In this document: in pieces, positions 1 to 64,000 of the stretch | Numbering within the stretch: position 1 is the first letter of the stretch | How the letters are laid out: the number at the start of each line of letters is the position of its first letter | NCBI GenBank assembly: GCA_036001325.1 | Contig: DASYUK010000375.1 | Location: 1,616-65,615, forward strand | Direction: 5' to 3' | DNA length: 64,000 bases | Source: Thermoanaerobaculia bacterium | GTDB lineage: Bacteria > Acidobacteriota > Thermoanaerobaculia > Gp7-AA8 | Translations under genes and position numbers: made by a program | The notes under the pieces: model-generated | What the model was told of the DNA's origin: nothing | Databases searched by the model: none | What the model saw: only the letters and a program-made list of their open reading frames with translations

Positions 1-2899
1 CTGAAGGGTCGACACCCTCTCCGCGGTCGCGCATCACCACGACGATTCCGCGACTCACTCCCATCGGACCGGCCGCGAAGTAGCGGACTCCGACGTGATA
101 CGTCCCCCGATCGAGGTGTCCGGTGCGGATGACCTCCGGCCCGAGGCCCTGCGTGATGTCCTGATACAGCGTCAGGCCGGAGCGATTCTCCTTGTGGCCG
201 TAGAAGCACTCCTCACCGGCCGGATCGACCACGTGTAGGTCAACGTCATTTGCGTCCGTCTCCCACGCCAGCGACACACGCAGGGCATCGTGACGATCGA
301 GATCGACACGAAACTCGCGGGCGCGCTCGACGATCTCATTGCGCCGTTGCGGTGACTTGCCGAGGATCGTTCGATAAACGTATGCAAGCTCTTCGCGATC
401 GACTCGCTGTGCATCGCCGTACCAGTTCGGGAACGTCTGGCGTGTCGCCGACTCCAGAACGCGCGCCGCTTCTTCCGCACGCCCATCGAGCCACAGCATC
501 AGCGCGAGATGTCGATAGCTGTTGACGCGATCAGGACGCAGCGCGAGTGCGCGGCGGAGCGGCGTCTCGGCGAGTGACGCCCGGCCCACACGCACCAGCA
601 GCAGGCCGGCGCGCTGCAGCAGCTCCGGTTTCGCTCCGGCCACTTCGATGATCGATCCGTACGCTCTCGCGGCCTCGATGCGATTGCCGAGATGTTCGTC
701 GGCGCCGCCGAGGACTTCGTAGACTTGCGGATTCTCGGGGTCGTAAGGCTGCCATGCGAGAGCAAGGCTTCGCAGCTCCTGCCACTGCTCGAGCGCGGCA
801 AGCGCCTCGCTCAACTGGTTGTACAACTCGCGATCGCGCGGATCGCTCTTCAGTGTCCGTTGCAGCGCTTCCACCTGATCACGCGTCGGCAGTTGGCGAT
901 GGATCCATCCTAGATCGGCGCGCTTCTCCTCTTCGCGACGCGGAGGTGGTGGCGCCGTCATCGGCGCAGGTGCCTGCCGCGACACCGTGATGCTTTCCGC
1001 GACTGCATCACGGGCAGCAACGGGCGCCGCCGGGACGGCGACGTTGGACTGCGGAATGGCGCTCAAGACCCCTGTTGTCGCTTTCGCGCTCTTCTGCACC
1101 GCGATCGGCAGCGGTCGCGGTTGCTCGGCTCGCCGATCGATGCGCGCGATGCCGCCGGCGTCGATCGTCAGGATCGCCGCCAGCGCGCGACGATCGAGTC
1201 CGAAGCGCTGGTAATCCCATTCGCTCTCCAGCACGAGCATCGTCGTGCGGGGAATGACGACTCGCTGCTCGACACTGATCCTCACCTGCTCCGTCTGCAA
1301 CGCCTGGCGCACCGCTTCTGATGACTCGTTCGCTTCGCGCTCGGCGAGCGATTCGAGATAGGCGCGATACGCTTCGCGCTCGAGCAGCGGCGCGAAATTG
1401 CTACTCAAGTGGAGGACAGGCGCCCCTGCCTGTCCGCCGAGCCGAGCTCCCACTTCCCCGCCCGCCCGCGTTTTGCCGAGGACGATGACTTCATCGCCCG
1501 GCTGAACGTCGTCGATGTGCGTCGGGTAGAACCATTCGGCTTGAGCGTCGGTGATGTCGAATGAGGCGCCGAGCGGTTTGCGCAAAACCTCGGCCGCGGC
1601 GCGAGCGTCCTGTTCGAGCGAATCTGTGAATGGCACGTGAGCGATGCGGCCGCGACCGGCGGTGAGCGCTTTCGCGACACTCGCCTCCTCGCGCGAACCG
1701 AGGATCAGCGCGTTGATGCGAACACCGGCCGGAATCGCGTGAATCGCGCGGTTCATTTCGTTTGATTCCGTTGCGCCGAGGGTCGCGACAAAGTCGCTCA
1801 CGAACACGATTGCGCGTCCGGAAATCGCCTGTGCCGCGTGTCTCATTGCCGTGGCGAGATCCGTTCCGCCGAGGAAGCGGCGCGCTTCGAGGAGCGGGCG
1901 GATCGAGCGAGACATCTCCGCCGCACTTCCCGATCCGAGAACCGCCACGTCGTGATCGAATGCATTCACCTGGACGCGATCAGACGACGGCAGCGCACCG
2001 AGGATCGTCGTCAGTGCCTCGATGCGGTGGTCGGCGCCCTCGGCACTCGACGCTGATGTATCGATGTAAAAGAGCCAGTCGTGCGACTGCTGTCCGCTTG
2101 ATGCAAGACGAACAGTCGGACGAAACGAAGCGAGATAAAAATCGCCGGCGGTGAGCACGCGCGCCGCCGCATCAGCCTCAGAACGCCACGAGAGCGCGAT
2201 ATCGCGTGCCGGCGTGTAATCGTGCTCATCGAGAGAGTAGACGTCGGTTGTGTTGTGAGTCAGTTCTGATTGCGTCGACGCTTCGCCGGACAGAGGTGAG
2301 ACAAACGCGCGAAATGTGAAGTGCTCCACATGCGAGATCCCGCGCAGCGGGAGCGTGTACGTCCGTACGCCATCGCGCAGCGGCAGGAGGGCCGAGTACG
2401 ACAGGAGGATGCGCACGGACGCATTGGCCTCGATCGGGAAAATGCGCGCTGAGAAGCGGTTGCCCTGATCCTGCTCGAGCAGCGCGGGATCTCGCATCTG
2501 ATGCAGAAACTGCTCGTACACCTGATTCGCGCGAAGCCGCTCGACGACTTCGCCTTCCATCAATTGACCGTTCACTTCCTTCGCGAAGCGGCTGATCGCC
2601 GCATTGGGCGGAAGCGTGCAGGCGAAGCGGCCTTCGATGCGCCGCGGCTTGGGATTACGAAACCGGAACTCGAGCTCCGTGAGCGAGAGCATTCCGTGAA
2701 TGGCCGCGCGCGCGGAAAGTTGCTCGAGGATCAGCTCCTGCCCGTCGGCATCCGAAAGAGAAATCGGCGCGCTACTCTGTGGAGCGCCGCCGCCCCCGGC
2801 GGCGATTTTCTTCTGCGGCTGTGCTGCGCTGAGCAGACAAACCGCCGCCCCGAGAACCAACGCAGCCGTGAGCGCGAGTGAGCGTGAATACGATTGCAT
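1..2899 (-). CDS. Large secreted multidomain protein: signal peptide, VIT-like domain, von Willebrand factor A domain, TPR repeats and a C-terminal DUF2135-like domain; C-terminus lies beyond the window start
   Basis: I translated the minus strand by hand from the ATG at 2897-2899 as one uninterrupted frame to position 1; it is absent from the ORF track because it runs off the edge. N-terminus MQSYSRSLALTAALVLGAAV is a signal peptide. VIT-like segment TELEFRFRNPKPRRIEGRFACTLPPNAAISRF. VWA-like LFYIDTSASS. TPR-like helical repeats in the middle. C-terminal block DVDLHVVDPAGEECFYGHKENRSGLTLYQDITQGLGPE is typical of DUF2135 in VIT-VWA proteins. Confidence 0.7.
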   Translation of the reverse strand, partial: MQSYSRSLALTAALVLGAAVCLLSAAQPQKKIAAGGGGAPQSSAPISLSDADGQELILEQLSARAAIHGMLSLTELEFRFRNPKPRRIEGRFACTLPPNAAISRFAKEVNGQLMEGEVVERLRANQVYEQFLHQMRDPALLEQDQGNRFSARIFPIEANASVRILLSYSALLPLRDGVRTYTLPLRGISHVEHFTFRAFVSPLSGEASTQSELTHNTTDVYSLDEHDYTPARDIALSWRSEADAAARVLTAGDFYLASFRPTVRLASSGQQSHDWLFYIDTSASSAEGADHRIEALTTILGALPSSDRVQVNAFDHDVAVLGSGSAAEMSRSIRPLLEARRFLGGTDLATAMRHAAQAISGRAIVFVSDFVATLGATESNEMNRAIHAIPAGVRINALILGSREEASVAKALTAGRGRIAHVPFTDSLEQDARAAAEVLRKPLGASFDITDAQAEWFYPTHIDDVQPGDEVIVLGKTRAGGEVGARLGGQAGAPVLHLSSNFAPLLEREAYRAYLESLAEREANESSEAVRQALQTEQVRISVEQRVVIPRTTMLVLESEWDYQRFGLDRRALAAILTIDAGGIARIDRRAEQPRPLPIAVQKSAKATTGVLSAIPQSNVAVPAAPVAARDAVAESITVSRQAPAPMTAPPPPRREEEKRADLGWIHRQLPTRDQVEALQRTLKSDPRDRELYNQLSEALAALEQWQELRSLALAWQPYDPENPQVYEVLGGADEHLGNRIEAARAYGSIIEVAGAKPELLQRAGLLLVRVGRASLAETPLRRALALRPDRVNSYRHLALMLWLDGRAEEAARVLESATRQTFPNWYGDAQRVDREELAYVYRTILGKSPQRRNEIVERAREFRVDLDRHDALRVSLAWETDANDVDLHVVDPAGEECFYGHKENRSGLTLYQDITQGLGPEVIRTGHLDRGTYHVGVRYFAAGPMGVSRGIVVVMRDRGEGVDPS

Positions 2900-2949
2900 C
2901 GACTTCCTCCACGACATTGGACACGGCCACGTCGCTAGAGGAAACCGCT

Positions 2950-3971
2950 TCAGTGCTTGACTGCGCGCCGCCTCGACGGAAGGCGCGACGGCTGCCAGCC
3001 GAGCTGCACGACCTCGAAGTCGCCGGCTTTCAGGGCCGCGAAGGCCGGATTGAGCAGATCGTTGTCCCAGCGCGCGTCATACGTCCCGCTCACGTACATG
3101 TCGCTGCCGTTGTCGGCGACGATCAGGCCGTAAGTTTTCATCGCCTGAAAGATTTTGCGCAACGGCTCGGCGAACGACGAGAGGTCTTGGATGCTTTCAG
3201 GCGCAAGCGGGCACCCATCGGCAACGCCCCCGCGGTATCTCCCGCTCGATGCGAGGCCGGATACACGTAGCCGTTTGAGGAACGCACCGTGACGCGAAAC
3301 GCGTGACGGATCGGATCGGGACCGTAGACCTCGTCGTAGCGAACAAGGCCCGGCAGGATCGCCAAGCCTGCTGCATCAGCACTGGTCCAGCCTTCAGGCC
3401 GGCGGCTGTTCGAGTCGAGAAGAAACACGGCGCCCGATCCCGCTTCCCACCGCGAGCCGCTCCAGTGCAGGGCGTACAGTTCATAGAGCAATCGATTGTC
3501 GCGATCGATGATCAGCATGTGCCGATCACCTTCGGCGCGCGGATCGTTTCCGGCGAGACCGCCCTCGATCCATTTCTGCTGCGTCTTGGCCTCTTCGGGA
3601 ATCGGATAACCGGGCGGGCGGCCGGGAGCGCCGATGTCGCTCTCATCGTCGTAATCGAAGGTGACGGGAACGAGCGGCTGCGTCGCCGAGACGGCGATGT
3701 ACGGCATTCCGTAGATCGGAGCGTCGGCGTCGCCGCTGTCGCCACCGAAGTCAGGATGCAACCCCCGCGACACGCCGATGAACGAAACGAGCGCAGCGCT
3801 CGCTGGATCGACTGGCGCGCCACTGATGTCGGTATTCCACCAGTTGTCAGGGGGAAAGAGCGGCAACGGAGATGGGAGCTCGCCGCCGCGCGCAGGTGTC
3901 TGCGCAAGGGCTGCGACCGCGAGCGAAAAAGCAAGCAGCGCGACGGCGATTCTCACGGGCATCCCGATCAC
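2950..3971 (-). pseudogene. Secreted hypothetical protein split over two frames (ORF 3138..3971 plus ORF 2950..3162); an apparent frameshift near 3190-3210 (authentic pseudogene or sequence error)
   Basis: ORF 3138..3971 has signal peptide MIGMPVRIAVALLAFSLAVAALAQ and ends ...ALPMGARLRLKAS followed by a junk tail. The neighbouring frame, open upstream of 3162, reads ...IQDLSSFAEPLRKIFQAMKTYGLIVADNGSDMYVSGTYDARWDNDLLNPAFAALKAGDFEVVQLGW, a natural continuation. My hand translation shows both frames open across about 3140-3290. Confidence 0.5.
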
Positions 3972-3976
3972 AGGTT

Positions 3977-4318
3977 CTACGCGCCTCTCGCCGCTTTGAT
4001 CAGCGCCTCCATATGATTGAGGTATCGCTCGAACGCGCGCCGTCCCGCGGCCGTGAGCGAATACTCAGTCTTCGGCATGCGGCCCTCGAATGATTTCTTG
4101 CAGGTGAGGTAATTCGCCTCTTCGAGCTTTCGCGTATGAACGCTGACATTGCCATCCGTCGTCTTCAGAATGCTTTTCAGCTCATTGAATGTGAGGCTTT
4201 GATTGGCGGCCAGCGCGCTGACGATCGCCAGCCGTGTCTTTTCGTGAATGAGTCGATCGAAATCGGGGATTTTCGTCTCGACGGGTTGACGACGTGCCGC
4301 CGCTGCTTTAGCCGCCAT
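3977..4318 (-). CDS. Winged helix-turn-helix transcriptional regulator (small, 113 aa)
   Basis: LAIVSALAANQSLTFNELKSILKTTDGNVSVHTRKLEEANYLTCKKSFEGRMPKTEYSLTAAGRRAFERYLNHM has the pattern of an HTH plus beta-wing. It overlaps the upstream membrane-protein gene by 11 nt (operon-like). Confidence 0.55.
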   Translation of the reverse strand: MAAKAAAARRQPVETKIPDFDRLIHEKTRLAIVSALAANQSLTFNELKSILKTTDGNVSVHTRKLEEANYLTCKKSFEGRMPKTEYSLTAAGRRAFERYLNHMEALIKAARGA

Positions 4319-4898
4319 AGCTCCTCGCGATGATGGTGCCGAAGGTCATGTGCAGGACGCCGAAGCCGGCGCCCAGGAGAATGTTTCCGACGGACAGGGG
4401 AACGAAACAGGCGGCGATGCCGAGGATCATGAAGCAGATTCCCATCACTGGAACGACGCGGATGGAGAACGCGCCGCTGCTGATGAACGACGCGCCGTAG
4501 AGAAGCAACCAGACCGCCGGAAGCGGGGCGAACATGTTGGCGCGGATCAGTGCGAGCGTGATCAGCGCTCCGGCGATCAGCGGTGCGCTGTACGAGATGA
4601 AAAAGCGTCGCGCTGGCGCTGCCGTGAACGACACACTCGCGCGCCGCGCCTTTCGAAACATCGTGAACACGGCGATGATCACCGCGACGACCGCTTCGAT
4701 CAGCCAGCTAACGACCCACAGCCGCGGTTGAACTGCATAGCGCGACGCGTACACCGACGTCGCGAGCGCCGTCACGCCAATCGCAAACCCGCCCCAACCC
4801 GGAATCGAGGTGAAGGCGGTGGCGCGCTCCATCGCATCGCGGATGTAGCGGATGTTGTGGAGCGCGTGTTCATGAAGCGCGTCGCTCACGGCGAGCAT
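4308..4898 (-). CDS. Integral membrane protein, hypothetical (about 5 TM helices)
   Basis: Hydrophobic segments GFAIGVTALATSVYA, WLIEAVVAVIIAVFTMF, PLIAGALITLALI, VWLLLYGASFISSGAF, VMGICFMILGIAACFV. Co-oriented with and overlapping the wHTH regulator gene. Confidence 0.55.
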   Translation of the reverse strand: MLAVSDALHEHALHNIRYIRDAMERATAFTSIPGWGGFAIGVTALATSVYASRYAVQPRLWVVSWLIEAVVAVIIAVFTMFRKARRASVSFTAAPARRFFISYSAPLIAGALITLALIRANMFAPLPAVWLLLYGASFISSGAFSIRVVPVMGICFMILGIAACFVPLSVGNILLGAGFGVLHMTFGTIIARSYGG

Positions 4899-4908
4899 GG
4901 TACGCCAG

Positions 4909-6360
4909 CTAGCGACGCCCTACCGAACGCCGGCGCGCCCGGCCGGTGAACCTCTCGAGGACGTTGCGCGTGATCTGTTGCGCGGCCGGACTGATCCACC
5001 CGCCCGGCGGGGTCGGCGATTCGCGCGTGCCGGTGTCATCGAGCCCGTACGCCCACTCCATCGAGCCCGTGCTGAAGACATACGCGCCGCTCACCGCCTG
5101 GTAGATCGTCATGTCCGAGTAGTCAGTGATCCCGTTGTTGTTGAAGGGAGAATGCGCGAGGCGGATCGTGCCGGAAGGAAAGGCGCTGAACATTCGGTCG
5201 ACCTCGTAGCCAAGGAGTCCGGAAAGGTGGTCACCAGGCTTGAGTCCGGTGTTCATGAAGACCCAGTGCGAGGTGTTCTCGACGACGATGTCGCCGGTGA
5301 CCGCCCCGTTGTGAAACGTCCACATGCTACCGATCAGCATCTCTTCGGGAAGATTGATCGGAGGATTGCGCCACAGGGTCGTGACGAGGTAGTCGTTGGT
5401 CGGATCGCCGTCCTTGGCAATCGGATCGCTCGAGAGCGCGCTTTCTTTGTATCCGACGATCGTGCGGTTCGGCTGCCCTTTCGAATCGGTCTCGAGACGA
5501 ATCTGCCAATAGCTGGTATTCGATGACAGGAAGGCGAGATTCACCCCGCGATCGCGCGCGCGCTCGACGTTGCGACGCATCTCATATGACCAGTACTCGT
5601 CGTGGCCCACCGATAAGAACGCGCGATGACGCAGAAGCGTGTCGGGTTGCGCGTGCGTGTCGATATTCGTGCAGTACGTCACGTCATAGCCTTCGCGCTC
5701 GAGAAAACGAATGGTTGGGTATTCCCAACGCTGAAACTCGGTGAAGCCCGCGCCTGCGCCGTAGGGCCGATCGAACGAGACCTTCGCCGCCTGCGGTCCG
5801 GTGCTGTTGAACGGATAGAGCGACTTCCCGCCCCAGCCGTTGTACGCATTCATCGTCGTGACGCTCGACTGGAACAGAAGACCCGACGCTCGCGCATCAT
5901 CGCGAACGACGAACATGATCCAGTTCTGCTGCCCGCCGGGCTGCGCCGTCAGCTTCGCGATATACACACCGCTCACCCAGTCGTTGGGAATCGTGATCGT
6001 GTACGGATCGGTCCACTGACATTCAATCAGACCGGTGACTGGATCGGGTGTCGGGACCGGCTGCATATGTCCCGCGATATCGTCGGCATCGAACACGCGT
6101 CTGCCGCCCAAACCGCCGTACCATCCCATGCGAAAGACATCGATGTCGAAGGTCTGTGCCGTTGTCGAGACGTAGAAGCTGATCGATCCGCCGACGTTGA
6201 CGCTCGTCAACGACGCGTAGCCTTCGATGTCGGTCGAGCGACCGGCGGCCAGCTTCCACGCCGATGTGCCGGGCCGAGCGTTCTCGTCCTGGATCGGATT
6301 ACCGAGGACGGTAGAGGCGATGAAGATCGCGAGGATGAAGGCGTGGCGCACGAAGCACAC
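4909..6360 (-). CDS. Secreted hypothetical protein (483 aa); distant, unverified resemblance to N,N-dimethylformamidase large-subunit-like proteins
   Basis: Long GC3-rich ORF. N-terminal signal peptide MCFVRHAFILAIFIASTVLG. No motif I can assign firmly. Confidence 0.55.
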   Translation of the reverse strand: MCFVRHAFILAIFIASTVLGNPIQDENARPGTSAWKLAAGRSTDIEGYASLTSVNVGGSISFYVSTTAQTFDIDVFRMGWYGGLGGRRVFDADDIAGHMQPVPTPDPVTGLIECQWTDPYTITIPNDWVSGVYIAKLTAQPGGQQNWIMFVVRDDARASGLLFQSSVTTMNAYNGWGGKSLYPFNSTGPQAAKVSFDRPYGAGAGFTEFQRWEYPTIRFLEREGYDVTYCTNIDTHAQPDTLLRHRAFLSVGHDEYWSYEMRRNVERARDRGVNLAFLSSNTSYWQIRLETDSKGQPNRTIVGYKESALSSDPIAKDGDPTNDYLVTTLWRNPPINLPEEMLIGSMWTFHNGAVTGDIVVENTSHWVFMNTGLKPGDHLSGLLGYEVDRMFSAFPSGTIRLAHSPFNNNGITDYSDMTIYQAVSGAYVFSTGSMEWAYGLDDTGTRESPTPPGGWISPAAQQITRNVLERFTGRARRRSVGRR

Positions 6361-6378
6361 CGCAGCAAACGAGATGCC

Positions 6379-7728
6379 CTAGTGATGCGCGCTGCGGCGC
6401 TTGTTCACCGAAGATTCAACCTGCACCGTGAGCGTCGTCTCGTTCGCGATCGTGCCGCTCGTCATGCGGATCTTCAGCCGATACTGTCCCGGCGCGGCGT
6501 TCGCGTTCGGCGTCAGGGTTAGCACCGCCGGCGCTCCGACGCGCGCGGTCGTAGTGACCGAAAGGCTGCCGGGAAACGCGTCGATCTGCTGCACGGCGAC
6601 ATCCGCGATGCCGCTCCAGCCATTGATCGATGTGACCGCGTAGATCACCTGCGACTGCTGTCCCGCTTTCGCCACGAGTACGGTCGGACCGGCGATGACG
6701 AAGTTGCCCGCCACCGGCGTGCCGCCGCTCGATGATGAATTGTGCAGCCGTGCCACGTCGGTCCAGATCGCGGGATCCTCGCCGCCGGCGCGCCAATGTG
6801 CGAAGCCGCCGATCTGCGGATGTTTCTTCAGAATCGCATCGACCTTCTTCGCGTAGCTCGACGAGTCCTGGAAGTACACTGTGCGACCGCTGTAGGCGAA
6901 TGTCGCCTCGCCGTTCGCGTCGTACGCGATCTGCGCGCCGACGCGTTGCGCCAGCGCGACCGCTTCGCTGTACACGAGATCCGTCGCGTTCGTCCCCTGC
7001 CAATCGTAGCCATACCACGGCAGACCCATAATGATCTTCTGCGCCGGCATGGTCGCCTCGGCATACGTCGCGATGTTGTCGAGCCAATTGAGCGGCGCGA
7101 TCGCCCCCGCGGCGCTTCCGTCCCAATGATTGTCGTACGCCATGATCTTGACGGTATCGGCGGCCGCGCCGATCGCACGCCAATCCTCACCAGCGGGGCC
7201 GCTCCAGTTGTCGGCGTCGCTCGTCTTCGCACTCACAGTCACCGAGAGCTTCTTTCCCGCTCCATGAAGTTTCTGCGCGAGAAGCTGCACGAACAGAGTG
7301 AAGTTCGGCCTGGCCGCCGCGTTCATGCTCTCGTAGTCGATGTCGATCCCCTCGTACGCGTTCTGCACCACGAGCTGCGTCAGCGCCTCGGCGTGCTTCT
7401 CGCGGAGTGTCGGTGAGCCGACGACGTTCGCCACCAGGTTGCCGTCGAACTTTCCGCCGACGTAGTTCTTGATCGTGGGAACGAGATCGATGCCGGCGAG
7501 CGCGGCGCGCATGTCGGCCGCTTCGGCGTTGGAGTTCTTCGTGACACCGCCGTCGGCTGCGATCGTGTACCAGCCCGGATTCGCTTCATCGAGCTTTCCG
7601 GCGTTCGACTGCATCGAAGCGAGCGCCTTGCTGTCCCAGGCGGGGACCCAGGCGGACATTCGATACGCGTGCGACGGAATCGCGACGGCGAGCAGTACAA
7701 CTGAGAGCCAACCGGCTCGTGACCGCAT
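6379..7728 (-). CDS. Glycoside hydrolase family 18 (chitinase-like) with a C-terminal Ig-like/beta-sandwich domain, secreted
   Basis: Signal peptide MRSRAGWLSVVLLAVAIPSHA. GH18 catalytic motif EGIDIDYE (DxxDxDxE) and MAYDNHWDG. C-terminal ~100 aa are beta-rich (VIAGPTVLVAKAGQQSQVIYAVTSINGWSG...). Confidence 0.75.
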   Translation of the reverse strand: MRSRAGWLSVVLLAVAIPSHAYRMSAWVPAWDSKALASMQSNAGKLDEANPGWYTIAADGGVTKNSNAEAADMRAALAGIDLVPTIKNYVGGKFDGNLVANVVGSPTLREKHAEALTQLVVQNAYEGIDIDYESMNAAARPNFTLFVQLLAQKLHGAGKKLSVTVSAKTSDADNWSGPAGEDWRAIGAAADTVKIMAYDNHWDGSAAGAIAPLNWLDNIATYAEATMPAQKIIMGLPWYGYDWQGTNATDLVYSEAVALAQRVGAQIAYDANGEATFAYSGRTVYFQDSSSYAKKVDAILKKHPQIGGFAHWRAGGEDPAIWTDVARLHNSSSSGGTPVAGNFVIAGPTVLVAKAGQQSQVIYAVTSINGWSGIADVAVQQIDAFPGSLSVTTTARVGAPAVLTLTPNANAAPGQYRLKIRMTSGTIANETTLTVQVESSVNKRRSAHH

Positions 7729-7897
7729 GAAGAGTTCTCCCTGCGATCACGAGGCTGTTCACGTTCGGCAGCCCGGCCATCTGAGTAAGTCCAGATCCGT
7801 CGGCTTTGCGCCCCTGCGTCGCCGCAGGTTTGCCCTTATCGTGTGATCGCTTGTTGTAGGACCTTCAACGTGGCGCCGGGCTGTTTTATTCGTAGTT

Positions 7898-8590
7898 TCA
7901 GCCGCCTGCAAGCTCAGCTATTGCAGCACGATCCACGAACCACCAGCTTTCGAGCTCTGCCGTGGCGCGTACGACCGGATGGTCGACGCCGCGACGTACA
8001 TCCTCGATGATCGGCCTCTTCGATGCCCCTGCGGCGAGGATCATGCGCAGTGCGGCATCGCGAATGACCGGCAGCGTGATCGTGACGCGCCACTGATTCA
8101 ATCGCGGCACGAAGACTTCTGCGGCGATGCGATCACTCACCTCCAGCACAGGAGTTCCCGGAAAGAGCGACGCAGTATGTCCGTCGTCTCCGACGCCGAG
8201 GAGCACGATGTCGAGCTTGTCGATGCCGAGGCGCCGCCACTCCGATTCGAATTCGCGCGCGGTCGCGGCGGGATCGTTCCGCTCCGTCTTGAAACGGAGG
8301 AACTGATGACCGCGCGCCAGGCCGTCGCGAAACAGCGTGCGCTCGATCATGCCCGCGTTCGACTGCGGATCGCCGATCGGGACGTAGCGTTCATCGACAA
8401 CGACCCACGTGATCTGTCTCTTCGCGAGCTCGTCTCGATAGGTGGAACCGAGGAGGTCGTAGAGCGGTTTGGGCGTCGAGCCGCCGGAGAGCGCGATGGC
8501 TGTTCGCTCTTTCGCTCCCGCACGCTGCACGATGGTTTCAGCGGACGCGCGGACGAGATCGTCGAGCGTGTCGAAGATGCGGAGGTTCAC
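7898..8590 (-). CDS. pgl: 6-phosphogluconolactonase
   Basis: SGGSTP and GVGDDGHTASLFPG motifs. Last gene of the zwf-opcA-pgl arrangement. Its start overlaps the opcA stop by 4 nt. Confidence 0.85.
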   Translation of the reverse strand: MNLRIFDTLDDLVRASAETIVQRAGAKERTAIALSGGSTPKPLYDLLGSTYRDELAKRQITWVVVDERYVPIGDPQSNAGMIERTLFRDGLARGHQFLRFKTERNDPAATAREFESEWRRLGIDKLDIVLLGVGDDGHTASLFPGTPVLEVSDRIAAEVFVPRLNQWRVTITLPVIRDAALRMILAAGASKRPIIEDVRRGVDHPVVRATAELESWWFVDRAAIAELAGG

Positions 8591-9615
8591 GCGACGCGGC
8601 TCGCCAGCTCCGTCGCAATCGGCAGAAGCTTGACAAAGACCTTATCCGCCTCCGGCCGTTTCAATTGCCGCACGATCAGCTCATGCGTTCCGCGTCCGAG
8701 GACGCGCGTGACGCAGTCGACCTTTTGCGCGATTCCGTCGACGGTGGCGATGACGACGCCGTGCTTGGGGTCGCGCGTGATCGACGCTTCGGAACCGTCG
8801 TCGAAGGCCATGTGTACCTGGTCGAGAGCGCCGTTCTCCTCATCCTTCCGGAGCGAGAATTCGTAATCGCTCACTGCAGCGCCCTGCGCCTTCAACCACG
8901 CCGCGTAATAAAGCGATTCGATCGAATCGCCGAAGAGCTTCTTCGCGCCGCCGATGGCGACGATTCGCAGCTTGCGAATTTTCTGCAGGCGCTCCCGCAT
9001 CGACGGCGGATCGAAGAGCGACGCCGTGGCGAGACGCCAATCCTCGAGTCGAACCCAATTCAGGTCGGCGGGGGCGGTGAAGGTGCGCTCAGCGATCTCG
9101 CGCAACCACACGAGATCGGCAACGGAATCGAAATGCGATGAGTCGACGATGAGCCGGTCCGCCGGATCGAGCAACGTCTCCACATACGCGTGCTCCTCGT
9201 TCGGCAGATCGCCCACCCACCACACCGCCACCGGCATGTCGGGGATCAGCAGCGCATTGACGAGCGGCGGAATGTGCCGCACGCGATTTCCGCCGGCGAC
9301 GATCGCCACCTCTTCCGAGCAGACCTGCTTCTCGGCGCCGACGCGATGGCAGTTCGCGCTGATCCACGATGCGATCTCCGACGGGCCGTGCAAGTCGGCG
9401 CGGATGACGATGGCGCGCTGCGGCACCGACTCACTCGCTCGCGCGAGCGTCTCGCTGGCAAACGAGTGATCGCGCGGATTGAACGTGTGCGTGACTACGT
9501 TCCACAGCGCCGCGCGCGTAACCGCGCCTTCGGTGTCCTTCTCACTGCGCCACAACTCGGCAAGCTTCTTCTCGATCGCCGAATAGTCGATCGAGACTTC
9601 TTCGGTTGCAGTCAC
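8587..9615 (-). CDS. opcA: Glucose-6-phosphate dehydrogenase assembly protein OpcA
   Basis: Lies between zwf and pgl. VSIDYSAIEKKLAELWRSEKD resembles the OpcA N-terminus. I place the start at a GTG overlapping the zwf TGA stop (GTGA), preceded by GGAGGAG, rather than the track start at 9750, which would overlap zwf by 139 nt. Confidence 0.65.
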   Translation of the reverse strand: MTATEEVSIDYSAIEKKLAELWRSEKDTEGAVTRAALWNVVTHTFNPRDHSFASETLARASESVPQRAIVIRADLHGPSEIASWISANCHRVGAEKQVCSEEVAIVAGGNRVRHIPPLVNALLIPDMPVAVWWVGDLPNEEHAYVETLLDPADRLIVDSSHFDSVADLVWLREIAERTFTAPADLNWVRLEDWRLATASLFDPPSMRERLQKIRKLRIVAIGGAKKLFGDSIESLYYAAWLKAQGAAVSDYEFSLRKDEENGALDQVHMAFDDGSEASITRDPKHGVVIATVDGIAQKVDCVTRVLGRGTHELIVRQLKRPEADKVFVKLLPIATELASRVA

Positions 9616-11174
9616 GGTCTCCTCCAGCGACGGCCGTCGCGCTCGATCAAGGCATCCGCCGCTTCCGGTCCCCACGTCCCCGCCGGATAGAAGTGCGGCG
9701 GCTTCGGATCTTCGGCCCAGCATTTCAGCAGCGGATCGAGCCACGCCCACGCCGTCTCCACTTCGTCGCGACGCGCGAACAGCGTCGAATCGCCGAGCAT
9801 CGTCTCGAGCAGCAGCCGTTCGTAAGCTTCCGGCGGCTCAGCACCGAACGAGGTCGCGTAGCGAAACTCCATCGTCACCGGCGCGGTCCGCACCGTCGGT
9901 CCCGGGAGCTTCGAATCGAACTTCAGCGAGATTCCTTCGTCGGGCTGAATGCGAATCGCCAGCACATTCGAGGGCATCTTCACTTTGCTGAACAGCGGAT
10001 ACGGTGCGGGGCGGAAGTGGATGGAGATATCGGTGACACGCTTGGATAGCCGCTTGCCGGCGCGGATGTAGAACGGCACGTCGGCCCATCGCCAGTTGTC
10101 GATGAAGACTTTCATCGCCGCGAACGTCTCCACTCGCGAGTTTGGATCGACGTGCGGCTCCTTCCGATAAGCGATCGCCGGCGAGCCGAGCACGGAGCCA
10201 TCCGTGTATTGGCCGCGCACCGCGAGCTGCTCCTCGCGGCCGGGTGGAAACTCGCGCATCGCGCGCAACACCTTCACCTTCTCGTCGCGGACCGCGTTGG
10301 CCTCGTACTCCACCGGCGGCTCCATCGCGACCAGAGAGACGAGTTGCAGCATGTGGTTCTGGATGATGTCGCGACTGATGCCGGCGGTCTCGAAATACCC
10401 GCCGCGCTTCTCGATGCCGATCGACTCCGCGACCGTGAACTGCACATGGTCGATATATTGACGATTCCAGAACGGCTCGAAGATTCCGTTCCCGAATCGC
10501 AGCACCAGCAGGTTCTGAACCGTTTCTTTGCCGAGGTAGTGGTCGATGCGGAAGACCTGGCGTTCCCGAAAGGTGCTGACGGCGACGCGATTCAACTCGC
10601 GCGCTGATGGCAGATCGTGGCCAAACGGTTTCTCGATGATGACGCGCGTGTACGGCCCGCCGCGCTCCGGATCGGTGACCATCCTCTGCCCGCCCAGGAT
10701 CTCGCAGATCGTCGGGAAGAACTGCGGCGGAACCGCGAAGTAGTAAATGCGCCGTCCGCCCGTGCCACGCGTGCGATCGCACTCTTCGAGCTTCTTGCGC
10801 AATCGCGTGTAGGCGTCGAGTTCACCGAACTCGCCCTGCACGTAAAAGAGACCCTTCGCGAAGTTCTGCCAGATCGCCTCATCGACCGGCTTCGTGCGCG
10901 CGAACTTGTCGCACGCTTCGCGCATGGCCATGCGAAAGGCGTCGTCCGAGTACTCCGGCCGCGCGAAGCCGATGATCGTCTGCCCGGCCGGAAGAAGCCC
11001 GTCGTGTGCGAGCGAATACAGGCCGGGGATCAGCTTCCGCTGTGTCAAATCGCCGGACGCGCCGAAGATGACCAGACAGGAGGCGTCGGGAACCCGTTCC
11101 TGATCCAGACCCTCTCGCAGAGGATTGGCCTCGAGGACGGGCGCCAGCGTCGCCATGAGTCCTTGATTATCCAT
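9612..11174 (-). CDS. zwf: Glucose-6-phosphate 1-dehydrogenase
   Basis: Signature RIDHYLGKE present (VFRIDHYLGKETVQNLLVLRFGN). N-terminal NADP-binding region GASGDL. 520 aa. Confidence 0.9.
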   Translation of the reverse strand: MDNQGLMATLAPVLEANPLREGLDQERVPDASCLVIFGASGDLTQRKLIPGLYSLAHDGLLPAGQTIIGFARPEYSDDAFRMAMREACDKFARTKPVDEAIWQNFAKGLFYVQGEFGELDAYTRLRKKLEECDRTRGTGGRRIYYFAVPPQFFPTICEILGGQRMVTDPERGGPYTRVIIEKPFGHDLPSARELNRVAVSTFRERQVFRIDHYLGKETVQNLLVLRFGNGIFEPFWNRQYIDHVQFTVAESIGIEKRGGYFETAGISRDIIQNHMLQLVSLVAMEPPVEYEANAVRDEKVKVLRAMREFPPGREEQLAVRGQYTDGSVLGSPAIAYRKEPHVDPNSRVETFAAMKVFIDNWRWADVPFYIRAGKRLSKRVTDISIHFRPAPYPLFSKVKMPSNVLAIRIQPDEGISLKFDSKLPGPTVRTAPVTMEFRYATSFGAEPPEAYERLLLETMLGDSTLFARRDEVETAWAWLDPLLKCWAEDPKPPHFYPAGTWGPEAADALIERDGRRWRRP

Positions 11175-11246
11175 GGGGTCAGGTCTTCAATTTTCAGTTT
11201 TTTCCACTTGCGGTAGGAAAAAACTGAAAATTGAAGACCTGACCCC
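11175..11246. repeat. Perfect 31-bp inverted repeat with a 10-nt loop, AT-rich, directly abutting the zwf start codon in the zwf/thiolase divergent intergenic region
   Basis: GGGGTCAGGTCTTCAATTTTCAGTTTTTTCC-acttgcggta-GGAAAAAACTGAAAATTGAAGACCTGACCCC; the arms are exact reverse complements (checked base by base). It generates mirrored peptides in track ORFs 11045..11251 and 11173..11421. Confidence 0.9.
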
Positions 11247-11269
11247 AGCAACTGCTAAAGTTCGCGGTC

Positions 11270-12562
11270 ATGTTCGAGTACATGCAACGCGTCGCGGTGA
11301 TCCGCGGCGTCCGCACCCCATTCGCAAAATCAGGAACGCACTACGCCCGCCTGTCGGCTCTCGATCTCGGCAAGATGGCCGTGACGGAGCTCGTCGAGCG
11401 CACAGGGATCCATCCGAATGAAGTGCAGGAAGTCGTCTTCGGCAACGTGATCCCCTCCGTCAAAGCCCCCAACATCGCCCGCGAAATCGTCCTCGGTACC
11501 GGCCTTCCGAAGAAGATCCCCGGCTACACGGTCGGCAAAGCGTGCACGTCGGCGAACCAGGCCATCACCGCTGCGGCGGACATGATCTCGCGCGGTTACG
11601 CCGACACGGTCATCGCCGGCGGATCGGAATCGCTCTCCGACATCCCGATTCTCTTCTCCCGAAACATGTCGGAGGCGCTGACCGGCGCACAGAAAGCGAA
11701 GAGCGTGGCCGCGAGGGTCGGCGCGTTCAAGAAAGTGCGGCCGAAGGATCTGGTCCCCGATGCGCCCGCGATCGCGGAGTCGACGACCGGTCTGTCGATG
11801 GGCGAATCGGCCGAGAAGATGGCGAAGGAGAATCGGATCTCGCGTGAGGCGCAGGACAAGTTCGCGCTGCAGAGTCACCTTCGTGCGGCGCAAGCGACCG
11901 AAAGTGGACGCTTCAAGGATGAAGTGATGACGGTGGTCGTGCCTCCCGGCTACGACGAGGTCGTCGAGATTGACAATCTGATTCGCGCCGACACGACGCT
12001 CGAGGCGCTTTCGAAGCTTCGGCCGGTATTCGATCGAAAGTACGGAACGCTGACCGCCGGCAACTCATCGCCGCTGACCGATGGTGCCGCCGCCGTGCTG
12101 CTGATGTCGGAAGACAAAGCGAAGTCGATGGGCTTCAAGCCGATCGGTTTCATCAGGAGCTATGCCTACGCCGCGACCGATCCGTTCGATCAGCTTCTAC
12201 AGGGACCCGTGTTCGCGTTACCGACGGCGCTCGATCGAGCGAAGGTCACGTTGAAAGACATCGGCGTGATCGAGATGCACGAGGCCTTCGCCGCACAAGT
12301 TTTGTCGAACATTCAATGGATCGGCTCGAAAAAGATCGCCCAGGAGAAACTCGGACGCAGCGAGCCGGTCGGCGATATCGATCCAGAGTCGATCAATCTG
12401 ACGGGCGGTTCGATCGCCCTCGGACATCCGTTTGGCGCGACAGGCGCGCGCATCGTCACGACGGTCTGCAACGAGCTGCAGCGCACCGGCAAACAATACG
12501 GACTCGTGACTGTGTGCGCGGCGGGCGGGATGGGCGTGGCGATGGTGCTCGAGCGGGAGTAG
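11270..12562 (+). CDS. Acetyl-CoA C-acyltransferase (thiolase family)
   Basis: Thiolase N-terminal pattern VIRGVRTPFAKSGTHYARLSALDLG. Active-site Cys region GYTVGKACTSANQAI. C-terminal CAAGGMGVAMVLERE. Confidence 0.9.
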   Translation: MFEYMQRVAVIRGVRTPFAKSGTHYARLSALDLGKMAVTELVERTGIHPNEVQEVVFGNVIPSVKAPNIAREIVLGTGLPKKIPGYTVGKACTSANQAITAAADMISRGYADTVIAGGSESLSDIPILFSRNMSEALTGAQKAKSVAARVGAFKKVRPKDLVPDAPAIAESTTGLSMGESAEKMAKENRISREAQDKFALQSHLRAAQATESGRFKDEVMTVVVPPGYDEVVEIDNLIRADTTLEALSKLRPVFDRKYGTLTAGNSSPLTDGAAAVLLMSEDKAKSMGFKPIGFIRSYAYAATDPFDQLLQGPVFALPTALDRAKVTLKDIGVIEMHEAFAAQVLSNIQWIGSKKIAQEKLGRSEPVGDIDPESINLTGGSIALGHPFGATGARIVTTVCNELQRTGKQYGLVTVCAAGGMGVAMVLERE

Positions 12563-12651
12563 CTCGTTCCGGCCGAACTTCTCAGACGATGCACGTTTTG
12601 CGGGCGAGGGTTCGAGCGAAGCAAGGGTATCGTCAAAGAGCATTTTGTAGA

Positions 12652-15600
12652 TCACCACGTCGAAGCGATCTTCCACGCTGGGAGGTCACCGATCTCCACG
12701 TTGTAAGCGAAAGGTTCGAACGGATTGCGCACGACGCGCACATTGGTTTGAGAGCGCAGTGTGGACATCAACTGCCCATAGGGCAACGTCTGCATCGGAG
12801 ACCTCGAAAGATCAGGCATGGGCCATAGGCGTACGCCAGTTGCGTCTGAGGACGCAATCCAGCGCCCGTCGGACGACACCGCCACGAGCGGTAGGAGGGA
12901 TTCCTGATCTGCATTGGCGATCAGGAGATGTGGCGTCTCGCCGGACGCTGGCCCAATTCGCCCGACGGTGTTCGTGCTCCAGGTGGCGATGAATCTCCCC
13001 GACGGATCGAATGACGCGGACATGACGTGCTCACCGTGCGAAGTAACAAGTTGCGCCGCACCCGTTTCAACGTTCGCGATCGCCAGTCGATGACGGTGTC
13101 GGTCTTCACTCGACTCACCGATGACAAGATGTCGTCCATCGGCTGCAATGTCGATAAGAGGCAGTCCGAGCTGCCGCCGATATACAACGCGTTGTTTTCC
13201 GTCGTGGAGATTCCAGACGCGCACATCGCCTCGGCCCGCTGTGATGAGACGGCCATCGGGCAGGAAGCCAACATCCCAGATCGTGCCAAACATGACGTTT
13301 TGTGCGGTTTTTCGTGTCGATGCTCCCGATGGTTCGAGAGTTGTCCGCTGTCCTGTGTCGACGTCCCATAGCCAGATCTCGCCCGCACCGCGGCCATTCT
13401 GTGTGCCGGCAACCGCGAATTTTCCATCGCGGGTGAGTGCCGACGACATCAAATAGTGCGAACCATTGGAAGGAACTGATAACTGCTTCTCAAAACCCGA
13501 TGCCACGACTGATGCCCGATTGTAGTCGCCGACGAAAACGCGGTGATCACTGCCATCAACGGAGGTGGTCCATCCGGCGGATCGCGTAAGCCACTCGCTC
13601 TTGCTCGCGACCGCAAAGCTGACGGGCAACCGCAGAACTCCGCTCTCTCGCGTTGCCAGGAGCCATCGGCTATCGGAGGAAAAATCCAGATCCTTCGCCG
13701 GTGCCCGCGAAAGGATGAACGGGTATCGTCTCGATAGCGGCCAGAGCGCCGCGGTGGCGCCCATCACATCCGTGGACGCGAGCCAGCGACCGCGCGGATC
13801 GAACGTGATGGCGTACGCGTCGGGCGTTCTGATCATGAGCGGCTCGGCGTCGGGCGGCCCCTGGAGGTTCCACAGCTCGATGAGGGTTCGTCTGGCGACA
13901 CCGAGCATCGTGCCCGTCGCATCGAAGCGGATGTCATGGAGTTTGATCGGTTCGCTCGAGAGTGCGAACGGATCACGATTGATGGAGCGGACGAGAGCAG
14001 GCACGGCGGCCGACAAAGTCCACAATCTGATTTCGCCACGGGCGTTTCCGCATGCGATCTGGTTGCCGTCGGACGAGAAGGTAACGAGATTGGCGTGCGG
14101 CAAGTCCGGCCAAAGCGCCCATGCTCTCGCAGATGGAATCAATGGGACCAGACTGCAGTCAGACAATGCCATCCAGCGTTCGGTGGGATCGACAATGCCG
14201 ATGTCTTTCGCGCGAAGAATGTCGTGGACCGGAACGCCTGTAATCGGCGAGACCGAAAGAATCTTCAGACCATTACTCGCGCTGCGACAAGTGTAGACGC
14301 GATTGGCAACCACTTGAAAACCACAATCGCCATCGATGATGCGAATCACTGCGCGCTTGCTGAGCGACCACACGCGGGTCTTGCGGTCCATGGAATATCT
14401 GACGAGAAGCAGATCGCTTTCCGGCCCGAACGCGACCGGACCGACATTGCCTGAAGCTCCAGGAACGCTCAGAGCTTGGGCTGCCCGTCCTCCTTCCCCG
14501 TAGAGGAAAACTCGCCCATCATTTCCGCCAATAGCGAGCCAGCGACCGTCCGGACTGAAGGCGAAGCCGCCGGATCCCTCCGCACTCGGAAGAGCGACAC
14601 GCGTCGCCACGGGTCCACGCCAAAGTGCTTCCACCGCGAATTGACGTGCCTCGGTGGAATCGGCAAGTTCGAGACTCGCGATGGTGTACGCGAGCGCGAC
14701 AGCATTGCTCTTATCGACGTTCATCCGCCCGAACGCCAGAAGCTTCGCCGCTTCGGCTTGTTTCATCGCTGCGATGGCACGGTGCCGCAGCACGGCCATC
14801 ACAACGACCGTTGCAACCAGAACGATGAATGCCGCGGTGGTCGCCATGACTGCGCGGCGGCGGCGGCGCTTCGCGAGGTGCGCCATCGCTCTTCCGAAGT
14901 CGTCTTCGACGTGCGTCAATGTTCCGGGATATCGCTCGCGCCACAGTTCGTACTCTTTCAGCGCTGTACCGCTCCAAAGCAGATCGTCGGAGCGTTCGCG
15001 GCCATCCCACATCTGTGCTGACTGACGCAGCTGATCGCGCAGCAGCGCACCATCGGCATCCTGCGCCTGCCATCGGACCAGCCGAGGCCAGGAAGTGAGC
15101 AGCGACTCGTGAATGAATTCGATGCGCGTCTCGTCACTCTTGTACGACGTCAGCAGTCGTGCGCCGATGAGTACGTCGAGAACTTCATTCGCCGCGCGTC
15201 GATCTGCAAAGAGCGAAAGGAGTTCTTTTCGATCGCGCCCGACACGCGTTCCCTGCGCCGTTACCAGATTCCGGAACAGCTCTCGAACGATGGCAATGTG
15301 CTCGGATTCCATCGGCGCTAATGCGGCTTCGGCGTGTTGGGCCAACGCCCCGGCGACTCCTCCGATCTCCAGATATGTCGCGCGCGTGAGGACGCCTTGT
15401 TCCCGATCGCGACGCTCCCATAGACGGGCCATCGCGAACGCGGCCAGAGGAAGTACGCCTCGCTCACCACCAACCTGCTCGACGATTTCATCGACGAGCG
15501 CCTCTTCTTCGAAGGCATATCCCGCTTTCAATGCCGGCTGCACGATCGCTCGGCGTAAAGCGTCGCCGGTTGGCGGAAGCAGCGGAGTCAGCTCCGAGAA

Positions 15601-16947
15601 AAGTGGTGCGAAACACGCGAACTGGTGACAGAAGATCAGGAAATCGTCGCGTATCGAAAGAAGCACGTGCACGTCCGCTTCAATGGCGAGGCGCGAGAGA
15701 ATATCTGCGCACCCCGCCTGAATCGCCGGTGAGTTGAGCGTGAAGAGCTCCTCGGCTTGATCCACGATGAGCAAACATCCTTCGTGCTCATGCCGCCAGC
15801 TCTTCATGACACTCAGTACCTTCGCCACGTCGTCGAATGCGTCGAGGTCGCTGAACTCTCTTGTGAGCGCGGCGAAAGGGCGATCTCCCGGAGTGAGCAT
15901 CAGCACGCCCCAACCTGGCGGCAGCGCCGGCACCAGTCCTGCGCGAAGGAAAGATGTCTTCCCGACGCCGGAGGGACCGATCAGACCGAGAAGGCGCGCC
16001 GGCCCGGCCAGCCTTCGCAACATCGTCTCGATCTCCGTCTCCCGACCGAAGAAGTTCGGAGCCTCTGCTTCGGTGAACGATGAGAGACCGGGATAAGGAC
16101 TGCGTTCTCCCGCTCGCGTGAACCGGCGAGTCATGTCCTCCAGTGCGCGCGCCAGCTCGGCCGACGACGCATAGCGCGTCTCGGGATTCGCAGCGAGGGC
16201 ACGGCGAAGAATGGACGACCACGGTGTATCGGGAAGATGGGGCGGATCGTGTCGTACGGCTGACCAGACGCGCTCGAGATCCGTCCCGCCGCGGACTCCG
16301 GTCGGGTCGATCATCTCTCCCAGCACGACGCCTGCGGCAAAGATGTCGGCACGTTGTCCGGGCGTTTGTTCCGGCGCGATGTACGGACGAGTGCCTGTGA
16401 TCGACGATGCGGACGCGTCCATCGCCGATCGCGTCAGCCCGAAATCCATGACCACCACGCGACCGCTGCGCGTGATCATCACGTTTTCCGGCTTGAAGTC
16501 GCCGTGAATGAATCCGGCGGCGTGAATTGCGTTCAATCCGGCCAGAAACTGCGCAGCGATCTCCTGTGCCTCGGTGAGCTCGAGCGGGCTTCGCTCGGTG
16601 AGCAAAGTTCTCAGCGTCGTTCCGTCGATGTACTCCATCGACAGGAGCTCGAGACCTTCGGCTTCCACGAGATCGAACGTCCGGCATACGTTGGGAGAGA
16701 TGACTTCGCGCGCTGCTCTGATCTCGCCCCGCAGAGACTCCATCGATTCCCGTTGCAGGAACTTGAGCGCAACGTCGACGCGCAGTCGCAGATCAAATGC
16801 TTGCCAGACCTCGCCCATCCCACCGTGACCAAGCGGCCGCACGATCTCATAACGGCTCGCGAGAATTTGGCCACGGCCGAGGAACGACTCCTCGTCTGAG
16901 CGAGGACGTTGATCGGCAGTCACGGGAAGAGCGCGCGAATTGTCCAT
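12652..16947 (-). CDS. Multidomain Ser/Thr protein kinase: kinase domain, P-loop (STAND/NB-ARC-like) NTPase, single TM helix, WD40/TolB-like beta-propeller (1431 aa)
   Basis: Kinase: GHGGMGEVWQAFD, VALKFL, catalytic loop IHGDFKPENVMI (HGD instead of HRD), DFGL. P-loop GLIGPSGVGKTSFLRAG with downstream LLIVDQAEE (Walker B-like). TM AVMATTAAFIVLVATVVVMAVL. Repeats FSPDGRWLAIGGNDGRVFLY, FSSDGNQIACGNARGEIRLW and others. Confidence 0.8.
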   Translation of the reverse strand: MDNSRALPVTADQRPRSDEESFLGRGQILASRYEIVRPLGHGGMGEVWQAFDLRLRVDVALKFLQRESMESLRGEIRAAREVISPNVCRTFDLVEAEGLELLSMEYIDGTTLRTLLTERSPLELTEAQEIAAQFLAGLNAIHAAGFIHGDFKPENVMITRSGRVVVMDFGLTRSAMDASASSITGTRPYIAPEQTPGQRADIFAAGVVLGEMIDPTGVRGGTDLERVWSAVRHDPPHLPDTPWSSILRRALAANPETRYASSAELARALEDMTRRFTRAGERSPYPGLSSFTEAEAPNFFGRETEIETMLRRLAGPARLLGLIGPSGVGKTSFLRAGLVPALPPGWGVLMLTPGDRPFAALTREFSDLDAFDDVAKVLSVMKSWRHEHEGCLLIVDQAEELFTLNSPAIQAGCADILSRLAIEADVHVLLSIRDDFLIFCHQFACFAPLFSELTPLLPPTGDALRRAIVQPALKAGYAFEEEALVDEIVEQVGGERGVLPLAAFAMARLWERRDREQGVLTRATYLEIGGVAGALAQHAEAALAPMESEHIAIVRELFRNLVTAQGTRVGRDRKELLSLFADRRAANEVLDVLIGARLLTSYKSDETRIEFIHESLLTSWPRLVRWQAQDADGALLRDQLRQSAQMWDGRERSDDLLWSGTALKEYELWRERYPGTLTHVEDDFGRAMAHLAKRRRRRAVMATTAAFIVLVATVVVMAVLRHRAIAAMKQAEAAKLLAFGRMNVDKSNAVALAYTIASLELADSTEARQFAVEALWRGPVATRVALPSAEGSGGFAFSPDGRWLAIGGNDGRVFLYGEGGRAAQALSVPGASGNVGPVAFGPESDLLLVRYSMDRKTRVWSLSKRAVIRIIDGDCGFQVVANRVYTCRSASNGLKILSVSPITGVPVHDILRAKDIGIVDPTERWMALSDCSLVPLIPSARAWALWPDLPHANLVTFSSDGNQIACGNARGEIRLWTLSAAVPALVRSINRDPFALSSEPIKLHDIRFDATGTMLGVARRTLIELWNLQGPPDAEPLMIRTPDAYAITFDPRGRWLASTDVMGATAALWPLSRRYPFILSRAPAKDLDFSSDSRWLLATRESGVLRLPVSFAVASKSEWLTRSAGWTTSVDGSDHRVFVGDYNRASVVASGFEKQLSVPSNGSHYLMSSALTRDGKFAVAGTQNGRGAGEIWLWDVDTGQRTTLEPSGASTRKTAQNVMFGTIWDVGFLPDGRLITAGRGDVRVWNLHDGKQRVVYRRQLGLPLIDIAADGRHLVIGESSEDRHRHRLAIANVETGAAQLVTSHGEHVMSASFDPSGRFIATWSTNTVGRIGPASGETPHLLIANADQESLLPLVAVSSDGRWIASSDATGVRLWPMPDLSRSPMQTLPYGQLMSTLRSQTNVRVVRNPFEPFAYNVEIGDLPAWKIASTW

Positions 16948-17029
16948 CGGTCACGGCGGTCGACGATTGTGGTGTACCTCCACGGTAGACCCGGCTGAGG
17001 CGAAAGACAATGTGACCGGCGGCGCGTAT

Positions 17030-17506
17030 CTACCTGCCGCGACCGGCAGCCGGATGCCGGAGTGCTGTTGACGCTTCCGCGAATCTCCTCAGCCGTAGGC
17101 CAAAGCCGGCGATCTCGCGCGCCGCAGCATCTTCGCAAATCGTTTTGGTCGAGTATCTGGGCCGCCGCACGTCGCGAAGATACTTGGAAGCCGACTGTCG
17201 CATGTCACTGATATGCACATACTCGTGTGCCATCGCGTCGGGCACGAGAATCACGATAAGCGGCAGGATACGGGCAGACGCCATAATCATCCACTGCTCA
17301 TCGGAGGCGATGCAATCTGCTGTCAGCGCGAAATCGACGAATCGCGTGCACGCCTCGATCGGTCGGTCGATATTGCAAAGCCGCCGGACGCCCGCCTCGT
17401 TTTGCGCAGCAACGAAGCGAGGCCGCTGCATATCGAGAGAGGCTTCAGAACCGAGTATGAATGTCGCGTGGAGTACGATAGTGAGAAACCAAAGACAGCG
17501 GCGCAC
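17030..17506 (-). CDS. Small secreted hypothetical protein with an HExxH motif (possible zincin-like peptidase); atypically low GC3
   Basis: Signal peptide-like MRRCLWFLTIVLHATFILGSEAS. AMAHEYVHISDM contains HEYVH. Codon usage differs from neighbours; the call is weak. Confidence 0.35.
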   Translation of the reverse strand: MRRCLWFLTIVLHATFILGSEASLDMQRPRFVAAQNEAGVRRLCNIDRPIEACTRFVDFALTADCIASDEQWMIMASARILPLIVILVPDAMAHEYVHISDMRQSASKYLRDVRRPRYSTKTICEDAAAREIAGFGLRLRRFAEASTALRHPAAGRGR

Positions 17507-17621
17507 AGCGTGCCTCCCTTCGAGGGTGAATCGCTGTGCTGCGCAGCACGCTGACCTCTAAATTGCGTTGAGCAGCGTGGCGGCGCGTGAAGACGCGGTA
17601 GTGATTTGGTAGGGACTCGAC

Positions 17622-18278
17622 GTGCGACTGCAATTCGGTGACTTCACCTTCGACGGCGGCGGATGCCAGGTACTCAAGAACGGCGATGCCGTCGCACTGT
17701 CGCCGAAGGCATTCCAACTTCTGGCGTTGCTCCTCGAGGAACGCGGACATGTGATTTCGAAGAAGGAATTGCTGGAACGACTATGGCCCGACACCGTTGT
17801 CGCCGAGGAAAATCTCAAGGCGCGCATTCGCGAGATTCGGACGGCTCTCGGCGATAGTGGACGAGAAGGGAAATGGATCCGAACCGCGCGTGGCTTTGGC
17901 TACGCGTTTCAAGGTGAAGTGTGGGATGAAGATATTTCTCGTCGTACAGCGGCACCCCAGCAGATGTACTGGCTTCACTACGGTGAGCGCGGCTTTGCGG
18001 TCGGGCGAGGTGAAACGTATGTCGGTCGCGATCCGCGATGCGGAATATGGATCGATGATGCGAGCGTGTCGCGACGGCATGCACGTATCGTCGTCTCTTC
18101 CGAACGCGTGACACTCGAGGACCTCGGCAGCAAGAACGGGACAGCGGTCGGCACAATCTCAATATTGGGGACGACCGAGCTGTTTGACGGAGATCGAATT
18201 CGCATCGGCTCAGTGAAGCTCACGTTTCGTTCGGCCGGCGTCGATCAATCGACGGAGAGTTCGCCAAACAACTCGTAG
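17622..18278 (+). CDS. DNA-binding protein with an N-terminal OmpR/PhoB-type winged-helix domain and a C-terminal FHA (phosphothreonine-binding) domain
   Basis: wHTH: LSPKAFQLLALLLEERGHVISKKELLERLWPD...IRTARGFGYAF. FHA: FAVGRGETYVGRDPRCGIWIDDASVSRRHARI...GSKNGTAVG...DGDRIRIGSVKLTF (the G-R, S-xx-H and N-G motifs). GTG start. Confidence 0.75.
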   Translation: MRLQFGDFTFDGGGCQVLKNGDAVALSPKAFQLLALLLEERGHVISKKELLERLWPDTVVAEENLKARIREIRTALGDSGREGKWIRTARGFGYAFQGEVWDEDISRRTAAPQQMYWLHYGERGFAVGRGETYVGRDPRCGIWIDDASVSRRHARIVVSSERVTLEDLGSKNGTAVGTISILGTTELFDGDRIRIGSVKLTFRSAGVDQSTESSPNNS

Positions 18279-18349
18279 AGAGGCAATCGCTCTCCGACCT
18301 GCCGGTTCTCTCTTCCCGCAACGTGGCACAGTGCGCTGACGGGGTCCAC

Positions 18350-18533
18350 CGAAAGCGAAGAGCGTGGCGGCGAAGCTCGGCGCGTTGAAGGGAGTGCCGG
18401 CCAAGGATCTCGTCCGCGATGCTCCTGCGATGGCGGAGTCGCAACGAACTGCAGCGCATCGACAAACAGTATGGGCTGGTGACCGTGCGCGGCGGGCGGG
18501 ATGGGGGTGGCGATGGTGCTCGAGCGGGAGTAG
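18350..18533 (+). pseudogene. Decayed fragment of a thiolase paralog (middle segment fused to the 3' end with stop codon; about 680 bp internal deletion)
   Basis: 18350-18440 aligns to 11690-11790 of the intact thiolase (KAKSVAAKLGALKGVPAKDLVRDAPAMAES versus KAKSVAARVGAFKKVRPKDLVPDAPAIAES). It then jumps to the equivalent of 12468-12562 (NELQRIDKQYGLVTV...MVLERE-stop). About 85% nt identity by eye. Confidence 0.7.
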
Positions 18534-18552
18534 CTCGGTCGTGGGTCGTAGG

Positions 18553-18593
18553 TCGTGGGGGCCGCATCGCAAGAACGCCGAAGCCCCCACGAC
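18553..18593 (+). terminator. GC-rich hairpin (11-bp stem) just downstream of the thiolase-fragment stop codon; relic terminator-like structure
   Basis: GTCGTGGGGGC-cgcatcgcaagaacgccgaa-GCCCCCACGAC; no U-tract follows. Confidence 0.35.
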
Positions 18594-18631
18594 AACGACC
18601 GGCGACCAGCGACCTCTATAATCGCGAGCGA

Positions 18632-19996
18632 ATGACGCTCATCCTCCTCGCCCTTTTCCTGTTCGCCGCCGTCCCACCCCTCGACAACCCCACTCGGCAG
18701 CTCGTCCGCGACATCTACCGGCAGCTCATCGAGATCAATACGACCGAGTCGGTCGGCAACATGACCACTGCGGCCGAGGCGATGGCGGTGCGATTGCGCG
18801 CCGCCGGCTTTCCTGAATCGGATGTGAAGATGCTGGCACCCGAGCCCCGGCACGGCAATCTCGTGGCGCGACTGCGAGGCACCGGCGCGAAGAAGCCGAT
18901 CCTGCTTCTCGCGCACCTCGATGTCGTCGAAGCGCGGCGCGAAGACTGGTCGACCGATCCCTTCAAGCTCGTCGAGCAGGACGGCTGGTTCTACGGCCGC
19001 GGCACCGGCGATGACAAGGCGATGGCCGCGATCTGGATCGCCACATTGATTCGTTTGAAGCAGGAACACTTCGTTCCGAATCGCGACATCATCGTGGCGC
19101 TCACCGCTGATGAAGAGACCGGCGATTACAACGGCGTGAGCTGGCTCGTCGACAACCATCGCAACCTCATCGACGCCGCGCTGGCGATCAATGAGGGCGG
19201 TGGCGGCGCGATCAAGGAAGGGAAGTATCTCTACAACGGCGTCGGCGCGAGCGAGAAGGTCTATGTGACCTTGGCGCTCACCGTCCGCAACAAGGGCGGA
19301 CACAGCTCCGTGCCGCAAAAGCCAAACGCGATCTATCAGCTCGCGGCCGGTCTTACGCGTCTCGTTGATTATGAATTCCCCGTGAAGCTGAATGAAGTCA
19401 CGCGTGCGTACTTCCGCCGCCTCGCCGACATCGAAGGCGGAGCGTTGGCGGCCGACATGCGCGCGCTCGCCGATCACGAAGACCCATCGGCCGCTGCACG
19501 CGTGGCGCAGACGCCGGCGTACAACGCGCGCATGCGCACGACGTGCGTGGCGACGCGTCTCGATGCCGGTCACGCCGACAATGCGCTGCCGCAGATGGCG
19601 AAAGCGACCGTCAACTGCCGGGTGTTGCCTGGCGAAGATCCGGAAGAAGTTCGCAAGACGGTCGTGCGCGTGCTCAATGATCCGGCGATCGAAGTCGTGT
19701 GGATCGACAAGGCGAAGCCGAGTGTGCCGTCACCGCTCTCGCCGGAGATCATGAAGCCGGTCGAGCAGTTGACGAGCGAATTCTGGCCGGGCGTGCCGGT
19801 GCTGCCGCTGATGGCCTCCGGCGCGAGCGACAGCCTCTATGTGCGAAATGCCGGCATTCCGACGTACGGCATCTCGGCGATGTTCGGCGACATCAATGAG
19901 AATCGCGCGCACGGCAAGGACGAGCGCGTCGGCGTGAAGCAGTTCTACGATTCCGCGCAGTTCCTTTACGCACTGGTCAAAAGACTCTCGTCGTGA
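18632..19996 (+). CDS. M20 family metallopeptidase (carboxypeptidase G2/succinyl-diaminopimelate-desuccinylase-like), secreted
   Basis: Signal peptide MTLILLALFLFAAV. M20 motifs HLDVV, GTGDDKA, TADEETG. The track ORF begins upstream at 18419 inside the thiolase remnant; start taken at the ATG preceding the signal peptide. Confidence 0.8.
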   Translation: MTLILLALFLFAAVPPLDNPTRQLVRDIYRQLIEINTTESVGNMTTAAEAMAVRLRAAGFPESDVKMLAPEPRHGNLVARLRGTGAKKPILLLAHLDVVEARREDWSTDPFKLVEQDGWFYGRGTGDDKAMAAIWIATLIRLKQEHFVPNRDIIVALTADEETGDYNGVSWLVDNHRNLIDAALAINEGGGGAIKEGKYLYNGVGASEKVYVTLALTVRNKGGHSSVPQKPNAIYQLAAGLTRLVDYEFPVKLNEVTRAYFRRLADIEGGALAADMRALADHEDPSAAARVAQTPAYNARMRTTCVATRLDAGHADNALPQMAKATVNCRVLPGEDPEEVRKTVVRVLNDPAIEVVWIDKAKPSVPSPLSPEIMKPVEQLTSEFWPGVPVLPLMASGASDSLYVRNAGIPTYGISAMFGDINENRAHGKDERVGVKQFYDSAQFLYALVKRLSS

Positions 19997-22107
19997 GCGT
20001 TGTTCACGCGGTCTGTCCGCACGATTGCCCCGACACCTGCTCGATGCTCGTCACGGTCGAGAACGGCCGGGCCACGCGCGTCGACGGCAATCGCGATCAT
20101 CCGGTGACGCAGGGTTTTCTCTGCACGAAAGTCTCGAAATACCTCGAGCGAACGTACCACGCGGAACGTTTGCTCTATCCGCAAATCCGCATCGGCGCGA
20201 AGGGTGAAGGGAAATTCCGGCGCGCGAGCTGGGATGAAGCGCTCAACCTTGTCGCGGCGCGATTGCAGTCGATCATCGACTCGCCCGACGGGCCGCAGGC
20301 GATCCTCCCCTACTCGTACGCCGGCACGATGGGTCTCATCCAGGGCTCCTCGATGGATCGGCGCTTCTTTCATCGCATCGGCGCATCACTCCTCGCGCGC
20401 ACGATCTGCGCGTCTGCCGGCGGTGAAGCGCTCAATCTCACGTATGGCACGCGCATGGGGACGGACACGGAGAGCGTCGGCGAGGCAAAGCTGATCATCC
20501 TCTGGGGAACAAACACGCTGACGTCGAATCCGCACCTCTGGCCGTATGTGCGCAAGGCAAAGGCGAAGGGCGCGCCCGTCATCTGCATCGATCCGCTCCG
20601 CACGCGAACGGCCGCTGCATCCGACGAGCACATCGCCATTCGTCCCGGCACCGACGCCGCGCTCGCGTTGGCGATGATGTATCTCCTCTTCCGTGAGGGG
20701 CTGGAAGATCGTCAATATCTTGACCAGATGACGATCGGATGGGAGAAGCTGCGCGACCGCGTCCTTGCCGACTACGCGCCGTCGCGCGTCGCGGAGATCT
20801 GTCGCATTCCTGTCGAGACGATCGAGCGTCTGGCGCGTGAGTACGGCACGACGCGCCCGACGTTCATCCGCCTCAACTACGGCCTCCAGCGTCACGCCGG
20901 CGGCGGTTCCGCGGTTCGTGCAATTTCGCTGCTCCCGGCGATCACCGGTGCGTGGAACGACATCGGCGGCGGCTGCCAGCTCTCGACCTCGGCCACTTTC
21001 TCGCTCGACACGCATGCGCTCGAGCGCCCCGATCTGATCCGCCGCGGTACGCGCACGATCAACATGTCGCGACTCGGCGAAGCGCTCGTCGACATCGATG
21101 ATCCGCCGGTGAAGGCGATGATCGTCTACAACTCGAATCCGGGCGCGGTCGCGCCGCGGCGCGAGAAAGTCGTGCGCGGACTGAAGCGCGACGATCTCTT
21201 CACCGTCGTCCTCGAGCACTTCCAGACGGATACCGCCGATTACGCGGACGTGCTATTGCCGGCGACGACGCAGCTCGAGCACGACGACCTTCACAAGGCA
21301 TATGGTCACCTCTATCTGATGTACAACCGCCGCGCGATCGAGCCCCTCGGCGAGGCCTTGCCGAATTCCGAGATCTTCCGGCGCCTCGCGGCGAAGATGC
21401 GATTGGATTATCCCGAGCTGAAAGAGTCCGACGAGGAAATGATGATTGCTGCCCTTCTCCCGGCGGGAGAAGGTGCCGGAACGGCGGATGAGGGCCACCC
21501 CTCACCCGGCCTTCGGCCACCCTCTCCCGGTGGGAGAGGGCTCTTGAACATCCTCCAGGAGCGCGGCTGGGTGCGCATCGATGTGCCGAAGCCGCATCTG
21601 CCGTTCAAAGCGGGTGCTCGTCTGCGGACACCGAGTGGAAAGATCGAGATCGAGTCGAAAGGATTCGCCGCTGCCGGTGCTGACGCGTTGCCGTCGTACA
21701 TTCCGCCGTATGAATCGGAAGAGCGCGATCCCGAGCTCGTTCAGAGATATCCGCTCGCGCTGATCTCGCCGCCGGCGCACGCGTTTTTGAACTCGACATT
21801 CGTCAACGTCGCGTCGCTGCGGCGCTCCGCTGGAAAGCCGACACTCGAGATCCACGCCGACGACGCCACAGCGCGCGACATCGCCAGCGGCGATCGCGTG
21901 ACGATCTACAACGATCGCGGCCGGTTCAGTGCCGTGGCGGTGGTGACTGATCGGGTTCGACCGGGCGTGGTGGCCGCGCCGTCGATCTGGTGGCCAAAGC
22001 TGACCGCCGATCGCGCCAACGCGAATCACACCACCTCGGAAGCGATCACCGATGTCGGCGGTGGGGCGACGTTCTACGACAACATGGTCGAGGTCGCGCC
22101 GGCATGA
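19993..22107 (+). CDS. Molybdopterin (bis-MGD) oxidoreductase, MopB superfamily (formate dehydrogenase/nitrate reductase-like catalytic subunit)
   Basis: N-terminal 4Fe-4S motif CPHDCPDTC...C (VCPHDCPDTCSMLV...GFLCTKVS). 704 aa. GTG start overlaps the M20 stop by 4 nt. Confidence 0.85.
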   Translation: MSVVHAVCPHDCPDTCSMLVTVENGRATRVDGNRDHPVTQGFLCTKVSKYLERTYHAERLLYPQIRIGAKGEGKFRRASWDEALNLVAARLQSIIDSPDGPQAILPYSYAGTMGLIQGSSMDRRFFHRIGASLLARTICASAGGEALNLTYGTRMGTDTESVGEAKLIILWGTNTLTSNPHLWPYVRKAKAKGAPVICIDPLRTRTAAASDEHIAIRPGTDAALALAMMYLLFREGLEDRQYLDQMTIGWEKLRDRVLADYAPSRVAEICRIPVETIERLAREYGTTRPTFIRLNYGLQRHAGGGSAVRAISLLPAITGAWNDIGGGCQLSTSATFSLDTHALERPDLIRRGTRTINMSRLGEALVDIDDPPVKAMIVYNSNPGAVAPRREKVVRGLKRDDLFTVVLEHFQTDTADYADVLLPATTQLEHDDLHKAYGHLYLMYNRRAIEPLGEALPNSEIFRRLAAKMRLDYPELKESDEEMMIAALLPAGEGAGTADEGHPSPGLRPPSPGGRGLLNILQERGWVRIDVPKPHLPFKAGARLRTPSGKIEIESKGFAAAGADALPSYIPPYESEERDPELVQRYPLALISPPAHAFLNSTFVNVASLRRSAGKPTLEIHADDATARDIASGDRVTIYNDRGRFSAVAVVTDRVRPGVVAAPSIWWPKLTADRANANHTTSEAITDVGGGATFYDNMVEVAPA
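21490..21541. repeat. REP-like GC-rich hairpin element inserted in frame inside the Mo-oxidoreductase CDS
   Basis: GAGGGCCACCCCTCACCCGGCCTTCGGCCACCCTCTCCCGGTGGGAGAGGGC, with stem CCCTCTCCC/GGGAGAGGG. Related copies at 45474-45585 and 59356-59430 are intergenic. Here it encodes EGHPSPGLRPPSPGGRGL. Confidence 0.6.
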
Positions 22108-22886
22108 TCGCCTATTTCATCGCGGCGATCCTCATGACGATCATCTGGATGACGATCATCTATCTGAACGAGCGATACAACCTTCTCAGTTGCGACCGCT
22201 TCACGTCGCTCGGCAAGAAGTACTTCGCCTACGGTTGGCTCGGACTCTTCCTCCTGCTCCTCGGCGTCCTCGTGGCAAACGCGGCGAAGAATCCGGCGCG
22301 CGCAAGCGATCTCGCGCGCACGCCGTTCTATGCGCTCTTCTCGCTGCATTTGATCCTGGTGATGTTTCTGATCGGCTGGTGGCTGGCCACGAACCGTCCT
22401 CCGCTGCGCGAGTTTTTCAATATTCAGAACGGGCGCTCGGGCGAAGCGATTCTCATCGGCCTGGCGGTCGGTGTCGCCGGCTGGATCTTCACGCTCCTCG
22501 TGGCCGTGGGCATCGCGGCGATCCTCAACGCCGCCGGATTGATCGAGGAGCCGAAGCCTTCGCCGGTGATCGGATTCATGGCCGCGCTTCCGGTCTGGAA
22601 GAAAGCGCTGCTCGTGCTCTCGGCGATGACCGTGGAAGAAGCATTCTTCCGCGCCTGGATGCAGAAGCGCATCGGGCTGATCGCCTCGACCACTCTTTTT
22701 TCGCTGGCGCACTTCACGCTCGGACAACCGCTGCTGCTGATCGGCGTGACGGTGATCTCACTCGTCATCGGCTTCACGTTCTATCGCACCAAGAACGTGT
22801 TGCCGGGCGTCGTCGCGCACGGCGTGTTCGACGCCGTGCAGCTCTTCGTGATCATCCCGATCGCGTTCAAGATTACAGGGATGTGA
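22104..22886 (+). CDS. CPBP family intramembrane glutamic endopeptidase (CAAX protease/Abi-like)
   Basis: EEAFFRAWMQKRIGLIASTTLFSLAHF (EExxxR and FxxxH motifs) plus a late H (VVAHGVFDA); multiple TM helices. The ATG overlaps the upstream TGA (ATGA). Confidence 0.75.
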   Translation: MIAYFIAAILMTIIWMTIIYLNERYNLLSCDRFTSLGKKYFAYGWLGLFLLLLGVLVANAAKNPARASDLARTPFYALFSLHLILVMFLIGWWLATNRPPLREFFNIQNGRSGEAILIGLAVGVAGWIFTLLVAVGIAAILNAAGLIEEPKPSPVIGFMAALPVWKKALLVLSAMTVEEAFFRAWMQKRIGLIASTTLFSLAHFTLGQPLLLIGVTVISLVIGFTFYRTKNVLPGVVAHGVFDAVQLFVIIPIAFKITGM

Positions 22887-25234
22887 TGCCGATGGTCGTC
22901 GCCGAGAACGCGCGGCATCGGGACCTCTGGTGTATCGCGTTGCTGGTCGCGATCGCCACCGTGTTCTTCTCAGACGTCTTGTTCGTCGGCAGCAACTTTT
23001 ATTACCGCGATCTGTTCGTCTATCACTTCCCGATGAAGTCAGTCGTGCGGGAGGCGATGTTGAGCGGTGAGTTTCCGTTCTGGAACCGGCACTATTCGGC
23101 TGGTCAGCCGCTGGCAGCGAATCCGGCGTACGAGCTTTTCTACCCACTGCAATGGCTCATCCTCGTCGGACCGTATCCGTTCGGTTTCGCACTGCACATC
23201 GTCGTCCACGTCTACGTGGCGCTGATCGGAATGTATCTGCTTCTGCGCGAGCTGCCGTTGGGACGATCCGCATCGATGTTCGGCGCTCTCTCGTTCGGCC
23301 TGGGAGGTCTGCTCCACGGAACGATGACGATGCTGCCGACGTTCTTCGTTTGGGCGCTGGCACCGATCGTCGGTTGGAGCGTTCTGCGCGTGCTACGTCA
23401 GCCGAACGGGAAGCGATTCGCTGTGGCAGCGGTACTCGCCGGTATCCAACTGATCATCGCCGAGCCGATGGCGATTCTGCAGATGTGGATGCTCATCGCC
23501 ACCGGCGCGTTGCTGATGGTTCGCACGACCGGCCTTCGCCTCGCGCGTGCGTTCGCTGCGCTTCTGCTGGTCGGTATCCTGTCGGCGCTCATCGCTGCGG
23601 TTCAATTGATTCCCGCGATCGATCATGCGCGCAACTCGGCGCGGTCGCGCGGTCTGCCCTACAACCAAGTCCGTCAATACGCGATGCCTGTGGCACGCCC
23701 GCTCGAGCTGGCGATCCCGCATCTTTACGGATCATTCGATCCATTCACGCGCGCGTTCTGGGGCGTATCCGCATTCGATCGCGGCTCGCCGTACCTGGCG
23801 TGTCTCTATAACGGCATCGGCGTGCTGATTTTCGCGCTGGCCGGGTTTGTCTCGCGGGCGCGAGGTGCCGGAGCCGTCGGTTCGCTGGCAATCGCGTCGT
23901 ACGTGCTGGCCATCGGCGATCGCACGCCGCTGCTTCACGCTCTCTACTCCGCCGGCGTCGCCCGCGGAATTCGTTATCCCGAGAAGTTCGCTGCGCTGGG
24001 AATCGTGGCGATCACGCTGTTCGCGGCGACCGTCGCCGACCGTTTTCTGTCCGGCGATGTCCAGACGCGCCGCGCCGTGATCGTGGCCGGCGTCATCGTC
24101 GTCGCCATCAGCGCGATCCCCGTGACGTGGTCGATCATGCCACGCTTTCCAGAGTCGTTCCTCACCTTCTGGCAACTTTCGCTCTATGACCTCCGAGTCG
24201 CTTCGATCGCTCGTGCGAAGTGGATCCTGGGCTTTTGTGTGTCGGCAGCCGCGCTCGCGCTACTTCTCGCGCTGCCGCGTCTCGATCGCCGGCCGTGGTT
24301 GCTCCTCGCGTTTACGCTCGTCCTCTTCGACGTCGGTGTCGTAGGGAACGAGATCGTATCGCGCCTGCCCAAATCGTATTTTTCACCACCTGATGCCGTG
24401 ACTCTTTTCGATCCGCAGCGGAGCACGTACGCGCTGCTGCATCGCGGTGACTGGAACCCGGAGACCCAGAACCACAAGAATCTCGAGAGACTCCTCGGCC
24501 CTTGGTTCACGCGAAACGCGCTCAAGGTCTTCAGTCCGGCGGCATGGGGATTTCGCAGTGTGCTGGAGCTCGATTTCGACGAGACCGCTCTCTTGCCGAC
24601 ACACGACATGCTCGACGCGATGATGCGACTCGGCAACAGCGGGTTCACGCCATGGGCCGAGTCGTTCGGCGCGATTTCGAACGTGCGATACATCATCGAT
24701 TACAGGTTGCTGGCTGACGTGGCAGCGGAGGGTCGCGACATCGAGCATAGCCGGCCGATCCGGATCACGCGCGTCGCCGATGTCGGGCGCTACTACTTCC
24801 CCGAACAGGTTATCCAGGTGCGAGGTCCCGACGATGTGATCGCCTTCATGCGGCGCAGCGGAATCCGGCGTCCAACGGCTTTCGTAGGGTTCGCTCCTCC
24901 GCTCCCGTCACGCGGCAACGTGCTTCGCATCGTGGAGCGTGCAAACAGCGCGACCGTCGATGTCCAATGTGCCGCCGATGCACTTTTTGTCGCCACTGTC
25001 ACCCGTCACAAATATTGGCGCGCCACAGTCGACGGCCGTGCTGCGCGCCTGCTGCCGGTGAACATCGCCTATCAGGGATTGATTGTGCCGGCCGGCAAAC
25101 ACCGCATCGAAATGCGGTACCGCAATCCCCTCGTCATCTGGAGCGCGGCCTTGAGTCTCGCCACTCTCGTAGCGTGCGGATTGGGAACTATTGCTCTGAG
25201 ACAACCACGCCGTCGCCTTCAAAGCGAATCTTGA
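22886..25234 (+). CDS. Large polytopic membrane protein, YfhO/GT-C glycosyltransferase-like (782 aa)
   Basis: Many TM helices in the N-terminal two-thirds, with a YfhO-like N-terminus (FYYRDLFVYHFPMKSVVREAMLSGEFPFWNRHYSAGQPLAANPAYELFYPLQW). Start ATG shares one nt with the CPBP stop codon. The track ORF 22052..25234 is the same frame with an artifactual upstream extension. Confidence 0.5.
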   Translation: MPMVVAENARHRDLWCIALLVAIATVFFSDVLFVGSNFYYRDLFVYHFPMKSVVREAMLSGEFPFWNRHYSAGQPLAANPAYELFYPLQWLILVGPYPFGFALHIVVHVYVALIGMYLLLRELPLGRSASMFGALSFGLGGLLHGTMTMLPTFFVWALAPIVGWSVLRVLRQPNGKRFAVAAVLAGIQLIIAEPMAILQMWMLIATGALLMVRTTGLRLARAFAALLLVGILSALIAAVQLIPAIDHARNSARSRGLPYNQVRQYAMPVARPLELAIPHLYGSFDPFTRAFWGVSAFDRGSPYLACLYNGIGVLIFALAGFVSRARGAGAVGSLAIASYVLAIGDRTPLLHALYSAGVARGIRYPEKFAALGIVAITLFAATVADRFLSGDVQTRRAVIVAGVIVVAISAIPVTWSIMPRFPESFLTFWQLSLYDLRVASIARAKWILGFCVSAAALALLLALPRLDRRPWLLLAFTLVLFDVGVVGNEIVSRLPKSYFSPPDAVTLFDPQRSTYALLHRGDWNPETQNHKNLERLLGPWFTRNALKVFSPAAWGFRSVLELDFDETALLPTHDMLDAMMRLGNSGFTPWAESFGAISNVRYIIDYRLLADVAAEGRDIEHSRPIRITRVADVGRYYFPEQVIQVRGPDDVIAFMRRSGIRRPTAFVGFAPPLPSRGNVLRIVERANSATVDVQCAADALFVATVTRHKYWRATVDGRAARLLPVNIAYQGLIVPAGKHRIEMRYRNPLVIWSAALSLATLVACGLGTIALRQPRRRLQSES

Positions 25235-26552
25235 ACCCGCTCTGATCGTCGTTCGAGATCATCACGTCCTGCAGCGAGCTGTCGTCGACCACCGTCGGAA
25301 TCAGGTTCCCCGTCCAGGCCACGACCGCATTCGAAGAGATCGACAGCGGATATTCGCGCGTGACACGGAGCGTCAACGGTTCGATCGACGTCGAGATCGC
25401 CAGCGATCCCTTCCCGAAGATCTTCACCGTGTCGATCTTTCGTTGATACGACGGATCGTAGATCGGCTCGACGCGATAAGTCAGCGTCTCTTCGAGCGCG
25501 AGAAGATTGCTTCCTTCGACGTAGATGAACTCTTCACTCAGCTCGAGAAGGAATGTCTTGCGACCTTTCTCATAAACGAACAGCTTCCCCTGGCCGGTTG
25601 CCTTCACTAGCGTCTGGGCCGTGGTGCCGAGGAGTCCCGACTCGGCGATGAATTTGAGATTGCCGGAGTAACTGGAGACCGTGCCGCGCTTCACGTGCAC
25701 ACTGCGCGCGAAGTTGATCTCCAGGAATCCGTTCTCGTGCAGCACGAACGTCTTCGCTCCGCTCTCGACTTTTCGCTCGAGAGTGATCCGCTTCTCTTCG
25801 ACCGGCTGCGCTTCGTCGACCGCTTCCTGCAACTTCAGGGCGGCGGTGTGACCGGCATCGGGTCGCGGCGACTCCGGGATCGGGATCTTCGCCGGCGCCG
25901 GTGTTCGCGCGCGACCCGGGACAAGCGTCTTCTCCCGATCGGGCGAAGGCGCTTGGGTTGCCGGTTGCGTGCGAACATCGGGTTTCGTGAGCGGCTTGAC
26001 GGCCGGAATCTTCGCCGTGGTGAACTTCATCTCCTTACCGGCCGCGGCGACCGGAGCAGTGCTGACCACCTGCTTGACTTCGTTCTCGACTTCACGAACG
26101 AGCTTGTCGGCGCCGGCGAACTTCAGATGCTCGAGCGCCAGTCCGTACTTTTTGCGCTGCCGATACAGCAGGCCGAGATAGAGATGCGATTTCGCATAGT
26201 TCGGTCTCAGCTCGACCGACCGCATCAGAAACTCCTCGGCGTCATCGAGCTTGCCTTGTTTGAAGAGAATCAGCCCGAGATTCGAGTGGAGGATGAATAC
26301 GTTCGGGTTCTCTCGCGCCAGCCGGCGATAGATCACCTCCGCCTCGGGGAACGCGTTGGTCTTGAAGTAAACGAGGCCGAGGAGATTGAGCACATCGGTG
26401 TCATCGGGGCGGAGCTTCTGCGCGTTCTCCAGCTCGCGACGCGCCTCGGCGAATCGACCCTCCTGAAACGCTTCGCGACCCCGGTTGTAATGAAGGAGAA
26501 AGACGCCCTGATCGAATGGCGCTTGCAGAGGAACCGCATCGCGATCGACCAT
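25188..26552 (-). CDS. TPR-repeat protein with a C-terminal beta-rich domain (possibly AIM24/DUF124-like)
   Basis: N-terminal TPRs (AEARRELENAQKLRPDDTDVLNLLGLVYFKTNAFPEAEVIYRRLARENP...). A Pro/Ala-rich linker. A C-terminal ~200-aa beta domain. The AIM24 assignment is tentative. Confidence 0.55.
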   Translation of the reverse strand: MVDRDAVPLQAPFDQGVFLLHYNRGREAFQEGRFAEARRELENAQKLRPDDTDVLNLLGLVYFKTNAFPEAEVIYRRLARENPNVFILHSNLGLILFKQGKLDDAEEFLMRSVELRPNYAKSHLYLGLLYRQRKKYGLALEHLKFAGADKLVREVENEVKQVVSTAPVAAAGKEMKFTTAKIPAVKPLTKPDVRTQPATQAPSPDREKTLVPGRARTPAPAKIPIPESPRPDAGHTAALKLQEAVDEAQPVEEKRITLERKVESGAKTFVLHENGFLEINFARSVHVKRGTVSSYSGNLKFIAESGLLGTTAQTLVKATGQGKLFVYEKGRKTFLLELSEEFIYVEGSNLLALEETLTYRVEPIYDPSYQRKIDTVKIFGKGSLAISTSIEPLTLRVTREYPLSISSNAVVAWTGNLIPTVVDDSSLQDVMISNDDQSGFKIRFEGDGVVVSEQ

Positions 26553-26571
26553 TTGACCGCGATTGTAGCGG

Positions 26572-27264
26572 TTACTGCGATCCGAGGTAGCGCATGCCAG
26601 GGAGCATCGCGGCGATCGGCTGGGTCACGCGACTCGTAAAGCCGCCGCGGAGCGCCGGCTTCCCTTTGCCGGCGGCGAAGATGACCGGCTGGCCGTAGGG
26701 ATGACCGTAGTAAACCGTCAGAGCGCGCTTCACGTACGTCGTCGTTTCTTCATACGGCGGAATGCCACCGTAGCGCACGACGGCATTCGGACCGGCGTTG
26801 TACGCCGCGAGCGCGCGCGGAAGATCGGAGAACATCTCCACCATGTCGCGCAGGTGCTGAATGCCCGCGCGGATATTCTGATCGGGATCGTGAATCTTCG
26901 TAACGCCGTAATGTCGCGCGGTCTCCGGCATGAGTTGCATCAGCCCGCGCGCGCCCTTCCGCGACACGCACGTCGGATCGAAGTCCGACTCGACCTGGAT
27001 CACGGCGCGTACGAGTGTCGGATCGACGCGAAACTGCTTCGCATAACGCTCGATCAGGATGTCGTAGCGCGAGGGGCGATCGTGCTGGCGCGCCAGCCAT
27101 TGAAAGTCGGTAAACGCCCGGTGCGAGCGACCCGACGGCACGTTGTAGATCACTTTGCTGCCGTCGCCTTTGATCAGGAGGTGGACCTGCGCATTCAGGC
27201 TCGACGCGGCGAGGAGCAGCGCCAGGATCACGCCCGTGACACGCATCGTTCGAAATGGTACCAC
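26572..27264 (-). CDS. Lytic transglycosylase (SLT domain), secreted
   Basis: Signal peptide MVPFRTMRVTGVILALLLAASSLNA. SLT motifs VIQVESDFDPTCVSRKGARGLMQLMPETARHYG. Confidence 0.8.
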   Translation of the reverse strand: MVPFRTMRVTGVILALLLAASSLNAQVHLLIKGDGSKVIYNVPSGRSHRAFTDFQWLARQHDRPSRYDILIERYAKQFRVDPTLVRAVIQVESDFDPTCVSRKGARGLMQLMPETARHYGVTKIHDPDQNIRAGIQHLRDMVEMFSDLPRALAAYNAGPNAVVRYGGIPPYEETTTYVKRALTVYYGHPYGQPVIFAAGKGKPALRGGFTSRVTQPIAAMLPGMRYLGSQ

Positions 27265-27452
27265 TGGACGATGAAATGAAGCTGACAGAGGCTTCGGGAC
27301 AAAAATTTACGTTTCCCGCGCACATCTCCGATCGCGGTTTGCGCTATGATGGCTGTGCTCCATACAACGTGTTCGAAAGCGACCCGGCGTCGCCGAAGGG
27401 TGTATCGGGTCGATCACTCGTTCAACGTCGCACTAGACGAGGAGAACCCAAC

Positions 27453-27821
27453 ATGGACGGCCTTCTTCGAGCGCTCATCAAAACCGTTCGGCGGCGCCTG
27501 AAAGCCGATGAGGAAGTTACCGTGGAGGCTGTTACTCGCGAGCTCGGCTATACCCGCCAGTACATCTCCGGCCGCTTTCATCGCGTGACCGGACGGCTTC
27601 TCAGTCACTTCCTCAAAGAGAAGCGGCTGGAGAAGGCTGCTCGCCTGCTAAAGACCGGAAATCTCCGAGTGTCGCAGGTCGCGCGTCGCTGCGGCTTCGA
27701 CTCGGAGAACTACTTCCGCCAGCAGTTCCGGCAGCGTTACGGGATGTCGCCCCGCCAGTTCCGCACGACCGGAGCGATCCGTGTTCACCCTCTGTCGAAG
27801 CCCGCTTCCGTCCAGATGTAA
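27453..27821 (+). CDS. Small AraC-type HTH DNA-binding protein (122 aa, HTH_18 only)
   Basis: ELGYTRQYISGRFHRVTGRLLSHFLKEKRLEKAARLLKTGNLRVSQVARRCGFDSENYFRQQFRQRYGMSPRQFR. Start at ATG 27453, preceded by GAGGAGAAC; the track ORF begins upstream at 27255. Confidence 0.6.
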   Translation: MDGLLRALIKTVRRRLKADEEVTVEAVTRELGYTRQYISGRFHRVTGRLLSHFLKEKRLEKAARLLKTGNLRVSQVARRCGFDSENYFRQQFRQRYGMSPRQFRTTGAIRVHPLSKPASVQM

Positions 27822-28372
27822 CGGAGCGTGTTCGCGTCGAGCGTGCGCGTGACGATCGCGTCGCGTGTGAACAGCAGCACGCGCCTGGGCCAGGAATGCG
27901 GGATCGCCGTTCGCGCGAGATCTTCGCGATGCGCGGCAGCCGAGTCGAACGTCATAGCGCGAAGTGGGTTCTGCAGCCGCACGACCGTTCCCTGGATCGT
28001 CAAGTCATCGGCCAGTCGCAGGTGGTGACGCCGGTGGAACAGGCGAATTTCACCTTCGTCGAGTCGAAGCCGGAGCGGCCGGCCCGCGTAGATCGGCAGC
28101 GTGCGGATGCGAAAGCCCCAGGCATTTCCCGCGTTGATCGATCCGATGACCTCACTTGCCAGCGCATCGTCCACGGTTTCTCGCTCGCGAACGATGAGGA
28201 TCCAGTCATTCGAGGCAGCGTCGATCGCGCGATTGAGCTCGGCGCGATGCTTTGAAAGCGGATCACGCGGCTTGAGATCGAGAACGAGTTGCTCGATCCG
28301 CGTGAAGTGCGCCGTCAGCGGCGTGATGTCCTCGGCGTGCACGTGGCCGAGGGTGATGATGGAGAGTTCCAT
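27785..28372 (-). CDS. Hypothetical protein (195 aa); possible GT-A-like fold, unverified
   Basis: GC3-rich ORF with no clear motif. Its 3' end overlaps the AraC-like gene convergently by 37 nt. Confidence 0.35.
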   Translation of the reverse strand: MELSIITLGHVHAEDITPLTAHFTRIEQLVLDLKPRDPLSKHRAELNRAIDAASNDWILIVRERETVDDALASEVIGSINAGNAWGFRIRTLPIYAGRPLRLRLDEGEIRLFHRRHHLRLADDLTIQGTVVRLQNPLRAMTFDSAAAHREDLARTAIPHSWPRRVLLFTRDAIVTRTLDANTLRYIWTEAGFDRG

Positions 28373-28376
28373 GCAT

Positions 28377-28429
28377 GTGTAGCGGCGCGCTTCAGCGCGC
28401 CGACGGCGGGCTGAAGCCCGCCGCTACAC
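28377..28429. repeat. GC-rich nested inverted repeat (11-bp outer arms GTGTAGCGGCG/CGCCGCTACAC) ending at the ymdB stop codon
   Basis: GTGTAGCGGCGCGCTTCAGCGCGCCGACGGCGGGCTGAAGCCCGCCGCTACAC, with an inner GCTTCAGC/GCTGAAGC pair. No U-tract; it sits between two co-oriented minus-strand genes. Confidence 0.4.
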
Positions 28430-29217
28430 TACTCCCCAAGGTCTTCCCTAATCCGCACGATCCGCGCGGCCTTACCCGTGTTTTCGTCCAGCTCAATCAT
28501 CGCGCCGCACAATCGCACATCTCGCTTCGCGACCTCGAGCTTGCGCGGCGTGTTCATCAGAAATCGATGCAGCGCTTCTTCGGGACGGAATCCGATGATC
28601 GAGTCGTATGCGCCCGTCATCCCCACATCGGTCTGATAGGCCGTACCGTTCGGCAGGATTCGTTCGTCGGCTGTCGGCACGTGTGTGTGCGTGCCGAGAA
28701 CCGCAGAGACGCGGCCGTCGAGATAGCGACCCATGGCCTGCTTCTCCGATGAGGCCTCGCCGTGGATGTCGACGATGATGACTTTCGCCGACTCGCCGAT
28801 CTCCTTCAGCTCGCGATCGGCGCGGTGGAAGGGGTTGTCGCACGGTGGCATGAAGATGTTGCACATGAGCTGGAGCACGCAGACATTGACGCCGCTCGCC
28901 GTCTGACGAATGACACGTCCTTTCCCCGGATTCCCCTCCGGATAGTTCGCCGGGCGAACGACGTGCGGATAGTGCTCGTAGTTGTCGACGAACTCTTTCT
29001 TGTCCCAGATGTGGTTGCCGGAGGTATAGGCGTTGATCGGAAGCTGATCCAACTCCTCCATGATCGCTTCGGTGACGCCGAAGCCGCCCGCCGCGTTCTC
29101 CACATTGACGATCGTGAAGTCGATTTTCTCCCGATCGATCACGTGCTCGAGCTTCTGATGGAGCGCCCGACGTCCAGGCTGTCCGACGACGTCACCGATG
29201 TAGAGGACTCTGATCAT
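28429..29217 (-). CDS. ymdB: YmdB-type metallophosphoesterase (2',3'-cyclic-nucleotide 2'-phosphodiesterase)
   Basis: MIRVLYIGDVVG...GNHIWDKKE...IIVDIHGEASSEKQAMG...GTHTHVPTADE. Conserved position immediately downstream of rny. Confidence 0.85.
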   Translation of the reverse strand: MIRVLYIGDVVGQPGRRALHQKLEHVIDREKIDFTIVNVENAAGGFGVTEAIMEELDQLPINAYTSGNHIWDKKEFVDNYEHYPHVVRPANYPEGNPGKGRVIRQTASGVNVCVLQLMCNIFMPPCDNPFHRADRELKEIGESAKVIIVDIHGEASSEKQAMGRYLDGRVSAVLGTHTHVPTADERILPNGTAYQTDVGMTGAYDSIIGFRPEEALHRFLMNTPRKLEVAKRDVRLCGAMIELDENTGKAARIVRIREDLGE

Positions 29218-29302
29218 GGGGTTGCGAGGTTACGCGGTTCCGGCGGGGTTACGCGGTGCTGCACTGCGAAACTGCGCAACCTCGCCGGAACCCCGCCGTA
29301 AC

Positions 29303-30868
29303 CTATTTCGCATACTCCACGGTCCGCATTTCGCGAATGACCGTAACTTTAATCTGCCCCGGATACTGCAACTCGGACTCGATCTTGCGCGCGACATCCT
29401 TCGACAGCCAGATCGACTGTTCGTCGGAGATCTTTTCGGCGTTGACAATGATGCGAAGCTCACGCCCGGCCTGAATGGCGAAACTCTTCGAGACGCCATC
29501 CATGCTGTTGGCGATCGATTCGAGACGCTCGAGACGATGGACGTAGTTCTCGAGGATCTCGCGACGCGCCCCCGGCCGCGCTGCGGACAATGCGTCCGCG
29601 GCGTTGACGAGCACCGCTTCGACAGTCGTAGGATCGTAATCACCGTGATGGCATTCCATCGCGTGAATCACGTCTCGCTTTTCGCCGTACTTGTCGAGGA
29701 CCTGACGCCCGAGCTCGAGGTGCGTGCCTTCCATCTCGCGATCGATCGCCTTGCCGATGTCGTGCAGCAGTCCGCCGCGCTTCGCGATCGTGTCGTTCAC
29801 GCCCAGCTCCACCGCCATCAATGCGGCGAGCTGCGCGACTTCGAGCGAGTGCACGAGCACGTTCTGTCCATACGACGTTCGGTAGCGCAGACGGCCGAGC
29901 AGTTTCAGCACCTCAGGATGAATGTCGGTGATGCCCAGCGAGAATGCCGCCGCCTCTCCCTCCTCGAACAATTTCTGATCGAGCTCCTGACGGACTTTCT
30001 CGACCAGCTCCTCGATGCGCGCCGGATGAATGCGCCCATCCTGCATGAGGCGTTCGAGCGAGATGCGCGCGATTTCGCGGCGAATCGGATCGAAGCCCGA
30101 GAGGATGACCGCCTCCGGGGTGTCGTCGACGATCAGATCGACACCCGTGGCCAGCTCTAAGGCACGAATGTTTCGTCCTTCACGGCCGATGATGCGTCCC
30201 TTCATGTCCTCCGAAGGGAGATCGACGACGGACACAGTGTTCTCAGCGACGTAGTCCGACGCCATCCGCTGAATGGCCATGCCGAGGATTTTTCGGGCGC
30301 GCTGTGTCCCGAGCTCGGTGGCTTCGCTTTCGATCCGCTTGATGATGTTCGCGGCCTCGAGTCTCGCTTCGTTCTCGATGCCGCGGATCAGCTCCTGCCG
30401 CGCCTGATCTGCCGTGAGACCGGCGACCTGCTCGAGTTTGCGGCGCTGATCCTCGATGAGCTGATCGAGCTCGCTTTCCCGCGATTCGACTTTTTTCTCA
30501 CGCTCGCCGACGCCGCGGTCGCGCTTCTCGACTTCGGCCATGCGCGAGTCGAGCTGCTGCGTCTTCTTGTCGAGATTCTCTTCCTTCTGCTGAAGACGCC
30601 GCTCGGCGTTCTTCATCTCGTCGCGACGCTGCTGCGCCTGCTTGTCGAACTCCGACCGCATCTGCAGCAGTTTTTCTTTTGCTTCGAGATCGGCTTCCTT
30701 GACGCGAGCACCGGCCGACTTCCTCGCGTCTTCAACGATCCGCTCCGCTTCGCGCCGCGCTTCGACAACCTGCGCTGTGGCGCGCTTGCGGTACACCATC
30801 GCCCAGAGCAGGGCGAGGACGACGGCGCCTACGACGCCGATCGCAATTCCAACGATGACTGGTACCAA
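29303..30868 (-). CDS. rny: Ribonuclease Y
   Basis: N-terminal TM helix [23 protein letters not shown], coiled-coil region, KH domain ([24 protein letters not shown]) and HD domain ([21 protein letters not shown]). Start at TTG 30868, preceded by AAGGGAGGTG; the track ORF extends to 30964. Confidence 0.85.
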
Positions 30869-30900
30869 ACTGCACCTCCCTTTAGGGAGGCTCGCGCAGT

Positions 30901-31130
30901 GGAGGGATACTCGGAGATCCCCGCCTGAGCCGTGTGGAGGATTCTCACTCGAACCTGTAAACAAACAGGTGGGCGTCCTACTGGGGCCGTTTTGGCTACC
31001 TTCTGAGGTCCCTCGCTACGCTTGGGACGAAGGCGTGCACGCGGCCCGCAGACGCGGACACCCGAAGCAAGAATTACGGTTCAAGCGTTAGATCGTTCAT
31101 CACGCACTCTGCAGGGATTCTCCGAAAATC
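30901..31130 (-). ncRNA. ssrS: Probable 6S RNA (ssrS) downstream of zapA and upstream of rny
   Basis: The minus-strand transcript has a 5' segment UUCGGAGAAUCCCUGC (complement of plus 31111-31126) and a 3' segment GGGAUCUCCGAG (complement of plus about 30905-30916) that can pair as a closing stem. E. coli 6S ends ...CUCGGAGAUUCCCU and lies downstream of zapA (ygfE). Boundaries are approximate. Confidence 0.5.
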
Positions 31131-31149
31131 TGTCTTTACGTCTGTAGGC

Positions 31150-31434
31150 TCAAGTGATTACCTTGTTGAGCCTCTCCGATATTTCCTCCGTTTTCTCGAT
31201 CCATGTCGCCGCGCTCTGGCGCTGCTTCCGGAACCGCGAAAACTCGTCGGCGATATTGAGAGCGGCCAGGATAGCGATTTTCATCGGATCGACCGTGGCG
31301 ACTTCCGCCGCGACCTCTCTCATCCTGGCGTCGACAAACCGCGCAAGCTCCGTTAAATAGTTCGGGTCTCCTTCTCCCCGGACGTTATACGTTTGACCAA
31401 AGATCTCGACCTCGGTCGAATCGTACTTTTCCAT
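31150..31434 (-). CDS. zapA: Cell division protein ZapA
   Basis: 94-aa protein MEKYDSTEVEIFGQTYNVRGEGDPNYLTELARFVDARMREV...: ZapA length and pattern (short beta N-terminus, then coiled coil). Confidence 0.7.
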   Translation of the reverse strand: MEKYDSTEVEIFGQTYNVRGEGDPNYLTELARFVDARMREVAAEVATVDPMKIAILAALNIADEFSRFRKQRQSAATWIEKTEEISERLNKVIT

Positions 31435-31459
31435 GGAAAAGAGACCTGATGTCGCGGCG

Positions 31460-31525
31460 GATTATACCCGTTAGTCGTTAGTCCCTAGTCCTTAGTCGCT
31501 GGTCCCGACTAACGACTAAGGACCA
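31460..31525. promoter_or_regulatory. Heptamer-repeat imperfect palindrome (4 x NTTAGTC, 9-nt spacer, 4 x GACYAAS) in the zapA/imuA divergent intergenic region; candidate operator for the imuA-imuB-dnaE2 cassette
   Basis: GTTAGTC GTTAGTC CCTAGTC CTTAGTC gctggtccc GACTAAC GACTAAG GACCAAG GACTAAG. 23 of 28 arm positions are complementary. It is AT-richer than its surroundings and lies about 70 nt upstream of the imuA start. Confidence 0.5.
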
Positions 31526-31593
31526 AGGACTAAGGTCCGAACATTGCTTTACGCCTGATTACCGCCTATTGTTAGGCGTGCAGGCTCCCCACG

Positions 31594-32415
31594 ATGACTG
31601 CACAGGCTCGACGTTTCCTCTCTCAGTTTCAGCTCCTCGATCTCAGGCCGAGTCGACCGAAACCCACTCTTGTCCCTCCTCTCCCACCTGTAGAGATTCA
31701 GCAGCGCGAGGCTGTCCGCAACCTTCGCGCGGCGCTCGATCCGGCGATCGCGCGAAACGTCATCAGCGCGACCGAGCTGATTCGCGCACTCGAGAAGACG
31801 CGCCGCGAAGACTTCCTTCCTACGGCGATCGACGCGCTCGACGCGCTCCTCGGCGGCGGATTGCGGCGCGGAAAAGTCGTCGAGCTCGTATCGCGGCGCG
31901 CGGTGGGACGATTCTCGATCGTGATGTCGACGCTCGCCGCCGCCACCTCCATCGGCGAGGCGGCAGCGTTGATTGACGTCAGCGATCACTTCGATCCGCA
32001 AATCGCCGACGTCGCCGGCGTCGATCTGCGGCGCTTGCTATGGGTGCGGCCGAAGACGATGAAGCAAGCGGTCATGGCGGCGGAGATGATCACCGTCACC
32101 GGATTCCAGCTCGTCGTCCTCGATGCCGGACTGCATCCCGTGCGCGGTCGTCGCGCGCCTGACGCGGCATGGGTCCGTCTCGCGCGAGCCGCCGAGGCGC
32201 ACGGCGCTGCGATGCTTGTCTCGACGCCATATCCATTCACCGGCACGACCTCCGAAGCCGTGGTGCGCGGCGAGAAAGCGCGCGTGAAGTGGCTCGGCCA
32301 GGGAAAGTCGCCACGATTGCTCGTGGAAGTCACGACGAACTTCCGATTGGAGAAACACCGTCACATGAAGCCGGGAGCCCCCGCGACCTGCGACCTGCGA
32401 CCCGCGATCTCATGA
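31594..32415 (+). CDS. imuA: ImuA (RecA/SulA-like component of the SOS mutagenesis cassette)
   Basis: AIDALDALLGGGLRRGKVVELVSRRAVGRFSIVMSTLAAATSIGEAAALIDVSDHFDPQIADVAGVDLRRLLWVRP...QLVVLDAG matches the ImuA pattern. It is followed by imuB (ATGA overlap) and dnaE2. Confidence 0.7.
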   Translation: MTAQARRFLSQFQLLDLRPSRPKPTLVPPLPPVEIQQREAVRNLRAALDPAIARNVISATELIRALEKTRREDFLPTAIDALDALLGGGLRRGKVVELVSRRAVGRFSIVMSTLAAATSIGEAAALIDVSDHFDPQIADVAGVDLRRLLWVRPKTMKQAVMAAEMITVTGFQLVVLDAGLHPVRGRRAPDAAWVRLARAAEAHGAAMLVSTPYPFTGTTSEAVVRGEKARVKWLGQGKSPRLLVEVTTNFRLEKHRHMKPGAPATCDLRPAIS

Positions 32416-33899
32416 GCAGAATCGCCTGCTTCTACGTCCCCATGTTTCCGCTCGCAGCAAGACTGCGCAGCGAGCCGGAGCTGCTGCAGGAGGCGCTGGC
32501 GATCGTCGAAGGGAACGGCAACAACGCGCAGGTCGTCGCGGCGACGCGGCGCGCGCGAACGAAAGGCATTCGTGCCGGACACTCGCTCGCGCAGGCGCGT
32601 TCGATTCTCCCGAAGCTGATCGCCCGAGGACGTGATGGCGAGTGCGAGAGGACGGCGCAGGAGGCGCTGCTCGAAGTCGCGGAAACCTTCTCGCCGCGTC
32701 TCGAAGATGCGGGGGAAGGCGTCATCTACATCGATATCGCCGGAATGGAACGGCACTTCGATGACGAGCACGAGCTCGGCCGCGCGGCGATTCAATCGGC
32801 GGACAATATCGGATTGCCCGCGCGCGTCGGCGTCGCCGCGAGCAAGCTCGCGGCGCGCGTGGCCGCGGAGCTGCCGAAGTCACCGACGGTCGTCGAGCCG
32901 GGAAAGGAAGCGGAATTCCTCGCGCCACTGCCGCTGACGCGACTCGCGCCGGAGATCGATGCGGCGATGACGCTCCAACGATGGGGCATCACGTCGATCG
33001 GCGATCTCGCTCGTCTGCCGGAAAGCGAAATCGCCAGCCGGCTCGGCGAGACCGGACGCGATCTTCATTACGCGGCGCGGGGCATCGATCCCCGACCGCT
33101 GATCCCGCGCGCGCTGCCGCCGGAGTTTCGTGAAGGGATGGATCTGGAGTGGCCGCTCGTCGCGCTCGAGCCTTTCTTATTCATCGCCGGCGCCGCACTC
33201 GATCGACTGATGAAGCGAATGGAAGCGCAGGGATTCGCCTGCACTCGTCTCGAGGTGACGATGAATCTCGAGCCGGATGGATTTCATGCGCGCGCGATCG
33301 ATCTCCCCGCGCCGACGCGCGACGTGAAGACGATGCTGACGCTGATCCGCCTCGATCTGGAGAAGACGCCTCCCGGCGCGCCGGTCGTGGGATTCGTGAT
33401 CGTCGCCCATCCCGACCGCCCGCGCCGCGCGCAGTTGTCGCTGTTCGGCCCTTCGACGCTTTCGGCGGAGAAACTGGCCACCACAATCGCGCGCCTCGTC
33501 TCACTTCTCGGCGACGGCCGCATCGGGATGGCGACGACGGTCGATGGTCACCTTCCCGACCGCTATTCGATCGCCGATTACGCTCCCCCACCCCCACCCG
33601 ATGCGCGGCGAAAACCGGCGAAGAGTCGCGGACTGCTCGCCGTGCGCGTCTTCCGCCCACCCATCCCGGTGGAAGTGATCACACGCGAAGTCGACGGCGA
33701 GGTGCAGATCGAGCGCATCGAGGGGGAAGGCGAAATCGCGGGAACGGTTCGCATTTCATCCGGTCCGTGGCGCATCGAAGAAGGATGGTGGCGCGACGCG
33801 CCGGCGGCTCGGGAGTATTGGGACGTGGAGGTGGGAGCGAACGTGTATCGCGTGTATGAAACTTCCGGTGGTTGGGTCGTCGATGCGCGATACGACTGA
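32412..33899 (+). CDS. imuB: ImuB (inactive Y-family DNA polymerase-like protein)
   Basis: N-terminus MSRIACFYVPMFPLAARLRSEPELLQEALAIVEG...GIRAGHSLAQARSILPKL resembles the Y-family polymerase N-terminus but lacks the catalytic acidic residues. Sits between imuA and dnaE2. Confidence 0.8.
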   Translation: MSRIACFYVPMFPLAARLRSEPELLQEALAIVEGNGNNAQVVAATRRARTKGIRAGHSLAQARSILPKLIARGRDGECERTAQEALLEVAETFSPRLEDAGEGVIYIDIAGMERHFDDEHELGRAAIQSADNIGLPARVGVAASKLAARVAAELPKSPTVVEPGKEAEFLAPLPLTRLAPEIDAAMTLQRWGITSIGDLARLPESEIASRLGETGRDLHYAARGIDPRPLIPRALPPEFREGMDLEWPLVALEPFLFIAGAALDRLMKRMEAQGFACTRLEVTMNLEPDGFHARAIDLPAPTRDVKTMLTLIRLDLEKTPPGAPVVGFVIVAHPDRPRRAQLSLFGPSTLSAEKLATTIARLVSLLGDGRIGMATTVDGHLPDRYSIADYAPPPPPDARRKPAKSRGLLAVRVFRPPIPVEVITREVDGEVQIERIEGEGEIAGTVRISSGPWRIEEGWWRDAPAAREYWDVEVGANVYRVYETSGGWVVDARYD

Positions 33900-33913
33900 G
33901 GCTTTAGAAGCGA

Positions 33914-33956
33914 AATGTTGAATGTTCAACATTCAACATTGAACATTCAACATTCC
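33914..33956. promoter_or_regulatory. AT-rich heptamer-repeat palindromic array directly upstream of dnaE2 (candidate operator)
   Basis: AATGTTG AATGTTC AACATTC AACATTG AACATTC AACATTC C. The first 27 nt, AATGTTGAATGTTCAACATTCAACATT, form a perfect palindrome around a single central base. Confidence 0.5.
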
Positions 33957-33967
33957 TCGTTCTCCTT

Positions 33968-36900
33968 ATGTCGCACGGCAGAAAACCGACAAGAAACCTC
34001 GACGCTCTCCAGATCACCTACGCTGATCCGGCAGGGCACAAGGAGAAGGTCAAGAACCGTGTGACGAACGTTCCTCTCTCCCGCGAGTACGATCACATTC
34101 CCTTCGTTCCTGAGAAGTTCGGCGGGACGAAACCGAATGAGGAACCGGAGGAAAAGACTCCGAAACTCCGCAACCGTGCAACCGCGAAACGCCCCTACGC
34201 CGAGCTCCGCGCGGCAAGCGCGTTCTCCTTCCTCGACGGTGCTTCGCTGCCCGAAGACTTGATGTACCACGCCGCCGATAAGGATCTGCCGGCGATGGCT
34301 CTCGTCGACACGAATGGTGTGTACGGCGCTCCTCGGTTCTATTCGGCAGCGAAGAAAACAGGGGTCAAGGCGCTCGTCGGAAGCGAACTGGTTCTCGAGA
34401 CCGACCACCGCTTCACAGTCCTCGTCGAAAACCGCACCGGCTATAAAAACCTGTGCAAGCTCGTCACGGCTGGAGCGGCCGGGCGCGAGAAAGGGAAAGC
34501 GCGCTTCAACTGGGGATTGATCGAGCAGTACAACGAAGGTCTGCACTGCCTCACGCGTGCCGATGACGAGACCATCAACAAAATCGCCGGCATTTTCAAA
34601 AACAGAACGCACCTCGAGTTGCAGCGACATTTCAATCGCGACGAAGAGCGTCACAACATCCGCCTGGTCGATCTCGCGCGGCGTCTGAAGCTGCCGATCG
34701 TCGCGACGAACGGCGTCCGCTACGCCCGCGCACAGGATAAGGAGCTGCACGACGTCCTCACGTGCATCCGCGAGACGACACACGTCGACAAAGCGGGCCG
34801 CCTCCTGGGCGTGAATCGGGAGCGCTACGTCAAGACCGCCGATGAGATGTGCCGCCTGTTCGCCGATCTGCCGGAAGCGATCGATGGCGCCTGGTCGCTC
34901 GCCAACACGCTCGACTTCACGCTCGCCGACCTCGGCTACCAGTTCCCTGACTATCCGCTGCCGCCGGGAGAGACTACAACATCGTTTCTGCGCAAGATCG
35001 CCTGGAACTCGGCAAAGTCGCGTTTCCGTCCGCTCACGGCGAGAGCGCAGTCGCAGATCGAGAAAGAGCTGAACATGATCGAGAAGCTCGATCTGGCCGG
35101 CTACTTCCTCATCGTCTGGGACATCGTTCAGTTCTGCAATCGCGAAAAGATCATCGTGCAGGGCCGCGGCTCGGCGGCCAACAGCGCCGTCTGCTACGCC
35201 CTCGGCATCACCGCGGTCGATCCGGTGAAGATGGAGCTGCTCTTCGAGCGCTTCCTCTCCGAAGAGCGCGGAGAGTGGCCGGACATCGATCTCGATCTCC
35301 CCTCCGGCGATCAGCGCGAGAAAGTCATCCAGCACGTCTACAAAACGTACGGCGTGCACGCCGCGGCGATGACCGCGAACGTCATCACGTATCGCGATCG
35401 CTCCGCGGCGCGCGAAGTTGGCAAAGCGCTCGGCTATTCGCTCGAGCAGGCCGACAAACTCTCGAAATGCGTCTCGACCTGGAACTTCGGCGAGATCCGC
35501 GAAGCGATGGAGAACCTGCCGGGTGAGCTCGAGAAAACGGGATTCGATCCCGCTGATCTCCGCGTACAACACTTCATGCGCCTCTACATGCACATCCAGA
35601 ATCTGCCGCGACATCTCGGCCAGCACTCCGGCGGCATGGTCATGGCGAAAGGACGGCTCGACGAAGTCGTGCCGCTCGAGCCGGCATCGATGCCCGGCCG
35701 CGTCGTCATTCAGTGGGACAAGGACGACTGTGCCGATCTCGGCCTCATCAAAGTCGACCTCCTCGGCCTCGGCATGCTGGCGGCGATCGAAGAGGCACTG
35801 CCGCTCATCCGCGACAACGAAGGAAAAGAAGTCGATCTCGCCCATCTGCCTCAGAACGATCCGCTCGTTTACAAGATGCTGAACGAGGCTGACACGATCG
35901 GCATGTTCCAGGTGGAGAGCCGCGCGCAGATGGCTTCACTGCCGAGGAATGCGCCGAAGAAGTTCTACGACATCGTCGTGCAGGTGGCGATCATCCGTCC
36001 CGGCCCGATTGTCGGCGGCATGATCCGTCCGTTCTTCGATCGGCGTCAGGGGCGCGCGCCGGTCGAGTATCCGCACCCGTGCCTCGAGCCGATTCTCAAG
36101 CGCACGCTCGGCGTACCGCTGTTCCAGGAGCAGCTTCTCCGTATCGCGATGGTCGCGGCCAATTTTACCGGCGGCGAAGCCGAAGAGCTGCGAAGAGCGA
36201 TGGGATTCAAGAGGTCGATGGAGCGGATGCACGAGATCGAAGGACGGCTGCGCGCGGGGATGACTACGAACGGCATCGATGCGAAAGCGCAGGATCAGAT
36301 CGTCAAGTCGATCACGTCGTTCGCGCTCTACGGCTTTCCCGAATCGCACGCGGCGAGCTTCGCGCTGATCGCGTATGCGAGCGCGTACATCAAAGCGCGA
36401 CATCCGGCGGCTTTTTATGTCTCGCTGCTGAACGCGTGGCCGATGGGTTTCTATCATCCGGCGACGCTCGTCAAAGATGCGCAGCGGCATGACACCGAGG
36501 TGCTTCCGATCGACATGAATCATTCTGGTTGGAAGTGCCGTTGGGAAAACGGCGGCGTACGTCTCGGACTGCGATTCGTTAAAGGGCTGCGCGAAGCGAC
36601 GGCAAAGAAGATCGAAGCGAATCAGCCATTCCAATCGACGGAAGATCTCGCCTATCGGTGCAAGCTGCGCGACGATCAGCTCACGAAGCTCGCCTACGCC
36701 GGGGCACTGAGCTCACTCGGACTCACGAGACGAGGGGCGTTGTGGCAGGCGTCGAAAGCGGCAAAGCCCGCGGGCGAACTCTTCGAAGGACGCGCCGCCG
36801 AGGGCGGCGGCGCTCCACTGAAGGAGATGTCAGAGATCCAGAACACCATGGCTGACTACCACGCGATGGAGCTCACGACGGGGCCGCATCTCGTCGAGCA

Positions 36901-37240
36901 CTTCCGCGCTGAGCTCATGAGTCAGAAGATCCTCTCCGCCGCGGACCTCGCGCGCATTCCAACCGGTCGCCGCGTCACGACCGCAGGAGCAGTGATCGTC
37001 CGCCAGCGCCCGGGCACCGCAAAAGGATTCGTGTTCCTCACCCTCGAAGATGAAACCGGTCTCTCGCAGGCCATCGTCAGTCCGAAACTTTTCAGCGAGC
37101 AGCGTTCGACGATCCTCGGCCATTCGGGCCTGATCGTCGAAGGAATCGTGCAGAACACCGATGGGCAGTGTTCCGTCAAAGCGGAGCGTTTCTGGCCCTT
37201 GCAGGGACTCGAGGACATTCGCAGTCACGACTTCCACTAG
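33968..37240 (+). CDS. dnaE2: Error-prone DNA polymerase DnaE2 (ImuC), DNA polymerase III alpha-like
   Basis: PHP domain beginning YAELRAASAFSFLDGAS, and pol III alpha core motifs. 1090 aa as called. The first ~60 residues are Lys-rich, lower-GC and precede the PHP domain, so the true start may be internal (for example a GTG near 34056 with an AAGGAGAAGG upstream). Confidence 0.85.
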   Translation: MSHGRKPTRNLDALQITYADPAGHKEKVKNRVTNVPLSREYDHIPFVPEKFGGTKPNEEPEEKTPKLRNRATAKRPYAELRAASAFSFLDGASLPEDLMYHAADKDLPAMALVDTNGVYGAPRFYSAAKKTGVKALVGSELVLETDHRFTVLVENRTGYKNLCKLVTAGAAGREKGKARFNWGLIEQYNEGLHCLTRADDETINKIAGIFKNRTHLELQRHFNRDEERHNIRLVDLARRLKLPIVATNGVRYARAQDKELHDVLTCIRETTHVDKAGRLLGVNRERYVKTADEMCRLFADLPEAIDGAWSLANTLDFTLADLGYQFPDYPLPPGETTTSFLRKIAWNSAKSRFRPLTARAQSQIEKELNMIEKLDLAGYFLIVWDIVQFCNREKIIVQGRGSAANSAVCYALGITAVDPVKMELLFERFLSEERGEWPDIDLDLPSGDQREKVIQHVYKTYGVHAAAMTANVITYRDRSAAREVGKALGYSLEQADKLSKCVSTWNFGEIREAMENLPGELEKTGFDPADLRVQHFMRLYMHIQNLPRHLGQHSGGMVMAKGRLDEVVPLEPASMPGRVVIQWDKDDCADLGLIKVDLLGLGMLAAIEEALPLIRDNEGKEVDLAHLPQNDPLVYKMLNEADTIGMFQVESRAQMASLPRNAPKKFYDIVVQVAIIRPGPIVGGMIRPFFDRRQGRAPVEYPHPCLEPILKRTLGVPLFQEQLLRIAMVAANFTGGEAEELRRAMGFKRSMERMHEIEGRLRAGMTTNGIDAKAQDQIVKSITSFALYGFPESHAASFALIAYASAYIKARHPAAFYVSLLNAWPMGFYHPATLVKDAQRHDTEVLPIDMNHSGWKCRWENGGVRLGLRFVKGLREATAKKIEANQPFQSTEDLAYRCKLRDDQLTKLAYAGALSSLGLTRRGALWQASKAAKPAGELFEGRAAEGGGAPLKEMSEIQNTMADYHAMELTTGPHLVEHFRAELMSQKILSAADLARIPTGRRVTTAGAVIVRQRPGTAKGFVFLTLEDETGLSQAIVSPKLFSEQRSTILGHSGLIVEGIVQNTDGQCSVKAERFWPLQGLEDIRSHDFH

Positions 37241-37257
37241 AATCACGTCACCGCACC

Positions 37258-39831
37258 ATGCTCGCGCCCGGGACGATGCTCTCGCGTTATCGCGTCGAGT
37301 CTCTGCTCGGCAGCGGAGGGATGGGCGAGGTCTACAAAGCGCGCGACGAGTCACTCGAGCGGCCCGTCGCGATCAAGATTCTTCGATCGGATGTGACGCG
37401 AGATGAGAACCGCGTTCGCCGGTTCGTTCAGGAAGCGAAGACCGCCTCGTCGCTGAATCACCCCCACATCGTTCACGTCTACGAGATTGGCGTGAGCGAT
37501 TCGACGCATTTCATCGCCATGGAGTATGTCGAGGGTTCGACGCTTCGCGATCATCTGAGGACTGATGGAACAGCGCGCCTGCTCACGCTTCTGGCGCAGG
37601 TGGCCGATGCCCTGGCGAAGGCACACGCTGCCGGCGTCGTCCACCGCGATCTGAAGCCGGAGAACATCCTCGTCACCTCTGACGGTTATGCCAAGATTGC
37701 CGATTTCGGACTGGCAAAACTGCTGGACCGCAAAGACGCCTCGGCGATCTCAGTGACGGTCGACAAGGTGGCCACGAAAGAAGGAGTCGCCGTTGGGACG
37801 ATCGGTTACATGTCGCCCGAACAGGTGCAGGGAGGACGGGTCGACGAGCGTTCCGACATCTTCTCATTCGGCTGCATTCTCTACGAAGCCGTGGCGAAAC
37901 GACGTCCATTCGAAGGAGCGTCGACGTTCGATACGTTTCAGAAAATCGTCGCGGCCGAACCGCCGCCGCTGTCCCCTTCCAGCGATGTACCGCCGGCGCT
38001 CCAACGAGTCATGCGCCGTTGCCTCGCCAAGGAACCCGATGACCGGTACCACTCCGCAAAAGATCTCGCCATCGACCTGCGCGAGTTGCGTGAGGAGTTG
38101 AGCGGATCGCATCGAAGCGTAGTGGTCCCGAAGAGGATCGGGTACGCCGCACTCGCAGTTGTTTTCATCGCTCTCATTGCCGCTACGATTCTGGTGAAGC
38201 GTCGATCGCCATCACCGCCAGCGACGGCTCCGATCCGAATCAAGCAGCTCACCACCAGCGGCAAGGTTTCCGAGGCCGCGATCTCCCCCGACGGAAAGTA
38301 TCTCGCGTATGTCGACCGCGGAGTGCTGCGGGAGTCGAGCATCTCCCTGCTGCACCTTCCGACAGGAAGCGCGGTGCAGATCGTGCCGCGTCAGAGCGGG
38401 ATCGAATTCGCCAGCGTCTCGTTTTCGCCCGATGGCGACTACATCGATTACACGCGCCGGCCGCTTGCGAGCTCTCAGCATGATCTCGAGCGGATCCCGG
38501 TTCTCGGCGGAACGTCTCAGCAGGTGCTCGCTGATGTCGACACCCCCGTCGCTTTCGCGCCGGACGGTCGCCATATCGCATTCGTTCGCGGAGCGAAAGA
38601 GGAGTCGTTCCTCATGGTCGCCGACGGCGAAGGTCATTCTGAGCGAAAGCTGGCCATCGTTAAGCGACCGCAACGACTGGCGGTCGCGGCACCGGCCTGG
38701 TCGCCGGATGGAAAGACGATCGCGGCAATCGTCCGCGAACCTCGGCCGCTGCTGCTCGCTGTCAGTGTCGAAAACGGTTCGACGCGAACGATTTCTGGAC
38801 CACAATTTCAGTGGCTCACCAGCGTAGCGTGGTCGCGCGACGACGCGCTTCTCGTCACGGGAGTGGAGAGGTCATCGCGCAATGCGGAAATCTGGCGCAT
38901 CAATCTGGCGACGGGCTCCGGCGCGCCGATCACGAGCGGCATCATTGGATACCAGGGTCTCAGTCTCTCGAAAAACGGAACGGCGATTGTCAGTCTGGCC
39001 CAGAACCTTTTCGCGACTCTAACCGCCATGCCTTTCAACGCCGCTGGAGAACCCGCGCCGATCGTTGTGGGCAGCGCGCGTAATGGCACCGGTGGCCTCG
39101 CAGCGCTTCCCGATGGACGCATCGTCTACTCGTCGGATGCAGGGAATCGACACGGCATCTGGATCATCGACGCGAATGGGAAGAACGCGCGCGAACTTCT
39201 CGTCCCGACGGCCGGATCGTCACTCGGATGGCCGGCTGTTTCTCCGGATGGACGCCTCATCGCGTACGTTTCCCAATCGGGCGAGAAGCACACGATTCAC
39301 GTCGCCGACATCGCCTCCGGGAACGAGCTTTCAGTGCCCGCATTCCCTCCAGACTCATTCTGGCCACAGTTCTCCGCCGACGGCGAGTCGATCGTGTTTG
39401 TGAGCGACAAGCCGGGGACGGAAACTTCCTCGCTGTATCGGCGCGCATTGCGTGCAGGTGAGCTCACACAGATTCTTCCGCGCGCGTCGCACCCGGCAGT
39501 TTCGCCAGATGGAAAATGGATCGCGTTTTTCCTGCACGGCATCTCGGTCGTTTCGTCCCGAGGCGGAAAGCCGCGCCAGATCGTCGAACCACCGTCGCTG
39601 AAGATCCCTTTGCGATGGACATCTGACAGCAAAGCGATTCTCAATCCGGAAGTTCACAATGATGTCGTGAACATCTGGGCTTATCCGATCGGCGGCGGCG
39701 CGCCGAGACAGGTCACGCACTTCACCTCACAGAACATCTTCTTCTTCGATGTCACGCGCGACGGCAAGCGGCTGATTCTCTCGCGCGGCGACGTCACCAC
39801 CGATGCCGTGCTGATCGAAAATGCACCCTAA
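37258..39831 (+). CDS. PknD-like Ser/Thr protein kinase with a TM helix and an extracytoplasmic TolB/WD40-like beta-propeller
   Basis: Kinase: GSGGMGEVYKARD, VAIKIL, HRDLKPENILV, DFGLAK, GTIGYMSPEQ. TM IGYAALAVVFIALIAATILV. Repeats ISPDGKYLAY, FSPDGDYIDY, FAPDGRHIAF, WSPDGKTIAA, VSPDGRLIAY, FSADGESIVF, VSPDGKWIAF. 18 nt downstream of dnaE2 on the same strand. Confidence 0.8.
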   Translation: MLAPGTMLSRYRVESLLGSGGMGEVYKARDESLERPVAIKILRSDVTRDENRVRRFVQEAKTASSLNHPHIVHVYEIGVSDSTHFIAMEYVEGSTLRDHLRTDGTARLLTLLAQVADALAKAHAAGVVHRDLKPENILVTSDGYAKIADFGLAKLLDRKDASAISVTVDKVATKEGVAVGTIGYMSPEQVQGGRVDERSDIFSFGCILYEAVAKRRPFEGASTFDTFQKIVAAEPPPLSPSSDVPPALQRVMRRCLAKEPDDRYHSAKDLAIDLRELREELSGSHRSVVVPKRIGYAALAVVFIALIAATILVKRRSPSPPATAPIRIKQLTTSGKVSEAAISPDGKYLAYVDRGVLRESSISLLHLPTGSAVQIVPRQSGIEFASVSFSPDGDYIDYTRRPLASSQHDLERIPVLGGTSQQVLADVDTPVAFAPDGRHIAFVRGAKEESFLMVADGEGHSERKLAIVKRPQRLAVAAPAWSPDGKTIAAIVREPRPLLLAVSVENGSTRTISGPQFQWLTSVAWSRDDALLVTGVERSSRNAEIWRINLATGSGAPITSGIIGYQGLSLSKNGTAIVSLAQNLFATLTAMPFNAAGEPAPIVVGSARNGTGGLAALPDGRIVYSSDAGNRHGIWIIDANGKNARELLVPTAGSSLGWPAVSPDGRLIAYVSQSGEKHTIHVADIASGNELSVPAFPPDSFWPQFSADGESIVFVSDKPGTETSSLYRRALRAGELTQILPRASHPAVSPDGKWIAFFLHGISVVSSRGGKPRQIVEPPSLKIPLRWTSDSKAILNPEVHNDVVNIWAYPIGGGAPRQVTHFTSQNIFFFDVTRDGKRLILSRGDVTTDAVLIENAP

Positions 39832-39847
39832 GAAAAGGAGCGAAATC

Positions 39848-40693
39848 ATGCACTCGCGACGAATCTTCGTCCTCGGCGCTCTCGTGCTCTTCGTGGCTGC
39901 CGCGACGCTCGGAGCTACGGCCAAAGGAACTCTCACCGTCAACGGCAAGACGTTCAATCTGAAGAACGTCTACGCCACGAACAGGAAGAATCCGTTCGAT
40001 AAGAAGAAGACGGACGTGGTCGTCATCCTCAGCGACAAAGAGCTGCCCGCAGGCGCCCAGTTCGACGAATTCGCGCTGATGTCGCTTCCCGAGCAGGGCG
40101 TCTCCGGGATCACGTTTGAAGTCGATCCCGATAAGCGCATCAACAGCGGTACCCTCTTCAGCCCCTCGTTCAAGAAGATGAAGCAGTTCTCGTCGACAGG
40201 CAATCAGAAGCTCGACCTGACCACGTCGACGAAGGATCGAATCGCGGGAAGCATCTCGATCAAGCCCGACAACTTCTTCGAGGAGAACTTCCAATACAGC
40301 GCGACCTTCGACGCACCGATTCTCACAAAACCGCCAGAAAAGCCGGTCGCCCTGAAAGGGACACCACTTCCCGCCGACGGCGGCGAACCGGCGAAAGCGT
40401 GGCAGGCACACCGCAAGGCGATCGCCGCCGGCGACATGGCCGCCATCCGAAAGACGATTGCCGCTGAGCATTTGAAGGATCTCGACGACCCAGACTTCAA
40501 GAAGATGCTTCCGCTGATGAAGGAAATGCAGCCGAAGAAAGTGAAGATCACCGGTGGCAGCATCGACGGAGACACCGCGACGCTGCTCGTCAAGAACCTC
40601 GACGAGAAGAACTCGAACGCCACCGTGACGATGCGTCGCGAAGGCGGTCAGTGGAAACTCGTCAAGGAGGCGTGGAAGACGACTTCGGAGTGA
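39848..40693 (+). CDS. Secreted hypothetical protein, Lys-rich, lower GC than neighbours
   Basis: RBS AAAAGGAG 8 nt upstream of ATG 39848. Signal peptide MHSRRIFVLGALVLFVAAATLGATA. No recognisable domain. Confidence 0.55.
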   Translation: MHSRRIFVLGALVLFVAAATLGATAKGTLTVNGKTFNLKNVYATNRKNPFDKKKTDVVVILSDKELPAGAQFDEFALMSLPEQGVSGITFEVDPDKRINSGTLFSPSFKKMKQFSSTGNQKLDLTTSTKDRIAGSISIKPDNFFEENFQYSATFDAPILTKPPEKPVALKGTPLPADGGEPAKAWQAHRKAIAAGDMAAIRKTIAAEHLKDLDDPDFKKMLPLMKEMQPKKVKITGGSIDGDTATLLVKNLDEKNSNATVTMRREGGQWKLVKEAWKTTSE

Positions 40694-40697
40694 TCGA

Positions 40698-41405
40698 TCA
40701 CTCCGTCTCGCGCGCGGCCATGCGTCGGCGGAAGTACTCCTGCCCGCGATCGTAGCCGATGCGGAAGACTTCGGTCTTGCACGGTTCGGGGTAGCACTCC
40801 TCGACGTACGTGACGACGTCCGTCAAGTCGCGTCCGCGAGTGGCCGGGTGCAGCGCCGCTTCGAAACCTGATCGATAGGCCGGCTCGTTCGGTTCCAGCT
40901 CCCGTCCCTGATGTCTCAGGTAGGCGCGCTCGTCGTCGCGCAGACTCTGCCACCATTCGCGCCGCAGCGATTGCACGCTGCGTCCGCCGCCGCGCTCGAG
41001 GAGATTCCGCGCCTGGGTTGCCTGAGTCTGATCGTGTGCCTCGACGATGACGACCGGCTGGCCGTTGCGCACCGCTTCCTCATAAAAGTAGAGCTCCTCG
41101 TTCGGGACGCCGTGCGTGTGCCGATCGATGGCCGCTCCTGCCGCGGCGCCGAGGCCGGTCCCGATCAAGCCGGTCGCGATCATCCCCATCCCGACCACGG
41201 GACCGAGTCCCGGCAGGAAAGTCGCCGCACTCAATCCGACGAAGGCGCCAATCGCCGCTCCTGCTTGTGTTCCGTGCACCGGAAACGACGATTCGCCGCG
41301 CGCCAGCAGATTGATCTGGCTCTCCTCGAAGCCGTGCGCCCTCAGCGAGTGCATCGCGTTCTCGGCCTCGGCAGGCGATGCGAAGATTCCGGTGACGGTG
41401 GCCAT
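40698..41405 (-). CDS. YflT-like general stress protein domain plus glycine-zipper membrane segment
   Basis: MATVTGIFASPAEAENAMHSLRAHGFEESQINLLARGE resembles the YflT/general stress N-terminus. Glycine zipper GAAIGAFVGLSAATFLPGLGPVVGMGMIATGLIGTGLGAAAGAAI. Start at ATG 41405, preceded by GGGAGGA. Confidence 0.5.
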   Translation of the reverse strand: MATVTGIFASPAEAENAMHSLRAHGFEESQINLLARGESSFPVHGTQAGAAIGAFVGLSAATFLPGLGPVVGMGMIATGLIGTGLGAAAGAAIDRHTHGVPNEELYFYEEAVRNGQPVVIVEAHDQTQATQARNLLERGGGRSVQSLRREWWQSLRDDERAYLRHQGRELEPNEPAYRSGFEAALHPATRGRDLTDVVTYVEECYPEPCKTEVFRIGYDRGQEYFRRRMAARETE

Positions 41406-41470
41406 GCGATCCTCCCGTCGCTCGTGTGTGCAGGACTTCGGCCAGAGCAGCGGAGGTTTACAATCCATTC

Positions 41471-42562
41471 ATGAGCACGAGCCCGATCATTCCGCTCGAC
41501 ACCGTGACCGTGTCGACCGAGGTTCGGCCGGCGACGCTGATCAGCCGCCGTCCGCCCGCCGAGGAGATTGTCGCGTGGACACTTCTTGGGGCGCTGCTGG
41601 TGTTCGTCCTGCTCCAGCACCTCGTCTCGGCGGCGATCGTGACGCTGGCGCTCTACGCGATCTTCGAAGGCGTATCGAAACGCATTTCGCGCCGCCTGTC
41701 GGGAAGCACCGCGCGTCCGCTGGCCGTGCTCATCGTTACGGCCGTCTCGGCCGCCGTCGTGACCGGCGCGATCGCGTTGACGGTCACCGTTCTCCGCCAC
41801 GGAGCGACAAACATCCCCGACATGATGAATCAGATGGCGGAGATTCTCGGCTCGGTACGATTGTGGCTCGGAGGTTTCGGCCATCAGTTGATTCCCGATG
41901 TGATGACCGACGCGGAGGACCTCAAGGCGACGATCGCCAACTGGTTGAAAACCCACGCGCAGATGCTGCGCGCCGGCGGGCGCTACATCGGCATCGGTCT
42001 CGTGCACAGCATCATGGGCGTGCTGCTGGCGCTGTTGATTTTCTTCCGCCATGCGACGCATCCCGACGAGGGGCAGCGCGGGCCGCTGGCGCGTCATCTC
42101 CTCGATAAGATGGACCGGTTCGGCGACGCCTTCGCGCGCGTGGCTACGGCTCAGATCAAGATCTCGGCGCTCAACACGACATTGACCGGGTTGTACCTGC
42201 TCGTGGCGTTGCCGGCGTTCGGAATCCAGGTGCCGTTCGCACCGACCCTCGTTCTGATCACTTTCGTGTGCGGACTTATCCCGGTTCTCGGCAATCTGAT
42301 TTCCAACACGGTCATCACGATTCTGTCGATGGGCGTTTCCATCGCTACGGCATTCGCCTCGCTGGCGTTCCTCGTCGTGATTCACAAACTCGAATATCTG
42401 GTCAACTCCCGGATCGTCGGCGGAGAGACCGATTCGCAGGCGTGGGAGATCCTGATGGCGATCATCATCGGCGAAGCCGCATTCGGCATCGGCGGAGTGG
42501 TGATGGCTCCGATCGTCTATGCATTCATCAAACGCGAGCTGCGCGATCGAGGACTGGTGTAG
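41471..42562 (+). CDS. AI-2E family transporter (UPF0118/PerM-like)
   Basis: About 360 aa with 7-8 TM helices in the typical AI-2E arrangement. C-terminal IVGGETDSQAWEILMAIIIGEAAFGIGGVVMAPIVYAFIKRE. Confidence 0.65.
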   Translation: MSTSPIIPLDTVTVSTEVRPATLISRRPPAEEIVAWTLLGALLVFVLLQHLVSAAIVTLALYAIFEGVSKRISRRLSGSTARPLAVLIVTAVSAAVVTGAIALTVTVLRHGATNIPDMMNQMAEILGSVRLWLGGFGHQLIPDVMTDAEDLKATIANWLKTHAQMLRAGGRYIGIGLVHSIMGVLLALLIFFRHATHPDEGQRGPLARHLLDKMDRFGDAFARVATAQIKISALNTTLTGLYLLVALPAFGIQVPFAPTLVLITFVCGLIPVLGNLISNTVITILSMGVSIATAFASLAFLVVIHKLEYLVNSRIVGGETDSQAWEILMAIIIGEAAFGIGGVVMAPIVYAFIKRELRDRGLV

Positions 42563-42565
42563 CGG

Positions 42566-43150
42566 TTACGCGGGCAGAATTCGATCGATTTTCGCGGCCA
42601 GTATGAAATCGCTGCGCGTGAGGCCATCGATCTTGTGCGTCCAGATCTCGATGCCCACTTTGCCCCAAGCCAGGTGAATGTCGGGATGATGACCTTCGCG
42701 CTCCGCGATCGCGCCGACCGCATTCGTGAACGACAGCGCCTGCTCGAAATCGGGAAAGCGGAACTCTTTTTCGAGATGGTGCTCGTTCACGACGCGCCAA
42801 CTGCTTCCGAGCTCGCGAGCGACGCTCTCCAGCTCAGCACCCTTGAGCGGCGGAACACCGCCGCGGCATGGGATGCACTTTTCATTGACGAGCGTCGAGG
42901 GGGCGGCTGACCTCCTGTCGTTCACCAGACGCGCGAATTCCGCCGGCTCGATGCGATGACGGAAGACTTCCGCGTTTCCGATGCAGACGACCGGCACGTC
43001 GTCGGCGTATCTGCGCCGCAGTTCGGGATCGTTGTCGATGTCGATCTCCTCGATGCGCACTTCGACACCTGACGCGCGCATCGCCGCCTTGGCCTTGTCG
43101 CAAAGCGGACAATCACGACGGGTGTACAGTGTGACGTCGACCGCGTCCAC
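42566..43150 (-). CDS. Fusion of glutaredoxin-like domain and pterin-4a-carbinolamine dehydratase (PCD/DCoH)
   Basis: N-terminus VTLYTRRDCPLCDKAKAAM (thioredoxin-fold CPLC). C-terminal PCD signature EGHHPDIHLAWGKVGIEIWTHKIDGLT. Confidence 0.75.
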   Translation of the reverse strand: MDAVDVTLYTRRDCPLCDKAKAAMRASGVEVRIEEIDIDNDPELRRRYADDVPVVCIGNAEVFRHRIEPAEFARLVNDRRSAAPSTLVNEKCIPCRGGVPPLKGAELESVARELGSSWRVVNEHHLEKEFRFPDFEQALSFTNAVGAIAEREGHHPDIHLAWGKVGIEIWTHKIDGLTRSDFILAAKIDRILPA

Positions 43151-43167
43151 GAAGAGGAGCTTACCTG

Positions 43168-43938
43168 ATGTCGTCGAAAACCGTTCTCGATCTCGAGGGG
43201 AGAGTCGCGCTCATCACCGGCGCATCGCGGGGCATCGGTCGCGAGACCGCGTTCCACATCGCTGACGCGGGGGCGCGCGTCGTCGTGAACTACAACCGGA
43301 GCGAGCGCGAAGCCGGCGAGGTCGTCGCGAAGATCGGCGAGTCGCGCGCGCAAGCGGTGCAGGCCGATGTGGCGAATCCCGACGACGTGGAGCGACTCGT
43401 GACCCGTTCGATCGAAGCGTTCGGCCGCCTCGACATCGTCGTCAACAATGCGGCGCGCTACGAAGAGAACCGTTTCGACCGTGATGATTACGAGGGCTGG
43501 CAGGAAGGGTGGCGGCGCACATTCGAGCTGAATGTGTTCGGCGCCGCGAATGTCGCATTCGTGGCCATGCGCTGGATGCGCGCGAACGGCGGAGGAAAGC
43601 TGATCAATGTCGCGTCGCGCGCCGCATTTCGCGGCGAGACCGAGTTCGCCGACTACGGCGCGTCCAAGGCCGCGCTCGTCAATCTGACACGATCCATCGC
43701 TCGCGCCTGCGCGAAAGACAACATCGTGGCGAGCTGCGTTGCGCCCGGATTCATCCAGACCGACATGGCGAAACCGCTGATCGAGAAACGACGTGAGGAG
43801 ATCGTGACGCAGATTCCGCTCGGTCGCGTCGGCACACCGGATGACGTCGCTGCCGTGATCGTTTTTCTCGCTTCGCCGATGGCCGATTACCTCAACGGCG
43901 TGACGATCGACATCAACGGCGGATCGTGGTTTCACTGA
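43168..43938 (+). CDS. SDR family oxidoreductase (3-oxoacyl-ACP reductase-like)
   Basis: TGASRGIG cofactor motif, NNAA, catalytic YGASKAA (YxxxK). Confidence 0.85.
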   Translation: MSSKTVLDLEGRVALITGASRGIGRETAFHIADAGARVVVNYNRSEREAGEVVAKIGESRAQAVQADVANPDDVERLVTRSIEAFGRLDIVVNNAARYEENRFDRDDYEGWQEGWRRTFELNVFGAANVAFVAMRWMRANGGGKLINVASRAAFRGETEFADYGASKAALVNLTRSIARACAKDNIVASCVAPGFIQTDMAKPLIEKRREEIVTQIPLGRVGTPDDVAAVIVFLASPMADYLNGVTIDINGGSWFH

Positions 43939-43983
43939 GAACAGCGGCTCGGAATTTGCTATTGATCAGGTGAGGCGTCCTCG

Positions 43984-44184
43984 ATGTCCTCCATCGTTCT
44001 CACTCTCGTCGTCATCGCTGCCGCCGTCGCCCTCGGAATCGCTCTGGCGTACGTGCCGATGCGACTGATCGTGACGCAGATTGCCAAAAATGTACGGGAG
44101 TTCATCCAACGACAGCGCGACCGGCGCCGCATCTCTCGGGAGACGCCCGATCGCCGGAAGATCTCCGAAGTGCCACCCCGGTAG
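43984..44184 (+). CDS. Small membrane protein (66 aa), hypothetical
   Basis: Single TM helix IVLTLVVIAAAVALGIALAYV followed by a basic tail; weak evidence. Confidence 0.3.
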   Translation: MSSIVLTLVVIAAAVALGIALAYVPMRLIVTQIAKNVREFIQRQRDRRRISRETPDRRKISEVPPR

Positions 44185-44187
44185 TGC

Positions 44188-44751
44188 TCAGCGGGCCAGC
44201 GCCGATTCGAGAGCCTGCGTGAGCGATGCGTCGCTCGTGTTCACGACACCGAAGTGCTTCCAGACGACGTTGCCGCCGCGATCGATGAGAACCGACGTCG
44301 GCAGGACGCTCGTGTGCAGAATCGTCGCGAGCTTTCCCTCCGGATCGACGGCGATCGGATAGGAGATCTTCTGTTCAGAGAGAAACTGCTTCACGTCCGC
44401 CGGCCCGCCTTCGTCGACGCTCACGCCGATGACTTTGAAGCGACGGTCGGCATACTTCGCGTGAAGTTTGTCGAGCTCAGGAATTTCAAACCGACAGGGG
44501 GCGCACCACGTCGCCCAGAGATTGAGCAACAGTACGCTGCCCTTCTCCGAGGCGAGATCGAACTTCGATCCATCGAGCCACTTCGCGGTGTAGGCCGGCA
44601 TCGGCGAGCCGACGTCGCCGCTGCTCGCGGTGGTCGTCACTCGCGGCCGAACCGGTTTCGGGCTGAGTTTTGCGCCAGCGGGAGGCGATTCCTGTCCGCG
44701 ACAGGCAGCCAGAACCAGAACCGCGATGAACAACAACCGAGCAGTTGACAA
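44188..44751 (-). CDS. TlpA/ResA-like thiol-disulfide oxidoreductase (thioredoxin fold), secreted/lipoprotein
   Basis: Signal peptide MSTARLLFIAVLVLAAC. WCAPC active site in LLLNLWATWCAPCRFEIPEL. Confidence 0.8.
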   Translation of the reverse strand: MSTARLLFIAVLVLAACRGQESPPAGAKLSPKPVRPRVTTTASSGDVGSPMPAYTAKWLDGSKFDLASEKGSVLLLNLWATWCAPCRFEIPELDKLHAKYADRRFKVIGVSVDEGGPADVKQFLSEQKISYPIAVDPEGKLATILHTSVLPTSVLIDRGGNVVWKHFGVVNTSDASLTQALESALAR

Positions 44752-45414
44752 CTACTCTTCGGTCTCCTCGACCTTCCCCTTCTTGATGACCTCGGGCTCC
44801 ACCGGCACCGCGCCCTCTTCCACCGGTGCGGCCACCTCTTCCACAATCTCGGCGCGAGCGTGGGTCACGCCGACGACGACGCGCTCGGGATCATCGAGCA
44901 CGCGCACACCATCAGGCACCTTCACGTCGGAAATGCGAAGGTACTGGTGCATGCCGATCTCTTCGATGTTGACCTCGATCGAGTCAGGAATGGCATTCGG
45001 CAGACACTCGATGTGAAGGTCGCGCACCTGCCAATCCAGGATGCCGCCTTCTTTGACGCCGATGGATGTTCCGTTGAGGTGCACCGGCACGGTCAGGCGC
45101 ACGTTCTCGTCCATCATGACGCGGACGAAATCGATGTGGATCATCTTGCGAGAGATCGGATCGATCTGGATATCTTTGATCATCGCGTGCCGCTGCTGAT
45201 CCGTCCCGCTCATCTTGAGCAGGAAGATCGATCGGATTCCGTGATCGCTCTTCTGAACCAGGTCCGCCACAGCTTTACGATCGACAACGATCGCCACCGG
45301 CTCGCGGTGTCCGCCATAAACGACGGCCGGGACCTGTCCCTGCCGCCGAAGTTTCTTCGCTATTTCTTTGCCCGTGCCTTCGCGGCGCGAGACTTCCAAC
45401 GTCACCTCAGCCAT
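44752..45414 (-). CDS. rplY: 50S ribosomal protein L25/general stress protein Ctc
   Basis: MAEVTLEVSRREGTGKEIAKKLRRQGQVPAVVYGG... with a C-terminal acidic extension. Start taken at ATG 45414, preceded by GAGGGGAG; the track ORF extends upstream. Conserved prs-ctc neighbourhood. Confidence 0.8.
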   Translation of the reverse strand: MAEVTLEVSRREGTGKEIAKKLRRQGQVPAVVYGGHREPVAIVVDRKAVADLVQKSDHGIRSIFLLKMSGTDQQRHAMIKDIQIDPISRKMIHIDFVRVMMDENVRLTVPVHLNGTSIGVKEGGILDWQVRDLHIECLPNAIPDSIEVNIEEIGMHQYLRISDVKVPDGVRVLDDPERVVVGVTHARAEIVEEVAAPVEEGAVPVEPEVIKKGKVEETEE

Positions 45415-45473
45415 AACACTCCCCTCAACGGAATTCGGCAGAAGGTGGGAAAGCTGAGGGAGGCAAGCGTTAT

Positions 45474-45585
45474 TCCTTCTCCCCGCGGGAGAAGGTGGCG
45501 CGGAGCGCCGGATGAGGGGCGCCCCTCTCGGACGAATCTCGCCCCTCACCCGCCGCTTCGCGGCTCCCTCTCCCGATGGGAGAGG
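45474..45585. repeat. Two head-to-head copies of the REP-like GC-rich hairpin element in the rplY/prs intergenic region
   Basis: Copy A (reverse orientation): CCTTCTCCCCGCGGGAGAAGGTGGCGCGGAGCGCCGGATGAGGGG. Copy B (forward): GCCCCTCACCCGCCGCTTCGCGGCTCCCTCTCCCGATGGGAGAGGGC. Compare copies at 21490 and 59356. Confidence 0.6.
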
Positions 45586-45593
45586 GCACGGAA

Positions 45594-46541
45594 TTACATC
45601 TCGAACAATGAGCTCACCGAATCCTCATTATGGATACGCTTGATCGCCTCCGCGAGCAGCTCGGCGATCGATAGCGTCTGCAGCTTTGAGCACTCCTGCT
45701 CCTTGTCGATCATGGGGATGCTGTTCGTCGTGATGACCTGAGCGAGACGCGACTTGTTGATCCGATCGATCGCCGGTCCGGAGAACACGCCGTGTGTGCA
45801 CGCCGCGGAGATCGAACGCGCGCCCTGGGCGAGCAACGCCTCAACGGAGTGGATCAGTGTCCCGCCCGTGTCGATGATGTCGTCGACGACAAAGACATTG
45901 CGACCCTCGACCTCGCCGATGATGTGCATCACTTCAGTCTGATTCGCGGCCACGCGCCTTTTGTCGATGATGGCCAGCGTCGCGCCGAGGCGTTTGGCGT
46001 ACGCGCGGGCGCGCTCGACGCCGCCGGCATCGGGCGAGACGATCGTCACATCATCCATGTTCAGTTTCTTCAGATGACCGACGATGACCGGCGCGGCGAA
46101 GAGATGGTCGACAGGAATGTTGAAGAATCCCTGGATCTGTGCGGCATGAAGATCGAGTGTCAGGACGCGGTCGGCGCCGGCGGCGGTGATGAGATCAGCG
46201 ACGAGTTTGGATGTGATCGGAACGCGCGGCTTGTCCTTTCGATCCTGCCGCGCGTAACCGTAGTAAGGAATCACGGCGGTGACGCGCCGCGCCGATGAAC
46301 GCTTGAACGCGTCGAGCATGATCAGCAGCTCCATCAACGCGTCGTTGACCGGCGGACAGGTCGGCTGAATCACGAACACGTCGGCGCCACGGACATTCTC
46401 ATCAACCTGCACGTAGTTCTCGCCGTCGGAGAAACTGTACAGGGTGACGTGACCCGGCTCTTCGCCGAGGCGCTCACAGATCTCCTGCGTGAGCGCAGGA
46501 TGCGACCTGCCCGAAAAGACTTTCAGTTCTGGACGGTGCAA
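45594..46541 (-). CDS. prs: Ribose-phosphate pyrophosphokinase
   Basis: LKVFSGRSHPALTQEICERLG, DLHAAQIQGFFNIPVDHL, PRPP-binding loop VVSPDAGGVERARAYAKRL...VDDIIDTGGTL. Confidence 0.9.
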   Translation of the reverse strand: MHRPELKVFSGRSHPALTQEICERLGEEPGHVTLYSFSDGENYVQVDENVRGADVFVIQPTCPPVNDALMELLIMLDAFKRSSARRVTAVIPYYGYARQDRKDKPRVPITSKLVADLITAAGADRVLTLDLHAAQIQGFFNIPVDHLFAAPVIVGHLKKLNMDDVTIVSPDAGGVERARAYAKRLGATLAIIDKRRVAANQTEVMHIIGEVEGRNVFVVDDIIDTGGTLIHSVEALLAQGARSISAACTHGVFSGPAIDRINKSRLAQVITTNSIPMIDKEQECSKLQTLSIAELLAEAIKRIHNEDSVSSLFEM

Positions 46542-46614
46542 GCGGCGGGATTATACCGACTCGTGACTCGTTGAACTCATGTGACATCGAGCAGAATCAG
46601 ACGTCTCAGTGTTG

Positions 46615-64000: not shown

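What the first reader, a model, noticed from the sequence alone, without database searches (positions are those of the whole stretch)
11175..11246. Perfect 31-bp inverted repeat touching the zwf start codon
A 72-nt element (31-bp perfect arms, 10-nt loop) with an AT-rich core (TTCAATTTTCAGTTTTTTCC) in a ~67% GC genome fills most of the 95-bp space between the divergent zwf and thiolase genes. It begins 1 nt from the zwf ATG. Such a stable hairpin in the zwf 5' leader would occlude ribosome access unless the promoter is inside it or it is a protein-binding operator. Perfect symmetry suggests a recent mobile miniature element or strong selection. It is a candidate redox/carbon-flux control point for the OPP operon.
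Basis: seen in the sequence. Interest (0 to 1): 0.55.

Follow-up and report, generated by a model that had tools for sequence, protein, structure and literature searches.

The report
Mobile hairpin inserted in zwf promoter
The perfect palindrome next to zwf is real, but it is a gene-less copy of a known kind of small mobile element (the two ends of a tyrosine-transposase "TIRtron") that landed between the zwf and thiolase promoters in this lineage only, not a conserved switch for the pentose-phosphate operon.

Summary
The palindrome exists: arms 11174-11205 and 11216-11247 (32 nt each, 100% complementary) with a 10-nt loop, and it is unique in the window. It is not a conserved zwf regulator. 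Every orthologous zwf locus I fetched (Zwf 87-93% identical) lacks it. The nearest thiolase-zwf loci have a 37-nt gap, against 113 nt here.

A near-identical copy sits at an unrelated locus in another Thermoanaerobaculia genome. The family has no target-site duplications.

The same inverted repeats bracket Y1/HUH tyrosine-transposase genes with a C-terminal HTH in four loci. The termini fit the published GGGGWSAS motif of TIRYT "TIRtrons" (Di Nocera 2013; Quentin 2018). So the element is a non-autonomous TIR dimer, analogous to a REPIN.

Family members normally sit at gene 3' ends (34 convergent gaps against 9 divergent). This copy is atypical: it lies between two back-to-back -10-like boxes of apparently leaderless zwf and thiolase genes. 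The true zwf start is probably ATG 11156-11154, so the hairpin is most likely upstream of the transcript rather than in a 5' leader. Any effect on expression is untested. Novelty: new member of a known kind.

The parts
11174..11205 (.). Left arm of the palindrome: one copy of the terminal inverted repeat (TGGGGTCAGGTCTTCAATTTTCAGTTTTTTCC).
   Evidence: the repeat finder I1. Matched by the arm profile built from 276 family arms.
11206..11215 (.). 10-nt loop ACTTGCGGTA.
   Evidence: The loop has the same orientation in four independent metagenome assemblies.
11216..11247 (.). Right arm: the second copy of the terminal inverted repeat, an exact reverse complement of the left arm.
11175..11182 (+). 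Terminal motif GGGGTCAG, mirrored as CTGACCCC at 11239-11246. It fits the TIRYT/TIRtron TIR consensus GGGGWSAS.
   Evidence: Sequence. Consensus taken from PMC3733652 and PMC6006769.
11172..11174 (-). In-frame ATG formed at the junction of element and flank. Gene callers use it as the zwf start (520 aa), but it is probably spurious.
   Evidence: JGI gene calls give the 520-aa product. The closest homologues are 514-515 aa. See also alignment A2.
11166..11171 (-). GATAAT, a -10-like box for zwf. It corresponds to the TACAAT that is conserved in all orthologues 7-9 nt before the ATG. The element begins 2-3 nt upstream of it.
   Evidence: The invariant columns of alignment A2 are A-AATC. Its promoter function is inferred.
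9612..11156 (-). zwf (glucose-6-phosphate dehydrogenase), with the probable true start at ATG 11156-11154. It is followed by opcA and pgl.
   Evidence: Pfam G6PD_N and G6PD_C. Homologue lengths. Alignment A2.
11256..11261 (+). TAAAGT, a -10-like box for the thiolase, 8 nt before its ATG. The corresponding box is TATAAC in L142 and TATAAG in L145.
   Evidence: Its function is inferred.
11270..12562 (+). Thiolase gene, divergent from zwf.
   Evidence: Pfam Thiolase_N and Thiolase_C.

Best explanation
The palindrome is a non-autonomous, gene-less derivative of a TIRtron. A TIRtron is a ~0.9-1 kb element in which a RAYT-like Y1/HUH tyrosine transposase (TIRYT, with a C-terminal HTH) is bracketed by ~27-nt terminal inverted repeats that begin GGGGTCAGGTCTT. 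Here the two repeats sit head to head around a 10-nt loop, so either DNA strand can fold into a long hairpin, much as a REPIN does.

It was inserted in this Thermoanaerobaculia lineage into an ancestral ~37-nt thiolase-zwf gap, between the two outward-facing -10-like boxes. It left no target-site duplication, which is as expected for single-strand HUH-type transposition. Mobilisation would be in trans, by a TIRYT encoded elsewhere in the genome or in an ancestor.

Shown: the presence/absence polymorphism, the dispersal, the shared TIRs with TIRYT genes, and the lack of target-site duplications.

Inferred: the transposition mechanism; that zwf and the thiolase are transcribed as leaderless or near-leaderless mRNAs from those boxes; and that the hairpin is therefore promoter-upstream DNA rather than part of the mRNA. 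On that reading its local effect is a by-product. It replaces the DNA upstream of both -10 boxes and places its A-tracts roughly 40-50 nt upstream of the two starts. It was tolerated, and it is not a dedicated regulator.
For: 1. Insertion. Orthologous loci L142 and L143 (Zwf 87% identical), L145 (93%) and L146 (90%) lack the element. L142 and L143 have a 37-nt thiolase-zwf gap. Alignment A2 shows a ~76-nt insertion in the window only.

2. Dispersal. A copy with a 32/32 identical arm lies between unrelated genes in Thermoanaerobaculia MAG contig L001. At least 120 metagenome loci and 3 viral contigs carry hairpins with the same termini. In L106 two copies 2.4 kb apart are similar exactly from GGGG to CCCC.

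3. Link to a transposase. Y1_Tnp ORFs in L039 and L097 are bracketed by one family arm at each end, and gene-less hairpins on the same contigs differ from those TIRs by 1-2 nt. Two further TIRYT homologues, chosen only by protein similarity (L148 and L149), have the same TIRs. NCBIfam matches REP_Tyr_transpos, and Pfam finds C-terminal HTH_23 or HTH_28 on L039 and L097 and a faint HTH_23 on L149.

4. Fit to the literature. The termini fit the published TIRYT TIR motif GGGGWSAS / GGGG[AT][CG]A[CG].

5. No target-site duplication at any boundary definition in 140 copies.

6. Co-varying arms. Arm positions 14-27 vary between copies but match within a copy: 79% against 44 +/- 1% for shuffled partners.

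7. Genuine sequence. The same sequence was recovered in four independently assembled samples.
Against: - No TIRYT gene was found in the 64-kb window, and none with this subfamily's exact TIR (…CTTCAATTTTCAG…) was found anywhere, so a cognate mobilising enzyme is not demonstrated for this lineage.
- Only two loci of the exact subfamily are known (the window and L001), and the window holds a single copy.
- TIRYT transposition has never been shown experimentally, according to the papers read.
- The invariance of the outer 12 nt across the family is partly forced by my search pattern.
- Promoter and transcription-start assignments rest only on sequence conservation. A genome-wide look for the same -10 architecture was inconclusive (3 of 34 genes).
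- Elements were not enriched at contig ends (12 observed, 10.7 expected).
Confidence: 0.8

Rival explanations
1. The inserted element has been co-opted as a promoter module. Its symmetric A-tracts act as UP-like elements for both divergent promoters. In addition or instead, the perfect palindrome extrudes as a cruciform under the negative supercoiling generated between divergent promoters, coupling zwf and thiolase expression to supercoiling or growth state.
For: The element lies directly upstream of both -10-like boxes. Its A6 tract (11218-11223, mirrored by a T6 tract on the left arm) falls about 26 nt upstream of the zwf box and 32 nt upstream of the thiolase box (sequence), near where UP elements act in E. 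coli (general knowledge). The hairpin is very stable as ssDNA. The insertion is kept unchanged in four samples.
Against: The AT-rich arms are a subfamily trait shared with the L001 copy at an unrelated locus, not a local adaptation. Orthologues work without the element. There are no expression data. The family as a whole avoids divergent gaps (9 against 34 convergent), which suggests that promoter insertions are usually selected against rather than recruited.
Confidence: 0.12
2. It is a dedicated operator or RNA hairpin that regulates zwf. Either a repressor binds the palindrome, or a 5'-leader structure blocks ribosome access.
For: It is close to the zwf start and has perfect dyad symmetry.
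Against: It is absent from every orthologous zwf locus examined, and the same sequence occurs at unrelated loci. Arms of 32 nt are far longer than typical operators. The probable start codon and a conserved -10-like box lie downstream of it, so it is probably not transcribed with zwf. No Rfam family matches above threshold.
Confidence: 0.04
3. It is a classical MITE mobilised by a DDE transposase, or a canonical REP/REPIN of a GTAG-type RAYT.
For: It has terminal inverted repeats, no coding capacity and a dispersed family. Like REPs, the family is biased toward gene 3' ends (PMC3733652).
Against: There are no target-site duplications. The only gene found bracketed by these repeats is a Y1/HUH enzyme, not a DDE transposase. 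There is no GTAG or CGTC foot, and the individual arms are not 20-40-nt palindromes.
Confidence: 0.03
4. It is an assembly or sequencing artefact, such as a fold-back chimera.
For: Palindromes can be created by assemblers. The related contig L145 does show a fold-back at this very promoter gap, and contig L013 ends inside the element.
Against: The identical 74-nt sequence, with unique and non-mirrored flanks on both sides (zwf on one side, thiolase on the other), is present in the window and in three further independently assembled contigs. It is also a member of a large natural family.
Confidence: 0.01

Closest known systems
TIRtrons and TIRYT-associated TIR repeat families (Di Nocera, De Gregorio and Rocco 2013, PMC3733652; subclass 2.1 TnpA-REP-like proteins of Quentin et al. 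2018, PMC6006769)
   Same: The outer motif GGGGTCAG fits GGGGWSAS. The same inverted repeats bracket a RAYT-like Y1/HUH gene, with a C-terminal HTH_23 or HTH_28 domain detected on L039 and L097 and faintly on L149. Gene-less repeats occur as head-to-head dimers dispersed in genomes. An acidobacterium (Koribacter versatilis) was among the original examples.
   Different: This particular GGGGTCAGGTCTT family, its abundance in metagenomes (at least 120 loci, contig G+C 0.33-0.74, at least two phyla) and its tight placement after stop codons were not found described in the papers I could read. For the window's own AT-rich-arm subfamily no cognate TIRYT was found.
REPINs / BIMEs mobilised by RAYTs (Bertels and Rainey 2011, PMC3116915)
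   Same: Two inverted copies of a transposase-recognised repeat form a long hairpin. The element is non-autonomous. The associated enzyme is a typically single-copy HUH Y1 protein whose gene is flanked by the repeats. There are no target-site duplications, and there is a bias toward convergent and tandem gaps.
   Different: There is no GTAG foot. The individual arms are not themselves short palindromes. The arms are ~27-nt TIRs rather than 20-40-nt REP stem-loops.
Bacterial MITEs that land in promoter regions (for example Correia/NEMIS elements of Neisseria; recalled from general knowledge and listed in the background of PMC3733652)
   Same: A short palindromic, gene-less element inserted next to a start codon, with the potential to alter promoter architecture and to mislead gene callers.
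   Different: Those elements are DDE-derived with TA or similar target-site duplications. This family has none and is tied to a Y1/HUH enzyme.
IS200/IS605 elements
   Same: A Y1/HUH transposase (Pfam Y1_Tnp), no target-site duplication, and hairpin-forming DNA as the likely substrate.
   Different: IS200/IS605 ends are two different subterminal hairpins, not long matching terminal inverted repeats. TIRYTs carry an extra HTH domain.

Membership tests
TIRtron-derived TIR repeat (TIRYT-associated) | Outer ends carry the GGGGWSAS motif | tested here: met
   GGGGTCAG at 11175-11182 and its complement at 11239-11246. Consensus.
TIRtron-derived TIR repeat (TIRYT-associated) | The same inverted repeats bracket a RAYT-like Y1/HUH gene with a C-terminal HTH | tested here: met
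   Met for the family: L039 1575-2493, L097 4790-5779, L148 9905-10878 and L149 9904-10890. All four genes hit Y1_Tnp. HTH_23 or HTH_28 was found on L039 and L097 and faintly on L149, but not recorded for L148. REP_Tyr_transpos matched L039, L097 and L060.
TIRtron-derived TIR repeat (TIRYT-associated) | A cognate TIRYT with matching TIRs exists in the same genome | not testable with these tools
   A profile search found none in the 64-kb window.
TIRtron-derived TIR repeat (TIRYT-associated) | Repeated and dispersed, often as head-to-head dimers | tested here: met
   At least 120 loci for the family. For the exact subfamily there are only two loci, the window and L001. The window itself has one copy.
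TIRtron-derived TIR repeat (TIRYT-associated) | No target-site duplication (HUH-type single-strand transposition) | tested here: met
   Direct-repeat matches at the flanks were at chance level for lengths of 2-9 nt and four boundary definitions, in 140 copies.
REP / REPIN (GTAG-type RAYT) | A GTAG (or CGTC) tetranucleotide foot next to a 20-40-nt palindromic unit | tested here: not met
   The flank logo shows only a weak T at position -2, and the arms are not self-palindromic. Definition.
Classical DDE-type MITE | Target-site duplication flanking the TIRs | tested here: not met
Conserved cis-regulator of zwf (operator or leader RNA) | Present at orthologous zwf loci | tested here: not met
   Absent from L138-L147, whose Zwf proteins are 87-93% identical to the window's.
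Intrinsic (Rho-independent) terminator | A short G+C-rich stem followed by a U-tract, downstream of a gene | tested here: not met
   The stem is 32 bp with an AT-rich core and no T-run after it, and it lies between two gene starts. The terminator scan did not call it.
Any Rfam RNA family | A match at or above the family's gathering score | tested here: not met
   Only generic miRNA-hairpin hits far below threshold. No hits in 20 other family loci.

The most novel reading that the evidence does not exclude
The GGGGTCAGGTCTT hairpins might form a cross-phylum, REPIN-like population maintained by TIRYT enzymes and routinely co-opted by hosts: at gene 3' ends as U-tract-less bidirectional terminators or mRNA stabilisers. 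This rare promoter copy might have been recruited as a symmetric UP-like or cruciform module that couples zwf (NADPH supply) and thiolase expression to DNA supercoiling.
Probability: 0.1. Interest if true: 0.6.

Novelty: new member of a known kind. Interest (0 to 1): 0.3.

Why it matters
It removes a tempting but wrong lead: this is not a conserved redox or carbon-flux switch. It also shows that the insertion misleads gene callers, because the public gene calls start zwf at an ATG created at the element junction and so add six codons.

More broadly, it gives a concrete handle on TIRtron/TIRYT elements, which are barely studied and have never been shown to transpose. That handle consists of a very abundant hairpin family with defined ends, matched filled and empty sites, and matched autonomous copies. 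The window is also a natural experiment in which 74 bp were dropped between two back-to-back, apparently leaderless promoters.

Tried and rejected
- **Rfam.** The element and 20 other family loci gave only sub-threshold miRNA-hairpin matches.
- **Plasmid BLAST.** No hits to PLSDB plasmids.
- **Literature search for the terminus.** A full-text search for the 11-mer terminus found only unrelated primers.
- **One-arm 21-mer matches.** The matches in Desulfobulbaceae, Paenibacillus and others (L002-L009), and L014, lie in coding or unrelated sequence and were discarded.
- **Target-site duplications.** None.
- **Contig-end enrichment as a sign of repetitiveness.** No signal: 12 observed against 10.7 expected.
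- **Enrichment of particular neighbouring genes.** None: 152 unrelated Pfam families among 148 neighbours.
- **Class 3 HUH proteins with a "CnGA foot"** (Quentin 2018; about 600 hairpins in Solibacter). I considered these because the termini contain CTGA. The bracketed proteins carry NHYH...Y[IV]VLNP (L060: NHLH...YIEMNP), which is RAYT/TIRYT-like, not the class 3 signature NHVH...YV[VI]xEQ. The class 3 hairpin sequences were not in the held supplements.
- **One-sided insertion target.** The flanking T...A signal is weak and not anticorrelated between the two sides.
- **Genome-wide test of the leaderless -10 architecture.** Inconclusive.
- **Sigma-70 promoter scan.** It found no two-hexamer promoter in the gap.

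Full report
**1. The observation**

The window contains a perfect inverted repeat with arms at 11174-11205 and 11216-11247. Each arm is 32 nt and the two are 100% complementary, separated by a 10-nt loop (ACTTGCGGTA), 74 nt in total. It is the only long perfect inverted repeat in the 64 kb. The arm sequence occurs nowhere else in the window, and no shuffle produced a match. It would fold very stably: -64.5 kcal/mol as RNA in a 126-nt context (z = -10) and -37.9 kcal/mol as single-stranded DNA (z = -14.4).

On the minus strand lie zwf, then opcA and pgl. On the plus strand lies a thiolase. Window G+C is about 0.62, not 0.67.

**2. Where zwf really starts**

The A of that codon is the last base of the palindrome.

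The organism is a Thermoanaerobaculia bacterium (Acidobacteriota), judging from the names attached to its closest Zwf homologues. Those homologues, 87-93% identical, are 514-515 aa long. In a DNA alignment of nine orthologous upstream regions, their start codons align with the second ATG at 11156-11154 (alignment A2). The upstream ATG is created at the junction between the element terminus (…CCCCA) and the flank (TG), and is probably not the real start.

**3. It is an insertion, not a conserved part of the zwf locus**

I fetched the loci that encode the closest Zwf proteins.
- L142 and L143 (87% identity) have the same divergent thiolase-zwf arrangement but only a 37-nt gap.
- L145 (93%, the closest relative) reads …CAGTTCATCGTTACAATCAGCGCCGCATG with no element.
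- L146 (90%) has a different 109-nt gap without it.
- L138-L141 and L147 have a different upstream gene.

In alignment A2 the window carries a ~76-nt insertion relative to L142, L143 and L145. The same 74-nt sequence is present in four independently assembled metagenome samples of the source project, so it is not an assembly artefact.

**4. It belongs to a large dispersed family**

An exact 21-mer from the arm found one relevant hit among 185,579 species-representative genomes. This was contig L001 of another Thermoanaerobaculia MAG. There, an element with a 32/32 identical arm, a 30-nt loop and a slightly imperfect second arm lies between two unrelated divergent genes.

A pattern that requires only the termini (GGGTCAGGTCTT, then 40-70 nt, then AAGACCTGACCC) found 3 real elements in viral contigs. 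The loci come from soils, sediments and waters, and their contig G+C ranges from 0.33 to 0.74.

The consensus arm is (T)GGGGTCAGGTCTTGMATTnYGACATTT. My pattern forced the outer 12 nt, so their invariance is partly ascertainment. The inner 14 positions were not forced. They use all four bases across the family, yet the two arms of one element match at 79%, against 44 +/- 1% for shuffled partners. Complementarity decays after about 27 nt.

In L106, two copies 2.4 kb apart are similar exactly from GGGG to CCCC, which defines a discrete unit. There are no target-site duplications for any tested length or boundary. Rfam has no matching family.

**5. What the family is**

A motif scan of all ORFs in the fetched loci found three with HUH…Y signatures. 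Pfam confirms all three as Y1_Tnp, two of them with C-terminal HTH_28 or HTH_23. NCBIfam matches REP_Tyr_transpos.

In L039 and L097 the gene is bracketed by one family arm at each end, in inverted orientation. The resulting elements are 919 bp and about 990 bp. Gene-less hairpins on the same contigs differ from those terminal repeats by only 1-2 nt. Two further homologues were chosen only by protein similarity and contig length: L148 from a Rokuibacteriota MAG, and L149. Both are bracketed by the same GGGGTCAGGTCT… repeats.

This is the architecture that Di Nocera et al. (2013) named TIRtrons. These are RAYT-like "TIRYT" genes flanked by long terminal inverted repeats sharing GGGGWSAS, and in some genomes the repeats form moderately abundant families organised as dimers (PMC3733652). 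Quentin et al. (2018) place most TIRYTs in their subclass 2.1, with HTH_23, HTH_28 or DnaA_C-like tails and the repeat consensus GGGG[AT][CG]A[CG] (PMC6006769). GGGGTCAG fits that consensus exactly.

The window's palindrome is therefore a head-to-head dimer of TIRtron terminal repeats. It is non-autonomous and analogous to a REPIN. No TIRYT gene is present in the window.

**6. Where family members normally sit, and why this copy is odd**

I used one crude gene caller for all loci.
- Element-bearing gaps: 34 convergent, 39 tandem, 9 divergent.
- Gaps without an element in the same loci: 95 convergent, 282 tandem, 98 divergent.
- The convergent-versus-divergent bias has p of about 9e-5.

The median distance to an adjacent gene 3' end is 11.5 nt. 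Many convergent gene pairs have stop codons within 1-8 nt of both ends of the element. Di Nocera et al. report the same bias for REPs. The window copy, between two gene starts, is one of the rare exceptions.

Neighbouring genes are 152 unrelated Pfam families with no enrichment. Two other family members happen to adjoin pgl or zwf genes, which I regard as weak and probably coincidental.

**7. Likely local consequences (inferred)**

Across nine orthologous upstream regions that are otherwise unalignable, the only invariant block is TAnAATC, 7-9 nt before the zwf ATG. The window has GATAAT at 11171-11166. I read this as the -10 box of a leaderless or near-leaderless promoter.

The thiolase has an analogous box: TAAAGT at 11256-11261 in the window, TATAAC in L142 and TATAAG in L145, 6-8 nt before its ATG. 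In the empty sites the two boxes are only about 11 nt apart, back to back. The element sits exactly between them, 2-3 nt from the zwf box.

Three things follow on this reading:
- The hairpin is upstream of both transcription starts, not in a 5' leader.
- It cannot occlude the ribosome on zwf mRNA.
- It has replaced whatever lay upstream of each -10 box, which in the ancestor was the other gene's start region.

The element's A6 and T6 tracts lie about 26 nt upstream of the zwf box and 32 nt upstream of the thiolase box. A perfect palindrome between divergent promoters could also extrude as a cruciform. A promoter effect is therefore conceivable. However, the AT-rich arms are shared with the L001 copy at an unrelated locus, so they are a subfamily trait and not a local adaptation. 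A genome-wide look for the same -10 architecture was inconclusive, and the two-hexamer promoter scan found nothing in the gap.

**8. Verdict**

The "mobile miniature element" alternative is right, but the element is a Y1/HUH (TIRYT) derivative without target-site duplications, not a classical MITE. The "control point for the OPP operon" reading is not supported.

The element is a new member of a known but little-studied kind. Its interest lies mainly in three things: the size and definition of the family uncovered, the matched filled and empty sites and autonomous copies, and the annotation artefact it causes at zwf.

Noticed in passing
window 33923-33967: Four copies of a TTCAACATT-type 9-mer (tgttcaacattcaacattgaacattcaacatt) lie directly upstream of a 1090-aa ORF (33968-37240, +). 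The array looks like an operator or iteron.
   Followed up: no
window 11172-11174 (also L010-L013): Public JGI gene calls start zwf at the ATG formed at the junction of element and flank. This gives a 520-aa product with a probably spurious MDNQGL extension.
   Followed up: yes
L145 1-260: The contig encoding the closest Zwf (93%) begins with the reverse complement of its own zwf 5' end. It is a fold-back centred on the near-palindromic promoter gap AACTTATATCAGTT, probably an assembly chimera.
   Followed up: partly
L071 871-951; L091 1394-1460: Two other family members also adjoin pentose-phosphate genes: one between the zwf 3' end and pgl in L071, and one next to pgl in L091. That is 2 of 140 elements, which is weak and probably chance.
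   Followed up: partly
L060 7698-7850: About 12 tandem copies of CTGAAAATT directly adjoin a hairpin element. The same 9-mer occurs in the window's arm at 11223-11231.
   Followed up: no
L017 (IMG/VR contig) 1872-7248: Five 53-nt copies of the hairpin lie in a 7.4-kb viral contig, so phage genomes also carry the family. A Mu-like gpT head protein appeared among the neighbour Pfam hits, possibly from this contig.
   Followed up: no
L025, L042, L059, L073, L149 10878-10927, L017 7197-7277: Composite arrays occur: extra half-elements or tandemly duplicated right ends next to complete elements, reminiscent of BIME-like clusters.
   Followed up: no
window 45594-46541 (-): A perfect TATAAT lies 9 nt before this ORF's TTG start. 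It is another possible leaderless promoter in this genome.
   Followed up: no
window 55011-55093: A 27-nt inverted repeat, 93% complementary (AGTGAAGGACAGGCGCC…), lies inside a 1045-aa ORF (52412-55549, -). It is unrelated to the TIR family.
   Followed up: partly
window 12652-16947 (-): A 1431-aa protein combining a Ser/Thr kinase domain, an nSTAND1 NTPase and WD40 repeats lies immediately downstream of the thiolase.
   Followed up: no

Follow-up and report, generated by a model that had tools for sequence, protein, structure and literature searches.

Is a large receptor-type Ser/Thr kinase functionally tied to a small DNA-binding protein that is encoded nearby on the opposite strand, and what kind of device would the two constitute? 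This question is raised by a locus in a 64,000-nucleotide stretch of DNA from a Thermoanaerobaculia bacterium, hereafter the window. What is known of signalling from bacterial Ser/Thr kinases to transcription comes largely from a small number of promiscuous cases in Actinobacteria and Firmicutes; by contrast, the window pair, a receptor kinase and a minimal winged-helix/FHA regulator, appears to be dedicated and is genetically linked. In the literature that we searched, no experimental work on a kinase/wHTH-FHA pair was found. Judged by related genomes, kinase and reader appear to form a conserved, uncharacterised signalling pair, and we consider it probable that the block in which they reside (Table 1) forms, with its three genes, a signalling module that was acquired horizontally and works by the mechanism proposed below. 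All three ORFs were recovered where an initial annotation of the window had placed them.

Table 1. Coordinates of the features discussed, counted from the first nucleotide of the window
Feature	Position	Strand	Basis or remark
Thiolase gene, intact; left border of the block	11270..12562	+	Thiolase_N/C; repeats shared with the remnant; GC3 0.79
Block, predicted to be inserted	12570-18284		5.7 kb; three genes: receptor kinase, HExxH mini-protein, wHTH-FHA regulator
Gene for 1431-aa receptor Ser/Thr kinase (kinase - nSTAND1 NTPase - TM - WD40)	12652..16947	-	ORF, Pfam
WD40 beta-propeller region, aa ~785-1431	12655..14595	-	WD40-type Pfam matches; predicted periplasmic, fast-evolving
Single transmembrane helix, aa 702-720, preceded by KRRRRR	14788..14844	-	Hydropathy scan
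nSTAND1 STAND NTPase module, aa 284-654	14986..16098	-	PF20703; Walker A, Walker B
Hanks-type kinase domain, non-RD, aa 33-283	16099..16851	-	Pkinase 119.6 bits; motifs
Gene for 158-aa secreted HExxH/4-Cys mini-protein	17030..17506	-	Same strand as the kinase gene, 82 bp 5' of it
HEYVHISD codons (H94 E95 H98 D101), putative metal site	17204..17227	-	Sequence; invariance
Conserved element ATCGCT-GTGCTGCGCAGCAC-GCTGA	17530..17554		Perfect 14-bp palindrome at 17536-17549
Direct repeat GGTAG-N6-GGTAG, 11-nt period	17597..17615	+	Directly 5' of the regulator start codon
Gene for 218-aa wHTH-FHA regulator	17622..18278	+	ORF, Pfam, AF2
OmpR/PhoB-type winged-helix DNA-binding domain, aa 22-96	17685..17909	+	Trans_reg_C
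FHA domain, aa 133-196	18018..18209	+	Pfam FHA; alignment; invariant G135 R136 S150 H153 N172
Tail motif S210-T211-E212-S213, candidate phospho-acceptor	18249..18260	+	Conservation; disorder
Partial, decayed copy of the thiolase 3' end; right border of the block	18285..18540	+	Direct repeats D1, D2, D3, D6

The initial annotation had described the kinase protein as a non-RD kinase joined to a STAND/NB-ARC-type NTPase, one transmembrane helix and an extracytoplasmic WD40 propeller, and this architecture was borne out with one correction. Pfam Pkinase matched residues 33-213 well above its cut-off (119.6 versus 31.7 bits), and the hallmarks of Hanks-type kinases are all present: the Gly-rich loop (GHGGMGEV at position 40), the lysine of the VAIK motif (VALK, 59), the catalytic Asp and Asn (HGDFKPEN, 148), DFG (168) and APE (191). 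A glycine replaces the arginine of HRD, which makes the kinase non-RD; this HGD variant is rare, occurring in two of 120 family members, and is shared by the partner kinases of loci L001 and L003. For the NTPase, the STAND assignment held and NB-ARC did not: AAA_16 scores stayed under threshold and NB-ARC/AAA_16 was dropped for nSTAND1, the PF20703 model of which is matched over positions 1-378 of 379 (309.4 bits, cut-off 27.1, E = 7e-92), with Walker A (GPSGVGKT, 324) and Walker B (LLIVDQ, 392) motifs. A hydropathy scan returned exactly one transmembrane helix, located between NTPase and WD40 repeats, and an excess of Lys and Arg on its N-terminal flank in 120/120 homologues, which places the repeats on the periplasmic side by prediction. 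Matches to WD40-type propeller families span residues ~790-1330, and this region is far more variable (median identity to 119 homologues 28%) than the kinase and NTPase parts (56%). Homologues with the same architecture fall into at least 1213 clusters, and an identical 1431-residue protein is present in public data. Together, domain content and predicted topology strongly support a membrane receptor kinase with cytoplasmic kinase and nSTAND1 domains, a single transmembrane helix and a periplasmic, rapidly diverging WD40 region.

A different reading of the same architecture is an NLR- or Avs-like conflict sensor, in which the WD40 repeats would recognise an invader, the STAND module would oligomerise, the kinase would be a toxic or abortive effector and the FHA protein an adaptor. 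In eukaryotes, a non-RD kinase is a feature linked to innate-immune receptors, and a fast-diverging sensor region within a horizontally acquired block would suit such a role; yet the repeats lie past the transmembrane helix, on the predicted periplasmic side in all 120 homologues, whereas known Avs proteins sense phage proteins in the cytoplasm. The nSTAND1 clade was delineated from predicted conflict systems, in which S/T/Y kinases and FHA domains occupy the effector position (PMC8195603), and some members of the present kinase family carry an additional TIR domain (P0346, P0361). The PADLOC models that matched the window protein (PD-T4-6, mad6, MkoA and a kinase model), however, have matches confined to about residues 7-337, in essence the generic kinase domain (~26-283); among the PADLOC models for Avs and other STAND proteins there was no match, and PADLOC and NCBIfam scans pointed to no named system, their kinase, FHA and wHTH matches all being generic. 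Paralogues of the nSTAND1 kinase form tandem arrays and adjoin toxin-antitoxin or AbiEii genes, but the conserved neighbours are wHTH-FHA or ECF sigma genes together with outer-membrane receptor-like genes, not nucleases, proteases or other effectors, and the regulator family pairs mostly with ordinary receptor kinases. We regard a conflict sensor as quite unlikely and find no support for the Avs-like defence role that the initial annotation had mentioned as a speculation.

If the large protein is a receptor kinase, its neighbour has the features expected of a reader. It had been described as an OmpR/PhoB-type winged helix plus an FHA domain, and when the profile searches suggested for both proteins were run, the predicted domains appeared in each; in the regulator, Trans_reg_C matched residues 22-96 (68.3 bits, cut-off 26.2, E = 6e-19) and FHA residues 133-196 (68.6 bits, E = 6e-19). 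The AF2 model shows both domains with confidence, joined by a short flexible linker, and a tail that is disordered. Homologues with this two-domain architecture form more than 7000 clusters, in Acidobacteriota and Gemmatimonadota. In a sequence search of the PDB, the best solved relatives of the winged helix were DNA-binding domains of response regulators; the protein cannot itself be classed as an OmpR/PhoB two-component response regulator, since it has no Response_reg (REC) match and the winged helix begins at residue ~2. Membership in the EmbR/SARP family likewise fails for want of a BTAD, which was not matched at E<=0.1 and for which the ~35 residues between the two domains leave no room. 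The closest solved relative of the FHA domain is that of EmbR (2fez, E = 2e-10), followed by GarA and OdhI (E ~2e-9), and its predicted phosphothreonine-binding residues (Table 1) are invariant in 28 sequences. The last twelve residues, 207-218, are predicted to be disordered (pLDDT <50) and contain an S-T-x-[S/T] motif that recurs at this position in 80 of 108 homologues (74%) as compared to 3.8% of 16-residue background windows; leucine stands at +3 of the motif in 36 of these 80. This conserved tail is a likely phospho-acceptor. As far as can be read from domain content, the evidence strongly supports a transcription factor that takes its input through a phosphothreonine-binding FHA domain and delivers its output through an OmpR-type winged helix.

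Whether kinase and regulator belong together was addressed through gene neighbourhoods, as they could also be mere neighbours, the FHA domain reading phosphothreonines made by other kinases or acting independently of phosphorylation and the true unit being regulator plus small protein. Bacterial Ser/Thr kinases are indeed often promiscuous (PMC4601284), and the window encodes a second receptor kinase (37054..39828). However, when 80 genomic loci encoding wHTH-FHA regulators were analyzed, a kinase ORF lay no more than 400 bp away in 39, co-directional and immediately downstream in 26 of these, and up to 1 kb from the regulator genes there were 3.2 kinase ORFs per 10 kb, as opposed to 0.3-0.4 per 10 kb at distances of 3-10 kb. 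Kinase genes are thus enriched about 10-fold over local background right beside regulator genes, and the two commonly overlap or are co-directional. In 17 of the 80 loci there is no kinase within the sequence available, and the locus with a 56%-identical regulator (L007) has IS fragments, and its annotated part shows no kinase next to the regulator, so that we counted it as non-conserving. Regulator and kinase-nSTAND1-WD40 protein, on the other hand, occur together in five independent loci (the window, L001/2, L003-6, L041 and L102) in three gene orders. That the pairing survives these rearrangements and that the predicted phosphothreonine-binding residues do not vary speaks against mere vicinity with no direct writer-reader relation, which we consider improbable even though the small-protein gene also pairs with winged-helix regulators devoid of FHA domain and kinase (L091, L100, L098). 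The co-occurrence across genomes that the initial annotation had proposed as a check was therefore found, and neither of the outcomes that would have undermined its proposal, missing domain matches or an unconserved pairing, was encountered. Comparative evidence strongly supports a conserved functional pair of kinase and regulator.

The usual partner of the regulator family is a kinase with a PD40 propeller that lacks the STAND module (23/28), and the NTPase thus does not seem to be needed for the kinase-regulator logic. The nSTAND1 kinase is a minority partner, and its more frequent neighbour is an ECF sigma gene (PF07638), found upstream of nSTAND1-kinase paralogues in three of eight loci (directly in two, at ~1.5 kb in the third); four of the eight have no transcription-factor neighbour. 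Since the regulators mostly pair with PD40 kinases and the nSTAND1 kinases more with ECF sigma factors, the window appears to combine two modular families.

These neighbours also bring up a trans-envelope device of the FecA-FecR-FecI type, in which the WD40 region would sense the state or the substrate of a TonB-dependent-like receptor and the kinase would relay the signal to the transcription factor; it amounts to a specific version of our main explanation with a defined input. Besides the ECF sigma partners in three of the eight nSTAND1-kinase loci, genes for CarboxypepD_reg/OMP-barrel proteins or TonB receptors lie directly beside the kinase gene in five of eight, and in L001 an ECF sigma-FecR-Plug cluster directly follows the regulator gene. 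TonB-receptor-like genes are, though, plentiful in Acidobacteriota, the association with receptor genes is based on eight loci and has no background comparison, and the window block, which is flanked by thiolase and M20 peptidase genes, contains no outer-membrane receptor gene. We deem this particular input unlikely and retain the receptor kinase with a periplasmic or envelope ligand as the preferred reading.

Between kinase and regulator genes lie 674 bp that accommodate the ORF for the small HExxH protein. The initial annotation had treated this gene as a bystander, a view that we had to revise. Relatives are encoded at the same position in L001 (70% identical) and L003 (36%), and of 14 further loci, 10 have the gene in divergent orientation to a Trans_reg_C gene. 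A word-indexed homologue search gave only two relatives and a metagenome scan with a 10-sequence alignment 13 loci, mostly short; an exhaustive profile search was needed and returned at least 224 clusters at 50% identity. In an alignment of 91 sequences, C44, C53, H94, E95, H98 and C124 are invariant and D101 is at least 90% conserved, and the signal-like N-terminus is conserved if the GTG start is taken. The AF2 model is confident (pLDDT 92.7). There was no match in Pfam, NCBIfam or PADLOC, and neither a fold comparison with the PDB nor a profile search against it found a relative; weak matches to DUF922 were seen in six of the 91 family members. Identification as a zincin metallopeptidase is not supported: the HExxH motif is present, but neither a zincin fold nor a peptidase family model was matched. 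Partners lacking FHA domain and kinase are a wHTH-TM-TolB_N-TPR protein in L091 and L100 and a 268-residue wHTH protein in L098. Divergent pairing of the mini-protein gene with a regulator gene across a conserved control region is strongly supported by these comparisons, and, judged by gene order, the module includes this gene as its third, conserved component and not as a bystander. With its confident predicted structure and no solved relative, the secreted HExxH/4-Cys family may also be a small lead in its own right.

Several observations bear on the origin of the block. The thiolase remnant begins 6 nt past the regulator stop codon, has an internal deletion, and matches 11628-11782 and 12468-12569 through its repeats D1, D2, D3 and D6 at 82-96% identity. 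Low GC3 had been reported for the small gene; this is correct but is not peculiar to it, as all three block genes have values of 0.62-0.67 and the flanking genes 0.79-0.81. A Gemmatimonadaceae MAG shows the same gene order, with regulator and small protein at 68-70% protein identity, and proteins identical to those of the window come from a Thermoanaerobaculia MAG in public data. The bracketing thiolase repeats, the low GC3 and the gene order in the Gemmatimonadaceae MAG suggest that the block was acquired as one unit. As regards mobility signatures, there is no tRNA gene close to the block.

The mini-protein and regulator genes diverge from a 115-bp intergenic region (17507-17621). A scan of 12400-18700 yielded no sigma-70-type promoter and no convincing terminator, the consensus possibly being unsuited to this phylum. 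The palindromic element, with 72 nt between the palindrome and the regulator start codon, occurs as one exact copy in the window; exact copies are found at the equivalent intergenic position in L001/2, L003-6, L088 and L102, an alignment of five loci has 17 consecutive invariant columns there, and across 1.5 Mb of loci the sole additional exact copy is intragenic, in L003. Among 80 regulator loci that are more distant, there was no exact match to the palindrome, only scattered matches with one or two mismatches that were not mapped to regulator promoters, and the element therefore seems to be specific to the sub-clade of the window. Both L001 and L088 retain the direct repeat, and L003 has a copy whose second unit differs at one position (GGTAG-N6-CGTAG); L102 has a different repeat of the same period at the same position, GGCTGGAG-N3-GGCTGGAG. 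Upstream of 79 regulator genes, repeats with a 10-12-nt period are more frequent than in an upstream control (p = 6e-4) but not more frequent than in a coding control, and four are perfect as against none in the controls. The palindrome may be the site of some other protein, given that direct repeats are the usual targets of OmpR-type domains.

From these comparative data, we infer phosphorylation, its acceptor site, DNA binding and the assignment of operators, and propose the following sequence of events. Binding of a periplasmic or envelope ligand by the WD40 region would send a signal across the membrane that switches the STAND NTPase from a closed to an oligomeric, ATP-bound state, and oligomerisation would gather the N-terminal kinase domains. 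Induced proximity would be a fitting mode of control, because a non-RD kinase is independent of activation-loop phosphorylation. Autophosphorylation of the kinase on threonine would recruit the regulator via its FHA domain, and the kinase would then phosphorylate Thr211 in the disordered S-T-x-S tail. The phosphorylated tail could bind an FHA domain either in trans, leading to dimerisation, or in cis, as in a GarA/OdhI-like switch, and in both cases may alter occupancy of the 11-bp direct repeat, the 14-bp palindrome or both. The regulator would thereby set transcription of its own gene and of the small-protein/kinase operon, creating feedback, and the secreted HExxH protein would be the output, possibly with an influence of its own on the periplasmic signal. 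The role of the STAND NTPase is the least supported step. Its position between kinase and membrane raises the question of how an extracytoplasmic sensor can drive an NLR-type switch; the pair as such constitutes a simple circuit of writer, reader and DNA that lends itself to testing and for which operators and a phospho-site have been predicted. A bolder version, which we put forward tentatively and regard as doubtful, describes a transmembrane STAND receptor in which the WD40 region drives nucleotide-dependent, NLR-like oligomerisation of the NTPase, a fused non-RD kinase activated by proximity, and a dedicated FHA 'response regulator' whose phospho-tail mediates dimerisation on DNA; together with the simpler kinase/wHTH-FHA pairs, which number in the thousands, it would represent a Ser/Thr counterpart of two-component systems in Acidobacteriota, and the secreted HExxH protein, of a new fold, would be an effector or ligand-generating arm.

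Among known systems, EmbR-PknH of Mycobacterium tuberculosis is similar in that an N-terminal OmpR-type winged helix and a C-terminal FHA domain are combined in one protein with a membrane receptor Ser/Thr kinase as its partner. Instead of an extracellular sensor domain such as PknH possesses, the window kinase is equipped with a STAND NTPase and WD40 repeats. The window regulator differs from EmbR in lacking the BTAD (218 versus 388 residues), in its conserved S-T-x-S/T tail and in its winged helix, which is closer to response regulators, 2fez having been matched only via the FHA stretch. EmbR-PknH belongs to Actinobacteria, the window type of pair to Acidobacteriota and Gemmatimonadota. Given the EmbR FHA domain as best solved relative, the invariant predicted phosphothreonine residues and the missing BTAD, the analogy to an EmbR-PknH without BTAD drawn in the initial annotation appears apt. 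In GarA and OdhI, small FHA proteins that likewise have a disordered tail with a conserved Ser/Thr motif, phosphorylation makes the tail bind to the FHA domain of the same molecule, which is thereby switched off. There, the tail is N-terminal and the output is binding to metabolic enzymes, whereas the window regulator has a C-terminal tail, which may bind in cis, and a DNA-binding domain. Phosphorylation of EmbR by PknH needs the FHA domain and stimulates promoter binding, and intramolecular FHA switches are mentioned in the same source (PMC4601284). Kinase-linked ECF sigma factors (ECF43 and related groups), hypothesised to be phosphorylated directly by the kinase (PMC7826278), resemble the window pair in that a receptor kinase gene adjoins the gene for a dedicated transcription factor with no anti-sigma factor, and an ECF-type partner (PF07638) occurs with paralogues of the window kinase; in the window, however, the partner is a wHTH-FHA protein, and recognition would use its FHA phospho-reader. 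With the nSTAND1 conflict NTPases of Kaur, Burroughs, Iyer and Aravind, the window kinase shares the full-length PF20703 match as well as an N-terminal kinase in effector position and C-terminal repeats, as listed in PMC8195603, and it differs by the transmembrane helix that parts NTPase and repeats in all 120 homologues and by having transcription factors instead of effector-associated-domain partners as neighbours. Finally, ToxR/CadC-like regulators come into view because the mini-protein gene family is also divergent from genes for wHTH-TM-TolB_N-TPR proteins: the type of DNA-binding domain and the target gene would thus be the same and the input device different, fused to the regulator there and split into kinase and FHA reader in the window.

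The domain content of the kinase and the regulator is firmly established from their open reading frames (see table). All parts of the architecture proposed for the kinase in the initial annotation, a kinase, a P-loop NTPase, a transmembrane (TM) helix and WD40 repeats, were matched by Pfam models or hydropathy, except that the NTPase is of the nSTAND1 and not of the NB-ARC type. All kinase catalytic motifs (GHGGMGEV, VALK, HGDFKPEN, DFG, APE) and the Walker A (GPSGVGKT) and Walker B (LLIVDQ) motifs of the NTPase can be read from the sequence, and the assignment as a non-RD kinase is correct, as glycine replaces the arginine of HRD. Identical proteins from a Thermoanaerobaculia MAG are on public record. 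A family search at E<=1e-20 retrieved at least 1213 clusters with the kinase-nSTAND1-TM-WD40 architecture, of which the best 120 were examined. These proteins are ~1400–1770 aa long and each has exactly one predicted TM helix, located between NTPase and repeats and flanked on its N-terminal side by an excess of Lys/Arg (120/120 in both cases). By the positive-inside rule, this strongly supports the predicted topology, also envisaged initially, in which the kinase and the NTPase are cytoplasmic and the WD40 region lies outside. Median identity to the window protein is 56% for the cytoplasmic parts versus 28% for the WD40 part, showing that the sensor end diversifies. HRD is present in 114 of the 120 homologues; the HGD variant occurs in the window kinase and the partner kinases of homologous loci L001 and L003, and is absent from the kinases of loci L041 and L102. 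Two homologues, P0346 and P0361 (1618–1667 aa), have a TIR domain (PF13676) in addition to kinase, nSTAND1 and WD40, which hints at a possible conflict-type role for some of the family.

Genes, protein domains and DNA elements in the window and at homologous loci (aa, residues of the encoded protein)
Feature	Position	Strand	Details
Kinase gene	12652..16947	-	1431-aa product, ORF present
Pkinase domain	aa 33–213		Pfam, 119.6 bits
nSTAND1 (PF20703)	aa 284–654		Pfam full model, E 7e-92
TM helix	aa 702–720		One hydrophobic helix, after KRRRRR stretch
WD40-type propeller	aa ~790–1330		Many Pfam models match
Small gene	17030..17506	-	158-aa product
Regulator gene	17622..18278	+	218-aa product, ORF present
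Trans_reg_C	aa 22–96		Pfam, E 6e-19
FHA	aa 133–196		Pfam, E 6e-19
Palindrome	17536–17549		Perfect 14-bp core of island ATCGCT-GTGCTGCGCAGCAC-GCTGA
Direct repeat	17597–17612		GGTAG-N6-GGTAG, 11-nt period, abuts regulator start codon
Thiolase remnant	18285–18540		Decayed partial second copy of thiolase 3' part, 82–96% identity
Remnant sources in thiolase gene	11628–11668, 11688–11782, 12468–12569		Sequence extends a few bases past the stop codon
Inverted repeat	11174–11205, 11216–11247		Perfect, 32 nt, AT-rich, 10-nt spacer, between zwf-like and thiolase genes
Second receptor Ser/Thr kinase	37054–39828	+	925 aa, kinase and PD40 propeller
L091 regulator	6123–7931	-	Membrane-bound wHTH-TM-TolB_N-TPR (ToxR/CadC-like), divergent from small HExxH gene
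L100 regulator	6123–7901	-	As L091, divergent from small HExxH gene
L102 small-gene slot	6573–7049	-	Unrelated 158-aa protein, signal-like N-terminus, JAB-like HxH...S..D motif
L003 extra palindrome	10315–10328		Exact GTGCTGCGCAGCAC copy within erythromycin-esterase-like gene, ~9.6 kb from regulator

The regulator consists, as originally described, of a winged helix (wHTH) and an FHA domain, and no further domain was found in a Pfam scan. Over 7000 clusters came up in a search with the protein (E<=1e-5), and the best 120 are all two-domain wHTH-FHA proteins of ~215 aa from Acidobacteriota (Thermoanaerobaculia, Vicinamibacterales) and Gemmatimonadaceae. The phosphothreonine-contacting FHA residues G135 R136, S150 x x H153 and N172 are invariant in 28 aligned members, and the closest solved structures to this domain are those of EmbR (2fez, E 2e-10), GarA and OdhI.

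The proposed pairing of kinase and regulator proved to be conserved in relatives. When 80 genomic loci of regulator homologues were scanned in six frames with the domains from the window, a Ser/Thr kinase ORF was present at no more than 400 bp from the regulator gene in 39 loci, in 26 of these co-directionally, immediately downstream and often overlapping it, and at no more than 3 kb in 20 further loci. In the same loci, the density of kinase ORFs is 3.2 per 10 kb up to 1 kb from the regulator, versus 0.3–0.4 per 10 kb at a distance of 3–10 kb. The adjoining kinases are mostly receptor kinases of ~900 aa; among the 28 scanned, 23 carry a PD40 (TolB-like) propeller, four TPR repeats and only one, in L041 from Vicinamibacteria, nSTAND1 and WD40. 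In this locus, the regulator is followed by the kinase. Within the clade of the window, pairing with an nSTAND1 kinase is nonetheless kept. A Gemmatimonadaceae MAG (L001/L002, regulator 68% identical) has the order of the window, i.e., kinase-nSTAND1(-), small gene(-), regulator(+), while in L003–L006 (58%) the small gene(-) is followed by a regulator(+) that overlaps the start of a kinase-nSTAND1-WD40 gene(+). In L102, which was located through its kinase (44% identical), the order is kinase(+), a small gene(-), regulator(+). Altogether, the regulator is paired with an nSTAND1 kinase at five independent loci in three gene orders, as expected for a functional pair rather than for inherited synteny. 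Mere co-location of the two genes without a writer-reader link is unlikely because kinase genes are enriched 10-fold beside regulators and the pairing is kept through rearrangements. The window contains a second receptor kinase, and its type is the one most often seen with wHTH-FHA regulators elsewhere; in the rest of the window, no other wHTH-FHA gene was detected.

Among eight loci surveyed from the kinase side (L102–L109), the transcription-factor neighbor is a wHTH-FHA regulator in L102 and an ECF sigma factor (PF07638) directly upstream of the kinase in L103 and L104 or ~1.5 kb upstream in L105; none was seen in the ~5–6 kb on either side of the kinase in L106–L109. Regulators thus take different kinases and nSTAND1 kinases different transcription factors, so that both families are modular, and the window is a meeting point of the two. 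Kinase-nSTAND1-WD40 paralogues (L103–L106, L108 and L109) also occur in tandem arrays, often beside ECF sigma (PF07638) and CarboxypepD_reg/outer-membrane-barrel (TonB-receptor-like) genes, with toxin-antitoxin or AbiEii genes interspersed in L105 and L106. A CarboxypepD_reg/outer-membrane-barrel gene adjoins the kinase in five of the eight loci. Such outer-membrane receptor genes at paralogous loci would fit a Fec-like trans-envelope input, which is compatible with our main model, although the block in the window contains no outer-membrane receptor gene. An Avs/NLR-like defence role, as had been speculated, could draw on the definition of nSTAND1 from predicted conflict systems (PMC8195603), the TIR-bearing relatives, the tandem arrays, the toxin-antitoxin neighbors and the rapid divergence of the sensor region. 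However, defence models match the kinase domain and nothing beyond it, the sensor is predicted to be extracytoplasmic and the conserved partners are transcription factors. We therefore reject the kinase as an Avs protein and regard a defence role of this kind as quite improbable.

The module includes the small gene. Its product shares 70% identity with its positional counterpart in L001 and 36% with the one in L003, and matches nothing in Pfam, NCBIfam or PADLOC. Public annotations begin the protein at Met26; with an upstream GTG as start, the N-terminus becomes hydrophobic and signal-like, a feature kept in L001, L003 and further members. An exhaustive profile search gave at least 224 clusters at 50% identity, all of ~150 aa. 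In 91 aligned members C44, C53, H94, E95, H98 and C124 are invariant, and conservation of C65 and D101 reaches at least 90%, resulting in a signature of HExxHxxD plus four cysteines in a predicted secreted protein. The predicted structure is confident (pLDDT 92.7) and matched no solved fold or Pfam family, apart from weak DUF922 matches in six of the 91 members. In 10 of 14 further loci (one Logan contig, 13 metagenome contigs), the small gene is divergent from a Trans_reg_C gene, adding strong support for this arrangement; in the other four no Trans_reg_C ORF was seen, and for at least three of these the available 82–250 bp of upstream sequence are too short to judge. The complete regulators are not always wHTH-FHA proteins: L091 and L100 encode membrane-bound proteins of 592–602 aa, and L098 a 268-aa wHTH protein. 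The stable unit is accordingly a winged-helix regulator plus a small secreted HExxH protein, while the input device varies, and L091 and L100 suggest that one target gene is controlled via different sensory inputs. The slot in L102 is occupied by a different putative secreted metalloenzyme.

Alignment of the regulator-proximal DNA of the window, L001, L003, L088 and L102 revealed two conserved islands amid diverged intergenic sequence, well-supported cis elements. The palindrome is present once in the window; across the 1.5 Mb of retrieved loci, identical copies are confined to equivalent intergenic positions and one site within an L003 gene, which could be due to chance or represent a second operator. 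Its distance to the regulator start codon is nearly constant (~70–73 nt in the window, L001 and L003), and that to the small gene varies from 30 to 73 nt. The second island is a direct repeat, which in L102 has a different unit, GGCTGGAG-N3-GGCTGGAG, at the same period and position. The usual targets of OmpR-type domains are direct repeats with units spaced by roughly one turn of the helix; a rough test for them across the family gave no more than a suggestive result.

The three-gene block was gained as a whole. It is bracketed by the intact thiolase gene and a thiolase remnant, which begins six bases past the regulator stop codon and has an internal deletion of ~685 bp. The low GC3 noted initially for the small gene is real and not special to it, as all three genes have values of 0.62–0.67, versus 0.79–0.81 in flanking genes (zwf, thiolase, M20 peptidase, molybdopterin-oxidoreductase). 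The order of the block recurs in a different phylum, where regulator and small protein are 68–70% identical. The identified flanking genes are housekeeping genes; there is no tRNA gene near the block and no integrase-like gene within it. The inverted repeat upstream of the thiolase gene is unique in the window and might act as a bidirectional terminator, or else be a small regulatory or mobile element.

The regulator C-terminus holds a candidate phospho-acceptor. The motif S-T-x-[S/T] closely follows FHA in 80 of 108 homologues, versus 3.8% of background windows, and 36 of these 80 tails have Leu at +3, yielding a pT-x-x-L pattern; the window regulator has S210-T211-E212-S213. In the AlphaFold2 model, two domains are confidently predicted, a linker (aa 107–112) is flexible and the tail (aa 207–218) is disordered; the pTM of 0.57 indicates no fixed inter-domain packing. 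A conserved threonine in a disordered tail beside FHA resembles the layout of GarA/OdhI-type switches, and equally that of phospho-dependent FHA dimerisation. In our model, ligand binding to the periplasmic WD40 region would drive nucleotide-dependent oligomerisation of the STAND module and activate the non-RD kinase by proximity. FHA would then dock on kinase phosphothreonines and Thr211 would be phosphorylated, whereupon the tail-FHA contact would alter oligomeric state and operator occupancy of the regulator, and thereby control both the gene of the regulator itself and the operon of small gene and kinase. What the NTPase does is the least secure part of this model, given that most wHTH-FHA regulators work with kinases that have no NTPase. 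A transmembrane STAND switch combined with a phospho-tail mechanism would, if true, raise the interest of the system.

A literature search covering part of the journals retrieved no paper that describes, for Acidobacteriota, a pairing of receptor kinases with wHTH-FHA regulators. The winged helix resembles the DNA-binding domains of response regulators, a class to which the protein does not belong as it has no REC domain. The initial annotation had likened the pair to EmbR-PknH without the BTAD domain. Since BTAD is absent, the regulator lies outside the SARP/EmbR family, but the comparison stands as a working likeness, and in function the kinase-regulator pair may be likened to PknH-EmbR.

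Follow-up and report, generated by a model that had tools for sequence, protein, structure and literature searches.

The MopB gene and its inserted segment

The window (the whole 64,000-nt stretch of Thermoanaerobaculia DNA that was analysed) contains an intact gene for a molybdopterin oxidoreductase of the DMSO reductase family, MopB (Table 1). Its product is 100% identical to an NCBI protein from a Thermoanaerobaculia MAG and has the Pfam domains Molybdop_Fe4S4, Molybdopterin and Molydop_binding, with the Fe4S4, molybdopterin and dinucleotide-binding features of the family all present. Foldseek yielded matches to MtsZ, TorA, Nap, DMSO reductase and FdhH, and comparison with the PDB (E ~1e-45, TM 0.74-0.79) returned the family fold. 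The gene order around the MopB gene is conserved.

The original prediction held that one copy of a REP-like, GC-rich hairpin element lies in frame within this gene. The sequence it described is present where it was placed, the reading frame is preserved, and the copy encodes ...DEGHPSPGLRPPSPGGRGL... as proposed. The count was wrong. Two inverted units lie head to head, so the foreign segment is 21453-21540 (88 nt), and its architecture is that of the intergenic pair near 45.5 kb. The whole 88 nt can be folded as a single long hairpin (-37.3 kcal/mol as DNA and -68.6 kcal/mol as RNA, z about -5.6 to -5.9). Five of the six reading frames of the ~45-nt unit are free of stop codons, and the peptide in the frame used here is flexible and rich in Pro, Gly, Ser and Arg.

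The further proposal that the segment forms a loop between conserved regions held up. It falls in a variable loop, and the AlphaFold model has coil at residues 488-513, with pLDDT <50 at 491-510, bordered by helices at 480-487 and 514-524. According to that model, the inserted segment is a disordered turn joining two helices.

Table 1. Units, their parts and neighbouring genes in the window, with the intervals returned by the profile search.
Feature	Coordinates	Strand	Profile interval	Remarks
MopB gene, DMSO reductase family molybdopterin oxidoreductase	19993-22107	+		704 aa; ORF intact
In-gene unit 1, T-type	21453-21497	-	21452-21494 (-)	nhmmer E = 4e-10; all 9 purine-motif triplets satisfied
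Unit 1, pyrimidine arm CCTTCTCCC	21453-21461			+ strand reading; followed by loop GGC
Unit 1, purine arm GGGAGAAGG	21465-21473			+ strand reading
Unit 1, small hairpin GCCG-GAA-CGGC	21475-21485			+ strand reading
Unit 1, third strand GGATGAGGG	21486-21494			+ strand reading; followed by spacer CCA
In-gene unit 2, C-type	21498-21540	+	21497-21540 (+)	nhmmer E = 2e-9; copy of the original prediction
Unit 2, head CCCTCACCC	21499-21507
Unit 2, small hairpin GGCC-TTC-GGCC	21508-21518
Unit 2, CCCTCTCCC-GGT-GGGAGAGGG	21520-21540
Element-encoded peptide L488-G516 (LLPAGEGAGTADEGHPSPGLRPPSPGGRG)	21454-21540	+		From orthologue alignments; net +26 residues vs orthologues
Intergenic unit, T-type, left half of head-to-head pair	45475-45519	-	45474-45519 (-)	nhmmer E = 3e-12
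Spacer between halves	45520-45541			22 nt
Intergenic unit, C-type, right half of pair	45542-45586	+	45542-45586 (+)	Profile match
prs	45594-46541	-
ORF upstream of solo unit	57075-59351	+
Degenerate half hairpin CCCTCTCCCTCCGGGAG	59360-59376			Just upstream of solo unit
Solo intergenic unit, T-type	59380-59422	+	59380-59422 (+)	Profile match
ORF downstream of solo unit	59425-60453	-

The unit family and its triplex rule

A repeated family of GC-rich hairpin elements had also been predicted, and it was recovered. Five matches to the terminal hairpin pattern CCYTCTCCC-N3-GGGAGARGG are present in the window, where 100 shuffles gave an expectation of 0, and an nhmmer search with a 143-unit profile picked out exactly 5 full units, two in the MopB gene and three intergenic. 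The latter are the expected head-to-head pair near 45.5 kb (45475-45586), between prs and the L25/Ctc gene, and a solo unit between two convergent stops. Each of the two pairs in the window combines one T-type with one C-type unit.

The motif is not peculiar to these loci. The 143 units collected come from many phyla, so the ~45-nt unit is not a private REP. Rhizobial plasmids are rich in unannotated units (968 places across 281 records), and units also lie in frame inside hsdR and hsdM (L100, L120), with or without a DUF559 gene. Gathering-threshold and permissive Rfam searches returned no family for the units, only sub-threshold matches to generic hairpins (miRNA), and a literature search for the motif strings yielded nothing relevant.

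Read along the G-rich strand, a unit consists of a pyrimidine arm, a loop, a purine arm, a small variable hairpin and a purine third strand. In all five window units, each of the 9 third-strand positions obeys purine-motif triplex rules; across 2 Mb of loci, the 9/9 rule was satisfied in 50.6% of hairpin readings downstream versus 2.1% upstream. Third strand and arm co-vary in at least 10 sequence classes, and variants of the head and the two arms are linked (TTA in 107 cases, CCG in 34 and TTG in 2). The small hairpin has 71 distinct sequences and always folds, with 4.4 bp compared with 2.4 +/- 0.15 in shuffles. The first loop measures 3-5 nt, and a GC hairpin of 8-16 nt takes the place of the second "loop"; some relatives (L212, L213, L214) have a 2-3-nt linker there instead. 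Two other ways of pairing the strands were rejected. With a pyrimidine-motif (C+.G-C) triplex on the C-rich strand, one systematic mismatch remained that disappears once the G-rich strand is read by the purine motif. Watson-Crick pairing between head and purine arm left the three-way variant linkage unexplained.

BoxC/PIT repeats have reportedly been described in E. coli and other Proteobacteria, by Bachellier and by Hoyne and Maher in 2000. To our knowledge, repeats of the BoxC/PIT/TMECO type have been orphan elements since the 1990s. Judged by sequence, our units fit this intrastrand-triplex class, with the small GC hairpin replacing the 3-nt second loop, and this long-loop variant is predicted to form a triplex. 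They share with the class a C-rich arm (CCCTCTCCC), a purine arm (GGGAGAGGG), a purine third strand (GGGTGAGGG) and purine-motif triplets (G.G-C, A.A-T, T.A-T). TMECO sequences of the form CCCTCTCCC..GGGAGAGGG-TTA/CCG-GGGTGAGGG have formed triplexes in vitro and are found in inverted A+B pairs (PMC4666352). The published blocks CCCTCNCCC / GGGNGAGGG / GGGNGAGGG (PMC4666352) are all three matched by the C-type units at 21498-21540 and 45542-45586, whereas the T-type units (CCTTCTCCC/GGGAGAAGG/GGATGAGGG) differ in one co-varying triplet, A.A-T replacing one G.G-C. Sequence conservation is extreme in both groups, both are usually intergenic, and both occur solo or as inverted pairs of two subtypes (A+B in E. 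coli, T+C here). Inverted TMECO pairs in E. coli collapse to a stem-loop, the "palindromic effect" (PMC4666352), and a plain stem-loop with the outer arms kept is found here in L001, described below.

The differences are equally definite. TMECO have a first loop of 3-6 nt and a second of 3 nt, a short second loop that our units lack. With a GC hairpin of 8-16 nt as second loop, they would escape the published TMECO search (loops of 1-6 nt). TMECO were reported to be always intergenic, whereas the MopB ORF contains two of the five window units, and hsdR and hsdM contain others. Finally, the host here is an acidobacterium, and an association with DUF559 was not reported for TMECO.

Orthologues and a permissive turn in MopB

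We compared 120 orthologues, among which only P0001 and P0002 carry the segment. P0003 and P0004 (90-93% identical) read AALLP-GRGLL at the insertion site, and about 110 others have a native loop of 12-21 residues. Because these ~110 lack it, the 88-nt segment is a lineage-specific insertion, as originally supposed. Instead of an insertion, the segment could be an assembly chimera, or a functional Pro/Gly linker that is native to the enzyme and under selection; the intact ORF and the conserved gene order would suit either. We give such readings almost no credence: the segment is missing in nearly all orthologues, at the DNA level it shares 87-88% identity with the intergenic copies, and it is disordered in the model. 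Nor is the allele an assembly artefact, since independent gene calling on 4 contigs of JGI data gave the identical protein P0002 (100%). A MITE would have terminal inverted repeats and a target-site duplication; the pairs are inverted repeats, and no such duplication was identifiable at the MopB site, where ~12 nt were apparently replaced. Since native loop length differs between lineages, neither a duplication nor the exact pre-insertion site is definable there.

The DNA of a 90%-identical orthologue, L001, is 69 nt shorter and keeps CCTTCTCCC-C-GGGAGAGGG, a 19-nt mini-hairpin of the outermost arms. A single deletion from the window allele is insufficient to produce it. One extra substitution is required, so the direction, whether sequence was deleted or an older hairpin received an insertion, can only be inferred. 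Pairs are probably unstable and may collapse to a mini-hairpin of this kind, as TMECO pairs do in E. coli.

Outside this lineage, four more palindromic insertions were found in the same MopB turn: a single unit in L002, a rearranged member of the family in L204 and L208 (nhmmer E ~1e-5), a 48-nt GTAG...CTAC palindrome in L203 and a 33-nt palindrome in L205. Carriers of loop insertions fall into 4-5 separate clades, and the 120 orthologues contain no other internal insertion of >=5 residues, which makes this turn the sole such site. Apart from a short recombined patch, L204, with an insertion, and L207, without one, are ~99% identical. In position, orientation and codon phase, the left unit of the window pair agrees with the single unit of L002; because of this, one ancient insertion followed by several losses, instead of separate insertions, is conceivable.

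The original prediction left a choice between tolerance of and selection for a Pro/Gly-rich loop. Nothing indicates selection for the loop. Since unrelated palindromes hit the same turn in other lineages, tolerance at a single permissive turn is the better fit. Most probably the insertion is no adaptation but selfish or structure-prone DNA, either neutral or of slight cost.

In this respect the segment resembles the Rickettsia palindromic elements (RPE), reportedly described by Ogata et al. in 2000. In both cases a small palindromic selfish repeat lies in frame in a conserved gene, adding a peptide and keeping the ORF; the MopB segment also shares its sequence with intergenic copies and is absent from orthologues. 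The sequences are unrelated, and RPE are 100-150 nt long and confined to one genus, whereas the present unit is ~45 nt, cross-phylum and built to a triplex rule. Frame-preserving intragenic insertion is uncommon, as the original prediction stated, but it is documented, for example for RPE in Rickettsia and BRE in Bordetella, and the repeats found inside coding sequences include RPE, BRE, RUP and BOX (reviewed in PMC3184786). Direct comparison showed that the BRE sequence differs from our units.

DUF559 genes and the spread of the units

All 17 loci with a gene for DUF559, a Vsr-like nuclease, that were inspected at the DNA level in diverse taxa have modules within ~250 nt. The modules lie on both sides in at least 11 of them (L052, L100, L120, L209, L210, L212, L213, L214, L216, L219, L222) and on one side, or with the side unclear, in the remainder. 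The flanks are clean in L209, L212 and L219. In E. coli, a DUF559 gene is adjacent to BoxC copies (L220). Within 2 Mb of loci there are just three DUF559 genes, each of which abuts units. Unit-encoded peptides were found at protein ends in 17 of 119 DUF559 proteins versus 0 in 75,263 control residues. DUF559 lies between the heads of units in some loci and between their tails in others, with no fixed element architecture, and the 64-kb window contains no DUF559 gene. This pattern of neighbourhood suggests that DUF559 mobilises the units. Alternatively, the nuclease gene could home into units rather than move them.

A survey of the PD-(D/E)XK superfamily placed VSR, DUF559 and DUF2726 in one clade (PMC3424549). 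Vsr-like or EDxHD homing endonucleases such as I-Bth0305I (PMC3239194) have a nuclease fold in common with DUF559 and provide a precedent for a selfish, homing lifestyle. Enzymes of that type reside in group I introns or inteins, whereas the present DUF559 genes either stand alone or are read through in frame, with triplex-type units on their flanks. A composite transposon built from unit pairs 1.3-1.4 kb apart was also considered and rejected; in L024 such units merely flank an ordinary gene.

REP/REPIN-RAYT systems have reportedly been described by Nunvar in 2010 and by Bertels and Rainey in 2011, and RAYT transposases are thought to mobilise REPs. The in-gene pair might accordingly be read as a REPIN, moved by a RAYT (an IS200/IS605-like HUH tyrosine transposase). 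Our units are indeed short GC-rich palindromes, mostly intergenic and either single or, often, in inverted pairs, and by analogy DUF559 would be the putative mobilising gene flanked by inverted copies. In another lineage, L203 has a genuine GTAG...CTAC palindrome in the same loop. To this extent the label "REP-like" in the original prediction was loosely right. The GTAG or CGTC tag is missing, however, the flanks of the 143 units being variable, and the unit, comprising two hairpins and a third-strand block, lacks symmetry. Its sequence is near-identical over many phyla, unlike that of species-specific REPs. The HUH...Y-x3-NP motif of RAYT-like proteins was not found in the window by a regular-expression search, a crude test, and the genes found between inverted units elsewhere encode DUF559, a Vsr-like PD-(D/E)XK nuclease and not a Y1 transposase. 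A classical REP/REPIN origin thus seems very improbable to us.

The units could instead be structural motifs useful to the host (replication or transcription pauses, mRNA 3'-end protection, recombination hot spots) that spread without a dedicated enzyme, with DUF559 genes as independent selfish homing genes targeting them. The solo unit between convergent gene ends, the pair inside the prs-ctc spacer, the strong conservation of sequence and triplex rule over phyla, and the placement of DUF559 between either heads or tails all agree with such a role. Local genome variability and polymerase stops have both been linked with TMECO, near which Holder et al. (2015) detected neither a transposase nor any mobility gene in E. 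coli (PMC4666352). What this reading leaves unexplained are the copies inside coding regions (MopB; hsdM and hsdR in L120 and L100) and the presence/absence polymorphism at ~99% identity between L204 and L207. In addition, promoter or terminator activity was absent in earlier tests of PIT elements (PMC4666352, introduction). We consider host-useful motifs an unlikely explanation overall.

The account we favour is, taken as a whole, a probable one: a T+C pair of the triplex class was inserted in the MopB turn and is tolerated there, with DUF559 acting in trans as the likeliest driver. The inverted pair would have entered the short turn between two surface helices in an ancestor of this Thermoanaerobaculia lineage. 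It would have survived there because 5 of 6 frames lack stop codons, the Pro/Gly/Ser/Arg-rich peptide is flexible, and this one turn tolerates extra residues. A DUF559 nuclease in trans is the likeliest driver because units flank small DUF559 endonuclease genes in many phyla. We infer that it would act on the hairpin or triplex structure, via homing or break repair, in parallel to RAYT and REPs.

A broader idea is put forward more tentatively, as a serious possibility that we would stop short of calling probable. BoxC/PIT/TMECO-type repeats may be cis-acting ends or non-autonomous derivatives of cross-phylum selfish elements that have a DUF559 enzyme and a hairpin-plus-purine-triplex substrate and are capable of in-frame gene invasion. 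Such invasion would be possible because the ends translate into flexible Pro/Gly linkers, as in MopB, hsdM and hsdR.

If this is true, DUF559-driven elements would be a nuclease-based counterpart to the REP/RAYT system. Published TMECO work found no mobility gene, and DUF559 would supply a candidate: its neighbourhood would offer a testable candidate enzyme for the repeats and a candidate function for a very widespread domain. The BoxC/PIT/TMECO class, biophysically characterised yet functionally orphan, would extend beyond Proteobacteria, the counted range of TMECO, to Acidobacteria, Planctomycetes and other phyla. It would also gain a new triplex architecture with a structured second loop, undetectable by the published triplex search. 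Such elements could then live within essential-type enzyme genes, and MopB would be a clean example of repeats driving protein length variation. Its helix-helix turn, hit by at least three kinds of palindromic DNA, would serve as a natural map of insertion tolerance.

Units in the window

A single hairpin element had been placed in frame inside the MopB gene, at 21490-21541. That unit is real and lies at 21498-21540, but it is not the only one in the gene. Because a second, inverted unit adjoins it, the gene holds a head-to-head pair, whose layout resembles that of the intergenic pair. The in-gene region reads GCC CTT CTC CCG GCG GGA GAA GGT GCC GGA ACG GCG GAT GAG GGC CAC CCC TCA CCC GGC CTT CGG CCA CCC TCT CCC GGT GGG AGA GGG CTC. 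Its 88 nt can be folded as a single long hairpin (DNA, -37.3 kcal/mol; RNA, -68.6 kcal/mol; z approximately -5.6 to -5.9), and the -68.6 kcal/mol hairpin in the mRNA may be a cost. There are five copies of the hairpin CCYTCTCCC-N3-GGGAGARGG in the window, versus none in 100 shuffles; each has the motif CCCCTCAYCCG beside it, and alignment of the five gave a unit length of about 45 nt. A search of the window with a profile built from 143 units gave exactly five copies, all of them full and none degenerate.

Repeat units and other features of the window, with interrupted restriction-modification (R-M) genes of loci L120 and L100
Feature	Position	Remarks
In-gene unit 1	21453-21497	Orientation opposite to 21498-21540, directly upstream of that unit
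In-gene unit 2	21498-21540	Copy in the original prediction
Intergenic pair	45475-45586	Between prs and the L25/Ctc gene
Spacer between heads of intergenic pair	45520-45541	22 nt (CGCCCCTCTCGGACGAATCTCG); GANTC site inside
Solo unit	59380-59422	Between two convergent ORFs
Further palindromic families	2774-2804, 36793-36821, 37991-38025, 60125-60201; and 1408-1435, 55011-55093	
R-M gene interruptions by units and a whole unit-flanked DUF559 ORF	L120 3772-4215 (hsdM), L100 5552-7000 (hsdR)	Type I restriction-modification
Group II intron D1-D4 match (Rfam RF02001, 108 bits)	63782-63951 (+)	Window edge
6S RNA	30914-31120 (-)	
c-di-GMP-I-GGC riboswitch	7763-7843 (-)	
tRNA	51099-51172 (-)	
Exact 46-nt repeat	50351-50396, 51095-51140	
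Perfect 32-nt inverted repeat, 10-nt spacer	11174-11247	TGGGGTCAGGTCTTCAATTTTCAGTTTTTTCC / its complement; AT-richer than surroundings
Duplicated segments	11628-12569, 18285-18540	82-96% identity, ~6 kb apart

The window also contains two further GC-rich palindromic repeat families, distinct from the unit studied here (cores GTGGAGCGCCGCCGCCCCCGGCGGCG and AGTGGAGGACAGGCGCCCCTGCCTGTCC), with some copies arranged as inverted pairs. The exact 46-nt repeat suggests two tRNA gene copies. The duplicated segments look like partial copies of the 3' end of a gene together with its downstream sequence. What remains of the group II intron, along with a reverse transcriptase ORF if there is one, would fall beyond the window end.

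Insertions at one turn of MopB

The host ORF (19993-22107) encodes 704 amino acids with Molybdop_Fe4S4, Molybdopterin and Molydop_binding domains and a predicted DMSO reductase family fold. The protein is identical to one from a Thermoanaerobaculia MAG and to an independent JGI protein found on four contigs (100% identity). Among the 120 closest MopB orthologues (identity ≥73%), these two were the only ones to carry the segment. The stretch from EEMM to RGW comprises 41 residues rather than the native 12-21, a net gain of 26 with about four native codons replaced. The insertion is element DNA with an open reading frame, and it sits in the linker joining the Pfam molybdopterin and dinucleotide-binding domains. 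An AlphaFold model predicts coil at residues 488-513 (pLDDT <50 at 491-510), between helices 480-487 and 514-524. The site is a tolerated, disordered turn. The original observation stands and is extended; its interpretation is supported in part. Nothing we saw indicates that the enzyme gains from the extra loop.

Other MopB genes carry insertions at the same turn. Locus L001 (protein P0003, 90-93% identical) reads GCC CTT CTC CCC GGG AGA GGG CTC, in which a single C joins the outer left and outer right arms; this allele is 69 nt shorter than that of the window. L002 (P0005, ~84% identical) has one unit that agrees with the left unit of the window in position, orientation and codon phase, but the small hairpin of the L002 unit has a different sequence with compensated pairing (GCGC-TTC-GCGC versus GCCG-TTC-CGGC). 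These two units may have one shared origin or separate ones. In L204 and L208 (P0016 and P0020), the insert CCCCTCACCC-TG-CCCTCTCCCCGC-GTG-CGGGGAGAGGG-T-GCTGCGAAGCAGC-GGGTGAGGGG contains the same modules tail-to-tail and was matched by the family profile. L203 (P0011) has an in-frame 48-nt perfect palindrome with GTAG...CTAC ends, of the classical GTAG-REP type, and L205 (P0019) an in-frame 33-nt imperfect palindrome, GGAGAGCGGCCGTCCCG...CGGGACGCCCGCTCTCC; these are two unrelated sequences in other lineages.

All of these insertions start 0-3 codons past a conserved 'AL', and their carriers belong to four or five distinct clades. When the 120 proteins were aligned with MAFFT, no other internal site had insertions of at least five residues. 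Our reading is that DNA landed in the turn several times independently and that selection for an intact enzyme determined which insertions persisted. Alleles at the turn are polymorphic and able to collapse. L204 (filled) and L207 (empty) differ by ~1% over the gene (~99% identity across 2 kb), except for a ~100-nt patch at the loop, where one 100-nt interval contains 71 differences (alignment columns ~1300-1500). The alignment indicates allele exchange through a short recombination or gene-conversion tract swapping filled and empty alleles.

The third strand and relation to BoxC/PIT/TMECO

On the G-rich strand, the unit runs pyrimidine arm, loop, purine arm, small hairpin, purine block. Aligned antiparallel to the purine arm, the final block gives only G.G, A.A or T.A, which are purine-motif triplets. 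Searching all loci (2 Mb) without a preset pattern yielded 437 pyrimidine-loop-purine hairpin readings; within 36 nt, a 9/9 third strand lay downstream of 50.6% of them versus upstream of 2.1%. Every palindromic hairpin is counted once per strand, so a third strand is present on one side of essentially all of them. Arm and third strand co-vary in at least ten classes (e.g., GGGGGAAGG with GGAAGGGGG or GGATGGGGG; GGGAGGGGA with AGGGGAGGG; GGGGGAGGG with GGGTGGGGG; AAGGGGGGG with GGGGGGGTT). Across 143 units, the segment from head to large hairpin had 71 distinct sequences, and three positions were strictly linked (TTA, 107; CCG, 34; TTG, 2). Despite its variety, this segment nearly always folds as a 4-6-bp GC stem with a 3-nt loop (mean 4.4 bp versus 2.4 ± 0.15 shuffled). 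The GTAG/CGTC tag was absent.

The element is a variant of BoxC/PIT/TMECO, E. coli intrastrand-triplex repeats with which it shares its architecture (5'-CCCTCNCCC-N3-6-GGGNGAGGG-N3-GGGNGAGGG; PMC4666352); the window's C-type (CCG) units match all three sequence blocks. TMECO was counted 3610 times across 262 proteobacterial genomes, folds as a stable triplex in vitro and has no mobility gene nearby; each of its five inverted pairs joins a type A to a type B copy, and in other strains it is sometimes reduced to a plain stem-loop (PMC4666352). The L001 allele fits the published 'palindromic effect' (PMC4666352). However, the window units differ in their structured second loop, their T-type (TTA) subtype and their host phylum. 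E. coli TMECO is always intergenic (PMC4666352), whereas one window pair lies inside a gene, an unusual position of the type known from Rickettsia palindromic elements.

No Rfam family was found for the unit. When one genome per species was scanned with a strict pattern, the matches listed included Alphaproteobacteria (Bradyrhizobium, Rhizobium, Devosia, Caulobacter, Sphingomonas, Azospirillum), Gammaproteobacteria (Xanthomonas, Dyella, Rhodanobacter, Lysobacter), Betaproteobacteria, Geobacteraceae, Binatia, Planctomycetes and Acidobacteria. On plasmids, the pattern had 968 occurrences spread over 281 records; among the 40 plasmid records listed, every match either had no annotated feature or belonged to a record with no annotation at all.

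DUF559 nuclease genes beside units

Searching 120 genome loci for long ORFs spanning units gave two cases. In L120, hsdM is split in frame by a unit, a gene for DUF559 (a small Vsr-like nuclease domain) and an inverted partial unit, and this site is likewise occupied in database proteins P0138 and P0219. In L100, hsdR has three in-frame inserts, two of them 62-nt mini-elements and the third a DUF559 element. These interruptions resemble the outcome of repeated homing into R-M genes. When all loci (2 Mb) were searched by HMM, only three DUF559 genes appeared, each abutting units; the same search found none in the 64-kb window. Unit-encoded peptides (e.g., PSPLGRG, PLPGGEG, LSRKGRG) occur in short terminal extensions of 17 of 119 DUF559 proteins drawn from a large database, several of which run on into HsdM at the L120 site; 75,263 residues of MopB sequence, used as a control, contained none.

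Further DUF559 loci comprised two picked with the peptide signature (L209, L210), two without (L211, L212) and ten plasmid-collection matches (sources: Sinorhizobium, Shinella, Sphingomonas, Azospirillum, Methylobacterium, Deinococcus, E. coli, Neisseria, Picosynechococcus). Hairpin-plus-third-strand modules lay near the DUF559 gene in all 17 loci inspected at the DNA level. They were on both sides, inverted and lineage-specific in sequence, in at least 11 (L052, L100, L120, L209, L210, L212, L213, L214, L216, L219, L222), only upstream in L211 and L215, only downstream in L220, and less clear in L217, L218 and L221. In L219 (Deinococcus), the gene lies between paaD and paaZ and is flanked by a 45-nt inverted repeat. 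L212 is T-unit(-)-DUF559-C-unit(+), the window-pair arrangement plus an ORF. L220 (E. coli) has BoxC-like sequences directly downstream of the gene, at ~810-990.

The L220 sequences are two in number and BoxC/TMECO-like (CCCTCACCCCAACCCTCTCCCTGAAAGGGCGAGGGGG and a more degenerate copy); nothing mobility-related was reported near TMECO in the published study (PMC4666352). The spacer between the heads of the window's intergenic pair is exactly where the nuclease ORF lies in the DUF559-bearing relatives L052, L209 and L212.

DUF559 falls within the Vsr clade of PD-(D/E)XK nucleases (PMC3424549), which includes the homing endonuclease I-Bth0305I (PMC3239194); in the searched literature mentioning DUF559, we found no link to repeats. 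DUF559 genes and units are associated, and the nuclease may mobilise the units or may home into them. Units might enter at structure-prone or broken DNA, or be copied in by repair after nuclease cleavage, with only in-frame landings in permissive loops surviving. The hairpin/triplex fold would be the feature recognised in cis and DUF559 the trans factor. Of these results, the DUF559 link and the recurrent hot spot merit follow-up.

Follow-up and report, generated by a model that had tools for sequence, protein, structure and literature searches.

A 6S RNA gene predicted between zapA and rny in a Thermoanaerobaculia bacterium

Genes of the zapA-rny locus and the RNA between them

We analyzed a stretch of 64,000 nucleotides (the window) from a Thermoanaerobaculia bacterium, a member of the Acidobacteriota. 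On its minus strand, zapA (31150-31434, 94 amino acids; Pfam PF05164, E = 4e-18) ends with a TGA stop codon at 31152-31150. Further downstream lies rny (29303-30868, 521 amino acids), which was assigned to RNase Y by homology and by the Pfam matches of its N-terminal region, KH and HD domains (E = 1e-51). It is followed by the metallophosphoesterase gene ymdB (28429-29217; Pfam PF13277, E = 3e-101). The gap downstream of zapA, given as about 280 nt in the first-pass annotation, measures 281 nt from the zapA stop (31150) to the TTG start codon of rny (30868), and it contains no credible open reading frame. The start at TTG 30868 was placed by homology: related proteins align from residue 1, and the motif GGGAGG precedes it at 30880-30875. 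A longer rny reading frame of 553 amino acids from TTG 30964 (29303-30964, minus strand) was considered and set aside, since homology favors TTG 30868. The longer frame would overlap the 3′ half of the RNA gene described below, and gene callers that choose the longest frame would mask this gene under rny.

Several other features were observed in the window. Just upstream of the -10 element of zapA, an inverted repeat at 31471-31533 has 28-nt arms composed of tandem 7-nt units (TTAGTCN). Relatives possess hairpins of the same build with entirely different heptamers (GAGTGAA/TTCACTC in L025 and CCACTGA in L005). Diverging from zapA on the plus strand, the region 31594-37240 looks like an imuA-imuB-dnaE2 mutagenesis cassette, with a RecA-like protein of 273 amino acids (Pfam RecA, E = 8.5e-12), an IMS-family protein of 576 amino acids (E = 2.4e-20) and a 1090-amino acid reading frame. 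Rfam matches were also obtained for a c-di-GMP-I-GGC riboswitch aptamer (7763-7843, minus strand; 61.5 bits against a threshold of 59) and, near the end of the window, for group II intron domains 1-4 (63782-63951, plus strand; 108 bits). A tRNA gene is located at 51099-51172 on the minus strand (72 bits).

6S RNA restrains RNA polymerase by imitating the structure of an open promoter. A probable 6S RNA between zapA and rny had been proposed in the first-pass annotation, together with a search by the Rfam model RF00013. We therefore scanned the whole window with Rfam, and the proposal was borne out. RF00013 (6S/SsrS) matched 30914-31120 on the predicted minus strand with 77.6 bits (E = 1.4e-13), above the gathering score of 46.4 bits, and all 187 model positions (1-187) are included in the alignment. 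No RF00013 match was detected on the plus strand in the same scan. With a clade-specific covariance model (R1), the region 30906-31128 scored 197 bits. The Rfam alignment maps 50 pairs onto the RNA, 44 of which are standard. Furthermore, the folding energy of the whole 220-nt stretch is -106 kcal/mol, as compared with -75 ± 4.4 kcal/mol for shuffled sequences (z = -7.1), and none of 200 shuffles was as stable. The gene order on this strand is zapA, 29 nt, 6S, 45 nt, rny and then ymdB, with the 45 nt counted from the Rfam match.

A protein search with RNase Y yielded loci from Thermoanaerobaculia metagenome-assembled genomes with up to 92% identity, which places the window in this class. Directly upstream of rny and on the same strand, RF00013 matches were found in 29 related acidobacterial loci, which belong to Thermoanaerobaculia, Holophagae-like and Sulfomarinibacteraceae genomes. 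The clade-specific model recovered all 29 and added L034 and two copies whose 5′ parts are cut at contig ends. The arrangement with 6S flanked by zapA and rny is thereby seen in 30 or more loci of Acidobacteriota; where the upstream gene was checked (26 loci), it was zapA without exception. The spacing from zapA to 6S is 28-39 nt in the subclade of the window and about 50-100 nt elsewhere, as judged by tblastn. When the Holophagae-like loci were read through to the stop codon of zapA, 6S was found to begin only 4-6 nt past it.

The Rfam structure was mapped on an alignment of 26 sequences, and pairs formable in most sequences were kept as consensus pairs. In an alignment of 30 sequences, which is model-based and fitted to the covariance model, 91.4% of the pair cells were standard, whereas the value was 37-50% when the partners were slid by 1-3 columns. 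Compensatory (double-sided) changes were observed in 16 of the 40 pairs. The covariation score was 0.228 against 0.119 for shuffled alignments, and 0.228 was reached in none of 500 shuffles.

The complementarity of the two ends might simply be a chance inverted repeat in intergenic DNA without any RNA function: the window is rich in G+C, and long stretches free of reading frames often fold well. The stability beyond all 200 shuffles, the conservation over 30 loci with compensatory changes and the Rfam E value all speak against this explanation. Together with the conservation of the outer stem described below, the Rfam match and the covariation rule out chance complementarity, the probability of which we consider negligible.

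Based on the full-length RF00013 match, the z-score of the fold, the homologues upstream of rny, the covariation, the adjacency to zapA, and the release hairpin and template-site alignment described in the next section, we conclude that 30910-31126 on the minus strand is very probably the ssrS gene for 6S RNA of this bacterium. The RNA belongs to a well-known family and is ordinary as such; mildly unusual is only that rny comes directly after it. The RNA can be found by standard Rfam-based annotation; the seemingly empty gap between zapA and rny is now filled by a standard gene.

Closing stem, central bubble and a predicted release switch

The first-pass annotation had pointed out complementary terminal segments on the minus strand, and these were confirmed as a closing stem beyond the expectation from shuffling. 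The 5′ strand is UUCGGAGAAUCCCUGC (31111-31126) and the 3′ strand is GGGAUCUCCGAG (30910-30921), both of which are conserved in homologues. Their pairs are, in order, U·G, U-A, C-G, G-C, G-C, A-U, G-C and A-U, then a single bulged A, and then U-A, C-G, C-G and C-G, giving 12 pairs in total. In the window, the two ends form a duplex with an energy of -20.5 kcal/mol. In 30 homologues, the mean energy of the closing-stem duplex is -16.5 kcal/mol, versus -10.1 ± 2.9 kcal/mol with the 3′ flank shuffled. In each of the 30 homologues, GCGGGG is the partner of CCCUGC. Moreover, the outer stem covaries between subclades (CGGAG/CUCCG, GGAGGUCCC/GGGACCUCC and GGCACCC/GGGxGCC). These complementary ends are thus predicted to be an outer extension of the 6S closing stem by a few pairs past the Rfam model. 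If both strands of the outer closing stem are included (30910-31126, minus strand), the RNA would be about 217 nt long, with its ends deduced from the pairing.

Inside the closing stem, the inner stem that borders the central bubble consists of UUGAACC (31078-31084) and GGUUCGA (30949-30955), as placed by the Rfam and comparative alignments. This helix (helix 2) is nearly invariant in homologues, and 94% of its cells are paired. The 5′ strand of the central bubble is GUAAUUCUUGCUUC (31064-31077), placed by the Rfam alignment and by comparison with E. coli. On the 3′ side (30953-30970), comparative pairing identified a hairpin formed by ACCUGU (30970-30965), the loop UUGUUU and ACAGGU (30958-30953). 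In this 3′-bubble hairpin, 93% of the cells are paired, as compared with 16-49% in the slid controls, and two pairs show double changes. Bases 30953-30955 are common to the hairpin and the inner stem; therefore, the two helices are mutually exclusive.

A fold with a central bubble flanked by long stems had been suggested as a further check, and the outcome depended on the method. In the comparative consensus, the closing stem, inner stem, central bubble (about 14 and 15 unpaired bases) and apical stem form a long rod, and the bubble is also visible in the Rfam alignment. RNAalifold, applied independently to a MAFFT alignment, gave the same closing and inner stems, with the bubble strands unpaired with each other. 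In contrast, the minimum-energy fold of the single sequence is a rod, but part of the central bubble is closed. This fold is not usable as a test of the bubble, which can be seen only in the Rfam alignment and the comparative consensus.

The segment UUGAACCG(A)U in the bubble aligns with the template region CUGAGCCGAU of E. coli 6S RNA, and some relatives contain CCGAUAU, which is identical to E. coli. Product RNA (pRNA) synthesis in E. coli starts at U44 in CCGAU. By this alignment, the start is predicted to be opposite U31076. A release switch triggered by the product RNA is known for the 6S RNAs of E. coli and B. subtilis. The overlap between the 3′-bubble hairpin and the inner stem is the arrangement expected for such a switch, which suggests, by analogy, the same function here.

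By analogy with the family, the RNA would work as follows. The 6S rod would mimic an open promoter and occupy the active site of RNA polymerase carrying the housekeeping sigma factor, and it would thereby damp transcription when growth slows. On a nutrient upshift, the polymerase would copy the 5′ strand of the bubble from near U31076 and make a short product RNA that begins with approximately 5′-ACGGUUCAAG. As a result of this synthesis, the inner stem would open, its 3′ strand would become available to complete the ACCUGU/ACAGGU hairpin, and the polymerase would be released.

Transcription of the locus and the leader of rny

A perfect -10 hexamer, TATAAT, is located at 31461-31466 on the minus strand, 27 nt before the ATG of zapA, and it is likely the promoter of a zapA-6S(-rny) unit. 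TATAAT or TATACT is found at the same place in all close relatives, and TGnTATAAT in several. In a sister clade, TTGACTC-N17-TAGACT is present upstream of zapA. The 20-30 nt before 6S vary among close relatives and contain no conserved promoter hexamers. When this region was inspected by hand, TTGAGC and TAAAGA were seen only 9 nt apart, and nothing was conserved in close relatives. A promoter and terminator scan of 30600-31700 detected no promoter-like site and no terminator at the ends of 6S; the same scan also misses the conserved TATAAT of zapA, which has a poor -35 element, and thus cannot settle the architecture. Since acidobacterial promoters are poorly defined, a consensus scan could miss one. 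The sequence after the closing stem in the window is GAGUAUCCC, which has neither a U-run nor a terminator-like site, and no G+C-rich hairpin followed by a U-run, as in an intrinsic terminator or attenuator, was found upstream of rny in the window. Because the sole conserved promoter element is upstream of zapA, we lean, from the layout, towards excision of 6S from a zapA-6S(-rny) transcript of a zapA-6S-rny-ymdB operon. A polymerase inhibitor and the main decay-initiating nuclease would then be encoded in one probable operon.

Hairpins are predicted on both sides of the 6S gene. The first, GGCUCAA...UUGAGCC (31147-31172, minus strand), was found by eye and covers the TGA stop codon of zapA. 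It is followed by an A/U-rich spacer of about 20 nt and then by 6S. By eye, its arms covary in relatives (CAAC/GUUG versus CAGC/GCUG) despite codon changes, and it may be a processing or stabilizing signal. A hairpin is also observed at the 3′ end of zapA in the Holophagae-like and sister-clade loci. The second hairpin (30869-30900, minus strand) is predicted in the spacer between 6S and rny, where the rny ribosome-binding site GGGAGG (30880-30875) pairs with CCUCCC (30890-30885) and the helix is extended by ACUGC/GCAGU. Of about 40 loci from Acidobacteriota, nearly all are predicted to form a corresponding hairpin; its position is kept, and the sequences and loop sizes differ. Such a hairpin was also seen by eye in the Aminicenantes-type loci L048, L058, L071 and L075. 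Just past 6S, at about 30905-30901, CCUCC occurs once more. Both hairpins of the window, along with the promoter evidence above, favor the operon.

It is possible, and we hold it to be somewhat doubtful, that 6S is an independent unit. It would be transcribed from a promoter of its own, so far unrecognised, within the last part of zapA, and would end at the closing stem, while rny would be started separately. This alternative concerns the operon only and not the identity of the RNA; 6S would then be outside the leader of rny. The homologue in L061 has a clear promoter, TTGACC-17-TAAGAT, 7 nt before its 6S and placed to start there (L061:3590-3650), whereas nothing comparable is present in the clade of the window, in which the 20-30 nt before 6S are unconserved. 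Likewise, U-runs right after the closing stem in about half of the relatives, with runs of 5-7 in L001, L010, L011, L015 and L043, suggest termination there, and GAGUAUCCC in the window offers no such signal. E. coli ssrS has its own promoters and keeps them despite a gap of only 41 nt. However, the 4-6 nt after the zapA stop in the Holophagae-like loci argue against a separate start, and the 45-nt spacer between 6S and rny is filled by the ribosome-binding-site hairpin, which leaves no room for a promoter.

If 6S is instead excised from the operon transcript, its location in the leader of rny, as the first-pass annotation had supposed, is plausible from the geometry. The idea that RNase Y itself processes this 6S, which had been suggested at the same time, is speculative. 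The B. subtilis enzyme regulates the rny mRNA through cleavage of the 5′ UTR (PMC10303841). For the 6S RNAs of B. subtilis, a specific involvement of RNase Y in their maturation or decay could not be demonstrated, and the 5′ maturation depends on RNase J1 (PMC10578484).

The structured stretch might also be only a cis-acting 5′ leader of rny, for example a target for autoregulation by RNase Y, which neither accumulates nor acts on RNA polymerase. Only 45 nt separate it from rny, both are on one strand and no terminator intervenes; the cutting of the B. subtilis 5′ UTR provides a precedent; and in a sister clade this slot is occupied by another structured element that is also conserved. Nevertheless, the full-length RF00013 match includes the bubble-flanking sequences, and the template site and release hairpin, which matter for the polymerase and not for a leader, are conserved. 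Furthermore, the 6S gene of E. coli also precedes a gene with which it is co-transcribed, yet the RNA acts in trans (PMC7641849). Thus, we judge a purely cis-acting leader to be very improbable and retain the assignment as 6S RNA.

B. subtilis rny mutants are rescued by lower RNA polymerase activity (PMC8266666). In the light of this rescue, a physical linkage of 6S and rny would be sensible as a coupling of the two, although such a coupling is speculation. We can formulate a more specific proposal, which we regard as unlikely. In Thermoanaerobaculia and Holophagae-like Acidobacteriota, 6S might not be a gene standing by itself; it would be released from the transcript of a zapA-ssrS-rny-ymdB operon. 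The A/U-rich spacers next to the closing stem would be the cutting sites of RNase Y, or of a nuclease working with it. A single cut would have three effects: 6S would be matured, the zapA mRNA would be separated and end with its 3′ hairpin, and the rny mRNA would receive its 5′ end close to the ribosome-binding-site hairpin. If this were true, the global capacity for transcription (6S on RNA polymerase) would be tied directly to global mRNA decay (RNase Y). The suppressor genetics of B. subtilis suggest that the balance between transcription and decay is under strong selection (PMC8266666).

Related loci and comparison with known systems

The observations on the neighborhood are more unusual than the window 6S itself. 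In a sister Thermoanaerobaculia clade (L018-L024, L026-L031 and L047), zapA is beside rny and RNase Y is about 63% identical, and no 6S is present there. No 6S was detected in this slot at the gathering score or with the clade model, and no Rfam match was obtained at E ≤ 10 except for one chance hit of 21 nt. Instead, the slot contains a conserved element of about 145 nt with the pattern GGCGnGGCGUCGGC ... ACACGA ... ACGAGUGG ... CGGAAG/CUUCCG ... UCGUGUAGCC (for example, L019:3806-3954 and L021:3717-3861). It was seen neither in the window nor in any of the other loci. We considered that it might be a diverged 6S and rejected this idea, as it has no 6S match and its fold is branched instead of a rod. 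It could be an unknown small RNA or a leader of rny. In the sister clade, 6S at the zapA-rny site is swapped for this unrecognised conserved element.

Outside the Acidobacteriota, no 6S was detected at the rny locus with RF00013 and the clade model in loci of Geobacterales, Clostridia, Aminicenantes, Omnitrophota and Chloroflexota. In the Geobacteraceae locus L051, zapA, a 340-nt gap (L051:3052-3392), ygfA and rny are arranged on the same strand. This ygfA encodes 5-formyl-THF cyclo-ligase (Pfam E = 2e-42), and among the loci examined, ygfA was found between zapA and rny only in L051. The order zapA-gap-ygfA-rny bridges the E. coli layout (zapA-ssrS-ygfA) and the acidobacterial layout (zapA-ssrS-rny). 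The simplest reading is that an old zapA-ssrS-ygfA-rny array lost ygfA in the Acidobacteriota. This reading is tentative, because Rfam detected nothing in the gap of the Geobacteraceae locus, even with a cutoff of E ≤ 10; the fold of the whole gap has z = -0.5, and its sequence looks branched, not like a simple 6S-like rod. The gap of about 340 nt, noted in the Geobacterales loci L051, L059, L060, L064 and L067, contains a conserved sequence with complementary ends (GGUCUCUU..GGGAGA / UCUCCC..AGAGAACC). This sequence could be an unrecognised RNA where ssrS is located in E. coli.

The adjacency of zapA and ssrS is a known pattern of beta- and gamma-proteobacteria (PMC7641849). The gene order in E. 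coli K-12 is zapA, 41 nt, ssrS, 75 nt and fau; accordingly, the synteny argument of the first-pass annotation, that E. coli 6S is immediately downstream of zapA, is correct. The present locus extends this adjacency to the Acidobacteriota, with rny replacing ygfA downstream. In the literature searched, we found no description of a linkage between ssrS and rny; a prior description is possible.

The window 6S and E. coli 6S belong to the same Rfam family and have the same upstream neighbor and strand, with spacings of 29 and 45 nt in the window versus 41 and 75 nt in E. coli. In both, a protein gene comes next with no terminator between, and a bubble-flanking motif is common to the two RNAs (CUGAGCCGAU in E. 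coli and UUGAACCGU in the window). The close resemblance to the terminal sequence of E. coli 6S that had been reported holds only in part. The sequence CUCGGAGAUUCCCU does occur at the 3′ end of E. coli ssrS and agrees with the 5′ strand of the window RNA at 12 of 14 positions; however, it is the 3′ strand there, whereas the matching UUCGGAGAAUCCCU is the 5′ strand in the window. This identity reflects a near-palindromic stem and not positional homology. The homologous 3′ ends are also similar (AUCUCCGAGUAUC in the window and AUCUCGGAGAUUC in E. coli).

The two systems differ in several respects. The window RNA is about 30 nt longer than E. coli 6S, since its apical stem is longer and its closing stem is extended outwards. 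Unlike E. coli ssrS, it has no promoter that could be recognised directly upstream. The downstream gene is rny, followed by ymdB, instead of the 5-formyl-THF cyclo-ligase gene fau (ygfA), and neither fau/ygfA nor a gene for an EVE-domain protein was found downstream of ssrS in the window. E. coli 6S is cut from ssrS-fau transcripts and matured by RNase E/G. E. coli is not known to have RNase Y.

In B. subtilis, the rearrangement of 6S-1 RNA driven by the product RNA uses a 3′-bubble hairpin. The window 6S resembles 6S-1 (bsrA) in being a rod with a central bubble, and the B. subtilis host possesses RNase Y. In contrast to the window, the 6S genes of B. subtilis adjoin neither rny nor zapA. The comparison extends to the rny 5′ UTR of B. 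subtilis: in both organisms, RNase Y could plausibly act on the sequence that precedes its own gene, and the rny-ymdB pair is common to them. The B. subtilis 5′ UTR differs in that it is not a 6S RNA, and autoregulation there occurs via cuts in the UTR and the early coding region (PMC10303841).

Follow-up and report, generated by a model that had tools for sequence, protein, structure and literature searches.

We suggest that the AT-rich heptamer array lying between imuB and dnaE2 in the window, by which we mean the whole 64,000-nucleotide stretch of DNA that was analysed, probably represents the inverted arms of a cassette resembling the intervening sequences (IVSs) of 23S rRNA, here without a gene between them, and that it would figure in the mRNA as a hairpin, whether processed or unprocessed. 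Sequence comparison shows the array to be homologous, by its position, its unit and its flank, with the arms that enclose a small four-helix-bundle (4HB) gene in one type of cassette, type A, found at the same place in related bacteria. Since an ORF stands at the orthologous site in these relatives and none lies between the arms in the window, we treat the array as a gene-less derivative and not as a full member of the group. What is new is that a derivative of an IVS-like cassette would reside in an mRNA operon and not in rRNA; the interest lies in the general architecture, and not in the 42-bp array as such.

The array and its genomic setting

The array occupies the imuB-dnaE2 spacer of an imuA-imuB-dnaE2 operon, upstream of which zapA, rny and ymdB are encoded divergently (Pfam). 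The imuB gene finds its best match, 82% identical, among soil MAGs of the Thermoanaerobaculia. The features on which the argument turns are the following:

31469-31535, no strand assigned: the other heptamer hairpin, with TTAGTCC-type arms, placed between the divergent genes zapA and imuA and upstream of the promoter (z = -3.75)
31544-31572, + strand: conserved putative promoter/operator of the imuA operon, with TTGCTT (-35-like), the 17-nt spacer TACGCCTGATTACCGCC and TATTGT (-10-like)
31594-32415, + strand: imuA, RecA-like (Pfam RecA, 8.5e-12)
32412-33899, + strand: imuB, inactive Y-family polymerase with IMS domain (Pfam), its start set by alignment with relatives
33900-33967, + strand: imuB-dnaE2 intercistronic spacer, 68 nt, which holds the array
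33914-33955, + strand: heptamer palindrome array, AATGTTG AATGTTC AACATTC AACATTG AACATTC AACATTC
33914-33927, + strand: left arm, AATGTTG AATGTTC, of GAATGTT type, purine-rich in the sense strand
33928-33955, + strand: right arm, four inverted units, AACATTC AACATTG AACATTC AACATTC
33914-33954, + strand: predicted RNA hairpin, a perfect 16-bp stem (33914-33929 with 33939-33954) and a 9-nt loop
33968-37240, + strand: dnaE2, with PHP, Pol III alpha, finger, HhH and OB domains (Pfam)

The stop codon of imuA overlaps the start of imuB (ATGA). imuB ends with the stop codon at 33897-33899, and dnaE2 begins with the ATG at 33968, a start codon that we regard as fixed because the N-terminal extension MSHGRKPTRNLDAL of DnaE2 is conserved in relatives (L001, L054, L076 and L077). 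The array lies 14 nt past imuB and 12 nt ahead of dnaE2, and its GC content is 12 of 42 nt, or 29%, against 59-65% across the window and 62% in the genome. An earlier note on this DNA was therefore right in calling it AT-rich and in placing it directly upstream of dnaE2. It was also right about the layout, in which two heptamers running one way are followed by four inverted ones: both the 7-bp period and the switch of orientation can be read from the sequence, and Tandem Repeats Finder reports period 7 at 33925-33955 (4.4 copies, 91% matches, score 55). The 27-nt perfect palindrome described in the same note is likewise present, at 33914-33940, and corresponds to an alternative register of the hairpin with 13-nt arms (33914-33926 and 33928-33940, 100% complementary, 1 nt between them). 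Depending on the register, 0-9 nt separate the two arms.

Period-7 stretches of comparable quality (28 nt, at least 90% self-match) occur twice in the window and not once in 60 first-order Markov simulations, and a perfect 16-nt inverted repeat within 60 nt would be expected about 1e-3 times per 64 kb, on an analytic estimate that assumes uniform composition. A count of inverted repeats that includes overlapping arms is uninformative on this point (18 observed against 11.6 simulated). Three independent JGI metagenome assemblies, which represent one population, agree exactly in the array sequence, so that it is no assembly artefact. Within the 64-kb window, GAATGTTGAATGTT has five matches at up to two mismatches, all of them inside this array; the GAATGTT array is single-copy there, and dispersed near-identical copies of the REP/MITE type were not found in the window.

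These observations also bear on the proposal that the array might be a phase-variable simple-sequence repeat that tunes dnaE2 by its copy number, as in Haemophilus influenzae hmw1, which is the least credible of the readings that we weighed. A heptamer repeat directly upstream of a start codon does recall hmw1, a precedent in which a heptamer hairpin is coupled with RNase III (PMC12721329), but the array has only 2+4 units, and its copy number does not vary among the three independent assemblies of the same population.

As RNA, positions 33900-33975 are predicted to fold with -25.4 kcal/mol (z = -6.1), and none of 200 shuffled sequences is as stable. A stable hairpin between two genes could act as an intrinsic terminator or attenuator, so that less read-through from imuB would reach dnaE2, but we consider this quite improbable. 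No U-tract follows the hairpin (CCUCGUUCUCCUUAUG), the 16-bp stem is AU-rich (25% GC) and was not called by the terminator scan, the same scan predicts no separate promoter for dnaE2, and the corresponding arms of relatives surround a gene in the same orientation and have dnaE2 directly behind them.

The LexA reading and a candidate operator upstream of imuA

The note had proposed that the array is a LexA-type operator by which dnaE2 would be placed under separate SOS regulation, and this part of it finds no support: there is neither a known LexA motif nor a predicted promoter, and the sequence is not conserved. The idea has a clear rationale. Cassettes of imuA, imuB and dnaE2 are SOS-regulated in many bacteria, and the array shares with the LexA boxes of such cassettes that it is palindromic DNA near mutagenesis genes. 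Moreover, it is a perfect DNA palindrome that contains one GTTC (33924) and one GAAC (33941), so that the half-sites pointed out in the note do exist, but they stand in the order GTTC-N13-GAAC and not GAAC-N4-GTTC.

Searches with six published LexA patterns (GAAC-N4-GTTC, TGTTC-N4-GAACA, GTTC-N7-GTTC, CTGT-N8-ACAG, TTAC-N3-GTAA and the cyanobacterial type), which may not be those of the Thermoanaerobaculia and leave room for a motif of the clade's own, gave no match at the array. Our literature search returned nothing on a LexA motif in Acidobacteria, and tblastn with E. coli LexA as query detected lexA only in the distant locus L049, and in neither the window nor any of the Thermoanaerobaculia loci. 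The promoter and terminator scan predicted no sigma-70-like promoter in 31300-34200, at neither heptamer array, and no more than 12 nt are available between the array and the dnaE2 start codon.

The orthologous spacers point in the same direction. There the unit varies (GAATGTT, AAATGCA, GAATTCA, GAATTGG, AAATTTC, GAATGAA) while the arms stay complementary, which is the opposite of how an operator behaves, and the arms of relatives stand about 350-450 nt apart with a gene between them. In contrast to the SOS boxes of imuA-imuB-dnaE2 cassettes, the array is found between cistrons and not at a promoter, carries no recognised motif and is not conserved in sequence. We infer that it is not a transcription-factor operator, and we regard a binding site for LexA or another repressor, endowing dnaE2 with its own damage-inducible promoter, as very improbable.

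A strongly conserved promoter/operator is instead found elsewhere in the operon. The sequence just upstream of imuA is near-invariant, with the consensus TTGACTTACGCCTnATTACCGCCTAAGTT in about 45 loci, and the pattern TTACGCC-N3-TTACCGCC is unique in the window, where 0.03 matches would be expected. We propose the conserved sequence at 31544-31572 as the candidate operator of the mutagenesis cassette. A false regulatory lead is thereby removed: there would be no separate SOS operator of dnaE2 at the array, and 31544-31572 is where to look for control of the cassette.

The fallback offered in the note, that the array belongs to a transcribed dnaE2 leader, is compatible with what we see, given that the array is intercistronic and is predicted to fold as a hairpin. 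The note also saw significance in the two heptamer arrays bracketing imuAB. Their positions are as described, but their units are unrelated (GAATGTT against TTAGTCC). Relatives have heptamer hairpins with yet other units at the zapA/imuA position, and 55 of the 197 short hairpins in 924 kb possess period-7 arms. Heptamer hairpins are thus common in the lineage, and the bracketing of imuAB need not mean anything.

Four-helix-bundle cassettes at the same spacer in relatives

The imuB-dnaE2 spacers were extracted from 57 genome loci. In many relatives the spacer holds an ORF of about 120 aa that corresponds to TIGR02436, "four helix bundle protein" (8e-26), and to PF05635, "23S rRNA-intervening sequence protein" (1.5e-20), and whose product has 2RLD as its nearest solved structure. 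By our own tally, the 4HB gene is present in 21 of the 38 relatives with a comparable spacer. An HMM of the 4HB family, run over 582 kb, produced 27 matches, all in the imuB-dnaE2 spacer and all on the operon strand. Even with E values up to 10, it had no match in the 64-kb window and revealed no further copies in the genome loci.

The genes at this spacer are of two types. In type A, the gene is flanked by inverted heptamer arrays that form stems of 25-51 nt with 88-100% complementarity, the left side being (GAATnnn)n and the right side its complement, and the ends of the gene are embedded in the stem: in many cassettes a start codon is found inside the last left unit or immediately behind it, and at several loci the stop falls in the first right unit, often as the TAA in TTCTTAA. 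In type B, the gene follows directly after the imuB stop without flanking arms, and a different hairpin is found downstream of it. Both types are under purifying selection, with dN/dS values of 0.21 (type A) and 0.05 (type B).

The link to the window runs through the type A arms. GAATGTT-type arms surround the 4HB ORF in L002, L016, L019, L028, L029, L031, L044 and the metagenomic loci L059-L062 and L075, and GAATGTT is the commonest left-arm unit around 4HB genes (9 of 65 elements); other type A units are AAATGCA, GAATGCA, AAATTTC, GAATTGG, GAATGAA/GAACGCA and GAATTCA. The right arm of the L029 cassette (CATTCAACATTGAACATTCAACATT) is identical to window positions 33930-33954, that of L031 is near-identical to the right arm of the window, and the right end AACATTCCTCGT is common to the L016 element and the window array. 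The complete L016 element is predicted to fold with a long-range stem of about 40 bp around its ORF. The closest relative with data (L077, in which the C-terminus of imuB is 92% identical) has GAATTCA arms and not GAATGTT arms, which indicates that arms have turned over or been replaced and blurs a picture of simple vertical descent.

The window is not alone in having a hairpin without a gene at this position: L054 also has a gene-less version, as do L017, L022 and L042 with the hairpin of type B. We favour the view that the arms once enclosed a gene that has since been lost, over one in which the hairpin came first or never received a gene, because the cassettes span imuB identities of 57-92% and their genes are under purifying selection. 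The spacer of L021 holds another ORF, which on inspection by eye we take to be IS200/RAYT-like, and the palindromes that flank it are not heptamer arrays.

Generality of the arm-gene-arm architecture

The 4HB gene family shows the arm-gene-arm architecture in general, and does so in several phyla. When metagenomes were scanned with the 4HB alignment, 80 loci and 76 testable 4HB genes were obtained, for which we set the arm-score threshold at 16 or more, shuffled sequences scoring 14 or less. Inverted arms flank 56 of the 76 genes, and for 53 of these 56 the arms fit period 7 better than any other. Mutagenesis genes are not a regular companion, as imu genes adjoin 13 of the 80 loci and the other 67 have no imu gene nearby. 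Away from imu genes, cassettes lie between genes of unrelated function, such as pdxA and an rRNA adenine dimethylase gene, truB and a release-factor gene, the genes of a nitrilase-family hydrolase and an aminotransferase, or those of RhuM and the R subunit of a type I restriction system. The host genes are mostly co-oriented with the cassette, and the distance from the upstream stop codon to the cassette start has a median of 35 nt.

Inverted heptamer arrays also flank the 4HB gene in Nostoc punctiforme (AAGTCGG), Bernardetia (GATTAGT), Chlorohelix (GAAGGAT/GAATTAT) and Treponema saccharophilum (GAAAGTG); the arrays around the copy in Anabaena cylindrica are weaker and oppositely oriented. Gene-less, AT-rich GAAnnnn hairpins occur beside cassettes in L065, L071, L093, L096, L097, L124 and L134. 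At gathering thresholds, Rfam identified no family at the heptamer hairpins and no rRNA in the window and 14 cassette loci. In the part of the literature that our search covered, 4HB/S23p genes were linked to heptamer inverted repeats only in the paper on the Coxiella IVS, and never outside rRNA. A survey of Y-family polymerases makes no mention of a 4HB gene next to imuB.

Properties of the arms

The two arms of an element co-vary. When left-arm units are compared with reverse-complemented right-arm units in 65 elements, 0.52 positions differ within elements and 2.52 between them. Left arms are 72% purine and 69% AT. An RAA triplet occurs in 63 of the 65 units; after shuffling, 36.5 units contain one on average and never more than 46. 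Positions 2-4 of the unit (A-A-T) are also the most uniform inside an array, differing from its consensus in 4-6% of units, while positions 1 and 5-7 do so in 14-21%. The heptamer period carries a conserved core besides the base-paired structure. Period 7 also stands out in the number of arrays, 115 against 35, 35 and 12 for periods 5, 6 and 8.

Selection at the level of RNA would be expected to leave more G·U than A·C mismatches in the sense strand of the stems. In the 65 cassette stems the counts are 40 and 34 (p = 0.56); with no excess of G·U over A·C there is no RNA-specific signature, and the complementarity of the arms may be maintained in the DNA itself, or may result from the way in which the arrays are generated.

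This leads to an alternative in which the array is a selfish or slippage-generated palindromic repeat of the DNA itself, comparable to REP, MITE or RPE elements and devoid of a role in RNA or regulation, its complementarity being a by-product of making and homogenising heptamer arrays. The lack of bias in the stems fits such a repeat, as does the finding of heptamer hairpins in frame inside the imuB coding sequence of relatives, and the imuB-dnaE2 spacer is a hot spot of insertion, the ORF in L021, IS200/RAYT-like by eye, being an example. Against it, the GAATGTT array is single-copy in the window and units differ from one hairpin to another, so that no dispersed family of identical copies is at hand, and the RAA core (63 of 65 against 36.5 expected) together with the co-orientation with host genes suggests a constraint beyond DNA palindromy. 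We judge this alternative to be rather unlikely. It overlaps with our preferred reading of a gene-less IVS-like cassette in so far as the latter allows for a relic.

A possible role in the mRNA and known systems

If the array is the remnant of an IVS-like cassette, it would be transcribed inside the polycistronic imuA-imuB-dnaE2 mRNA from the conserved putative promoter at 31544-31572, and would fold there, 12 nt ahead of the start codon of dnaE2, into an AU-rich hairpin of 16 bp. Such a hairpin may be a neutral relic, or it may serve as an intercistronic element of processing or stability; the candidate processing enzyme would be RNase III, to judge from the analogous stems of the Coxiella IVS and of the H. 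influenzae hmw1 5'-UTR. On the strength of these analogies, we consider it likely that the array is left over from a cassette and forms a hairpin between the two cistrons of the RNA, perhaps as a site for RNase III. At 16 bp and AU-rich, the stem is short for a classical RNase III substrate, which counts against the involvement of this enzyme. IVS hairpins without a gene are known from other bacteria as well.

The closest precedent is the 23S rRNA IVS with an S23p ORF, as in Coxiella burnetii and Leptospira (PMC4990558), where terminal repeats form a stem around a PF05635 ORF just as they do in the relatives of the window. In the Coxiella IVS, GACAGAT heptamers (two to three copies) lie just upstream of the S23p ORF, the terminal inverted repeats give a 28-bp stem, and RNase III cleavage has been mapped within that stem, at the start of the first repeat (PMC4990558). 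The arms are thus built of heptamers, like those of the window array and of the cassettes. The differences are that the 23S rRNA IVS sits in helix 25 or 45 and the window array between protein-coding genes, that the Coxiella IVS has an ORF and the unit GACAGAT where the window copy has no ORF and the unit GAATGTT, and that cleavage by RNase III is known for Coxiella, whereas the window stem is deduced from sequence.

The 5'-UTR of H. influenzae hmw1 offers a second parallel, in that (ATCTTTC)n makes up one arm of a hairpin whose cleavage by RNase III raises expression (PMC12721329). Like the window array, it is a heptanucleotide repeat just upstream of a gene and in the arm of a long hairpin. 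Unlike the window array, its other arm is G-rich and not an inverted copy of the repeat, it has 10 or more units and undergoes phase variation, and no 4HB gene is involved.

Palindromic elements that enter genes and transcripts are represented by the RPE of Rickettsia and by the Correia/NEMIS elements of Neisseria, and Correia hairpins are targets of RNase III. These too are hairpin repeats between cistrons, and the relatives of the window resemble them further in that heptamer hairpins also occur as in-frame insertions inside the imuB coding sequence. They differ in consisting of near-identical copies, whereas here each hairpin has its own unit, and the heptamer hairpins have in common only the 7-nt period and, in cassette arms, the RAA core.

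Heptanucleotide repeats are also known from cyanobacteria as STRRs, which Mazel et al. are said to have reported in 1990 and which, to our knowledge, have been described as direct repeats of unknown function. As intergenic tandem arrays of 7-nt units that fall into several sequence families, they resemble cassette arms; within the literature that the search covered, no report described them as pairing in inverted orientation or connected them with a flanked 4HB gene. Other bacterial heptamer repeats include TAACTGA in Beggiatoaceae (PMC4679880) and those of Geobacter (PMC2700814).

A broader reading

The 4HB gene and the inverted heptamer arrays might together be one widespread and undescribed element, with the 23S rRNA IVSs as its best-known members and the window array as its footprint. 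We put this forward tentatively, as a proposal that could well be wrong. If it is true, the element colonises short intercistronic spacers in the orientation of the host genes, and does so in at least six phyla, namely the Acidobacteriota, Cyanobacteriota, Bacteroidota, Chloroflexota and Spirochaetota of this analysis and, through Coxiella, the Pseudomonadota (PMC4990558). The ORF-containing IVSs of 23S rRNA, the abundant genes annotated as "four helix bundle protein" without a function, and the excess of heptanucleotide repeats in bacteria, STRRs included, which has long lacked an explanation, may then be faces of a single element, hypothetically a small gene in a heptamer-repeat stem that is inserted into operons and processed by RNase III.

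The regular return of an RAA core, at intervals of 7 nt, would suggest a protein able to read the repeats. On the same premise, a ring-forming 4HB protein might recognise the (RAA-N4)n of the left arm, much as TRAP reads spaced triplets, and this would explain the period of 7, why only RAA is conserved, and why arms have about 4-7 units.

It would also follow that, in Thermoanaerobaculia, the imuA-imuB-dnaE2 operon has acquired the arm-less type B gene as its fixed fourth member. A gene of this kind in a mutagenesis operon recalls the related Avd, the partner of the error-prone reverse transcriptase in diversity-generating retroelements, and a fixed 4HB gene in the mutasome operon of a major soil lineage would be a lead for the biology of ImuA-ImuB-DnaE2.

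In cyanobacteria, part of the STRR heptamer repeats would on this proposal be arms of the element. Among annotated plasmids, Nostoc accounts for 16 of the 31 records with a 4HB match.

The imuB-dnaE2 spacer as an insertion site

The spacer between imuB and dnaE2 is an insertion hot spot. In Thermoanaerobaculia relatives among the loci compared with the window (L-numbers), this interval commonly holds a gene for a four-helix-bundle protein (4HB), either flanked by inverted heptamer arms (type A) or arm-less (type B). In L021 (7696-8140) it carries an ORF that, judged by eye, encodes a tyrosine transposase of the IS200/RAYT-like kind; palindromic repeats of another sort come after it. Other spacers hold 2-5.7 kb of inserted genes (L002, L005, L010, L048). 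In L043 (7561-7890) the spacer has no gene at all; a very long (GTGAAGA)n array fills it, and this array is nested within two more pairs of inverted heptamer arrays.

The type B gene lies immediately 3' of the imuB stop codon (L018, L020, L025, L026, L028, L029, L031, L032, L033, L036, L061, L062 and L075). With a median dN/dS of 0.05, it is under strong purifying selection, and one sub-lineage of Thermoanaerobaculia has it as a conserved fourth member of the imuA-imuB-dnaE2 operon. In several loci a type B and a type A gene stand in tandem; the window has neither. In L132, a complete 4HB cassette is found between imuA and imuB.

4HB genes also occur on cyanobacterial plasmids: those of Anabaena cylindrica pANACY.01 (L141) and Nostoc punctiforme pNPUN01 (L142) are found between cas2 and cas1, and beside tnsA and xisH/xisI. 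Nostoc accounts for 16 of the 31 plasmid records matching 4HB; the genus is known for its heptanucleotide tandem repeats (STRR).

Heptamer arrays within coding sequence

In relatives, GC-rich heptamer hairpin arrays are also inserted in frame within imuB, at two loop positions (L001, 6348-6431; L002, 6350-6433; L025, 6358-6451 and 7439-7469; L044 and others). Their units are GGGGAGT, GTCGGGA and TCAGGCC; the arrays are translated, for example, as WGVGSGS...PPTPHSP, and their behaviour is similar to that of Rickettsia palindromic elements. The imuB genes of the window and of L013 are without such hairpin insertions. A direct array of GCGACCT (3.6 copies, 32383-32407) occupies the final imuA codons of the window, just 5' of the imuB start. 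The imuA-imuB junction of L034 carries a comparable array, whose inverted counterpart lies within imuB, about 355 nt further downstream.

The region upstream of imuA and other hairpins

Upstream of imuA, a promoter-like sequence (31544-31572 in the window) is nearly invariant in about 45 loci, with the consensus TTGACT-TACGCCTnATTACCGCC-TAAGTT and a conserved 17-nt spacer. It is partly palindromic (ACTTA...TAAGT) and is the candidate operator of the mutagenesis cassette. Between zapA and this promoter lies a heptamer hairpin with TTAGTCC-type arms (31469-31535; z = -3.75 against shuffled sequence), at whose position relatives such as L025, L028 and L030 carry heptamer hairpins of quite different units.

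Elsewhere in the window, a heptamer hairpin at 18535-18614 (GGTCGTG x3 ... CGACCnn x3) has a GC-rich inner stem and folds at -58.7 kcal/mol (z = -6.7). On one side of it is a gene for an FHA/OmpR-type regulator (17622-18278), on the other a gene for an M20 peptidase; the latter's true start is likely the ATG at 18633. Between the divergent zwf (G6PD, minus strand) and thiolase genes, a 32-nt perfect inverted repeat with a 10-nt loop (11174-11247; z = -11.2) adjoins the zwf start codon with one arm and has only loose 7-periodicity.

Non-coding RNAs

Rfam matches at gathering level in the window.
7763-7843, minus strand: c-di-GMP-I riboswitch
30914-31120, minus strand: 6S RNA, directly downstream of zapA
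51099-51172, minus strand: tRNA
63782-63951, plus strand: group II intron domains D1-D4, at the window's end
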